From NCBI GenBank assembly GCA_040004745.1, contig JBDUAH010000001.1, positions 1 to 33,081 on the forward strand: 33,081 nucleotides of DNA. The letters are read 5' to 3'. The DNA comes from Chthoniobacterales bacterium (GTDB lineage: Bacteria > Verrucomicrobiota > Verrucomicrobiia > Chthoniobacterales > UBA10450). Positions within the stretch are counted from its first letter, which is position 1. Each line of letters starts with the position of its first letter. This document shows positions 1 through 33,081 of the stretch, piece by piece. Position numbers and translations under genes: made by a program. The notes under the pieces were generated by a model. The model was not told where the DNA came from and did no database searches. It saw only the letters and a list, made by a program, of their open reading frames with translations.

Positions 1-2
1 GG

Positions 3-635
3 TTGTATCCCCTGCCCTTGCGACCGTTCTTGCAGAAGGTGGACCAGGAACGCTTGCAAGCGCTGCGCGCGCAGCATATCCAGGGTGCAAAAACGTATGC
101 GCCCCATCGTCAGCATTACGTGAAATATCTCGATGTGGAGCGCCACCTCGCGGCCAACATCCATCGCGTTCAAGATCTCGGTCTCCATCGTTCACCACCC
201 ACGGACGTGCTCGATATCGGCTGCGGCGGCGGGTTTTTTCTCTTCGTCCTCAAGCATCTCGGGCACACTGGCCTCGGCCTTGATACGGAGGAAATTCCGC
301 TGTTCACCAGCTTGGTGGAACTGCTCGGAGTGGAGCGCAAGATTTGCACCGTGCGCGCATTTGAGCCGCTCCCAGACTTGGGCCGGAAGTTCGACTGGAT
401 CACCAGCTACTCGACGGCATTTCACGGCTCGGTCGGCCAACCGTGGCGCTGGGGCGTGGCGGAATGGTCGTTCTTTCTCGACGACCTTCAGCGCCATCTC
501 AAGCCAGGCGGGCGAATCTTCTTCGGATTAAATCCGGCCTACGACGGCGCGTATTACACTCCGGAGCTTCTTCAATTTTTCCTCGCGCGAAATGCACACG
601 TCGAACGCGAAAACGTGCTCTTCCCTCCCGGTTGA
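3..635 (+). CDS. class I SAM-dependent methyltransferase; the ORF is open to the window edge, so the 5' end is probably outside the window
   Basis: ORF 3..635. It has the Rossmann motif I VLDIGCGGGFF followed by LGLD, and a later LKPGGRIFF motif, both typical of SAM methyltransferases. Codon third positions are GC-rich like the neighbouring genes. Confidence 0.7.
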   Translation: MYPLPLRPFLQKVDQERLQALRAQHIQGAKTYAPHRQHYVKYLDVERHLAANIHRVQDLGLHRSPPTDVLDIGCGGGFFLFVLKHLGHTGLGLDTEEIPLFTSLVELLGVERKICTVRAFEPLPDLGRKFDWITSYSTAFHGSVGQPWRWGVAEWSFFLDDLQRHLKPGGRIFFGLNPAYDGAYYTPELLQFFLARNAHVERENVLFPPG

Positions 636-700
636 AACCCACCCTCCTCCGCACAAGTGTCCAGGCGTGCGTCGGCAGAAATTCGAAGCGCTTATAGCCG

Positions 701-1678
701 ATGCAAACCCCTTCGCGCGCTGCGATCCTGGCCGCCTTCGCTTCGATCTACCTGATCTGGGGTTCCACCTATCTCGCCATCCTTTTTGCGATTCGCTCCA
801 TTCCGCCGCTGCTCATGGCGGGAACGCGTTTCCTTTGCGCGGGCGCGATCCTTTATCTGGCGGCGCGGCTCAGCGGTGCCGCTCGTTCACGCCCGATCGA
901 ATGGCGCACCGCTGCAATCGTCGGCGCGTGTCTGCTCTTGGGCGGCAACGGCGGCGTCACGCTGGCGGAACAATATGTTCCGTCCGGTTTAGCCGCGCTG
1001 CTGGTGGCGACGGTGCCGCTGTATGTCGTTCTTTTGAGCTGGCTATTTGGAATGACGGAACGCCCGCGGCCCATGACTATGGTGGGCCTGGCCGGAGGAT
1101 TCATCGGAGTCGGTGTCTTGATTGCACCGGCACTCCGAAATTCCGATGGGGACGCGACACCGCATGCCTGGATCGGGATGGCCATTCTGTTGTTTTCGTC
1201 CTTCATCTGGTCGGCGGGCTCGCTTTATTCGCGTCATGCGCAAGGCACGGCTTCGCCCTTCCTGGCCGCGGGACAGCAAATGCTTTGCGGCGGCACGCTA
1301 CTCCTGCTGGCGGGGCTGGCACGTGGTGAAAGTTCGCAGCTTCGCCTGGCGGACGTCTCGATGGTTTCGTTAGGCGCGTTTGTCTATCTGGTCGTGATCG
1401 GCGGAATCATCGGTTACGCTTCCTACGCGTGGCTCTTGCGCTACTGCGATCCGGGCAAGGTGGCGACCTACGCGTATGTGAATCCGGTGGTGGCCGTTTT
1501 GCTGGGCGCTGTTTTCGCTGGCGAAAAACTCTCTCTCCTAACGGGCGTGGCGGCTTTCATCATCATCATCTCCGTCGCCGTCGTCATCACTGCCGGGAGA
1601 CGACGCGCCGCACCCACGCCCGAAGTCGCGTGCCCGGAAAAGGCAGCTACTCCGTCCGGAGCGCGACCATCGGATTAA
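701..1678 (+). CDS. EamA/DMT-superfamily transporter (drug/metabolite exporter family)
   Basis: 325-aa ORF with about 10 hydrophobic helices arranged as two EamA-like halves. The N-terminus (AAILAAFASIYLIWGSTYLAI) is typical of YedA/RhaT-like DMT permeases. The 3' end overlaps the convergent permease gene by 32 nt. Confidence 0.8.
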   Translation: MQTPSRAAILAAFASIYLIWGSTYLAILFAIRSIPPLLMAGTRFLCAGAILYLAARLSGAARSRPIEWRTAAIVGACLLLGGNGGVTLAEQYVPSGLAALLVATVPLYVVLLSWLFGMTERPRPMTMVGLAGGFIGVGVLIAPALRNSDGDATPHAWIGMAILLFSSFIWSAGSLYSRHAQGTASPFLAAGQQMLCGGTLLLLAGLARGESSQLRLADVSMVSLGAFVYLVVIGGIIGYASYAWLLRYCDPGKVATYAYVNPVVAVLLGAVFAGEKLSLLTGVAAFIIIISVAVVITAGRRRAAPTPEVACPEKAATPSGARPSD

Positions 1679-4232
1679 TCCGGGTGGCGCGCCGCGCGGG
1701 CAACCACGTGGCAAGAACAGCGGCGGCGGCGAGAAGGAGCGGCGCGAGAGTGAAGGCGAGCGGATCAAATGCGCCCACCTCGTAGAGAATTCCGCTCAGG
1801 AGTTTCCCGGTTCCGGCGGCGAGCAACAGACCGATGGCAACGCCGCTTGCCAGCATGACAAAGCCTTCGCGTAAGATCATCCACTGCACGGTTTCCCGTT
1901 GCGCGCCCAGCGCCATCCGGATTCCGATCTCGCGCGTCCGCCGCGCGACGGAATACGCTTTCACTCCATAAACGCCCACCACCGCGAGGCCGAGCGCGAC
2001 AAACCCGAAAACACTGAACAAAGCCGCGCCCGCGCGCACGACCCAGAGCTGGAGGTTGGCGTCGAGATGTTGCGCGAAAGTTTTGAGACCGAGGACGGGC
2101 AACGCGGAATCAACTTCCCGGACGGTGCGACGCAGAAGGTCGGCCGTCGCGGTGGTGTCGCGCGCCGCACCCGGCGCGAATTTAATGTGGAAGAAGACGT
2201 TGCTCTGAAAGCCGCCCGCGAACGGCAGATAGAGTGCTCCGGGAGGATCCTTTTCGAAGAGGCTCTCGCGGGTGAAAGGCGCGATGCCGATCACCTCGAG
2301 TTGCTGGGCCGGTTCGCCATTGCCTTGGGCCTGCGTGCCCACGCCTCCGCCGCCGCCGCCTTTGGCCCGGGGAGCACCATCCGGAGCGAATTGAATCTGC
2401 TGACCGAGGGCGTCGCCGTCCGGCCAAAGTTTTTTCGCCAGGACCTCGTCGATAATCGCCACGCGCGCCTTGACCTGATGCATCGCTTCCGCGGTGTTGA
2501 AAACGCGACCGCGCAGCAGGTGCAAACCGACGGCTGAGAAGTAATCCGCGCCAACGCTGTTCCAGCGCGCGTCATAGGCGAGACCTTCGGCTGCGGTGGC
2601 CGGTTTGGAATCGGGCGCAGGATTGGCTCCGCCACGCTGGATGTTTTTGCTTAACGACACCATGCCGAACGGCACCGTCGACGAAATGCCGACATGTTCG
2701 ACACCGGGAAGAGCGGCGAGCCGTTCCTCCAACGCGCGATAAATATTTTGCGACCGCGCTTGATCATAGCCGGCCAGGCTTCCGTCGAGTTCGACCAGAA
2801 AATTCTGTCCCGTCTCAAGGCCGGTATCGACTGAAGCCGCTTTGCCCGCGCCGCGAATGAAAAGCGCAGCGGCTGTGAGGAGCGCTAGCGAGAAGGCGAT
2901 TTGAATCACCACCAGGGGATTGCGAGGCAGGAATTTCCAGCGACGTCGAACCGCATCTTCACCCGCGTGCTCCTTCAAATCGCCGATCACGGCGGCGCGC
3001 GACAATTTCAACGCCGGCCCGAGGGCAAAGAAGAGCGTGCCAAGCAAACAAAATGCCAGCGTCGCAACGAGCACGGACGCGTTGAGTCCGCCCTTCCAGA
3101 CCATGTCGACCGGCATCATGTTGCCTAACGAAGCGACGAGCAGTTCGGACGACCATAGGCCTAACAACAGGCCGAATCCGCTCCCAACGAGAGCGAGCGC
3201 AAAGCCTTCGATCAAAAGTTGGCGCACGATCCGCCAGCGGGTCGCCCCGAGGGCCAGTCGGATCGCGATCTCCTTCCGCCGCGCGGTCCCGCGGGCGAGC
3301 AACATATTGGCCAAATTTAAACAGGCGACGAGCAGGACGACCGCGGCCATCCCGAAGAGCAGCGGCGCGAGCGTTTTCACTTCGCCATCGCCGGAAGGGC
3401 TGTTGCTGGTGGAAAAACGCGAGAGCGGCGTGGTCATGAACGTCTGGTTCTTTAGCTCGACTGGGAATGCTTGCTCCAAATTTGCCGCGAGCGTCTTCAA
3501 CGCTGGCTCGGCCGCCGCGGCGGTCATGTTTGGCTTTAGACGAGCGATGATGAAGAGCGACGTGCCGGCACGGTCATCGAGCGACTTATGATTCGTGGTT
3601 TGAAAATCGTTCACAATATGGTCATGCACGCCGAGCGGCACCCAGATTTCCGGGGCGAAAACTTGCATCGTGCCGGTGAACCCTTTCGGCAAAATGCCGA
3701 TCACGGTGAAGGGCCGACTATTGATCAGAATGCTGGAGCCGAGCAACGCGGGATCGAGCGCCTGCTTTTGCCAGTAGCTGTAGCTGACGACGGCCACGGC
3801 TGGATTGCTCCCTGGTTTTTCTTCCGCCGGCAAAAAGCCGCGGCCATGAATCGGCTGGACGCCGAGCACCGAGAAGTAATTGGCGCTTACGATGTCGGCA
3901 AAGGTGCGACGCGTGTTGCCCTTATCGCCCACGCCTACCATGGCCATGTTGTGCGCCATAACGTCGGCGAAGACGCTATTTTGATCGCGGATATCGATGT
4001 AGGTCGGATAGGAAAATCCGCGAAATCTTTTCGGCTCTTTCTTATCCTGCGAGAAGATCTGAACGATTTCCGCCGGCTTCGCGAACGAAGGCGGCTGGAA
4101 GAGCATCGTGTCGAGCAAGCTGAAGATCGCGGTGTTCGCGCCAATGCCGAACGCGAGCACGGTGACAGCGGCGATGGTGAAGCCGCGCGCTTTTATAAGT
4201 TGGCGGAGGGCGAAGCGGAAGTCGTGCAGCAT
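1647..4232 (-). CDS. ADOP-family duplicated ABC-transporter permease (two MacB/FtsX-like halves)
   Basis: 861 aa. The N-terminus MLHDFRFALRQLIKARGFTIAAVTVLAFGIGANTAIFS is the characteristic ADOP/MacB-like start. Two FtsX-type 4-TM modules each end with ...R(R/T)REI(A/G)IR(L/M)ALGA. No cognate ATPase gene is adjacent. Confidence 0.85.
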   Translation of the reverse strand: MLHDFRFALRQLIKARGFTIAAVTVLAFGIGANTAIFSLLDTMLFQPPSFAKPAEIVQIFSQDKKEPKRFRGFSYPTYIDIRDQNSVFADVMAHNMAMVGVGDKGNTRRTFADIVSANYFSVLGVQPIHGRGFLPAEEKPGSNPAVAVVSYSYWQKQALDPALLGSSILINSRPFTVIGILPKGFTGTMQVFAPEIWVPLGVHDHIVNDFQTTNHKSLDDRAGTSLFIIARLKPNMTAAAAEPALKTLAANLEQAFPVELKNQTFMTTPLSRFSTSNSPSGDGEVKTLAPLLFGMAAVVLLVACLNLANMLLARGTARRKEIAIRLALGATRWRIVRQLLIEGFALALVGSGFGLLLGLWSSELLVASLGNMMPVDMVWKGGLNASVLVATLAFCLLGTLFFALGPALKLSRAAVIGDLKEHAGEDAVRRRWKFLPRNPLVVIQIAFSLALLTAAALFIRGAGKAASVDTGLETGQNFLVELDGSLAGYDQARSQNIYRALEERLAALPGVEHVGISSTVPFGMVSLSKNIQRGGANPAPDSKPATAAEGLAYDARWNSVGADYFSAVGLHLLRGRVFNTAEAMHQVKARVAIIDEVLAKKLWPDGDALGQQIQFAPDGAPRAKGGGGGGVGTQAQGNGEPAQQLEVIGIAPFTRESLFEKDPPGALYLPFAGGFQSNVFFHIKFAPGAARDTTATADLLRRTVREVDSALPVLGLKTFAQHLDANLQLWVVRAGAALFSVFGFVALGLAVVGVYGVKAYSVARRTREIGIRMALGAQRETVQWMILREGFVMLASGVAIGLLLAAGTGKLLSGILYEVGAFDPLAFTLAPLLLAAAAVLATWLPARRATRINPMVALRTE

Positions 4233-4316
4233 ATCAGTGTGATGCCGCTCGCTTGCTCTTTGGATTCAAGAACTTCGCGGGAGTCGTCGGCGCTGGTGAA
4301 TTGGGCGGCCCGCTAC

Positions 4317-4425
4317 GTCATCCCGAGCTTGTCGAGGGATCCCGAATTCGCTCTGTCGTTAACGCGATACGACAGAGCGCAATCGACAGTGCGACGGTGA
4401 GATCCCTCGACCAGCTCGGGATGAC
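4317..4425. repeat. nested palindromic REP/MITE-like element (25-bp inverted repeat enclosing a 10-bp perfect hairpin)
   Basis: Left arm GTCATCCCGAGCTTGTCGAGGGATC (4317-4341) matches the reverse complement of GATCCCTCGACCAGCTCGGGATGAC (4401-4425) at 24/25 positions. Inner inverted repeat is CGCTCTGTCG (4349-4358) / CGACAGAGCG (4370-4379). A 10-bp direct repeat TCGGCGCTGG lies on both sides (4287-4296 and 4430-4439). Confidence 0.7.
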
Positions 4426-4449
4426 CCGCTCGGCGCTGGAGACTTACCG

Positions 4450-7400
4450 CTAGTCGGTAGCCGCCCGTTCCGTTTCGCCTTCGAGATACCGGGCAAACAT
4501 TCCCTCCGCGGTCGACGACTCCGGCGCGTAGGCCAGCGCCGGAAGATTCTTCGCTTTCAACTGATCGTTCAGCGCCGGCAGGTCTTTGCTGTTCAGTTGC
4601 TCGAATTCCTTCGTCACCTCGTCGAGCTCTTTCTTGAGCGTATCGATGTAAGTCATCTGATAGTCAGCCGGCTTGCCTTCGTAGCTCAAGATTGCGCCGT
4701 AGAGTTGATCGGTGTGTTCGCGCAGGCGCTCTTCGCCGGTAATGGCGCCACCTTCCGTGGTCGCGACGATCTTCTTTCGAACGGCGTCCACCTTTCCGTC
4801 AAAATCAGTGAGCGTTTTGCGGAGAGCATCGCCTTCCGGCAATCCTTTCGCCGATTTCGCGATCGCTGCGCGCAAAGGCAGAATCTTGTCCATGAGCGCG
4901 CTTTCCTCGCCGAAGAGCGCATGCACGCGCATGGCGGCATCGTATTGCGCTTTGCGATCGGCTTCAGTGAATTTCGCGCGGCGATCCAGCGCGACGTTCA
5001 GCTTGGTCTCGAGGACTTTTCCGTTCTTGGTCATGCGCACAGTGTAGGTGCCGGGCAAGACGCGGGGACCTTGCGTGCCGGCAAACGCGAGCTGCGCCGC
5101 CGGTGGTACCCGGGGCGGCTTTTCTTGCATGCCCCAAGTGACGCGGTTGAGACCCGGACGTTTGCTCGCGGGCAGCTCATCGAGCACGCGGCCGCTGGCA
5201 TCCAGGACTTCGATCTTCAGCCGGCCAATGAGGTGACGCGAACGCTGATAGTAGGTGATGACGGCGGCGTCCGGCGGATTATCGCCCACGAAAGTGGCCG
5301 CGCCGGCGGCTCCACCACCGTTGCCTTCAAGACGCTGTTGCACCGGCCGCGCATCCACGAAGGCGGCTTCCTGGCCTAACAAGTCTGGCGAAAGCGCCCG
5401 GAGCGGCGTGATGTCGTCGATGATCCAGATGCCACGGCCGTGGGTCGCGAGCACGAGTTCGTTGTCACGCGGATGGATGGCGATATCGCGCACCGAGACC
5501 GCAGGAAACCGGCCGCCTTTGAACTGCGCCCAGTTCTTTCCACCATCGATCGACATCCAAAGTCCGAATTCCGTTCCGAGGAACAGCAGATCCGGTTTGA
5601 CCAAATCTTCTTTGATTACGTGCGCGTAGCCTTGCACGCCTGAAAGTTCCGCCGGTGTGATGAGCGGCGTCCACGTCTTGCCGAAATCCCCCGTCTTGTA
5701 GAGATAAGCGGTCATATCGCCAAACGTGTGACGATCGAAGGTGGCGTAGGCCGTGCCGGGCTGAAAATTGCTCGCTTGAACCCAGCTCACCCACGAATTC
5801 TTCGGCAGATCTTTGATGTTGCCGACCACGTTGGCCCACGTCTTCCCGGCGTCGCGCGTGACCTGCAAATTGCCGTCATCGGTGCCGACCCAAATGACGT
5901 TCTTGTCCTTGGGCGACTCGCTAATGGAGAAAATGGTGGTGTGCATTTCCGCCGCCGAATTGTCGATCGTGACGCCACCGGATTGCTCCTGCTTCTGCTT
6001 CTCGGGATCGTTCGTGGTCAGGTCGGGCGAGATTCGGTCCCAGCTCTGCCCCTGATTGCGCGAGCGGAAAAGGAACTGCGCGCCGATGTAAATCGTGCCC
6101 TTCTCGTTAGGCGAAAGCGCGATCGGCGTGTTCCAATTCCAGCGCAACTTTTCGTTGGGGTTGGGCTTCGGTTGGATGTCGCGACCTTCATGCGTCTTGC
6201 GATTGACGCGGCCAATGGTGCCGCCCTGCGCTTCGGCATAGAGGTAATCGGGATCGGACGGATCCGGGAACATCCAGAAGCCGTCGCCACCGTAGAAAGC
6301 TTCCCACTGCGCGTTCGAGATGCCGCCCGGGTATTGCGATGGGCTGGACCAGGAACCATTATCCTGGAGGCCGCCGTAAACGTGATACGGGTCCGCGTCG
6401 TCCAGGCTCACGTGATAGAACTGCGAGATAGGGAGGTTTTCGCCTTTCCACCACTTGGTGCCGCCGTTGTACGAATACCAAATCCCGCCGTCGTCGGCGG
6501 CAATCACGCTCTGCGGATTTAGCGGATCTATCCAGACGTCATGCACGTCTCCATGCGCGCCATTAAATCCACCTACGGTCGCGAAGCTCTTGCCCGCGTC
6601 CTCGCTCATAATGAGCGCACCGTCCGTCTTGAAAAGACGATCGGGATTCTTCGGATCGACAATCAGGTTGGCGAAGTAAAACGGACGCCAAACCATCCAG
6701 GTGCTTTTGTCGCGTTGATCCCAGGTCGCACCGCCATCATCGGAAACGAAGAGAGCGCTGTTCGGCGATTCGACGAAGCAATAGACGCGCTTCGCGTTTG
6801 ACGGAGCGATCGCAACGGCAAGGCGGCCATAGGGTTTCTTCGGAAAACCTTTGGCGTTTTCAGGCGTCACTTCATTCCACGTCTTGCCGCCATCGGTGGA
6901 ACGGAAGAGGCCGCTCGCGGAAGGCGCCTCCGGGCCGTCGCCACCGGAACGAAAGGTCCAGCCTTTCCGGCGATAATCCCACATACTGGCGAAGAGAATG
7001 TCGGGGTTAGTCGGATCGAGATCGACATCCGAACAGCCGGTTGAAAGATTACCGCCCTTCAAAATCAGATTCCACGTCCGGCCACCGTCCGTCGTCTTGT
7101 AGAGGCCGCGATCAGGCGAATCGCTCCAGAGCGGACCGAGCACCGCCACATAGGCGGTCTCGCCGTTTGCCGGGCTGACGGCGATTTTGGCGATGCGTTC
7201 CGAGTTCGGCAAACCGGCGCGCGTCCAGGTCTCCCCGCCGTCGGTGGAACGATAAACGCCGTTCCCGACGGAAACAGTGTTGCGGGTCCAAGGTTCGCCC
7301 GTTCCGACCCAAACGTTCTTTGGATTTTTCGGATCGAGCGCAACCGCGCCGACAGATTGCACCGGCTGTTCGTCGAAAACGGGTTTGAAAGTCGTCCCGC

Positions 7401-7626
7401 CATCCTCCGATTTCCAAAGGCCGCCACTGGCCGCGCCGATGAAGATGGTGGTCTTGCCGGAAGGATCATTCGTCGCCGCGATGGCATCAATGCGACCGCT
7501 CATGGTGGCGGAACCGATATTGCGCGCGCCGAGACCGGAGATGGTGGAGGAATTGTACGGCGCCTGGTCGGCCGCGACGGCCAGGCTAACGAGTGAAAGC
7601 GAGAAGAGAGTGAAGAGAGAACGCAT
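4450..7626 (-). CDS. secreted BNR/Asp-box repeat protein, sortilin/VPS10-like (GH74-like double beta-propeller) with a helical C-terminal region
   Basis: 1058 aa with a signal peptide (MRSLFTLFSLSLVSLAVAA). There are at least 10 Asp-box repeats (SxDxGxTW), e.g. KSEDGGTTF, RSTDGGETW, KTTDGGRTW, RSTDGGKTW, VSDDGGATW, SIDGGKNW. Confidence 0.85.
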   Translation of the reverse strand: MRSLFTLFSLSLVSLAVAADQAPYNSSTISGLGARNIGSATMSGRIDAIAATNDPSGKTTIFIGAASGGLWKSEDGGTTFKPVFDEQPVQSVGAVALDPKNPKNVWVGTGEPWTRNTVSVGNGVYRSTDGGETWTRAGLPNSERIAKIAVSPANGETAYVAVLGPLWSDSPDRGLYKTTDGGRTWNLILKGGNLSTGCSDVDLDPTNPDILFASMWDYRRKGWTFRSGGDGPEAPSASGLFRSTDGGKTWNEVTPENAKGFPKKPYGRLAVAIAPSNAKRVYCFVESPNSALFVSDDGGATWDQRDKSTWMVWRPFYFANLIVDPKNPDRLFKTDGALIMSEDAGKSFATVGGFNGAHGDVHDVWIDPLNPQSVIAADDGGIWYSYNGGTKWWKGENLPISQFYHVSLDDADPYHVYGGLQDNGSWSSPSQYPGGISNAQWEAFYGGDGFWMFPDPSDPDYLYAEAQGGTIGRVNRKTHEGRDIQPKPNPNEKLRWNWNTPIALSPNEKGTIYIGAQFLFRSRNQGQSWDRISPDLTTNDPEKQKQEQSGGVTIDNSAAEMHTTIFSISESPKDKNVIWVGTDDGNLQVTRDAGKTWANVVGNIKDLPKNSWVSWVQASNFQPGTAYATFDRHTFGDMTAYLYKTGDFGKTWTPLITPAELSGVQGYAHVIKEDLVKPDLLFLGTEFGLWMSIDGGKNWAQFKGGRFPAVSVRDIAIHPRDNELVLATHGRGIWIIDDITPLRALSPDLLGQEAAFVDARPVQQRLEGNGGGAAGAATFVGDNPPDAAVITYYQRSRHLIGRLKIEVLDASGRVLDELPASKRPGLNRVTWGMQEKPPRVPPAAQLAFAGTQGPRVLPGTYTVRMTKNGKVLETKLNVALDRRAKFTEADRKAQYDAAMRVHALFGEESALMDKILPLRAAIAKSAKGLPEGDALRKTLTDFDGKVDAVRKKIVATTEGGAITGEERLREHTDQLYGAILSYEGKPADYQMTYIDTLKKELDEVTKEFEQLNSKDLPALNDQLKAKNLPALAYAPESSTAEGMFARYLEGETERAATD

Positions 7627-7641
7627 GGTGTGTGAGGAAAA

Positions 7642-8397
7642 TTACTTGGCGGGATTAGCGGGGAATTCAAAGGTCGCTTCGTCCACAGGCACGTTGCCTT
7701 TGGCTTCGTCGAAAATGATTTTCTGCTTGTTCGAACCGCCTTTGCGGCCCGACTCGATCGACATCGGCAAGTAAACGCCGTTAACCTTTTCGTAGTCGCT
7801 CAGGTCGGTTTCGGTCTCGACTTGCGCGCCGTGTTCCGTGCGCTGCGAGAGGATGCGAATCTCGAGAAAATAATCCGGATCGAGATAAACGTAGTTCACG
7901 TCGCCGTTCTTGCGCGTGACCTTCAGCTTGTGCGCTTGGGTGCCATCGACATCCTCGGTTCCGAGATACTCGACCTGGCTCCCCTTCTCTTTCAAATCAA
8001 CCAGCGGTCCGACGATTTCCGCGTCCTCGACCAGCGACTTTGTTTCATCCGCCGACATTTTTTCCGGATCCTTCCGGCCTTGGAAGGGTGAGATCTTCCA
8101 GCCATTCTTGCCGTCGAAGGACTGCACCATCGTCATTCCTTGCAGGGTGAATTCCTCGCGCACGGAATCGGGCTGCTTCTTAATTTCGGTGACCTTGAAT
8201 TCCATCTTGCCCTGATTGACCAACATCTTGCCGGTGAGCTTCACGCTCTCGAGCGCTTTGATCGCCTTGGCGCCGCCTTTCGCTTCGATGGTCTTGTCGA
8301 CCAACTGCTCGGCGGTCATTTGTTTCGTTTCCTGCGCGCGGGCGAAAGAGAGGGCGATGGCGAGGCCGAAGAAGGGAAGGAAGAGGCGTGGACTCAT
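7642..8397 (-). CDS. LolA-like outer-membrane lipoprotein-sorting family protein (secreted)
   Basis: 251 aa with a signal peptide (MSPRLFLPFFGLAIALSFARAQ). Size and alternating beta-strand pattern resemble LolA-fold 'lipoprotein-sorting' proteins. It lies 15 bp upstream of the BNR gene on the same strand, so the two are probably an operon. The family call is from memory only. Confidence 0.5.
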   Translation of the reverse strand: MSPRLFLPFFGLAIALSFARAQETKQMTAEQLVDKTIEAKGGAKAIKALESVKLTGKMLVNQGKMEFKVTEIKKQPDSVREEFTLQGMTMVQSFDGKNGWKISPFQGRKDPEKMSADETKSLVEDAEIVGPLVDLKEKGSQVEYLGTEDVDGTQAHKLKVTRKNGDVNYVYLDPDYFLEIRILSQRTEHGAQVETETDLSDYEKVNGVYLPMSIESGRKGGSNKQKIIFDEAKGNVPVDEATFEFPANPAK

Positions 8398-8711
8398 AAG
8401 CGGATACTAGCTGCGATGGTTCGAGTTTGAAAAGCGACTGCGCAAAAAATTGCAAGAACAAGCGGATCAGGCTGCACGCCGCCACCGTATGCAGGGAGCA
8501 TGCCAAGGATTTCGAGTTAGCCTTAAGATCTTTAGCGGAAAACGTTTACGATTCTTTCGACTCAATCCGATCTGTGTCCCCGATTACGAAAACGGGATTT
8601 AAGCGTGCCAAGGTTGGGACGGCAGCCGGCCGCAAAACTGCGAAGGAGCATAAATTGCCTTGAATAAAACAGACGATTTCGGCACACCCTCCAGGAAGCC
8701 TCCTTAACATT

Positions 8712-11700
8712 ATGTCCAAACCACTATTGTCGGTGTTGGTTTCGCCTCTCGCCTCGCTCGCCGTTTCGGCGGGCGTCTTTTTTGTCGTCATCCCGGCTGC
8801 GTCCGCGCAGGAAGCTGTTTCCTCGCCGCGTCCCGCGGTCAATGCCACTGCGAATGAGCAAGCCACGGCGCCCCCCCGTGACGCAAACGGAAACCTGTTG
8901 CCGACCGCGCCTGCGGTCGCCACGACCGAGCGCGTCTTCGTGACTGGTTCCGCCATTCCGACCGCTGCGGAAGTCGGCCCGAATCCGGTCATTAACGCTA
9001 CCCGCGATCTAATCAACAAATCCGGCGAACGAAACACGGAGGAGCTGCTGCGCAATCTACCGATCGCGAATGCAAACGGCATTCCCGTATCCAACAACGA
9101 AAACGGATCGAATACCGCGGTCGGCGCGGCCACCGTCGCGCTCCGCGGCTTCGATGCGCGCGCCACCCTCATCCTTCTCGATGGCCGCCGTGTCGCCCCT
9201 TATCCGACGAGCAACTCCGGCATCGTCTTTGTGGATTTGAACTCCATCCCCCAGGCCTCGATCGAGTCGATCGAAATCTTGAAAGATGGCGCTTCCACTG
9301 CCTACGGCGCGGATGCCGTCGCCGGCGTGGTCAACATCAAACGCTATCACGAATATCGCGGCGTCCAGTCGGTGGTCGAGTACGGCAACACCACCGAGAA
9401 AGACTCCGGCGCTTTCCAGGCCTCGCTCCTCTTCGGCATCGGCAACGGCACTACCAATGTCGCCGGGTCGGTGAATTTTTATCACCGCAACTCCATTTTT
9501 AACCGCGACCGCAGTTACTCCGCCGTGCCGCCCTTCCTGAGCAGCAATGCGAGCCCTTACAATCTGCAGTTGACCAACGCCGCCGTGGCCGAGGCCGGCG
9601 GGACGGTCATCCCGACCGCCAGCGGGAATCAGTTTGCGGGCGCGCCCAGTGGGAGCAACGGCCTCTCTCCCGCCAGCGCGTATCTCTACGACACGCGGCG
9701 CATCCGCGCCTTCGGCGGGATTTTGCCGGGCTATAATTTCAACGAGTTCTCGCTCTCGTTTCCCGACACCGAGCGTTACGGCGCGTACGTGAGCTTCGAT
9801 CACAAAATCTTCGGCGATCAACTCGTGATCTACGGCGACGCCATGTACCAAAACGTCCAGACCCATAACGAGCTGGCGCCGCCGGCGACCGGAAATTTCC
9901 AGACGAACGGGCAGATCACCATCGCCATACCCGCGCGCGTAGCCAATGCCGCGGGCACGACTCCCTTTGGCGGCCCCACTTACGCCGAGACCGGCCTCTC
10001 GCCCGGCGCTTTCAATCCGTTTAACCCTTTCAATCAAATCATCTCCGGCGGTTCCCGGGCACGCCTGGCGGAATTCGGTAACCGGCTTTTCGATGACGAA
10101 ACGGACGTCTTCCTCAGCACGGTAGGCCTTCGCGGCGATAAGCTCTTTAACAGCAGTTGGGGTTACGATACCGGTTTTCGTTACAGCGAAGCCAAAACTA
10201 CCACCACCGGGACACAGGTTTCGTCCTCGCTCTTTAATCGCATCCTGAATCAGGCGGATCCGATTTTTAATCCCGCCTCGCCGCAATACATCGGCACCAC
10301 CGTTGCGTTTAATCCGTTTGGCGACTTCCGCACCCCGAACCCCAGTAACCAGGCCTCGATCGAGTTCGCCCGCGTGCATCCCAAAGACTCCAACACCTCC
10401 AAGCTCGCCACGCTCGACGCGACCGTTTACACCACCGAACTCTTTAACCTCCCGGCAGGTGGCATCGGCCTCGCCCTCGGCACGCAGTTCCGCCGGGAAT
10501 CGCTCAGGGAAGATCCTGATCGGCTTAACGTCATCGGCGACATTGCCGGCAATTCCGCCAAGGCCGGCGCGCGAGGCGGACGGAAGTCCTACGCATTTTT
10601 TGGCGAAACCTCGGTGCCGATCTTTAGTTCACTGAACGCGATTTCCGGTTTCCACGCGCTCGATTTCACCGCCGCGCTGCGTTTCGAGGAATTCCTCAAT
10701 AACAACACCAACGTCCTGGTGCCAAAATTCGGAGTGCGCTGGCAGCCGCTGGACGAGACCCTCACGCTGCGCGCGACCTGGGGCAAAGGCTTCCGCGAAC
10801 CTTCCCTCGAAGAATTATACGCCGCGCCGCGTTCGGATATCCAAGGCTCGCACGATCCCATGAATGGAGGCGCCTTTGAGCCGGAGACGCAGACCCTGAT
10901 CCAAAGCAGCGCCAACCTCCAGCCGGAGGACTCGCAAACCTTCAGCGCGGGTTTCGTCTACTCGCCGAAAGTGGTGTCAGGTCTGACTGTCTCGAGCGAT
11001 GTCTGGCAGATCGAACGCACGGGCGTTGTCCAATCAGCATTTCTCGATGCCGTCCTGGCGCGGGAGCTTGCCGGCAACCTTCTCCCCGGCGAGCGCGTCG
11101 AACGTCTCCCGGACGGCACCATTTCCCGCATCGTGGTTTCGAATCGGAACGAAGCCGCCCAAACAGCCAACGGCATCGATTTCGGCATCCAATACGTGAA
11201 GGACACTTCCATCGGGACCTTCACTTCGCTGACGCAGGTTTCCTATTTGAATTCTTTCGAAGTCCAGCGGGTCGAGAACGGGCCCACAGCGCAGCTCGCC
11301 GGCCAGTCGACTAATCTGGCCGCCTCGAATGAAGGCTACTACCGCTGGCGCGGCGATACCCGGCTCGATTGGACCTGGCACGGCTTCGATCTTGTCGCCA
11401 CCGCCCGCTTCATCGACGGCTTCCATGAGGAAGACGCCAACCTCAGCGGGCATGACGTCGCGCATCGTTGGCTATTTGATTTGCAGGCGAGCTACGATTT
11501 CAGCGGCCTCGCCCAACGCTCCGCCGCCGCCGCGGATTACTCGAAAGGCAGCAAAGAAATCTCCGGCACCACCGCCGAAATGCCCCCGTCCGGCATCTGG
11601 GGTGTTCTGCTCGATGGCAGCCGGGTCACCGTCGGTTGCACTAATCTTTTTGACAAAGATCCGCCCGACGCTTCCGGCCAGGGCGGCAACGCGGTCGGTT

Positions 11701-11765
11701 ATCCCGGTTTCACCTACGATTCCACGGGACGCTTCGTCTACATCCGGTTGACGAAGAAATTCTAG
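8712..11765 (+). CDS. TonB-dependent outer-membrane receptor
   Basis: 1017 aa with a signal peptide ending AASAQE. Plug-domain motifs are present (ERVFVTGS, VALRGF, LILLDGRRV, IESIEILKDGASTAYGADAVAGVVNI). The C-terminus ends in an aromatic residue (YIRLTKKF). Confidence 0.85.
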   Translation: MSKPLLSVLVSPLASLAVSAGVFFVVIPAASAQEAVSSPRPAVNATANEQATAPPRDANGNLLPTAPAVATTERVFVTGSAIPTAAEVGPNPVINATRDLINKSGERNTEELLRNLPIANANGIPVSNNENGSNTAVGAATVALRGFDARATLILLDGRRVAPYPTSNSGIVFVDLNSIPQASIESIEILKDGASTAYGADAVAGVVNIKRYHEYRGVQSVVEYGNTTEKDSGAFQASLLFGIGNGTTNVAGSVNFYHRNSIFNRDRSYSAVPPFLSSNASPYNLQLTNAAVAEAGGTVIPTASGNQFAGAPSGSNGLSPASAYLYDTRRIRAFGGILPGYNFNEFSLSFPDTERYGAYVSFDHKIFGDQLVIYGDAMYQNVQTHNELAPPATGNFQTNGQITIAIPARVANAAGTTPFGGPTYAETGLSPGAFNPFNPFNQIISGGSRARLAEFGNRLFDDETDVFLSTVGLRGDKLFNSSWGYDTGFRYSEAKTTTTGTQVSSSLFNRILNQADPIFNPASPQYIGTTVAFNPFGDFRTPNPSNQASIEFARVHPKDSNTSKLATLDATVYTTELFNLPAGGIGLALGTQFRRESLREDPDRLNVIGDIAGNSAKAGARGGRKSYAFFGETSVPIFSSLNAISGFHALDFTAALRFEEFLNNNTNVLVPKFGVRWQPLDETLTLRATWGKGFREPSLEELYAAPRSDIQGSHDPMNGGAFEPETQTLIQSSANLQPEDSQTFSAGFVYSPKVVSGLTVSSDVWQIERTGVVQSAFLDAVLARELAGNLLPGERVERLPDGTISRIVVSNRNEAAQTANGIDFGIQYVKDTSIGTFTSLTQVSYLNSFEVQRVENGPTAQLAGQSTNLAASNEGYYRWRGDTRLDWTWHGFDLVATARFIDGFHEEDANLSGHDVAHRWLFDLQASYDFSGLAQRSAAAADYSKGSKEISGTTAEMPPSGIWGVLLDGSRVTVGCTNLFDKDPPDASGQGGNAVGYPGFTYDSTGRFVYIRLTKKF

Positions 11766-11823
11766 CCGCGCGCTCCGCCGGGAAAACGCCGCCGACGAAG
11801 GACCGGCCGCAGGCCATGGAAAA

Positions 11824-11896
11824 TGGAGGTATGGGGATTCGAACCCCAGGCCTCGTCATTGCGAACGACGCGCTCTACCAACTGAGCTATACCCCC
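11824..11896 (-). tRNA. tRNA-Ala (anticodon CGC)
   Basis: The reverse complement GGGGGTATAGCTCAGTTGGTAGAGCGCGTCGTTCGCAATGACGAGGCCTGGGGTTCGAATCCCCATACCTCCA folds as a 73-nt cloverleaf. Anticodon loop is TTCGCAA, giving CGC. The G3:U70 alanine identity pair is present. CCA is not encoded. Confidence 0.92.
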
Positions 11897-11910
11897 GAAA
11901 CTGCGGGCAC

Positions 11911-11938
11911 AGAGTAGCCGCATCGCGCCGCATTTCAA
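11911..11938 (-). promoter_or_regulatory. possible sigma70-type promoter for tRNA-Ala
   Basis: On the minus strand: TTGAAA (11938-11933), 16 nt, TACTCT (11916-11911). This lies 14 nt upstream of tRNA position 1. The match is by eye only. Confidence 0.3.
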
Positions 11939-12107
11939 GACGCGAGCGGCCAAACTTTCACACATCCGCGCGAACGCGACGACGCAATCCGCGGAGACGA
12001 CTGGCAGCGGTCGCGAAAGTAATTTGTAGGGCGTTTCTGTGAAGCGCCTGCCTCGCGTCTGCCCAATGAGAGGCTTCAGATTCGGCGCGACGACTCTCCG
12101 ACCTCTT

Positions 12108-12590
12108 TTAGTAAGTGACCTTCTTCGGCAACGCCTTGGCCGCTGCAATCCAATCACCGATCTGCTTTTCCGTCGGAACTTTGCCGGTGAGTTTTTTCGC
12201 GTCATTCACTTCTTTGACTTTCCCGGCCAGGTTCGCCGGATTCCGCTGCGCGAGTTCGGCGACCGTGTTGACGCCAGCCGCTTCCAGTAATTCCGCATTC
12301 TGACCCGCGATTCCCTTGATGCGGAAAAGATCCGCATAGTTAACGAATTTCAGAATCTTCGCAGCGGGCAACCCGCTCTTTGCGGCCAATTCCTCACGTC
12401 CTTTTGGCGTCGCGCCTTTTTCCAGCAACTCGTCCACACTCGTCACTCCGGCCGTGTTTAGCTTCGCCTCGGTCGCGGCAGCAATGCCTTGAATTGAAGT
12501 GAGTTTTCCTTTCGCAACTTTCGGCTTTTCGGCCGCCTGGAGACTAAGAGTGAAGACACCGACGAGCAAAACCAAGAGAAGGGATTTCAT
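12108..12590 (-). CDS. secreted helix-hairpin-helix repeat protein (DUF4332-like)
   Basis: 160 aa with a signal peptide (MKSLLLVLLVGVFTLSLQAA). Two HhH-like repeats are present (IQGIAAATEAKLNTAGVTSVDELL and IKGIAGQNAELLEAAGVNTVAELA). Confidence 0.6.
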   Translation of the reverse strand: MKSLLLVLLVGVFTLSLQAAEKPKVAKGKLTSIQGIAAATEAKLNTAGVTSVDELLEKGATPKGREELAAKSGLPAAKILKFVNYADLFRIKGIAGQNAELLEAAGVNTVAELAQRNPANLAGKVKEVNDAKKLTGKVPTEKQIGDWIAAAKALPKKVTY

Positions 12591-12823
12591 ATTGCAAACA
12601 CTACGACCGCGAGATGTCGGACGCGAGCTAAACCGGAGGCATTCGGACCTAGAACCACGAGAACCCGGAAAACGCCCCAGCCCGGTTCCCTCGCGTCAAG
12701 CCTAACATCAAACAGTATTGCTTTTTTTTGGCGTAATCTTTATTAGGAATTGAAGAAAACTAAGTACGGCCCGTCGTACTAGACGAGCCAGAGAAAAAAC
12801 CAACCAAACCCCACGAAGAATAT

Positions 12824-13321
12824 ATGAAATACAAATCGCACCTAATTACCGGTTTTTGCGTCGCTGCCGTAGCTTTCTGCGGCACCGTTAATGCCGCCGA
12901 GAAGAAATCACCCGCACCGAAAGCTGCGGCCATGGAAAAAAAAGAAGCCGCCGAGCCTATGGCCAAGAAGGCCCGCGCAGTTCCCTTCCGGGGCAAAGCG
13001 AGCGCGATCGACAAAAAGGAAAAGACCTTTTCCATTGTCGGCAAAACCAACACGCGCGTCTTCAAGGTGATGGACAAGACCACGATCACGAAAATGGGTA
13101 GCCCCGCCACCTTTGACGGGCTGACTGAGGACGAAGACGTGACCGGTTCCTATTTGAAACAAGAGGACGGCTCGCTGGAAGTCAAGAGCCTGAAGATCGG
13201 TGGCAAGACCGAGGCTGAGAAAGCGGCCGCCTCCGCGAGCAAGACAAAGCGCGACGCGAAAAAAGCTGCGGCAGCGCCTGCCGCAGATGCCGAAGCTACG
13301 CCGGCACCGAAGAAGAAATAG
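12824..13321 (+). CDS. secreted Lys/Ala-rich hypothetical protein
   Basis: 165 aa with a signal peptide (...VAAVAFCGTVNAAE), a small beta-rich core, and a low-complexity K/A/P tail. It is followed directly by a strong intrinsic terminator. Confidence 0.6.
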   Translation: MKYKSHLITGFCVAAVAFCGTVNAAEKKSPAPKAAAMEKKEAAEPMAKKARAVPFRGKASAIDKKEKTFSIVGKTNTRVFKVMDKTTITKMGSPATFDGLTEDEDVTGSYLKQEDGSLEVKSLKIGGKTEAEKAAASASKTKRDAKKAAAAPAADAEATPAPKKK

Positions 13322-13344
13322 TTCGAGCCAGTTCGGAACTGACA

Positions 13345-13378
13345 AGCCTGCGGTGGAGAAATCCGCCGCAGGCTTTTT
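13345..13378 (+). terminator. rho-independent terminator, possibly bidirectional, between convergent genes
   Basis: 12-bp stem: AGCCTGCGGTGG (13345-13356) pairs with CCGCCGCAGGCT (13363-13374). Loop is AGAAAT, followed by TTTTT (13374-13378). Confidence 0.8.
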
Positions 13379-13395
13379 CCGTCTTGCAGTGTCGC

Positions 13396-14817
13396 TTAAG
13401 TGTCTGCTGCCGCCTTCGCCGCCAGCAAATCTTCGACAAAGAGCGCGTATTCCCGCGCCCGAGTGTCTTCATCCGGTTGCCGCAAGAGCGACGATGGATG
13501 CACCGTGGCCAGGACACGCGGTGCAAGCTCCGAAGATAGGACGACCCCGCGTTCTTTTGTGACCCGGAAAGACGAACCGAAAATCGCCTGCGCGGCAGTC
13601 GAACCCAGACAAACAAGAAGCTTCGGTTTCAGGATCCGGAGCTCAGCTTCCAGCCACGGACGGCAGGCGGCGATTTCTCGCGAGTTCGGTTTTTGGTGAA
13701 TGCGCCGCTTCCCGCGCGGTTCCCATTTAAAATGCTTCACCGTGTTGGTGACGTAAACCTGTTCACGATCGATTCCCGTTTCCTTGAGGGCACGATCAAG
13801 AAGTTTGCCCGCCGGGCCCACGAACGGTTTCCCAGCCAGGTCTTCCTGATCCCCCGGCTGTTCACCGAGGAACATGATCGTCGCCCGTTTCGGGCCTTCG
13901 CCGAAAACCGTCTGCGTGCCACGCTGGTAAAGCGGACACGCAGTGCATGCTCGCGCCGCTGCCGCGATTTTATCCAGGCTCTGTGTGTCCGGCACCTGTG
14001 CGGGACGTGATTCCGCGTTGTCGGCTATTTTGTTCGCGCTCTTTTTGACCATGGCTTCCACCCTGCTGGGCGCCGCCCGCAGGAGGGAAGGAATCAGCAC
14101 CGCCTCCGGCAGGTTACGCCAATATTTCTTCGGCATCTCCGCCTGCATCGCGTGAACCTTCACGCGCGCGGGATTGAAAATATTCGCGTAGTACGTCAGC
14201 CAGAGGGACTCGGCTTCGTCTTCCGTAGGTGCTTGGGACCTGGTCACTCCAGCGGTGAAGGTCAACGCGTTTCCATCCCAATGCGCGCACCGTTCCGGCG
14301 TGAGGATCGACCAACACATGGACGCGAAACGGTCGACAAAGAACCGCGCGTTATGCTCAACAATGTGATGCGCCGGTTCGAACCAAGCGATGAAACACTT
14401 CGCATCCCCATGCTGCACTTCGCGGAAGCGCACGAAGGCGCGCATTTTGTGGATATCGTGGCGGACGGATTTCTGCAGGTCGAAAGCGCGCGCTACATCC
14501 GGGTCGACTGCGACTTCGAGCAATTTCGACTCGCCGTGCGTGAGCCGCCAGACCAGCCGGTAAAGCAGCGCCCAACGTCCATTGTCTGTATGCAGCGCGA
14601 CCAAGCGGGCGAGCGCGAGGAAGGTTTTGGGGACGTGAAAACGCGGCGGCTCCGATTTCGAAACATCCGGCAACGGTTCGTCGAAAATGTCGAGGGCTGG
14701 CTGGTCGGCGGATAGCTCCTGCCAGACGACCTCATTAGGCGCCAGGCTCCGATGCAAGGCGGAACGCGCCGCCCGTTGCCAATCTTCCAACGCGGGATGA
14801 AACGTTATTTGTTCCAC
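13396..14817 (-). CDS. udgX: DUF4130 (TIGR03915-like) domain fused to a UdgX-type family-4 uracil-DNA glycosylase/uracil-DNA-binding domain
   Basis: 473 aa. The C-terminal half has family-4 UDG motifs: GEGPKRATIMFLGEQPGDQEDLAGKPFVGPAG, the UdgX-specific loop GKRRIHQKP, and VHPSSLLR. The N-terminal half has HKMRAFVRFREV and WFEPAHHIVEHNARFFVDRF, typical of the DUF4130 'probable DNA metabolism protein'. It starts 3 bp after the radical SAM gene ends. Confidence 0.85.
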   Translation of the reverse strand: MEQITFHPALEDWQRAARSALHRSLAPNEVVWQELSADQPALDIFDEPLPDVSKSEPPRFHVPKTFLALARLVALHTDNGRWALLYRLVWRLTHGESKLLEVAVDPDVARAFDLQKSVRHDIHKMRAFVRFREVQHGDAKCFIAWFEPAHHIVEHNARFFVDRFASMCWSILTPERCAHWDGNALTFTAGVTRSQAPTEDEAESLWLTYYANIFNPARVKVHAMQAEMPKKYWRNLPEAVLIPSLLRAAPSRVEAMVKKSANKIADNAESRPAQVPDTQSLDKIAAAARACTACPLYQRGTQTVFGEGPKRATIMFLGEQPGDQEDLAGKPFVGPAGKLLDRALKETGIDREQVYVTNTVKHFKWEPRGKRRIHQKPNSREIAACRPWLEAELRILKPKLLVCLGSTAAQAIFGSSFRVTKERGVVLSSELAPRVLATVHPSSLLRQPDEDTRAREYALFVEDLLAAKAAADT

Positions 14818-14820
14818 CGC

Positions 14821-16080
14821 CTACAGCTGACCGGTCAACACGGAAGGCTCCGGCGCGAACAAATCGAGTTGCTGATCAGGCGCGGTGAAGCGTCGGCTGA
14901 AATCATCACGATCGAGTGCGAGCGCGGCGGAGTTGTAATCCGCTGTCACCACAAACGGCAGCACCTTTTTCACCGAAACATGCAACCGCGGGAGATCATC
15001 CAGACGCACCTTGTGCCACCGACGGACGCGCAGAATTTTATCGACTGATTTCGTTCCCAAGCCGGGCACGCGCAAAAGCATTTCGCGCGCGGCCTTGTTC
15101 AAATCGACTGGGAACAAATGTCGATGACGCAAGGCCCACGCAAGCTTCGGGTCGATCGCGAGATCGAGGTTTGGCGCGGCTTCAGTGGTCAGTTCCTGCG
15201 CCTTGAAACCGTAGAATCGCACCAGCCAGTCGGCCTGGTAAAGTCGATGCTCGCGCACGAGCGGCGGCGCGATCAACGGCAGCTTGCTCGAAGCATCGGG
15301 AATCGGACTAAAGGCGGAATAATAAACGCGCCGCAGTTTCTGATTCGCGTAGAGCGAAGTCGCCTGGTGCAGAATCGTCGCGTCTGGCGTGTCTGTTGCG
15401 CCGACAATCATCTGCGTGCTCTGACCCGCCGGTGCAAAGGTCGGCGCTTTCCGGCTTTCGCGCCGCGCCGCTTTCGCCTGCGTAATGCGATCGCGAATGC
15501 CGCTCATGGCCGCCTTCGTATTTGCGAAATTCTTTTGCGGGGCCAGTTCTTCGAGCGCGACCTCCGTCGGCAATTCGATGTTGATGCTGATGCGATCCGC
15601 CCAGCGACCGGCTTCTTCGATCAAGGCCGGCGCAGCCTCCGGGATTGTTTTCAAATGAATGTAACCGCGAAACTGATGCTCGGTGCGAAGCGTCCGCGCG
15701 ACCGCCACAACTTGCTCCATCGTGTAGTCGGGATTGCGAATGATTCCGGAACTCAAAAACAGTCCTTCGATGTAATTACGTCGGTAAAAATCGAGCGTCA
15801 GTTGCACCACTTCTTCCGGGGTGAAGCGCGCCCGTTGGACATCGCTGGAAACGCGATTGATGCAGTAGAGGCAATCATAGATGCAATAGTTCGTGAGCAG
15901 GATTTTGAGCAGCGAGACACAGCGCCCATCCGGCGTGTAGCTGTGGCAAATCCCGGAGCCCGTGGTGGAACCCAACCCGCCCGACGTGCGCGAGTTTCGC
16001 TTCGTCGTCCCGCTGCTCGCGCACGACGCGTCGTACTTGGCCGCGTCGGCGAGAATGGCGAGTTTGCGATCGAGTTCCAT
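14821..16080 (-). CDS. putative DNA modification/repair radical SAM protein (TIGR03916-like)
   Basis: 419 aa. The N-terminus is LAILADAAKYDASCASSG...GICHSYTPDGRCVSLLKILLTNYCIYDCLYCINR, which contains the CX3CX2C radical-SAM motif. A C-terminal HhH-like region is present (LLRVPGLGTKSVDKIL). GGAGA sits 5 nt upstream of the ATG. Confidence 0.85.
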   Translation of the reverse strand: MELDRKLAILADAAKYDASCASSGTTKRNSRTSGGLGSTTGSGICHSYTPDGRCVSLLKILLTNYCIYDCLYCINRVSSDVQRARFTPEEVVQLTLDFYRRNYIEGLFLSSGIIRNPDYTMEQVVAVARTLRTEHQFRGYIHLKTIPEAAPALIEEAGRWADRISINIELPTEVALEELAPQKNFANTKAAMSGIRDRITQAKAARRESRKAPTFAPAGQSTQMIVGATDTPDATILHQATSLYANQKLRRVYYSAFSPIPDASSKLPLIAPPLVREHRLYQADWLVRFYGFKAQELTTEAAPNLDLAIDPKLAWALRHRHLFPVDLNKAAREMLLRVPGLGTKSVDKILRVRRWHKVRLDDLPRLHVSVKKVLPFVVTADYNSAALALDRDDFSRRFTAPDQQLDLFAPEPSVLTGQL

Positions 16081-16137
16081 TTGTTCTCCGATAGGACGCG
16101 GCTTGCGCTGACCTCGGATGCAGAAAAGTAGCGCGGC

Positions 16138-16905
16138 CTACCGGTGCCTGCGCAAAAATTCATCCGCCAAAGCGCGATAAGCAATCGCCCCACTTCCATT
16201 CGGCGCGTAATCGAAGATCGATTTCCCGAAGCTCGGCGCTTCACTCAAACGCACGGTGCGCGGGATCACCGTCTCATACGTTTGTTCGGCGAAATGCTCG
16301 CGCACTTCCGAGACCACCTGCGCGCTCAAGTTCGTTCGGCGATCGAACATCGTCATGACAATGCCCGCGATCCGCACGTGATCGTTCACGCCGGAGTTTC
16401 GAATTTGTTCCACCACGCGCACAATCTTGACCAAACCTTCGAGGGCAAAAAATTCGCACTGAATCGGCGTGAGCAATTCATCGGCGGCGGCCAGCGCGTT
16501 GGTCATCAGGATGCCGAGCGAGGGCGGGCAATCGAGCAACACGAAATCGAAAGTCGCATCAGCGCGCAATGGCACCAGCGTCTCGCGGAGCCGCGTGAGA
16601 TGATTATCCATCCGCGCGATTTCGATTTCCGCGCCGGCGAGATCGAGATCAGCGGGAATGATGAACATTCCGTCCAAACGCGTCGGCAAAATTTTGTCGG
16701 TGACGGAGACATCGCCGATCAGCGACTCGTAGAGGCTCTCGCCTTCCAATTCGCTGAGCCCGAAGGAACTAGTGGCGTTGCCCTGAGGGTCGAGATCGAT
16801 CAAGAGCACGCGCTGACCCAGGTCCGCGAGCGCGCAACCAAGATTGACGGCGGTGGTCGTCTTGCCGACGCCGCCTTTCTGATTTGCGATCGCGATGACT
16901 TTCAT
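16138..16905 (-). CDS. parA: ParA/Soj-family ATPase, orphan (no parB adjacent)
   Basis: MKVIAIANQKGGVGKTTTAVNL carries the deviant Walker A motif KGGxxGKT. LLIDLDPQGNAT and FVLLDCPPSLG are also present. I place the start at the internal ATG 16905, which forms an ATGA overlap with the stop of the upstream gene (16902-16904). The tracked ORF runs on to 16968. Confidence 0.9.
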   Translation of the reverse strand: MKVIAIANQKGGVGKTTTAVNLGCALADLGQRVLLIDLDPQGNATSSFGLSELEGESLYESLIGDVSVTDKILPTRLDGMFIIPADLDLAGAEIEIARMDNHLTRLRETLVPLRADATFDFVLLDCPPSLGILMTNALAAADELLTPIQCEFFALEGLVKIVRVVEQIRNSGVNDHVRIAGIVMTMFDRRTNLSAQVVSEVREHFAEQTYETVIPRTVRLSEAPSFGKSIFDYAPNGSGAIAYRALADEFLRRHR

Positions 16906-19319
16906 GAGCGCGGCACAATCAGCGTCCGCAGCTCGAACGTGCGTCGGCCATCGCTCTCCTGCCAGCACAGATGATCGGGATCGGGTAGCATTTCCGTCAC
17001 TTCCAACTCGCCGGCCTTGACCAGCCAGCGATGGAAGATCTCGAGCGAGAGATAACTTTCGAGATCGATGAAGACTGGTTTCGTGTCTTTATCGCGACCT
17101 TCCGCGCCGCTCCGGCGCAAAGTCGCCTCCGTCGGTCGCATGTAGACGTAGCGAGGCCAATCTTTCTGGGCCCGGAGCTCCTCGATCGCCAGAACTAGAT
17201 CACGCGAGATCCCCCTGTAATCGCCGGGGGGTAATTCCTCCACCGAGACCGTCCAGGAGCGGCGTTGCACAATCACCCGTCCGCAACGCAAGCGCGGCAT
17301 GTGCGGCGAGGCCCCGAAATGGAAAGGATGAAAGCCCAACGGGATGAGCCAGGCGCGCGCGAAAGAACCGAGATATTCTTTTGATCCACAGGTGCGTAGA
17401 CCGACATCGTTCGTGAAACGATCGACAAAAACTTCCACCTCCGCAGGCCGGACGGTGCGCCAGCGCGGGTTGGCGCGTTGTGGCGCCACGAAAGTCATCA
17501 ATTCCGGCAGCGAATCCATGTAACGCACCGTGGTATGCGCGGTGAAATCGGCCGCGAAAAATCCGAAGTGAACGGCGGGCCGTTGGCCGGCCGAGCTGGC
17601 GAAAGCACGCGACAGCGCGGGTTTGTCCGGACAGCTCCAGTACAAAGCATGATGCATGAGCGCGACGGGCGGATGCAGTTCGCTTACGACCCATTGGTAA
17701 TCACCGCGGTCAATCGCGGCAAACGATTCGGCTGAGAGCTGCAAATCGGCGGACGGGTAGGTGTACTCGTCGAATTTTTCATATTCGAACTTCCGTCGGA
17801 CAAAGGCGCAATCTTCCGCCGTCAGTTCCCACTCCGGCGCTTGGGCACGGCTGCTGATCATCTCGCGAAAGGCTTGCTTCACTTCCTGGAACGCGAGGTG
17901 CGCAAACACGACCATGCCCGGTCCGGTGAGCGACAACCGGTTCGCGGCGCAGTGTTCTAGGAAAGCCGGCAACAAGACCGCGCCGTCCTGAACCGGTGCC
18001 GAGGCCAGTAGCCCGCGCAGGCCAGCCGCCACCCGCGAAGCCACATACGCGTAGGTATCGCGCCAGAGGTCAAACCACGGGGCTGCGTCGCGCGCCAAGT
18101 CGTCGGTGATTTCTTCGCTGACAACGAAACTACAGTCGCGCGCACATTCTTCCGCGATCGGGTTAGCCGCCGCGTAGAGAGAACGCTGACCGCCAGTCTG
18201 GCGCGGCCCGAGATCGTCCAAGAGATTCCGCGCGGTCGCCATGAAGGTAGTCCGGGCGGAGTTTTCGGTCGTAGCCGCAAACTGCGCCGGAAGGGCCGCG
18301 AGCTGTTGCACACGCTCTTCCCAGCGCGCTCGCACCGGGCCGGGTCGCCATTGGGCGATGTCGCGAACCAGCGTTTCAAAAGCGAGCGGGTCCAGCGCGG
18401 GCACCTCGCACTCCCAAAGCAGAACCCTTTGGTCGGCTAATTCCTCGAGCAAGGAAGCGTTCTCGCCTAACGAATGCGCGGGAGTTTTCCCGTCGCAACG
18501 TCCCACGAGATCCAATTGTTCCGAAGTCAGGCGCACGGGTGGTTGAGAATCCGCCGGGACGAAGTTGTCGCCTTGCAGATTTCCGTTCGGATGCAGACGA
18601 GGTGCGAATTCCATCCGCGTTTCCGAATCCAGATTCAGCGCCACCGCCAGCGAATGCGCGGCCCAGCGTTCCAAAAAAGTAAAGCGCTCGAAGACGCCAG
18701 TCCCGGCAGTGAAGGAGACGCCCGAGGCTGAGTTCTCGATCGTACCCCAAGCCGACGGTCCAAAAGCGCCGAAGGTGTCGTTTTTTCCGCAGACCCTTTG
18801 CAGGTAAAGCAGCAAATGGCGCTCGCGCTCGCGGGTGCGCGCATTCCGTGGCGGCAAAGCGGCGCTGCCATCCAGGTCCGTGAGCCGCTCACGAAATTCG
18901 CCGGCGCCGAAGACGAGGTAAGCAGGAAGCACCGCGCCGCTGGAGGACGCGAGAGCGCGGCGCGCGGCTTCCAGTTCTCGCTGCAACGTCTGCGAGAACG
19001 TCATCTCCAGCGCAGAAATTTCCTCCGCCAGCGCAAGGAAACTTGTGATTTCGGGCGGCGTGGATTCGCTAATTCCGCTAGGCGCGATTCCCGTCTTCAG
19101 CGCAGCGCGGTAAGCGCGGGAGGCGTCGCCAGAGAGACGGCTTGCTTTCGAACCCAGCAGGCGCTCAGCCTCTTCAAGCGCCGCGCCCAGGCGAGATTGG
19201 CAATCGAGAGAATCACGCGCGCGCTGCGCTGTTTCCCGCGTCGCGAGTGCCTCCAAATGATCGAAGGGCACTCCCGCCATGCGAATCAAGAAAATCGGAG
19301 CGACGCGGTAACTCGACAC
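16902..19319 (-). CDS. stand-alone LanB-type protein (lantibiotic dehydratase N-terminal / glutamylation-like domain only)
   Basis: 805 aa. The N-terminus FLIRMAGVPFDHLEAL, then RERHLLLYLQRVCGKNDTFGAFGPSAWG (compare the R..TPFGLFAG motif of LanB enzymes), and the C-proximal PRLRCGRVIVQRRSW (compare the PR...G.VVL...W motif) resemble Lant_dehydr_N. The length leaves no room for the ~300-aa elimination domain. The start is uncertain: GTG at 19319, or the ATG for MAGVPFD at 19280. Confidence 0.6.
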   Translation of the reverse strand: MSSYRVAPIFLIRMAGVPFDHLEALATRETAQRARDSLDCQSRLGAALEEAERLLGSKASRLSGDASRAYRAALKTGIAPSGISESTPPEITSFLALAEEISALEMTFSQTLQRELEAARRALASSSGAVLPAYLVFGAGEFRERLTDLDGSAALPPRNARTRERERHLLLYLQRVCGKNDTFGAFGPSAWGTIENSASGVSFTAGTGVFERFTFLERWAAHSLAVALNLDSETRMEFAPRLHPNGNLQGDNFVPADSQPPVRLTSEQLDLVGRCDGKTPAHSLGENASLLEELADQRVLLWECEVPALDPLAFETLVRDIAQWRPGPVRARWEERVQQLAALPAQFAATTENSARTTFMATARNLLDDLGPRQTGGQRSLYAAANPIAEECARDCSFVVSEEITDDLARDAAPWFDLWRDTYAYVASRVAAGLRGLLASAPVQDGAVLLPAFLEHCAANRLSLTGPGMVVFAHLAFQEVKQAFREMISSRAQAPEWELTAEDCAFVRRKFEYEKFDEYTYPSADLQLSAESFAAIDRGDYQWVVSELHPPVALMHHALYWSCPDKPALSRAFASSAGQRPAVHFGFFAADFTAHTTVRYMDSLPELMTFVAPQRANPRWRTVRPAEVEVFVDRFTNDVGLRTCGSKEYLGSFARAWLIPLGFHPFHFGASPHMPRLRCGRVIVQRRSWTVSVEELPPGDYRGISRDLVLAIEELRAQKDWPRYVYMRPTEATLRRSGAEGRDKDTKPVFIDLESYLSLEIFHRWLVKAGELEVTEMLPDPDHLCWQESDGRRTFELRTLIVPRS

Positions 19320-19446
19320 ACGGAGACAGAAACTAAACGCGCGGGAAGTGACAACCTAAAAGCCCGGCACCACGCAGCGCGACAGCGCGGCCAAGTCCCC
19401 GCTCGGCATGGACATCGCGCATACGCGACACAGATTGCGAGCGCGA

Positions 19447-20595
19447 TTAAGCTTCCGCCAACGGAAGCCGAATCGTGAAGATCGTTCCCAAATCGGGCGT
19501 GCTGTCGACCTTGATCGAACCGCGGTGATCTTCCACCACTTTCTTCGTGATGTAGAGCCCGAGACCGGTGCCGCTTCGGCCCTGCCGCGTGGTGAAATAG
19601 GGTTCGAAGATTTTTGGCATCTGCGCGGGGGTGATCCCACAGCCGGTATCCCGGATGCAGACATCCACATAGAAATCCTGCGAGGTGCATTGGACCGTGA
19701 CGGAGCCTTTGTTCTCGGCCGAAGCCTGGACGGCATTGACGATCACGTTCTGAATGGCGCGCTTAATTTGCACTGCGTCCCCCAAAACCAGTCCGCCCTC
19801 ACAGGTCTCGCTCACAATCTCCACTCCACTTTGCGTGGCGATCGACTCCACACCTTTTAAAACTTCGTGGACGATCTGGACTACATTCACCGGTCGATGC
19901 GCGGCCGCTTCCTGGCTGCCGTAGCTTTGCCACATCGTGAGCAGTTCCCGGCAAAGCCGCACATTTTGCTCGATGATGTTCAGCTCCTTGGCCGAGGTCG
20001 TGTTTTGGACGCCGCCTTCTTTTTCGGACTTCTCGAGTTTCTTCGCCAAAAGCTGCACGTAGCCCCAGACGATCGTGAGAGGATTGCCCAAGTCGTGCAC
20101 GAATTCCGCGGAGGCTTGCCCGAGAGACGCAAGCCGCTCTTTCTGCGCTAGCTCTTTCATGAGCCGAATATTTAGCTCGCGGATCTCTTCCGCCGCGCCC
20201 TCGCTGGAACGGTGCACGCGCGTGCGTTCGACATTCCGGCTGATCACCTCGCGCATCTCGACCGCGTCGAATGGCTTGCTGATGTAATCGTTCGCGCCTA
20301 AGCGGAGCGCTTCCTGCGCCGTCTCGAGCGCGCCAAAACCGGTTAACATGATGACCGCCACATGCGGGTCGATCTCGCGAATGCGACGCAGCCCATCGAT
20401 GCCATTGGTGCCAGGCATCCGGATGTCGCTCACCACCGCATCAGGTCGTTTCTCTCGCAGCAGGCGCAATCCAGCCTCCACCGTATTGGCGGTGTGCACC
20501 TGGTAATTGGGCTTCAGAAGCATCCGCAAACTTTCTCGCGGCCCCATCTCGTCATCGATCACGAGTATATGAGGAAGTTCGGGAGAGGCGGTCAT
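19447..20595 (-). CDS. hybrid response-regulator receiver / histidine kinase (REC-HisKA-HATPase)
   Basis: REC motifs: ILVIDDE, AVVSDIRMPG, IMLTG, SKPF. H-box: SAEFVHDLGNPL. N box: NVIVNAVQA. G1: IRDTGCGI. G2: GTGLGL. The start is placed at ATG 20595 (MTASPELPHILVIDDE) rather than at the ORF limit 20784, because the REC domain begins there and a sigma54-like promoter lies just upstream. Confidence 0.85.
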   Translation of the reverse strand: MTASPELPHILVIDDEMGPRESLRMLLKPNYQVHTANTVEAGLRLLREKRPDAVVSDIRMPGTNGIDGLRRIREIDPHVAVIMLTGFGALETAQEALRLGANDYISKPFDAVEMREVISRNVERTRVHRSSEGAAEEIRELNIRLMKELAQKERLASLGQASAEFVHDLGNPLTIVWGYVQLLAKKLEKSEKEGGVQNTTSAKELNIIEQNVRLCRELLTMWQSYGSQEAAAHRPVNVVQIVHEVLKGVESIATQSGVEIVSETCEGGLVLGDAVQIKRAIQNVIVNAVQASAENKGSVTVQCTSQDFYVDVCIRDTGCGITPAQMPKIFEPYFTTRQGRSGTGLGLYITKKVVEDHRGSIKVDSTPDLGTIFTIRLPLAEA

Positions 20596-20616
20596 TGGTT
20601 CGAAGTCGCAATGTAA

Positions 20617-20631
20617 GCTAGCCGCGTGCCG
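20617..20631 (-). promoter_or_regulatory. sigma54-like -24/-12 promoter candidate upstream of the REC-kinase gene
   Basis: The minus strand reads cGGCACGcggcTaGCtt against the consensus TGGCACG-N4-TTGCW. GG and GC have the canonical spacing. The GC lies 21 nt upstream of ATG 20595. Confidence 0.35.
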
Positions 20632-20837
20632 TCGAAAAATCTCATAATGTCTCGGGGAAAAACGCCCGCAGCCCCGATGCTCCACTAAAGAATCGGGCGT
20701 CGACAAGGTACAAGTTGTGAATAAGCCCGAAATATGCTGAATAAGGACCGATTTGATTATGCGTGGCCGAGCCACCACATTCACTGGAACAGTTAGAAAT
20801 CACACGCGTTCACGTACTTCCGCACGATTCCTAGAGA

Positions 20838-22082
20838 ATGCCTAAACGAAATCGAGTTGTCGTCACCGGCATGGGAATTTTGGCGCCGAACGGGACAGGG
20901 CTCGAAGCGTTTTGGGAATCGCTTCTGGCTGGGCGGAGCGGGATTGGGCCGATTACGCTTTTCGACACTACCGGGTACAACAGCCGGATCGCAGGCGAGG
21001 TGAAAAGCTTTGACCCGCTGGATTATATCGAGGCCGAACTCAAACCGAAACGGATGGCGCGACACACTCAATTTGCGTTCGCAGCCACCATGATGGCACT
21101 CCAGGATGCGGGACTGGATCTCGATGACCTCTGCCTCCCGAGTCCAACGCCCGTCGTCATGGGAGTTAGCATGAACGCAATGGATGTCGTTGAAAAAGCC
21201 TTTCATGCTGTCCAAAATATCAACCCGAACCGGGCCGCTCCGTTTACGTCCAGCGCCTCGATTCCCCAAGCGGCCGCGAACGTCATCGCGGATAGACTAG
21301 GCCACTGCGCGAACGCTGCCACCGTTTCATCGGCGTGCCCATCAGGCCTGGACGCGATCGCCGATGCCGCGGCGATGATTCGCAGAGGTGATGCCGAATT
21401 GGCAATCGCTGGTGGGACTGATGCGCCAATTACGCCACTGGTTATCGCCAGTTTCATCGCGAGTGGGCTGAGCTCTCAACGCAACGATGAACCGGAGAAA
21501 GCTAGTCGGCCGTTCGACCTCAGCCGCGATAGTGGTGTGATTTCCGAAGGAGCAGGGGTGATGGTGCTCGAGAATTTGGAGCGGGCGCAAGCTCGAGGCG
21601 CGCGAATCTATATGGAAATCGCAGGCTATGGAAAACAGCGAGACCGTGATCACTCTCGGCCTGCGTCTGGACTTGAAGACTCCATGGCTTTGGCCCTGGC
21701 CAACGCCGGCTGGACCACACACAGCGTGGATTATATCTCAGCGTACGGGCCGGGACACCCGGTCCTCGACACCGCGGAGGCCGCCGTCATCGCCCGGGTC
21801 TTCAAAGAGCGCGCACGCTGTATTCCCGTGAATTCGATCAAAGGTGTTACCGGCAACGCCTTGGCGGCCGGCGGCCCTTTCCAGTTAATCGCTTCCGCTT
21901 TGTGCATGCGGGAACAAACGATCCCACCGACCGCAAATTGTGACGAATTGGATCCATCTTGCGACTTGGATATCGTCCGGCTAAAGCCGCGTCGAGCGGT
22001 CTTGAATAACATTTTGATTAATGTCCGCGGACTTGGAGGAAGCGCGAGCACGATGCTGGTGAGCCGCGTTCAAAACGAGTGA
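20838..22082 (+). CDS. FabF/KAS-II-like beta-ketoacyl synthase with a non-canonical active site (Cys retained, both His apparently replaced)
   Basis: 414 aa. RVVVTGMGILAPNG is the KS N-terminus. The active-site Cys lies in VSSACPSGLDAI. YISAYGPGHPVLD stands where FabF has NAHGTSTP, and NSIKGVTGNALAAGG where FabF has KSMTGHLLGAAG. The stop overlaps the next gene's GTG (GTGA at 22079-22082). Confidence 0.85.
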   Translation: MPKRNRVVVTGMGILAPNGTGLEAFWESLLAGRSGIGPITLFDTTGYNSRIAGEVKSFDPLDYIEAELKPKRMARHTQFAFAATMMALQDAGLDLDDLCLPSPTPVVMGVSMNAMDVVEKAFHAVQNINPNRAAPFTSSASIPQAAANVIADRLGHCANAATVSSACPSGLDAIADAAAMIRRGDAELAIAGGTDAPITPLVIASFIASGLSSQRNDEPEKASRPFDLSRDSGVISEGAGVMVLENLERAQARGARIYMEIAGYGKQRDRDHSRPASGLEDSMALALANAGWTTHSVDYISAYGPGHPVLDTAEAAVIARVFKERARCIPVNSIKGVTGNALAAGGPFQLIASALCMREQTIPPTANCDELDPSCDLDIVRLKPRRAVLNNILINVRGLGGSASTMLVSRVQNE

Positions 22083-24604
22083 ACAATTCGGCTCTCTCCA
22101 CCCTCGCGGCGATTGTCATTCAACTCGCCTTGGCTCTGGCCGTTTTCCAGGCCAATCCACGCCGAAAATCCAATCAGTGTTTTCTCCTTCTCTCGGGGGT
22201 GATCGCGGTTTGGTTGGGAAGCTTGTTTCAAACTCTCACCACCACGAACGCTGAAGTCGGCGCCTTTTACATTAGGCACGCCTCCGCGGCCGGGGCTCTC
22301 ACCCTGGTTTTCTTCAATCTGCTCCGCCTGACCATCACCCGGCCCGCCGACCGATGGAGCAGCCTGCTGAGACAATCGTGGATTTGGCTGGTGGCAGGAT
22401 TCGCTGTGGGACTGCTCTGCCAGACCGGGCTCTTTCTGAAGACGGCCGAGTTTAGTGCGCCAGGTTCTTCCACAAATCTCACGCTTCATCCCGTCTACGG
22501 GAAAGGGCTGCTTCTCTACATTCTTTATTTTTTCGTTGCGGGGTTCGCAATTTTGTTCAGCTACCTCCGGGCCGTAAGAAACGCAACCGCGCTAGAGCGC
22601 TCTGAACTTTCTTTCATCCTGATCGGCGCGGGCGCCACGCTCGCCACGGTTGGCTTGGCGGCAATTGCTGGCTTTTTCGTCGACAGAGCCCGCTTGCTGT
22701 GGTTCGCGCCGTTTCGCATTGTCGTTTTCAGCATCGTCATTGCATTCGGCATCACGACCCAAAAGATCATGGAGGTGGGCTTCGTTCTCCGCCGGACACT
22801 GTCTTACGCCCTGCTTACAGCGTACCTCCTTGCTCTTTACACAATAGTCTGGTGGCTAGGCTACGCCGCCTTCGCGCATCTCTTGGGGAATCTGGGACAA
22901 TCCATTGCTCACGTCACGGCAGCGATCATTATCGCTTTTGCGATGGCGCCGGCACGCGGAGTATCGCAATCGCTGGCTGACCGCCTGTTCGGTGGGACGC
23001 GCAGCCTGGATTTCCGCGCCACTGTGAGCAAAGCCGCGGAAATTCTGAAATCTGTGAGCACGCTTCCAGAACTTTTGGCCCGTTTCGCCACCACGATTGG
23101 AGAGGCGGTCGGGACCGATCGCATCGTGATATTGCTCCGCGAAAGGCACATTTTCCAACAATCCTACCCGTCATCTGCCGACAGTACCGATGATCGGAGC
23201 AGACTGAGCGAAGACGATCCGCTCCTAGTCTTCTTGACCAAGGAACAACAGCCTCTCGTCTTGGAGGGCTTGTACCGCGCGCGTTCGACGCCGGAGGTCG
23301 AAGAACTGATCGCCAGGATGATCGCGTTAAAAGCCGTGGTCGTTACAGGAATTTTTTCCCGACAGCACTTAGTTGGGGTGATGGTTCTAGGTCCACGTCG
23401 CTCGCGCCGGATTTATGGCAGTGTGGAGCAAAATGCCCTGCAAATTCTATGCGGACAGCTCGCAGTCGCGATTGATAATGCACGCCTCTTCACCGAGGTC
23501 CAAAACGCCAAGCTTTACAATGAAACTCTCCTCGAAAATCTGACGAGTGGCGTGATTGCGGTCGGCGCGGACGAACGTGTCACCGTGTTCAACAACGAGG
23601 CGGGGCAAATCACCGGGCTGGATCCACGCGAGGTCATCGATCGCTCGATCGAAAATCTTCCGGACTCGATCCGTGACGGTCTGCGCGATACTTTGCATTC
23701 GGTCGAACGACGGGAGAACAACGAGATCGCGCTGCAATCTGATCAGGAGGCGGTGGTGGCCCGGGCCAGTAGTTCCGTTTTCCATGGCCAGGAAGGCGAA
23801 ATGTTGGGAGCGCTGATGGTGTTGACCGATATCACTGCCCTCAAGCGTCTCGAGCAGCAGATTCGACGGAGCGATCGATTAGCCAGCCTGGGAACGCTCT
23901 CCGCGGGTATGGCGCACGAAATCAAAAACCCGCTCGTCTCGATCAAAACCTTCGCGCAACTGCTCCCCGAGCGTTATCAGGATTCCGATTTTCGCGAGAC
24001 CTTTTCGAATTTAATCGGCCACGAGATCGACCGCATCGACTCGCTCGTGAACCAGCTCCTGCGTTTCGCGCGCCCCGCGAAGCCACTCTTGAAGCCGATG
24101 CACGTCCACGATGTCCTGGAAAAGTCGCTCATGCTCGTCGGGCACCGGCTTTACCAAAAAGAAATTAAATTATCGAGGTCGTGGAACGCCGAAGTTGATA
24201 CAATCCGCGCGGATGCGGATCAGCTCGAACAGGTCTTCCTCAATTTCTTTCTCAATGCCATGGACGCGATGAAACTCGGCGGCGAGTTAATTGTGGCGAC
24301 AGAGATTCGGTCGGCCGAGGACTGGATCGCTTCTGTCACCTCCAATGGTGATGGTGCGCGGGAAATCCTGTGCGTCACGGTACAGGATAATGGCGAAGGA
24401 ATTAAGAATGAGGACATCGCTCACGTTTTCGATCCTTTCTTCACCACGAAAGATTACGGGACGGGACTCGGGCTTTCTGTCGTCCACGGCATCATCCAGG
24501 AACATGGAGGCGAGATCGAAGTGGAGAGCGAACTCGCCAATGGCACTTCATTTCACATTTTGCTCCCCCTCGTCCGCTTTCAGGAAGAGGTGGCCGCCGC
24601 ATGA
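22079..24604 (+). CDS. membrane sensor histidine kinase (multi-TM N-terminal domain, then GAF-PAS-HisKA-HATPase)
   Basis: 841 aa. About 300 aa of repeated hydrophobic helices come first. GAF region: ...VGVMVLGPRRSRRIYGSVEQNALQILCGQLAVAIDNARLF. PAS region: LLENLTSGVIAVGADERVTVFNNEAGQITG. H-box: GMAHEIKNPLVSIKTFAQLLPERY. N box: FLNAMDAM. G boxes: VQDNGEGI and GTGLGLSV. Confidence 0.85.
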   Translation: MNNSALSTLAAIVIQLALALAVFQANPRRKSNQCFLLLSGVIAVWLGSLFQTLTTTNAEVGAFYIRHASAAGALTLVFFNLLRLTITRPADRWSSLLRQSWIWLVAGFAVGLLCQTGLFLKTAEFSAPGSSTNLTLHPVYGKGLLLYILYFFVAGFAILFSYLRAVRNATALERSELSFILIGAGATLATVGLAAIAGFFVDRARLLWFAPFRIVVFSIVIAFGITTQKIMEVGFVLRRTLSYALLTAYLLALYTIVWWLGYAAFAHLLGNLGQSIAHVTAAIIIAFAMAPARGVSQSLADRLFGGTRSLDFRATVSKAAEILKSVSTLPELLARFATTIGEAVGTDRIVILLRERHIFQQSYPSSADSTDDRSRLSEDDPLLVFLTKEQQPLVLEGLYRARSTPEVEELIARMIALKAVVVTGIFSRQHLVGVMVLGPRRSRRIYGSVEQNALQILCGQLAVAIDNARLFTEVQNAKLYNETLLENLTSGVIAVGADERVTVFNNEAGQITGLDPREVIDRSIENLPDSIRDGLRDTLHSVERRENNEIALQSDQEAVVARASSSVFHGQEGEMLGALMVLTDITALKRLEQQIRRSDRLASLGTLSAGMAHEIKNPLVSIKTFAQLLPERYQDSDFRETFSNLIGHEIDRIDSLVNQLLRFARPAKPLLKPMHVHDVLEKSLMLVGHRLYQKEIKLSRSWNAEVDTIRADADQLEQVFLNFFLNAMDAMKLGGELIVATEIRSAEDWIASVTSNGDGAREILCVTVQDNGEGIKNEDIAHVFDPFFTTKDYGTGLGLSVVHGIIQEHGGEIEVESELANGTSFHILLPLVRFQEEVAAA

Positions 24605-26604
24605 TGACGCCCTCCCCGGTTTGCGTTCTTTACACACAGGACGCCGACCTTAACCGTCGGCTGAAGGCATTCCTGCGCGCGATGGCGCAGGTCCGCCACG
24701 TCGCAGACGCGGACCGCTTGGAATCCGTCCTGCAACAGGTGGGACCCAGCGTGCTCTTGCTGGATTTGCGGGCCAAAGAGGGCCGTGATCTGCTCGATCA
24801 GATACACAAGGAGCGGCCCGAAGTTCTCATCATCGCATTGGGCACGCCGCGTTCGGAACCATTGCGCGAAGCGGAAGATTCAGGCGTTTACGCGGCGGAA
24901 GATTTGGTACTCGATCGGCGCCATTTCCAGGCACTGGTTGCCCGCGCTTTCGATCACTTGCGTCTGATGCAGGAGAATCGCGAACTGCGCGAAACCTCAA
25001 CCGCCACCCTCGCTCTGGCGGCTCTGCGTCCACACAACGGATCGGCCGAAGGTTCGCCCACGGCCACACCGCTCTCCCGCTTTCCACGCGTTTTCCGTCG
25101 CTTCGATAATGTGGAGACGCTGCTCGCGCGGGTGGTCGAGGGGTTAGCCGACACCGCGGGCGTTTCCCGTGTAGGAATTTTCTCCCGCATTCGACAAAGC
25201 GACCGTTACCGTTTGCGCGCCGGTCTCCGTTGCCTCCCGGAAACTTACGACGCGGAATACATGGAGCGCGATCCGCTTGTGCGTTGGTTCGAATTAAACG
25301 CTCACCTGATCTGCCGTGCGCACCTGACAGAAACTCCAGTTCAAGCACAGCGCCTTCTCTTGCGCCGCGCCCTCGACGCTTTTGGCGCGGAAGTCATCGT
25401 GCCGTTGCACGCCAACGGTCGCATCATCGGCTGGCTCTTTTTCGGGCATCGGCTCACCGGCCAGCGCTTCGATTATCTCGATCTGGAGAATCTGATGATC
25501 CTGGCGGAGCAGGTCTCCACCGTCCTGGAAAATGCTTGCCTCCACGAACAACTCACGCTGGAAAAGACGCTGGCCGAGACGCTCCTCAAATCCATTCCTC
25601 CAGGCATCGTGGCGACAGACGAGGATGCCATTGTGCGCTGGTTTAACCCCACAGCCGCAAAAGTCCTCGGGCTGAAAGCAGCAGATGTCTTGAATCAGCC
25701 GGTCGAGGCCGCTGGCGGACGCCTCGCGGCTTTTTTGCGCGACGCGCTGGCCACGAACGGAAATCTCCCGACCCGGCAATGGGTCGACGGCAATACTCAA
25801 CGATCGCTCACCATCGAAGCGCGCCGCGTCTTGAACGGCAACACTCCCTTCGGCGCCGTAGCCGTCGTGCAGGATTTGACCGCGCAGGAGGACTTGCGCC
25901 AAAAGCAGGATCTCTTCGAGCGCGCCGCCTTTTGGACCGATCTCGCGGCCAGCATGTCGCACGAAATCCGGAACCCGCTGGTCGCGATCAAGACGTTTGC
26001 GCAACTCCTGCCCGAGCGTTTCGATGACGCGGATTTCCGCGACGAATTCAATCACATCGTGGTCGAGGAAATCGACCGCCTGGACCAGATCATCACTCAG
26101 ATCAACAACTTCGCGCACCCTTCAGAATTGGTCATGAAGTCGTTCGATCTGCGCGATTCCGTTCAGAATGTGCTGAAAATCGCGCGGGAACGGAGCGACC
26201 CCAATGGCACGACCGTGGAGGTCAATTTCCCGAAGGATCTCCCGCACATTTTGGGAGACGAGAGCGCACTTACGGAAGCGTTCGCGCATCTGGTCTCGAA
26301 TGCGACGGAGGCCACGGATGGACGACCTAAAGCCAAGGTTACGCTCGAAGCCAAATCGATTGGTGAAGGCGAAGAGAGCCGCGCGGTGGTCGTGACGGTG
26401 CAAGATAATGGCAAAGGCATCGACCCCGAGTTGAAGGACAAGATTTTCTCGCCCTTCTGCACCACCAAACCGCGCGGCATGGGGCTCGGGTTGCCGATCG
26501 TGAAACGGACGGTTTTCGATCACAACGGCCGGCTGGACATTGACTCGAATCCGCGCGGCACCTCCGTCAGCGTGATGCTGCCTGCGAGCACGAACGGCGA
26601 TTAA
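24601..26604 (+). CDS. cytoplasmic sensor histidine kinase (REC-like N-terminus, then GAF-PAS-HisKA-HATPase), paralogue of the preceding kinase
   Basis: 667 aa. The start forms an ATGA overlap with the upstream stop (24601-24604). The N-terminal ~120 aa are receiver-like (VLLLDLR, LIIALGT). GAF: IIGWLFFGHRLTGQRF. PAS: LLKSIPPGIVATDEDAIVRWFNPTAAKVLG. H-box: SMSHEIRNPLVAIKTFAQLLPERF. G boxes: VQDNGKGI and GMGLGLPI. Confidence 0.85.
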   Translation: MMTPSPVCVLYTQDADLNRRLKAFLRAMAQVRHVADADRLESVLQQVGPSVLLLDLRAKEGRDLLDQIHKERPEVLIIALGTPRSEPLREAEDSGVYAAEDLVLDRRHFQALVARAFDHLRLMQENRELRETSTATLALAALRPHNGSAEGSPTATPLSRFPRVFRRFDNVETLLARVVEGLADTAGVSRVGIFSRIRQSDRYRLRAGLRCLPETYDAEYMERDPLVRWFELNAHLICRAHLTETPVQAQRLLLRRALDAFGAEVIVPLHANGRIIGWLFFGHRLTGQRFDYLDLENLMILAEQVSTVLENACLHEQLTLEKTLAETLLKSIPPGIVATDEDAIVRWFNPTAAKVLGLKAADVLNQPVEAAGGRLAAFLRDALATNGNLPTRQWVDGNTQRSLTIEARRVLNGNTPFGAVAVVQDLTAQEDLRQKQDLFERAAFWTDLAASMSHEIRNPLVAIKTFAQLLPERFDDADFRDEFNHIVVEEIDRLDQIITQINNFAHPSELVMKSFDLRDSVQNVLKIARERSDPNGTTVEVNFPKDLPHILGDESALTEAFAHLVSNATEATDGRPKAKVTLEAKSIGEGEESRAVVVTVQDNGKGIDPELKDKIFSPFCTTKPRGMGLGLPIVKRTVFDHNGRLDIDSNPRGTSVSVMLPASTNGD

Positions 26605-26611
26605 GCTGGAT

Positions 26612-26646
26612 TTGCTGATTGCTGATTTCCGATTTCTGATTTCTGA
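26612..26646. repeat. five tandem heptamers (TTGCTGA TTGCTGA TTTCCGA TTTCTGA TTTCTGA)
   Basis: Read directly from the sequence. It begins 8 nt after the kinase stop codon and ends 72 nt upstream of the fba ATG. Confidence 0.8.
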
Positions 26647-26718
26647 TTAGAAGCAGAGGCCCGGGCCGAGATGGTGCCGGACCCACCAAACCAAAAATCA
26701 TCAATCAGGAATTCCCCC

Positions 26719-27666
26719 ATGATCGTCACCACTGCCCAGCTCTACAAAGTCGCCTACAAGAAATTCGCCGTCGGCGCTTACAACATCAACAACCTCGAGC
26801 AGACCATGGGTCTCTTCCGTGGCTGCATCGAAAGCAAAGCGCCCTTCATCATTCAGCTTTCAAAAGGCGCGCGGAATTACACCGACAAGCGGATGCTCGA
26901 GGCGATCATCCGCACCGCCGAAGAGATTTTTCCGGAAGCGATTTACGCCGTGCATCTCGATCACGGCGACGAGGCGACCTGCTACGATTGCATCGACTCG
27001 GGCTTCTACAGCTCGGTCATGATCGATGCCAGCCACGAGTCGTTTGACGAGAACATCGCCATTACTCGCCGCGTCGTGGATCGCGCACACGCGAAAGGAA
27101 TCAGCGTCGAGGCCGAACTCGGGATGCTCGGCGGCGTGGAAGAAGACATCAAAGTGGATGAAGGCCACGCTTGCCTGACGAATCCCGACGAAGCGGGTGA
27201 ATTCGTCGAACGCTCGGGTTGCGACTCGCTCGCCGCGGCCATCGGCACCAGTCACGGCGCCTACAAATTCAAAGGGCAGCAATCCCTTCGCTTCGATGTG
27301 ATCGAAGCGATCTCCCAGAAAGTTCCCGGAATGCCGATCGTGATGCACGGCAGTTCCAGCGTGCCCGTGGAAGAAGTAACACGCATCAATGCAGCCGGCG
27401 GAACTCTCGACCCGAGCGCGCGCGGCGTGGCGGAAGATGAGTATCTTCCCGCGGCCAAACTTGGCGTGACCAAAGTCAATATCGATACCGATGGTCGCCT
27501 CGTCTGGACGCGCGTGCATCGCGAGTTCTTTCGCGATAAGCCAGCCGAATTCGATTTCCGGCCGCCGGGCATTCTGTTCATGCAGGCCTACGCGGATTTC
27601 ATCGCGCACAAGAACGAGAAGCTAGGTTCAGCAGGACAACTCGAAGCCGTTCGCGCGACGTTGTAA
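26719..27666 (+). CDS. fba: class II fructose-1,6-bisphosphate aldolase
   Basis: Motifs: YKKFAVGAYNINNLEQ, PFIIQLSKGA, AVHLDHGD, SVMIDASH, VEAELG, GTSHGAYKF, VMHGSSSVP. The start is placed at ATG 26719, with AGGA 9-12 nt upstream, rather than at the ORF limit 26671. Confidence 0.9.
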   Translation: MIVTTAQLYKVAYKKFAVGAYNINNLEQTMGLFRGCIESKAPFIIQLSKGARNYTDKRMLEAIIRTAEEIFPEAIYAVHLDHGDEATCYDCIDSGFYSSVMIDASHESFDENIAITRRVVDRAHAKGISVEAELGMLGGVEEDIKVDEGHACLTNPDEAGEFVERSGCDSLAAAIGTSHGAYKFKGQQSLRFDVIEAISQKVPGMPIVMHGSSSVPVEEVTRINAAGGTLDPSARGVAEDEYLPAAKLGVTKVNIDTDGRLVWTRVHREFFRDKPAEFDFRPPGILFMQAYADFIAHKNEKLGSAGQLEAVRATL

Positions 27667-27726
27667 GGCGATCGCCGCCCGCGAAGACGCGTTGGTCGAA
27701 CCACCGTTCCAACTGACTCCCGCGCG

Positions 27727-28746
27727 ATGAGCTTTACCCTGCAAGAGATCGCCGCCGTTGCTGGAGGAGAACTCGTCGGCGACCCGTCGCTGGTCATTAC
27801 CGGCGTCGCGTCGCTGGCGGAAGCGGCTGACGGCGAGATCACTTTTTTTTCAAAACCAAAATATCTCGCACAATTCCGGAAGACGCTCGCCTCCGCGGTC
27901 TTCGTGCCGCTTAAGCTCGATGAATCCATCGGCGCGGCGCAAATCCGGGTCGCCGAGCCGGAGAAGGCTTTCGAGCAGATTGCGCTCAAGTTTGCTCCAC
28001 CGCCGGTCCGCTACGAGCCGGGGTTACATCCGACTGCAGTAATCGCGGCAGATGTGAGACTGGGCGCGCGCGTTTCGGTGCAACCGCACGCCGTCATCGA
28101 ACGCGGCGTAACGATTGGCGACGACACCGTGATCGGAGCAAACAGCTACGTTGGTCACGAATCGGTCATCGGAGCGCACTGCCTGATCTACCCACTGGCG
28201 ATCATTCGCGAACGCACTCTCATCGGAGACCGCGTCATCATCCATAGCGGCGCAGTCCTCGGTGCGGACGGTTTCGGTTTCGAAGTGAAGGATGGCCGAC
28301 AATCGAAGATCCCGCAGATCGGAATCGTACAGATCGATGATGACGTGGAAATCGGAGCCAACACCACAATCGATCGCGCACGCTTCGGCCGCACGTGGAT
28401 CCGCGAGGGCGCGAAGATCGATAATCTCGTCCAGATCGCGCATAACGTGATCGTTGGGAAACATGCTCTAATCGCATCCCAGGCCGGCCTCGCCGGAAGC
28501 GCGCGCATCGGCGATAATGTGATGATCGGCGGGCAAGCCGGGATCACGGGTCATATCGAGATCGGCGATCGCGCCATAATCGGCGCGCAAGCCGGCGTCT
28601 CAAAAAACCTTCCGCCGGACAGTGGAATTTGGTGGGGCACGCCAGCGTCGCCCATCCGGAAAGCGCAGGAGCGCCTGGCGTGGATCCATCGCCTGGGCCA
28701 GTTCTTCGAGCGCGTGAAAGCGCTGGAAAAAAAACTCGGCGGCTGA
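27727..28746 (+). CDS. lpxD: UDP-3-O-acylglucosamine N-acyltransferase
   Basis: 339 aa. The N-terminal domain (FTLQEIAAVAGGELVGDPSLVITGVASLAEAADGEITFFSKPKY) is followed by a long run of left-handed beta-helix hexapeptide repeats and the C-terminal helix typical of LpxD. Confidence 0.9.
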   Translation: MSFTLQEIAAVAGGELVGDPSLVITGVASLAEAADGEITFFSKPKYLAQFRKTLASAVFVPLKLDESIGAAQIRVAEPEKAFEQIALKFAPPPVRYEPGLHPTAVIAADVRLGARVSVQPHAVIERGVTIGDDTVIGANSYVGHESVIGAHCLIYPLAIIRERTLIGDRVIIHSGAVLGADGFGFEVKDGRQSKIPQIGIVQIDDDVEIGANTTIDRARFGRTWIREGAKIDNLVQIAHNVIVGKHALIASQAGLAGSARIGDNVMIGGQAGITGHIEIGDRAIIGAQAGVSKNLPPDSGIWWGTPASPIRKAQERLAWIHRLGQFFERVKALEKKLGG

Positions 28747-28824
28747 CGTACCGCCCACGCGAGGATCGCATGGCCGAGCCCCGCGATGAACTAAATCTTC
28801 GTGGAGGAAAAGCCTCGCGGGAAG

Positions 28825-28853
28825 TTGGCAAGGTTAGTGCTTATACTCATTAT
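28825..28853 (+). promoter_or_regulatory. promoter candidate for the receiver gene (readable as sigma54 -24/-12 or as sigma70 -35/-10)
   Basis: TGGCA (28826-28830), 7 nt, then TGCT (28838-28841) has the GG-N10-GC spacing of the consensus TGGCACG-N4-TTGC. Alternatively: TTGGCA (28825-28830), 17 nt, CATTAT (28848-28853). The ATG is at 28867. Confidence 0.3.
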
Positions 28854-28866
28854 AGAAATTATAAGC

Positions 28867-29316
28867 ATGAAAGTCCTCACCCGCGCTTCCGCTGACTTCC
28901 TGATCATTGACGACGATCCTTCGATCGCAAAGTTTTTGGTCACCTATCTCAAACAAAAGGGTCACTCTTGCGAAGCCCTGACCGAAGGCTTTCAGACGGC
29001 CCATTGGCTTGAACACAACCGCTGCGATGTCGTCGTCGTGGATCTCAATATGCCCAAAGTGGACGGTATCTCCCTCATCTCCTTCATCCGCGAAATGAGT
29101 CAGACCTTGCCCATTATCGTCTTCACCGGCGTCGGCTACGACGAAACCCGAATGCACTCTGCGCTCCGCGCTGGCGCGAATGGTTACGTCAGCAAAAATC
29201 TTCCTATCGAGCAGCTCTACTGCGTCCTCTCCCGGGTCCTCGCTACCTGCCAGCAACGCGCCCGGCGCGATGCCCTCGGAGCGCGCGACAACCACTACCT
29301 CGCGGGAGCAGCCTAA
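28867..29316 (+). CDS. single-domain CheY-like response regulator receiver
   Basis: REC motifs: FLIIDDD, VVVVDLNMPKVDG, IIVFTG, VSKNLP. No output domain. The start is placed at ATG 28867 (MKVLTRAS), not at the ORF limit 28801. Confidence 0.85.
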   Translation: MKVLTRASADFLIIDDDPSIAKFLVTYLKQKGHSCEALTEGFQTAHWLEHNRCDVVVVDLNMPKVDGISLISFIREMSQTLPIIVFTGVGYDETRMHSALRAGANGYVSKNLPIEQLYCVLSRVLATCQQRARRDALGARDNHYLAGAA

Positions 29317-29732
29317 CGAGTCCTGCGCCCGTCGCCGCGCGCCGCTCGCAGCAAACCGCGCAACCCCTCCACGGAAATACATTCGGCGCCGCACGCCATG
29401 ACGGTTTCCTGTTCGAGATAGTCGTCCGTGGCCACGAGCATTTGGAACTGTCTCCCATACTTGCTCGACAGGCGCTCGACAATTGAATCCGCCGTTTGTC
29501 CGGCGCGCGAGTAGAAAATCTGGATCTCACCGGCCTCGGAGCTTTCCGAAACCGCGGTGCCGGTTCCATCAAACACCACCACCACTCGGACGCCCGTCCA
29601 ATCCTGGTAATCGCGGAGCTGTTTCACCAACACGTCGCGCGCCAAGGAGGTGCGGCGTTCGTGCAGCGCCCGCAATTCCGGCCAGGCAAAGATGACGCTA
29701 TGGCCGTCGACGATGAGAAACTGCGGTTGCAC
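29313..29732 (-). CDS. YacP/Rae1-like NYN (PIN-like) domain protein, putative ribonuclease
   Basis: 139 aa. Motifs: FLIVDGHSVIFAWPEL, VVVVFDG, IFYSRAGQTADSIVERL, LVATDD..EQ. This matches the NYN_YacP pattern. GTG start. The 3' end overlaps the convergent receiver gene by 4 nt. Confidence 0.8.
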   Translation of the reverse strand: MQPQFLIVDGHSVIFAWPELRALHERRTSLARDVLVKQLRDYQDWTGVRVVVVFDGTGTAVSESSEAGEIQIFYSRAGQTADSIVERLSSKYGRQFQMLVATDDYLEQETVMACGAECISVEGLRGLLRAARGDGRRTR

Positions 29733-29791
29733 TTTCCCAATATTCGAAGAGCGGCCGCGTTTTCAAAATCCGCTTTCGCGGTGAGCCGCGT

Positions 29792-29956
29792 CTAGCTCGA
29801 GGCGGCAGCCGCAGTTTTCGCAGAGGCCGTCTTCTTGGCTTTAGGCTTCGGCGTTACCCGCTTGGCTGGGACAGCCTCTTTTGCCTTTGCCTTCTTGCGC
29901 GCGAGATACGAGATGCGCCGGCGGCGTTTTACCATTTTGCGAAGTTGCTGGCCCAT
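29792..29956 (-). CDS. small, very basic Lys/Ala-rich protein (54 aa), hypothetical
   Basis: MGQQLRKMVKRRRRISYLARKKAKAKEAVPAKRVTPKPKAKKTASAKTAAAASS. An AGGA motif lies 9-12 nt upstream of ATG 29956. It sits 59 bp upstream of the NYN gene on the same strand. No family recognised. Confidence 0.35.
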   Translation of the reverse strand: MGQQLRKMVKRRRRISYLARKKAKAKEAVPAKRVTPKPKAKKTASAKTAAAASS

Positions 29957-30105
29957 GAACCGTTTCCTATAGGACGGAAGCTCGTCCCGCACAACGGGAA
30001 AAAGGTTGGACCGCAACAAATCGCGGCTTGGCGCACGATCCAGATTGCAATCGGGAGCCACTCCCGGTTATGAATCTCCCCACCCTCGCAACCGCGCATA
30101 GTTTC

Positions 30106-30903
30106 ATGGCAAAAATTCTTCTCAGCCTTTCCGTTCTATTCCTGACGCTTTCTGCTGTCTTCGGCGTCCTGAACACGAACAAAGCGCGCACTCTTCGCGA
30201 AGCCGCTGTCCGCGCCGACACCGAGCAAGCCGAAGCCCAGCAGGTGACCCTCGCCAAAGAAAAAGCGTTCCAAGCTCGTGAAGCCAAACTCGCCGCAGCC
30301 GCTGCGCAAAGCTCACAAACCGAAGACAAACTCGGCGCCGCCGAAGCACAACTGATCAAGTCGCAAACCGACAAAGCTGCGCTCCAGGCGAAACTCCAGG
30401 CGCACGAAGCAGAGATTGTCGAACTGCGGAAACGCGTCGAAGGCGTCGGCGCGAAGGATTCCGCCTCCACCGAAGTGCTCCCCATGCCCGGCTCGGGCGA
30501 TCTCGAGACCCAACTCGAAGACACGCGTCGCCAGCTTGAAGCCGCGGAACGCGAAAAGAAATTACTCGCCAGTCGCCTCCCGGCCACGCCGGACCATCCA
30601 GGCAACGCCCCCGCTTCCGGCCGTCGAACCGTCGTGGCCCGTCCCTCCAATCCCGGAATTCGCGGCTCCATCCTCGCGGTCAACCAAGCCTATAATTTCG
30701 TCGTCCTCAATCTCGGCGGCCGTCAGGGATTGGAGGCGAATGCCGAGATGCTCGTCCTTCGCCGCGGTTCCCTCATCGGTAAGATTCGTGTTTCCTCAGT
30801 TGAACCAGCCACAGCCATTGGCGATATTGTCACCACTAGCCTGGCGCGTGGCGTCCAGGTCCAACCCGGAGACGTCGTCATCTATGCTGCCCCAAATTCG
30901 TAA
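30106..30903 (+). CDS. membrane-anchored coiled-coil protein with a C-terminal beta-rich domain, hypothetical
   Basis: N-terminal anchor MAKILLSLSVLFLTLSAVFGVL, then ~130 aa of heptad-like A/E/K/Q-rich sequence, then GSILAVNQAYNFVVLNLGGRQGLEANAEMLVLRRGSLIGKIRV...GDVVIYA. The start could instead be ATG 30070. The tracked ORF begins at TTG 30028. Confidence 0.6.
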   Translation: MAKILLSLSVLFLTLSAVFGVLNTNKARTLREAAVRADTEQAEAQQVTLAKEKAFQAREAKLAAAAAQSSQTEDKLGAAEAQLIKSQTDKAALQAKLQAHEAEIVELRKRVEGVGAKDSASTEVLPMPGSGDLETQLEDTRRQLEAAEREKKLLASRLPATPDHPGNAPASGRRTVVARPSNPGIRGSILAVNQAYNFVVLNLGGRQGLEANAEMLVLRRGSLIGKIRVSSVEPATAIGDIVTTSLARGVQVQPGDVVIYAAPNS

Positions 30904-31102
30904 TTCACCCTGGTTTCGCGCCACCCATATTCTCCTCCTCATCGGTGCGGCCTGTGCTTTGTCCTCTTGCGCGACGAAGAAAGAGGCACCCCTCGTCTCG
31001 AACGGCGCTGGCGCCGAATCGCAGATCCCATGGAATGAGCAGCAAAAATGGGAGAATCAGGGCCAACTTGGGCCGCTGGCTGATCGCGTAAACTCGCGCT
31101 AA
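30884..31102 (+). CDS. small lipoprotein (72 aa precursor)
   Basis: Only the last 72 codons of tracked ORF 30416..31102 look real. MLPQIRNSPWFRATHILLLIGAACALSSC has a charged n-region, a hydrophobic core and a lipobox (L-S-S-C). GGAGA lies 11 nt upstream. It overlaps the end of the preceding gene by 20 nt. Confidence 0.5.
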   Translation: MLPQIRNSPWFRATHILLLIGAACALSSCATKKEAPLVSNGAGAESQIPWNEQQKWENQGQLGPLADRVNSR

Positions 31103-32448
31103 ATCCAGAATCCCGCTGGGATCACTGCATCCTTCGGCACCACCACGATGCCGTCGCGGATATAATAATTTCCGCCGTCATAATCGCTCGGTTTCCCTTC
31201 GGGAGTGATCACTACTCCGTCCGCGATCCGCGCGTTCTTATCGATGATCGCCCGGTCGATCACGCAATTGCGTCCCACCCCGATCGGCGGCACGCCCCGC
31301 GGCACGCTCGTCGGATCCGTCTCGTAAAAGTCCGCGCCCATCACGATGCTGTTGCGAATCGTCGCGCCGGTTTGAATCACACTGCGCACCCCGATCACCG
31401 ACCGCTCGATATGCGCGTCCGAAATGATACACCCATCGGACACGATAGCCTGCCGCAGTTGCGCGCCATTCACCTTGCTCCCCGGGAGAAAACGCGGGTG
31501 CGTATAGATCGGCGACGACGCGTCAAAAAAACTGTACTGCGGCACCAGATCCGTCAGGTCTAGATTCGCCTCGTAGAAAGCGCGTATCGTCCCGATGTCC
31601 TCCCAGTAATCGTTAAAGATATACCCGCTCACATGCCGCTGCCGGATCGCTGCCGGAATGACGTGCTTCCCGAAATCCACCAAATCGTTCGCAAGGCATT
31701 CCACCAGCACATCGCGATTAAAGACATAAATACCCATCGACGCCTGGAAAAGCTCCTCCTCCGGCCCAGCCCCGATCGCTGCCAAATGCTCCGGCCCCAG
31801 CTTCAACGTATCCAACACCGCATCCTCCTTCGGCTTTTCCACAAACCGGACCACGCGCCGATTGCTATCGCTCTCCATGATTCCGAAATCGGAAGCCTGC
31901 GAGCGCTGCACCGGCTTCATCGCCAACGTAATCTCCGCCCCCGTCCGGATGTGCTGATGCAGTAACATCCGAAAATCCATCCGGTAAAGCTGATCCCCGC
32001 TCAGGATGATGTAGTAATCGTACGGCTTCTCCAGGAAGTAGCGCATGTTCTGCCGCACCGCGTCCGCCGTTCCCTGGTACCAATCCGAATGCTCCGGCGT
32101 CTGCTGCGCCGCCAGAATATCCACAAAGCTGCGCGAGAAATTATCGAACTTGTAGCTCGCCTGGATATGGCGATGCAGCGACATCGTATTGAACTGCGTC
32201 AGCACATAGATCGAGCGCAGCCCCGAGTTCAGACAATTCGAAATCGGGATATCCACCAGCCGATACTTCCCGCCCAGCGGCACCGCCGGCTTCGACCGAT
32301 CCTTCGTGAGGGGAAACAAGCGCGTCCCAGCCCCGCCGCCCATCACGATCGCGAGTGTCTGCTGCGTCGTCCCCGGCGGCAACGCCACCGGCGCCGCGCT
32401 TCCCGCATTGTTGAATGATTGCGCGCCCGAGCGCCCTTGAGTTTCCAC
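31099..32448 (-). CDS. glgC: glucose-1-phosphate adenylyltransferase
   Basis: Motifs: LAIVMGGGAGTRLFPLTKDRSKPAVPLGGKYRLVDIPISNCLNSG, QGTADAV, SMGIYVF. A C-terminal left-handed beta-helix is present. The start may be somewhat downstream of 32448, because the N-terminal ~30 aa are not family-typical. Confidence 0.9.
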   Translation of the reverse strand: METQGRSGAQSFNNAGSAAPVALPPGTTQQTLAIVMGGGAGTRLFPLTKDRSKPAVPLGGKYRLVDIPISNCLNSGLRSIYVLTQFNTMSLHRHIQASYKFDNFSRSFVDILAAQQTPEHSDWYQGTADAVRQNMRYFLEKPYDYYIILSGDQLYRMDFRMLLHQHIRTGAEITLAMKPVQRSQASDFGIMESDSNRRVVRFVEKPKEDAVLDTLKLGPEHLAAIGAGPEEELFQASMGIYVFNRDVLVECLANDLVDFGKHVIPAAIRQRHVSGYIFNDYWEDIGTIRAFYEANLDLTDLVPQYSFFDASSPIYTHPRFLPGSKVNGAQLRQAIVSDGCIISDAHIERSVIGVRSVIQTGATIRNSIVMGADFYETDPTSVPRGVPPIGVGRNCVIDRAIIDKNARIADGVVITPEGKPSDYDGGNYYIRDGIVVVPKDAVIPAGFWI

Positions 32449-32505
32449 AGCCGCACTCTAACCCGGCGCATGCGCCGACTGGAAATCTTTTTGTAAAACT
32501 AACCG

Positions 32506-32729
32506 CTTCCACCCCGCCAGCCGAACGCGACTGCGGGCGATTTCTCCGCGACGGCGGAGGACGGGGCATCGGCAGCGGTTGACGGAGCTGTATCGGCAGC
32601 GATTCGGCGAACACATTCCGCCGATTCGGCGGCAGGCGACTCCGCGAAATCGCGATAGATATGCGCGTCCTCCTCCGCCGTGCCCGCCAGAGCCAGAACC
32701 TGCGCTTCGTTCAGATCACGAAAATGCAT
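32506..32729. pseudogene. scrambled remnant of an erythrin/ferritin-like (MbfA N-terminal domain-like) gene; two consecutive pieces lie on opposite strands and one has a frameshift
   Basis: Minus strand 32729->32640 encodes MHFRDLNEAQVLALAGTAEEDAHIYRDFAE. Plus strand 32506->32565 encodes LPPRQPNATAGDFSATAEDG. An extra G in the GGGG run at 32563-32566 shifts the frame. Plus strand 32567->32635 then encodes HRQRLTELYRQRFGEHIPPIRRQ. Joined in that order, they match my memory of the erythrin domain (..LSEREILALAI..EEED.RIY..FAE.LRE.YP.SA..F..MA.EE..HR..L...Y...FG...PPIRR..). Confidence 0.45.
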
Positions 32730-33081
32730 GCGGTAAAAGTCTCGCGATGATGATCGTGCCCGCAACGATTAACGCCCCACGCAAGCCATGTCGCCGAATC
32801 AGATCTTTCACGCCGGAAGGCGTGTAGCCACGTCGCTGCGCGACGTGCCCTTGCGGCCACCACCTACCGGGGCGGTCTCATTGGCCACGCGCAACTACGG
32901 CATATCCGATAAAAAACGCCCAGTATCGCCCAGCAAAGAGAATTACGGATGCGGATTGTACGGGCCACGATCCAGCGGGCTTGGCGTCGAGCCAACCGGA
33001 GGGAGGAGCCGCGCTTTCCGCCGCCGTTCCGTCTGCTCAATCTCCCGCGCCTCCTGCAAACGGTTCCGCCGTACCGACACC

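Follow-up and report, generated by a model that had tools for sequence, protein, structure and literature searches.

A conserved divergent gene block in Chthoniobacterales with a predicted PEARL-class ligase next to a Soj-type ParA

This locus raises the question of why a stand-alone LanB-type protein, a ketosynthase (KS) of unusual active site, three histidine kinases and a ParA ATPase should be encoded side by side in a Chthoniobacterales (Verrucomicrobiota) genome, and what the LanB-type protein might do there. An earlier note on this DNA proposed that the pairings are co-expressed rather than adjacent by chance, raised a module for peptide or lipid modification under signaling control as one possibility, and did not recognise the gene combination as a described system; this combination was likewise not found in the literature searched here.

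Results

Within the stretch of DNA analysed (33,081 nucleotides, the window), gene calls and direct reading of the sequence placed the six genes, their three stop/start overlaps and the two longer gaps where the earlier note had put them. On the minus strand, a hybrid REC-HisKA-HATPase kinase that lacks a sensor domain (19447..20595) is followed after 127 bp by the 805-residue LanB-type protein, which has a GTG start (16902..19319), and then by a Soj-type ParA ATPase (16138..16905) whose ATG overlaps the stop codon of the preceding gene in an ATGA motif (junction TCATGAAAG). On the plus strand, a FabF-derived KS paralogue (20838..22082) is joined through GAGTGA to the GTG start of a HisKA_7TM-GAF-PAS histidine kinase (22079..24604), which is itself joined through GCATGATG to a cytoplasmic GAF-PAS histidine kinase (24601..26604). 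A class II fructose-bisphosphate aldolase (26671..27666, plus strand) and a REC-only response regulator (28801..29316, plus strand) lie beyond. The third kinase had been described as REC-like; Pfam analysis bore out its GAF-PAS part, but the REC-like N terminus is weak (Response_reg E = 0.0033, 18 bits, below the cut-off).

The two units diverge across 242 bp (20596..20837), a gap that has a median length of ∼250 bp across loci and contains conserved nucleotide blocks. Alignment of 77 loci revealed a further conserved block of ∼40 nt containing TTGTCAC (19320..19358, minus strand) directly upstream of the GTG of the LanB-type gene, which is a possible internal promoter or translation-control element. 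A scan for sigma-70 promoters and terminators yielded hits at or below shuffled expectation and was uninformative for this block, and an Rfam scan at gathering thresholds returned one tRNA only. PADLOC models were matched only by trivial P-loop and REC hits, and the locus was accordingly dropped as a known anti-phage defence system.

The only Pfam match of the 805-residue protein was to Lant_dehydr_N (PF04738, 3.2e-19), with no NCBIfam hit. Foldseek searches with an AF2 model (pLDDT 81.5) matched it over its full length to TbtB, GodF, MibB and NisB, with E values of 1e-19 to 1e-13, and to MadB; TM scores were 0.61–0.64 against TbtB and 0.5–0.64 across the split and full LanB structures overall. 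Profile matches in the PDB were likewise to TbtB (2e-27) and GodF (9e-15). A PqqD-like RRE is predicted at residues ∼246–305, a profile of this segment having reached PqqD, whereas a direct Pfam scan of the same segment gave no match.

The predicted ATP/tRNA-site residues of this protein are R13, D525, E547, H549, R686, Y726, K747, E796 and R798. Inspection of 36 orthologues showed D525, E547-L-H549, R686, Y726, K747 and E796-L-R798 to be invariant, and among 40 relatives with identities down to 22% the same residues were invariant except for Y726 (Tyr or Phe) and H549 (at least 90%). Many database gene calls drop the N terminus of these proteins, the conserved Arg13 included. R686 and Y726 align directly with R743 and F783 of TbtB, the adenine-binding Arg and aromatic residue, and the C-terminal Glu would also be shared with TbtB; E796-L-R798 has the spacing expected relative to the TbtB-aligned residues, an assignment made from spacing and the published description and not by residue-by-residue alignment. 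BhaB7 binds ATP via D558, E575, H577, R715, F755, K763, E813 and R815 (PMC12945691), and the AF3 model of its authors carries TSPDLMIA at 555–562 and GEIH at 574–577. The local motifs TYPSADLQLSA and SELH of the window protein (family consensus GELH) match PDLMIA and GEIH of BhaB7. PEARLs, unlike split LanBs, retain D542 and R803 of TglB, which are Tyr and Leu in TbtB (PMC11117183); the window protein has the PEARL-type Asp and, as placed by spacing, the PEARL-type Arg. In TglB, the ATP-grasp-like Asp and Glu-x-His elements fall at positions 542 and 564, and the C-terminal Glu-x-Arg is E801/R803.

Taken with its length of ∼800 residues, LanB glutamylation-type fold and RRE-like insert, this pattern of conserved Asp, Glu-x-His, Arg, aromatic residue and Lys, with a C-terminal Glu-x-Arg assigned by spacing, resembles that of the PEARLs (TglB, BhaB1/4/5/7, AmmB1-4 and SnaE). 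The genomic surroundings of relatives at 35–45% identity, described below, are likewise typical of PEARLs. Fold and residue pattern thus point to a PEARL-class (LanBC-type) enzyme rather than a lantibiotic dehydratase, its chemistry being predicted from the conserved residues, and the pipeline label “lantibiotic dehydratase” would be misleading for these genes. The earlier note had remarked on the lack of an elimination domain and of a LanC-type cyclase. Indeed, the window genes that were scanned with Pfam, this protein included, showed neither a PF14028 domain nor a LanC, and PF14028 was also missing from the gene tables of two further loci (L001 and L002). PEARLs, proposed to be ATP-grasp descendants (PMC11117183), lack both by definition (PMC11962472, PMC11212132). 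Because the protein carries PEARL-type ATP-phosphorylation residues, these absences are expected and not anomalous, and the view of an orphan LanB deprived of its partners did not hold.

The description of the KS as “His-less” proved accurate. Alignment with Thermus thermophilus FabF (1J3N) showed the active-site Cys to be retained, the first His to be replaced by Tyr (SAYGPGH) and the second by Asn (VTGNAL), such that Cys167-Tyr303-Asn340 stands in place of Cys-His-His. C167, Y303, K335 and N340 were invariant in 121 KS orthologues; the homologue search returned orthologues at 70% identity or above only. The protein retains the thiolase fold, both KS Pfam domains and Lys335, and scores 292 bits to 1J3N, but it falls below the FabF equivalog cut-off (TIGR03150, 368.7 versus 493.75 bits). 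Both the KS and the 805-residue protein thus lie outside the housekeeping families against which they were compared. Loss of the HGTG histidine, which marks non-elongating KS0 domains (PMC7327777), is shared by this KS. It differs from both FabF (KAS II) and KS0 in being a stand-alone protein whose gene is translationally coupled to that of a 7TM histidine kinase, with no AT or fab genes nearby; as the earlier note had stated, the window holds no ACP, and none was detected in any fetched locus.

The closest PDB matches of the ParA protein were 8RAY (ParA-family, 1e-73) and T. thermophilus Soj (1WCV, 5.6e-67), with Helicobacter pylori Soj also matched. Like chromosomal Soj of ParABS systems, it has a deviant Walker A motif (KGGVGKT), and the Pfam families AAA_31/CbiA were assigned; the Arg of its DRRTNL motif, taken here to correspond to the DNA-binding Arg of Soj, is present. 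Unlike in ParABS, the gene overlaps a PEARL-like gene and stands as an orphan: no ParB box-II motif (GERRxRA) was present in the window or within ∼8–10 kb in any of the 168 loci, and no parS site within three mismatches was present in the window. Similarly, the window contains no DNA-binding response regulator for the three kinases, as had been noticed, but the REC-only protein (28801..29316) is a candidate terminal acceptor.

The conservation of this arrangement was assessed in 159 Chthoniobacterales loci, 80 of them from different GTDB species (of 168 loci fetched in all, which the ParB and ACP scans covered), and the ratios given refer to loci with enough flanking sequence. ParA lay within 300 bp downstream of the ligase in 126 of 131 loci and the REC-kinase within 600 bp upstream in 111 of 114; the divergent KS was present in 94 of 95, the HisKA_7TM kinase in 74 of 74 and the third kinase in 62 of 65. 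The same six-gene order was therefore found in essentially every Chthoniobacterales locus with sufficient flank, which argues against chance neighbours. A metagenome scan with an outgroup alignment returned the same clade in ∼79 of 80 loci and serves as replication only. The 4-nt overlap between the LanB-type gene and ParA was kept in 96 of 149 loci, an overlap of 4 or 1 nt between the KS and the 7TM kinase in 54 of 89, and one of 7 or 4 nt between the two plus-strand kinases in 61 of 71; overlaps are common, not universal. The earlier argument that they signal purposeful co-expression is thus upheld in part: a lone 4-nt overlap is ordinary operon architecture, and it is the conservation that exceeds chance. 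About two-thirds of loci retain the stop/start overlaps.

A substrate for the ligase was sought near its gene by clustering stop-to-stop ORFs of at least 18 residues taken, in the first 82 loci, from the intergenic regions between REC-kinase and ligase, KS and REC-kinase, and kinase and aldolase, and from the one downstream of ParA. In agreement with the earlier failure to see an obvious precursor, no conserved scaffold or precursor ORF emerged from these regions, which yielded only nucleotide-level blocks and gene ends, and no protease or tailoring enzyme was present among the window genes scanned. As no scaffold peptide, protease or tailoring enzyme was found, the usual logic of a PEARL pathway is absent. 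The earlier note's suggestion of a peptide or lipid modification module under signaling control is conjectural; no substrate peptide, ACP or tailoring gene was found for it.

Discussion

On balance, we favor the interpretation that the locus is a vertically inherited, Chthoniobacterales-specific block of two divergent units that includes a PEARL-class ligase; fold, residues and gene order are observed, and the chemistry is deduced from them. The minus-strand unit would comprise the REC-kinase followed by the ligase, probably expressed from its own control element, with the ligase stop codon overlapping the start of the Soj-type ParA. Judged by its residues, the ligase would use ATP to phosphorylate a carboxylate, which the amino group of an aminoacyl-tRNA would then capture, such that one amino acid is added through an amide bond. 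The acceptor carboxylate would most likely be a peptide or protein C terminus, with the gene for this substrate located away from that of the ligase. The plus-strand FabF paralogue, having kept the acyl-accepting Cys and lost both histidines for decarboxylative condensation, may bind or transfer acyl groups, or act as a sensor, rather than elongate chains, although the Cys-Tyr-Asn protein could still hold an unforeseen catalytic activity. It is coupled to the 7TM kinase and the soluble GAF-PAS kinase, and a phosphorelay could connect the three kinases and the REC-only protein, for which the window holds no transcriptional output. The ligase, ParA, KS and kinases may, but need not, share a pathway.

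It is possible, if doubtful, that the genes are syntenic with no shared function. They would be a domesticated PEARL, the Soj of the chromosome, a degenerate paralogue of FabF and ordinary two-component kinases, kept together only because the taxonomic order is sufficiently young or the region sufficiently stable, with the overlaps reflecting generic operon compaction. A single order supplies all of the evidence for synteny, and on one side the fructose-bisphosphate aldolase, LpxD and the REC-only gene (the latter in several loci) are syntenic as well. Because the aldolase, which is probably not a functional part of the block, is equally syntenic with the six genes, adjacency conserved in one order is no proof of shared function, and the conservation of gene order may partly reflect common ancestry. 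Insertions have also been tolerated, both between the REC-kinase and the ligase and between the ligase and ParA; since three loci (L065, L077 and L082) carry an O-methyltransferase in the latter position, tight ligase-ParA coupling is dispensable. Ligase homologues adjoin ParA, the KS and kinases inside the order and never outside it. What speaks for a constrained unit is that the block is intact in >95% of loci even at ligase identities of 53–71%, with most overlaps kept, whereas the flank beyond ParA is often rearranged (an rSAM gene, for example, is present in only 23 of 87 loci).

A cryptic pathway resembling that of the pearlins, which we consider rather unlikely, would have the ligase extend a scaffold peptide or small carboxylate, encoded elsewhere, by an amino acid, followed by distal tailoring (the inserted O-methyltransferase taking part in some lineages), with the KS providing an acyl group, the kinases regulating the process and a signal or metabolite as the product. 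A homologue search with P0122 mostly recovered the Chthoniobacterales clade again. The closest relatives outside this clade, at 35–45% identity and from high-GC organisms, occur in contexts resembling biosynthetic gene clusters (BGCs). As in known PEARL systems, they form tandem arrays of two to four paralogues or, in one case, adjoin an MbnB/TglH-family enzyme together with an AMP-ligase, a methyltransferase and a MATE exporter. Methyltransferases recur beside PEARL-like genes (L087 and L095), in addition to the three insertions noted above, and SnaE is a PEARL that acts on a non-ribosomal carboxylate with no precursor gene (PMC11212132). Set against this, the conserved block lacks a scaffold gene, a protease, an exporter, an ACP and any further tailoring gene, and it occupies one context across at least 80 species amid housekeeping genes, unlike a typical BGC.

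Modification of a cellular protein, whereby the ligase would act in a housekeeping capacity and transfer an amino acid from aminoacyl-tRNA to a protein C terminus, appears improbable on present evidence. The best candidate in the locus would be the cytoplasmic tail of the 7TM kinase (...LPLVRFQEEVAAA, codons 24566–24601), which ends in RFxxEVAAA-COOH in 52 of 52 orthologues with synonymous codon variation and resembles the acidic helix and Ala-rich end of PEARL substrates (BhaA, ...EDKVAPLALA). For PEARLs to act on whole proteins, a C-terminal tag of 12 residues suffices (PMC11962472). The C terminus of ParA was also considered as a substrate and was rejected, as its tail is not conserved. Were the kinase tail modified, the status of charged tRNA would be coupled to signaling and, via the co-translated Soj, to chromosome segregation, yielding a tRNA-dependent counterpart, in bacteria, of tubulin tyrosination or RimK modification. 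RimK and tubulin tyrosine ligase are ATP-grasp enzymes that activate a protein C terminus as an acyl phosphate before an amino acid is added, and they use free amino acids rather than aminoacyl-tRNA; their likeness to the window ligase is one of functional analogy only.

A split class I dehydratase that performs TbtB-like, Glu-tRNA-dependent glutamylation with its elimination partner and substrate elsewhere in the genome is highly improbable: the best PDB matches in structure and sequence are the split LanBs TbtB and GodF, in a database with no PEARL structure to compete, but the Asp and, as placed by spacing, the Arg that are Tyr and Leu in split LanBs are kept together with the E-x-H motif, and, unlike split and full LanBs, the protein carries no elimination domain, with no PF14028 protein found among the scanned window genes or in the L001 and L002 gene tables.

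Returning to the PEARL-class reading, characterized PEARLs all belong to secondary-metabolite clusters, where they act on dedicated scaffold peptides or NRPS products. The window protein, by contrast, has no adjacent scaffold peptide, tailoring enzyme or protease, and is found in a single order-wide context, in which its gene overlaps that of a Soj-type ParA amid kinase and housekeeping genes. It would thus appear to be a PEARL-class enzyme that has become fixed in one lineage, in a context that is new and is not a BGC. The KS, a FabF paralogue with invariant Cys-Tyr-Asn and coupling to a 7TM kinase, represents a further uncharacterized family that merits biochemical study. The Chthoniobacterales are abundant soil bacteria, and a PEARL-class enzyme that is fixed across the order, lacks the hallmarks of a cluster and is coupled to a Soj-type ParA would widen the reach of tRNA-dependent, ribosome-independent amide ligation to settings other than natural-product clusters.

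Gene Order and Its Conservation

ORF mapping and domain scans reproduced exactly the six genes described in the earlier note. On the minus strand lie ParA (16138-16905), an 805-aa LanB-type Lant_dehydr_N protein, referred to here as the ligase (16902-19319), and a REC-HisKA-HATPase hybrid kinase (19447-20595); the divergent plus-strand genes encode a ketosynthase (KS; 20838-22082), a HisKA_7TM-GAF-PAS kinase (the 7TM kinase; 22079-24604) and a GAF-PAS kinase (24601-26604). The ATGA, GTGA and ATGA overlaps are present in the junction sequences, and the gaps of 127 and 242 bp were both correct. The REC-like N terminus proposed for the third kinase found only a sub-threshold match (E 0.0033). A REC-only gene occupies 28801-29316.

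When one genome per GTDB species was scanned, 217 stretches proved to encode a ligase relative. The 80 loci kept bear the titles Chthoniobacterales, Verrucomicrobiota/Verrucomicrobiae or Spartobacteria (ligase identity 53-71%), and a metagenome scan yielded ∼79 further loci of the same type. Every ligase homologue with a source name was from Chthoniobacterales or unclassified Verrucomicrobiota. Mapping of the window proteins by tblastn onto all loci yielded 159 of this type. The condition that the earlier note set for refutation, that homologues are never neighbors in related genomes, clearly does not hold. Counting only loci with enough flank, ParA was found ≤300 bp downstream of the ligase in 126/131 loci (and ≤3 kb in four more), the REC-kinase ≤600 bp upstream in 111/114, the divergent KS in 94/95, the 7TM kinase in 74/74 and the GAF-PAS kinase in 62/65. 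The 4-nt stop/start overlap of ligase and ParA was kept in 96 of 149 loci, that of the two kinases in 61 of 71 and that of KS and kinase in 54 of 89. FBP aldolase, on the opposite flank of the block from ParA, was likewise syntenic. The six-gene observation is therefore real and strongly conserved, with all of the conservation evidence coming from one order, Chthoniobacterales; that the six genes act as one functional unit is plausible but unproven.

The side beyond ParA was variable: only 23/87 loci contain the radical-SAM gene that comes after ParA in the window. There, the radical-SAM protein (TIGR03916) and a uracil-DNA-binding protein that is a TIGR03915/UdgX-family fusion (13396-16080, minus strand) begin 57 bp after ParA; the two are a known putative DNA-repair pair. 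A tRNA-Ala(CGC) gene (11824-11896, minus strand) recurs downstream of ParA, at varying distance and orientation, in 19 of 55 loci (L002, L014, L023, L027, L032, L033 and others); tRNA-Gly(CCC) was present in eight other loci, and no other tRNA species was seen among the 55. These recurring genes probably reflect ancestral synteny or a rearrangement hotspot. Further out (1647-11765) lie a MacB/FtsX permease, a 1058-aa BNR/sortilin-repeat protein and a TonB-dependent receptor, typical soil Verrucomicrobiota genes that are partly syntenic with locus L002. In the gap that separates FBP aldolase from the last kinase, 5.6 copies of the 7-bp tandem repeat GATTTCT occupy 26609-26648, and ∼15/47 loci have similar repeats rich in GATTT there.

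Classification of the LanB-type Protein

The AF2 model of the ligase (pLDDT 81.5) matched the split-LanB glutamylation enzymes TbtB (E 1e-19, TM 0.61-0.64) and GodF over its whole length, and also the N-terminal domains of MibB, MadB and NisB; a sequence profile search likewise returned TbtB (2e-27) and GodF. Glu-tRNA-dependent dehydratases of the LanB fold depend on an elimination domain and work without ATP. In peptide aminoacyl-tRNA ligases (PEARLs), ATP is used to phosphorylate a C-terminal carboxylate, to which an amino acid is then ligated from aminoacyl-tRNA; PEARLs lack the elimination domain PF14028, do not co-occur with it and contain extra ATP-grasp-like residues (PMC11962472, PMC11212132, PMC11117183). 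A domain scan of the ligase revealed no elimination domain.

The published PEARL-diagnostic positions D/E542 and R803 of TglB are Tyr and Leu in TbtB (PMC11117183), and BhaB7 uses D558, E575, H577, R715, F755, K763, E813 and R815 (PMC12945691). The ligase carries R13, D525, E547-L-H549, R686, Y726, K747 and E796-L-R798, the numbered residues being invariant in 36/36 orthologues. In 40 relatives of down to 22% identity, the diagnostic residues were invariant except for Y726 (Y/F) and H549 (at least 90%). R686 and Y726 align with TbtB R743 and F783, and the spacing is as published (Arg to aromatic, 40 residues; Asp to Glu, 22, as in TglB). In the authors' model of BhaB7 the motifs are TSPDLMIA and GEIH, versus TYPSADLQLSA and SELH in the ligase (family consensus GELH). 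E796-L-R798 was placed by spacing and published description rather than by residue-level alignment to a characterized enzyme. A PqqD-like RRE at approximately residues 246-305 matched PqqD (5SXY) in a segment profile (E 0.0014), and Pfam PqqD was matched by 5/21 family members; an RRE is typical of PEARLs, where it may be vestigial (PMC11962472).

By its fold, absent elimination domain and diagnostic residues, the ligase is classified as PEARL-class, with a predicted activity. The protein described earlier as a stand-alone LanB thus does lack an elimination domain, and neither this domain nor LanC was found among the window genes scanned, but its missing partners are not anomalous because it belongs to a known enzyme class.

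Conservation of the N terminus YRVAPIFLIR places the true ligase start at the GTG at 19319. The database model (792 aa) begins at Met14 and leaves out 19281-19319 (minus strand), including YRVAPIFLIR and Arg13, which is likely the equivalent of the catalytic Arg10 of TglB; approximately one-third of homologue gene models are shortened alike, with a Met14 start and loss of Arg13. Directly upstream of the GTG, a ∼40-nt block with TTGTCAC (19320-19358, minus strand) is kept in ∼77 loci. This block could serve as an internal promoter, in which case the mRNA might be nearly leaderless, or it could control translation.

ParA, Ketosynthase and Kinases

ParA is nearest to chromosomal Soj-type proteins (8RAY, 1e-73; Thermus thermophilus Soj, 5.6e-67), and ParB was consistently absent beside it in the window and the other loci. 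As the earlier note had it, the window contains no ACP, ParB motif or DNA-binding response regulator; nor was parS found there.

The KS is a FabF paralogue scoring below the equivalog cut-off. Alignment with T. thermophilus FabF (1J3N) bore out its description as His-less: the nucleophilic Cys is kept and both His positions are changed (SAYGPGH for NAHGTST; VTGNAL for MIGHLL). The resulting C-Y-N triad (Cys167-Tyr303-Asn340) was invariant in its orthologues (n = 121). Non-elongating KS0 domains are defined by loss of the HGTG histidine (PMC7327777); chain elongation by this KS is therefore unlikely, and acyl binding or transfer is possible.

The three kinases and the REC-only protein, none with a visible output domain, could form a relay. 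The 7TM kinase ends (24566-24604, plus strand) in LPLVRFQEEVAAA, followed by the stop codon. Its tail, RFxxEVAAA (E-V-[A/V]-A-A), is conserved in 52/52 orthologues, always with a final Ala, while the tail codons vary synonymously at the third position; this conservation exceeds that needed for the SD/ATG of the following gene, which overlaps the tail. Apart from the catalytic end of the ligase itself, no other C terminus was conserved in the locus proteins checked. The tail resembles PEARL substrate C termini but also ssrA-type degrons; its conservation makes it, speculatively, a candidate ligase substrate or a degron.

Genomic Setting and Origin of the Ligase

The block matched no defense system and contains no Rfam element. 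No conserved small ORF was found in the four intergenic regions searched in the first 82 loci, and genes for tailoring enzymes, a protease, an exporter or an ACP are absent from the block; in appearance the locus is therefore unlike a pearlin or RiPP cluster. An O-methyltransferase gene lies between ligase and ParA in three loci, L065 (10519-11631), L077 (10340-11620) and L082 (10716-11864), with PF00891 and PF08100 confirmed for the L065 gene only, the L077 ORF being counted by visible similarity to it and the L082 ORF assumed from position and size. A transposase (IS630-type DDE_3) is also present in L077, as is a duplicated ligase C-terminal fragment beside ParA. The O-methyltransferase insertions show that ligase and ParA need not be tightly coupled, and the natural-product-type enzyme hints at a methylatable product.

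Relatives outside the order were drawn from a library of 50%-identity representatives (1819 ligase relatives). Those at 35-45% identity lie on contigs of 66-76% GC, versus 59% for the window, in contexts like those known for PEARLs. Four such loci (L083, L085, L086 and L088) hold tandem arrays of two to four ligase paralogues, with four in succession in L083 (1-9469; organism ∼70% GC). The relative in L087 adjoins methyltransferase and homoaconitase/homocitrate-synthase-like genes, and in L095 (868-11340; ∼70% GC) the PEARL-like gene is grouped with genes for two enzymes, one of the MbnB/TglH family and one AMP-binding (AMP-ligase), as well as for a methyltransferase and a MATE exporter. Both L083 and L095 contain pearlin-like clusters. 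No ParA, KS or kinases occur in the contexts of these outside relatives (L083, L085-L088 and L095), which suggests that the Chthoniobacterales ligase gene was derived from PEARL-type clusters and became fixed in a new setting outside a biosynthetic gene cluster (BGC). The literature searched described no such order-wide, non-BGC context of a ligase with a Soj-type ParA and a C-Y-N KS/kinase operon.

Follow-up and report, generated by a model that had tools for sequence, protein, structure and literature searches.

Peptide aminoacyl-tRNA ligases (PEARLs: TglB, BhaB1/4/5/7, AmmB1-4, TmoB and SnaE) are stand-alone proteins of ~800 aa that have the LanB glutamylation fold and no elimination domain. 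To our knowledge, all characterised PEARLs belong to biosynthetic gene clusters and use carrier peptides or NRPS intermediates as the base on which natural products are made, and every one is accompanied by a carrier or precursor peptide, a protease and a tailoring gene. SnaE acts on a small-molecule or non-ribosomal carboxylate. The split LanBs TbtB (thiomuracin) and GodF (goadsporin) are equally long, and split LanB genes normally adjoin partner genes.

The PEARL active site has been proposed to originate from ATP-grasp amide ligases, its constellation of acidic residues and Arg phosphorylating the carboxylate (PMC11117183). Conservation of TglB Asp542 and Arg803 is reported to be exclusive to PEARLs, the corresponding residues of split LanBs being Tyr and Leu; TglB Glu564 with a conserved His, and Glu801, have also been described (PMC11117183). 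In BhaB7 a helix with Tyr205/Arg208 binds the tRNA 3'-CCA end, and a role has been assigned to an N-terminal Arg (TglB Arg10, BhaB7 Arg34); BhaB7 is also able to extend tagged proteins in vitro (PMC11962472).

We analyzed a 33,081-nucleotide stretch of a Chthoniobacterales genome (referred to as the window; 33 kb), which contains a gene for an 805-aa protein of this kind. The gene probably encodes a PEARL-type enzyme and not a lanthipeptide dehydratase, with a chemistry and a kind of substrate that we infer. Chthoniobacterales are an abundant order of soil Verrucomicrobia. What is new here, as judged from sequence comparison, is that the PEARL catalytic signature is intact outside any recognisable cluster, in a fixed, operon-coupled gene across the order.

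The gene and its predicted fold

The features of the gene discussed below are the following.

16902..19319, (-): PEARL-like gene, 805 aa, GTG start at 19319, TGA stop at 16904..16902 (ORF and translation)
19327..19358, (-): conserved non-coding motif TTGTCAc ... gTTTaGTTTCTg, 10-45 nt 5' of the start codon (alignment of 85 upstream regions)
19281..19283, (-): Arg13 codon, within the conserved N-terminal strand F-L-I-R-M-A-G-V-P-F and upstream of the ATG of the public gene call
18777..18830, (-): putative tRNA 3'-CCA-binding helix RERERHLLLYLQRVCGKND, residues 164-181, with Tyr172-x-x-Arg175 and Lys179
18405..18617, (-): RRE-like (PqqD-like winged-helix) segment, approximately residues 235-305, containing CDGKTPAHSLG
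16920..17762, (-): ATP-grasp-like catalytic C-terminal half, residues 520-800, with Asp525, Glu547-x-His549, Arg676, Arg686, Tyr726, Lys747, Asp752, Glu776 and Glu796-x-Arg798

The reading frame given in a preliminary description of this DNA is present, running from GTG to TGA, and the three motifs listed there were all found: FLIRMAGVPFDHL (residues 10-22), LYLQRVCGKNDTFGAFGPSAWG (residues 171-192) and PRLRCGRVIVQRRSW (residues 675-689). Between the last motif and the C-terminus there are 116 aa, close to the ~100 aa originally estimated. The public gene call (P0001, 792 aa) begins at an internal ATG. It is truncated, because SSYRVAPIFLIR, which precedes this ATG, is conserved among homologues and includes an Arg that is invariant family-wide in the N-terminal comparison of all subfamilies. 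By this comparison, the true start is the GTG at 19319. The conserved motif upstream of it may be a promoter or a 5'-UTR element; it does not match the sigma-70 consensus, and an Rfam search with it gave no match.

The resemblance to Lant_dehydr_N suggested earlier was borne out by a Pfam search, which matched PF04738 with E 3.2e-19 and 69 bits (cut-off 28 bits). Residues 153-413 align with HMM positions 27-292, and approximately residues 665-732 separately match positions 566-634 of 649. A search against NCBIfam returned zero matches. The AF2 model (pLDDT 84, pTM 0.82) matched both NisB and MibB, the LanBs proposed for comparison, in a Foldseek search. At E<=1e-15 only TbtB, GodF, MibB, MadB and NisB were found; the next match had E 0.17, and RimK occurred in the tail as a weak, non-significant match. 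The top matches were TbtB (E 1e-21, TM 0.61-0.63) and GodF, the two together spanning E 1e-21 to 5e-19 with TM ~0.6, and the values for full-length NisB, MibB and MadB ranged from 1e-15 to 7e-19. Identity to the matched PDB entries is 9-16%, and the sole sequence-level PDB match was a direct alignment with the C-terminal region of TbtB (E 1e-5 to 2e-6). These searches and the model place the protein in the LanB glutamylation-domain superfamily as a predicted stand-alone fold.

With NisB, MibB and MadB it has in common the fold of the N-terminal glutamylation domain and PF04738. Unlike them, it has no C-terminal elimination domain of ~250-300 aa, and LanC, LanA, LanT and LanP are all absent near its gene. 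No PF14028 (Lant_dehydr_C) match was obtained in the protein even at E<=10, and the longest of its 150 best relatives does not exceed 876 aa. A full-length class I LanB was rejected on these grounds, as the protein has 805 aa versus ~1000 aa and PF14028 is absent.

Active-site residues and the variable N-terminal half

Asp525, Glu547/His549 and Glu796/Arg798 correspond to TglB D542, E564/His and E801/R803, with the same Asp-to-Glu spacing of 22 residues, in a mapping that combines the published description, alignments with TbtB and the numbering of a tgl-like homologue rather than a direct alignment with TglB, BhaB or AmmB. In the homologue, P0280, D566/E588/H590/E825/R827 align to Asp525/Glu547/His549/Glu796/Arg798, and D566, E588, E825 and R827 equal the TglB numbering plus 24, constant across the four sites. 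The protein shares with TbtB the adenine-binding Arg (Arg686 = R743), the aromatic residue (Tyr726 = F783) and the Glu (Glu796 = E851), the first two taken from the TbtB alignment and the last from the offset and the published TglB E801 correspondence. It differs from split LanBs in having Asp and Arg for their reported Tyr and Leu.

The remaining PEARL features are also recognizable: an adenine-stacking Arg with an aromatic residue within an ATP-grasp-like set, a Tyr-x-x-Arg helix and an N-terminal Arg. By motif pattern, Tyr172-x-x-Arg175 is the presumed counterpart of BhaB7 Tyr205/Arg208, and by motif position Arg13 matches TglB Arg10 and BhaB7 Arg34; both are conserved across all subfamilies. 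Among 73 divergent relatives (22-44% identity), the Asp, Glu and Arg residues of the catalytic half and Lys747 are invariant, as is R175; K179 is kept in 70 and His549 in 69 of them, and position 726 is always aromatic. Profile-profile alignment (hhalign) to the PEARL-like family that has P0280 as a member and contains the tgl-like cluster gave a probability of 100% (E 8e-62, 754 columns), while identity to the sampled PEARL-like families is 22-30%. PEARL-type residues occur throughout the sampled ~800-aa superfamily branch and therefore do not define the specific reaction.

By homology, ATP and Mg would be bound in the pocket by Asp525, Glu547/His549 and Glu796/Arg798, and the enzyme would phosphorylate the carboxylate of its substrate. 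An aminoacyl-tRNA, whose 3'-CCA end the Tyr172/Arg175 helix would hold, would then attack to give an amide bond, and hydrolysis of the tRNA would be the last step. Glutathione synthetase, RimK and tubulin-tyrosine ligase similarly apply an ATP-grasp constellation to C-terminal carboxylates, a similarity without statistical support here. Unlike these ligases, the protein has the LanB fold, and its predicted nucleophile is an aminoacyl-tRNA as opposed to a free amino acid.

Mean column identity is ~0.75 in the C-terminal half. Hypervariability and a mosaic make-up set the N-terminal half apart from that of known PEARLs; its identity is sometimes as low as 44% in pairs of genomes with 94-98% identical flanking genes. 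It includes the RRE-like segment, modeled by AF2 as two strands and three helices. In hhalign this segment aligns to the region of a homologue (P0275) that bears a PqqD match (PF05402); a PqqD search with the window protein itself gave no direct match. Most orthologues retain the well-conserved CDG...T.A motif. In a minority, ~10 orthologues, the segment is missing (it is deleted in L103, L104 and L110), a point against leader-peptide-type recognition. The fast evolution and recombination of this half (a helical bundle plus the RRE-like segment) suggest strain-variable recognition of substrate or tRNA.

Genomic context

The neighbouring genes are listed below.

16138..16905, (-): Soj-type ParA ATPase of the chromosome-partition kind, 255 aa, MKVIAIANQKGGVGKTT... 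(Pfam AAA_31, E 6e-56; Thermus Soj 1WCV, E 6e-67)
19447..20595, (-): hybrid response-regulator/histidine-kinase (RR-HK), ~382 aa from ATG 20595, immediately upstream of the PEARL-like gene (REC, HisKA and HATPase_c; Pfam)
20838..26604, (+): divergent partner operon of three genes with successive 4-nt overlaps (Pfam and NCBIfam)
20838-22082, (+): FabF-like ketosynthase, first gene of the divergent operon
22079-24604, (+): PAS/GAF histidine kinase, second gene
24601-26604, (+): second histidine kinase, third gene

The ATG of ParA (16905..16903) and the TGA of the PEARL-like gene lie within a 4-nt overlap (ATGA). Of 109 related loci, 103 carry a same-strand ParA downstream, which overlaps or abuts in 77, and RR-HK is found within 800 nt upstream, also on the same strand, in 76 of 77. 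The order RR-HK, PEARL-like gene, Soj-like ParA forms a fixed block in >100 Chthoniobacterales loci, and full-length ORFs are kept in at least 217 species-level genomes. In Chthoniobacterales the PEARL-like gene and ParA are co-transcribed, in most cases with translational coupling. The divergent operon stands beside the block in nearly all loci having enough flank. It is a syntenic partner, with at most a putative functional tie to the PEARL-like gene. Within one order, conserved synteny may for the most part reflect inheritance and not function.

The setting differs from that of known PEARLs both in the fixed, order-wide chromosomal block with Soj-like ParA and two-component genes and in what is missing. 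Near the PEARL-like gene we found neither a carrier or precursor peptide nor a protease, a tailoring gene or a paralogous PEARL. As the preliminary description had proposed, the 33 kb hold neither an elimination domain nor a cyclase: no ORF of >=150 aa matches Lant_dehydr_C (PF14028) or LANC_like. A YcaO gene was likewise not found in the window. The two small ORFs in the 127-nt gap upstream, already judged unconvincing as precursors, show no conservation across 85 related loci. No conserved small ORF was detected in the gap between RR-HK and the PEARL-like gene in these 85 loci or across 12-27 kb of the window, and the small-ORF search of the window revealed no PLALA-like C-termini. Six related or outgroup loci with Pfam annotation had no PF14028, LanC or conserved precursor gene among their called genes; in the other loci, tblastn covered the conserved neighbours.

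The nearest outgroups (35-48% identity) reside in biosynthetic, PEARL-type clusters and not in thiopeptide or lanthipeptide clusters. Their contexts include a tgl-like cluster, tandem PEARL genes and NRPS/AMP-binding surroundings; next to the P0280 gene are another PEARL-like gene and one of the TglH family. Relatives in this identity range, and likewise homologues on Streptomyces plasmids, have AMP-binding/GH3 adenylating enzymes, ACPs, NRPS parts, methyltransferases and MATE exporters on their flanks.

Possible reactions and substrates

The absence of an elimination partner was the reason why the preliminary description leaned toward a PEARL-like or novel tRNA-dependent function over a split LanB. 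The same preference now emerges from the fold, Asp525/Arg798, the clusters of the outgroups and the missing partner genes. As a split LanB, the protein would use Glu-tRNA to glutamylate Ser/Thr of a RiPP precursor, and a PF14028 protein, the precursor and cyclase or azoline genes would reside at other genomic sites. The Pfam assignment is indeed Lant_dehydr_N, and the best structural matches, TbtB and GodF, are glutamylation proteins of split LanBs. However, the positions of the split-LanB Tyr and Leu are occupied as in PEARLs, the closest relatives belong to PEARL-type clusters, and neither the window nor the annotated related loci provide the partners that such genes normally adjoin (elimination-domain protein, precursor, LanC, YcaO and, for the window, azole/pyridine synthase genes). 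We regard this explanation as very unlikely. A catalytically dead or structural relic, retained only through operon linkage, is extremely improbable. Identity of 9-16% to PDB entries, the lack of an NCBIfam match and the quick evolution of the N-terminal half would be in line with it, but every residue with an assigned part in binding ATP/Mg, adenine or CCA is invariant or nearly so over hundreds of orthologues and across subfamilies, the C-terminal half is well conserved, and the ORF stays full-length throughout the species-level genomes.

For a PEARL-type enzyme, the substrate must be encoded elsewhere; most likely it is the C-terminus of a peptide or protein. A small-molecule or non-ribosomal carboxylate, as for SnaE, processed in a dispersed pathway is an unlikely substrate. 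The adenylating enzymes, carrier proteins and exporters around outgroup relatives, the orthologues missing the RRE-like segment, and the FabF-like ketosynthase as a constant divergent neighbour are consistent with it. Yet adenylating enzymes, carrier proteins and exporters are all absent from the Chthoniobacterales block itself, and the RRE-like motif is well kept in most orthologues. It is also quite improbable that the enzyme adds an amino acid to a cellular protein of its own block, for instance its Soj-like ParA or hybrid kinase, at the C-terminus or a side-chain carboxylate, thereby tuning positioning or signalling. The ATGA coupling in most of the >100 loci, the near-constant RR-HK upstream, the lack of a peptide gene in cis and the in vitro activity of BhaB7 on tagged proteins point in this direction. 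On the other hand, ParA tails past EFLRRH vary in length and sequence, as do RR-HK C-termini, and synteny within a single order argues only weakly for enzyme-substrate pairing. Moreover, ParA is 70-95% identical across loci but the presumed recognition half is hypervariable, and there is therefore no sign of co-evolution.

If the PEARL-type enzyme is active, tRNA-dependent, ribosome-independent amide formation would reach a new physiological setting; its roles might be the tailoring of proteins or peptides, signalling and cell organisation. One speculative, rather unlikely version is that it has been domesticated as a core Chthoniobacterales function. Independently of the ribosome, it would attach an amino acid from aminoacyl-tRNA to a cellular protein or signalling peptide, either at the C-terminus or at a side-chain carboxylate. 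This activity would be tied to the Soj-like ParA, with which the enzyme is co-translated, and to the two-component proteins next to it, and the recombining, hypervariable N-terminal half would set the strain-specific choice of tRNA or substrate. Such a system may be likened to a bacterial analogue of tubulin tyrosination.

An active enzyme would also turn the orthologues, with their natural variation in the N-terminal domain, into a large panel for work on tRNA and substrate choice by PEARLs, which by the field's own statement is not yet predictable. In genome-mining tools, the label 'lantibiotic dehydratase' will lead to a false lanthipeptide cluster in every Chthoniobacterales genome.

Gene model, domain and fold of the enzyme

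The preliminary description placed an 805-codon reading frame at 16902-19319 (minus strand), and a frame of this length, with a GTG start and a TGA stop, is indeed present. The three motifs quoted there lie at residues 10-22, 171-192 and 675-689 of the product, which ends 116 residues past the last of them (about 100 had been estimated). The public gene call (P0001) is 792 aa long and begins at an internal ATG at 19280. The 13 residues that it omits, SSYRVAPIFLIR, are conserved among homologues in an N-terminal comparison and include the family-invariant Arg13, which is found in every subfamily. Therefore, the GTG codon, originally chosen from the sequence alone, is the correct start. The same mis-start recurs in many public orthologue entries (791-797 aa, beginning MAGVPF).

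The suspected kinship with LanB glutamylation domains was borne out by the Lant_dehydr_N HMM (PF04738), which matched with E 3.2e-19 (69 bits against a cut-off of 28). The alignment of the N-terminal part covers HMM positions 27-292, and the C-terminal part, run alone, matched positions 566-634 of 649. Since both ends match, the glutamylation-type domain covers nearly the whole protein. Lant_dehydr_C produced zero signal in the enzyme even at E<=10, and neither an elimination domain nor LanC was detected among window ORFs of at least 150 aa; the claimed absence of an elimination domain and a cyclase thus holds for both the protein and its surroundings in the window. None of the NCBIfam models matches the enzyme, and phmmer with the whole sequence against PDB sequences returned nothing.

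We then searched the PDB with an AlphaFold2 model based on 60 homologues (pLDDT 84, pTM 0.82). Only five proteins matched: the split-LanB glutamylation proteins TbtB (E 1e-21, TM 0.61-0.63) and GodF, and the full-length dehydratases MibB, MadB and NisB (E 1e-15 to 7e-19), NisB and MibB being comparisons already suggested in the preliminary description. The next structural match had an E of 0.17. Sequence comparison with TbtB produced an alignment for the C-terminal 110 residues only, whether we used the family profile (E 2e-6) or the single sequence (E 1e-5).

Active-site residues and relatives outside Chthoniobacterales

Given these structural matches, it might be argued that the enzyme is a split LanB with partners encoded far away. 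The published residue signatures allow this reading to be weighed. TbtB Arg743, Phe783 and Glu851 are common to LanBs and PEARLs, whereas TglB Asp542 and Arg803 are conserved in PEARLs only, split LanBs having Tyr and Leu there; an ATP-grasp-like site, at which the carboxylate of the substrate is phosphorylated, is completed by TglB Glu564, a conserved His and Glu801 (PMC11117183). In the alignment to TbtB (PDB chain index equal to UniProt numbering plus 3), Arg686 corresponds to R743 and Tyr726 to F783. Glu796 falls at about the position of E851 on counting past the alignment end, in agreement with the published equivalence of E851 and TglB E801, and Arg798, two residues further, represents the PEARL state. 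We aligned 73 full-length representatives that are 22-44% identical to the query. Arg175, Asp525, Glu547, Arg676, Arg686, Lys747, Asp752, Glu776, Glu796 and Arg798 are invariant in this set (73/73), and His549 is kept in 69. The 22-residue spacing between Asp525 and Glu547 is the same as that between TglB D542 and E564.

We also aligned the family profile to that of a related family found in Myxococcota, Acidobacteriota and Chloroflexota; the match extended over 754 columns (probability 100%, E 8e-62). In a Sorangium member of that family (P0280), D566, E588, H590, E825 and R827 correspond to the published TglB residues at a constant offset of +24, and its gene has as neighbours another Lant_dehydr_N gene and one of the TglH family (PF05114), which makes up a tgl-like cluster. 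Closer to the N-terminus, Arg13 corresponds to TglB R10 and BhaB7 R34, and the helix Y172-L-Q-R175, a putative CCA-binding helix, repeats the Tyr205-x-x-Arg208 pattern assigned to binding of the tRNA 3'-CCA end (PMC11962472). By these alignments, in which the mapping to TglB, BhaB and AmmB is indirect, all residue-level criteria available liken the enzyme to PEARLs rather than to split LanBs, which supports the PEARL-like interpretation originally proposed. We consider a split LanB with distant partners very improbable; the enzyme is probably a PEARL-type ligase, dependent on ATP and aminoacyl-tRNA.

With E<=1e-3 as the threshold, an exhaustive profile search yielded 2,765 cluster representatives, and the best 150 are all 876 aa or shorter. 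Where identity is 30-48% or lower, the representatives occur in biosynthetic contexts, as the following loci illustrate.

Gene contexts of outgroup loci
L143: three or four tandem Lant_dehydr_N genes
L100: AMP-binding enzyme, methyltransferase, MATE exporter
L113, L118, L087, L117: adenylating enzymes (GH3-type or AMP-binding), MatE
L084: two PEARL-like genes, Asp/Arg hydroxylase, NRPS module
L145, L146: Streptomyces plasmids with ACP, adenylation and ATP-grasp genes

None of these loci has the arrangement with ParA and RR-HK (the hybrid response-regulator/histidine-kinase gene) described below. Therefore, the Chthoniobacterales lineage is a PEARL-like branch that has departed from the cluster context. 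A mobile-element or plasmid origin was rejected, the sole plasmid homologues being those of Streptomyces and Kitasatospora (23-31% identical).

The closest outgroup, L143:1-9469 (Logan SRR14005101; 44% identity to the Chthoniobacterales family), lies within an array of several consecutive ~750-820-aa genes. Lant_dehydr_N is on record for two of them, the genes at the contig ends carry no Pfam data, and the contig shows genes of no other type. A tgl-like cluster in Sorangium sp. So ce887 (L083:7443-14411, CP150354.1) comprises a tandem pair of PEARL-like genes along with a TglH-family (PF05114) gene and a partner that lacks annotation. On its 5' side lie genes for a large radical SAM protein and for a PDZ protein; apparently, the cluster is an uncharacterised pearlin-type pathway.

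Conserved gene block and its surroundings

Genes around the enzyme in the window
13396-16080, minus: rSAM_link_UDG / DUF4130-UdgX pair, further downstream
16138-16905, minus: ParA, 255 aa, downstream; its ATG overlaps the enzyme TGA (ATGA)
16902-19319, minus: enzyme, 805 aa
19447-20595, minus: RR-HK, hybrid REC-HisKA-HATPase, upstream
20838-26604, plus: operon of a FabF-like ketosynthase and two PAS/GAF histidine kinases, divergent from the enzyme

Database relatives of the enzyme number more than 950. Scanning a single genome for each species, we obtained relatives from 217 genomes, and all 80 that were retrieved are Chthoniobacterales or Verrucomicrobiae MAGs. Among species and metagenomic loci, a same-strand ParA follows the enzyme in 103 of the 109 with enough sequence (overlapping or abutting in 77), and RR-HK precedes it in 76 of 77. 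As gene content beyond these three genes varies between genomes, the RR-HK/enzyme/ParA block is kept as a unit. Chromosomal Soj proteins are close homologues of this ParA, that of Thermus matching with E 6e-67.

The radical SAM gene of the downstream pair is a 'putative DNA modification/repair radical SAM' (TIGR03916, E 4e-177), and the gene after it encodes a uracil-DNA-binding fusion protein of the DUF4130-UdgX family; in related loci the pair is often, not always, directly 3' of ParA. The ketosynthase scores under the fabF equivalog cut-off and is translationally coupled to the two large kinases by 4-nt overlaps, an odd combination that is kept order-wide. The only RNA gene of the window, tRNA-Ala(CGC) at 11824-11896 (minus strand), lies ~4 kb downstream of ParA and ~5 kb from the enzyme gene; nothing ties it to the tRNA-dependent enzyme. 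ORFs 16144-16974 (plus, 276 aa) and 20793-21269 (minus, 158 aa) are almost certainly not genes: they are antisense to ParA and the ketosynthase, have no family matches, and their 'conservation' at other loci mirrors the opposite-strand genes. Known anti-phage defence was also rejected: PADLOC did not match the enzyme, and its matches for the neighbours were trivial ones to P-loop or REC domains.

A non-coding motif, TTGTCAc ... GTTTaGTTTCTG, is located 10-45 nt 5' of the start codon (19327-19358, minus strand) and recurs in most of 85 related loci; one subclade has a second upstream sequence type, TTGCCAC...TTCTGTTTTCTTCAGG. The motif matched neither the sigma-70 consensus nor Rfam, and searches around the operon for sigma-70 promoters, terminators or Rfam elements gave nothing above chance. 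The enzyme and ParA genes, overlapping in the window, are parted by insertions of ~110-220 nt in some loci (L010:8373-8522, L012:8370-8519, L013, L017, L018, L026, L028, L029, L055, L059, L077, L081 and L040). These are strongly palindromic, fall into a few sequence types, e.g. ...CGAAATCCGAAACAATGACC...GGATTTCGAATTT and GGGGAGCGCACGCGCC...GGCGCGTGCGCTCCCC, and in certain cases duplicate or regenerate the ParA start (ATGAA). They look like MITE/REP-like elements targeting the junction.

Candidate substrates and the variable N-terminal half

The preliminary description doubted that the upstream 19-aa and 29-aa ORFs were precursors, and rightly, both being window-specific and unconserved. No conserved ORF is present in the RR-HK/enzyme gap (median 104 nt) across 85 loci; a recurrent 'peptide' there, LSLPAxSVLL..., is an out-of-frame read over conserved upstream DNA and the gene start. 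The 110-220-nt gaps between enzyme and ParA are the palindromic insertions, none of which encodes a conserved peptide. Between positions 12 and 27 kb of the window there is no conserved intergenic small ORF, all matches overlapping a large gene in another frame or strand, and no small ORF has a PLALA-type C-terminus.

The enzyme itself offers a hint. Its segment ~235-305 (containing CDGKTPAHSLG) has a strand-strand-helix-helix-helix pattern in the AlphaFold2 model, and hhalign pairs it with a region of homologue P0275 that scores as PqqD/RRE; a direct PqqD/RRE Pfam match in the enzyme was absent at E<=10. Through this homologue the segment may be regarded as RRE-like, which favours a peptide substrate. 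Its absence from about ten orthologues counts against this hint. In a subset of orthologues that are shorter by ~90-120 aa (L103:5905-8058, L104, L110, L106-L109, L126), ~50 residues are missing from the N-terminal helical bundle, as is the RRE-like segment (~70 residues); their catalytic half is ~60% identical.

A PEARL-type ligase would then act on a substrate encoded elsewhere, most likely a peptide or protein carboxylate. A small-molecule carboxylate is an unlikely though conceivable substrate, the RRE-like segment pointing to a peptide. ParA or RR-HK might be suspected from their constant proximity to the enzyme; their C-termini are variable, which led us to reject them as conserved substrate tails, and we regard either protein as a rather improbable substrate. 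That the gene is a dead relic is hardly credible beside the invariant catalytic residues. In the literature we found no report of a PEARL homologue from Verrucomicrobiota, nor of one with a link to ParA. In sum, this is a PEARL homologue that is without a cluster, order-wide, ParA-coupled and hypervariable in its presumed recognition half, with a function that we infer.

Averaged over pairs within the family, identity amounts to 0.49 in residues 1-390 and 0.69 in the catalytic half, compared with 0.79 for ParA. Some pairs of close relatives show a marked discordance.

Protein identity in discordant pairs
Window and L010: flanking genes 94%, enzyme N-terminal half 44%, C-terminal half 77%
L088 and L105: flanking genes 98%, enzyme N-terminal half 44%, C-terminal half 69%

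Across such pairs, the flanking ParA and RR-HK are 93-98% identical, compared with 44% in the ~390 N-terminal codons (17900-19319 in the window). In DNA, the flanks of the window and L010 are 85-90% identical, and blastn failed to align ~1.2 kb at the 5' end of the gene. Such discordance is indicative of allele replacement or diversifying selection in the half with the helical bundle and the RRE-like segment; AlphaFold3 models of PEARLs led to the proposal that this half touches the peptide and the body of the tRNA (PMC11962472). An agr-like specificity locus, in which this half would co-vary with the sensor of the neighbouring kinase, was rejected (partial r 0.14, flank identity controlled). 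The sensor domain of that kinase is likewise fast-evolving. Between the window and L010, a further ~1.2 kb at the start of the first kinase and the end of the ketosynthase (about 22182-23374) is largely unalignable, with flanks 85-90% identical.
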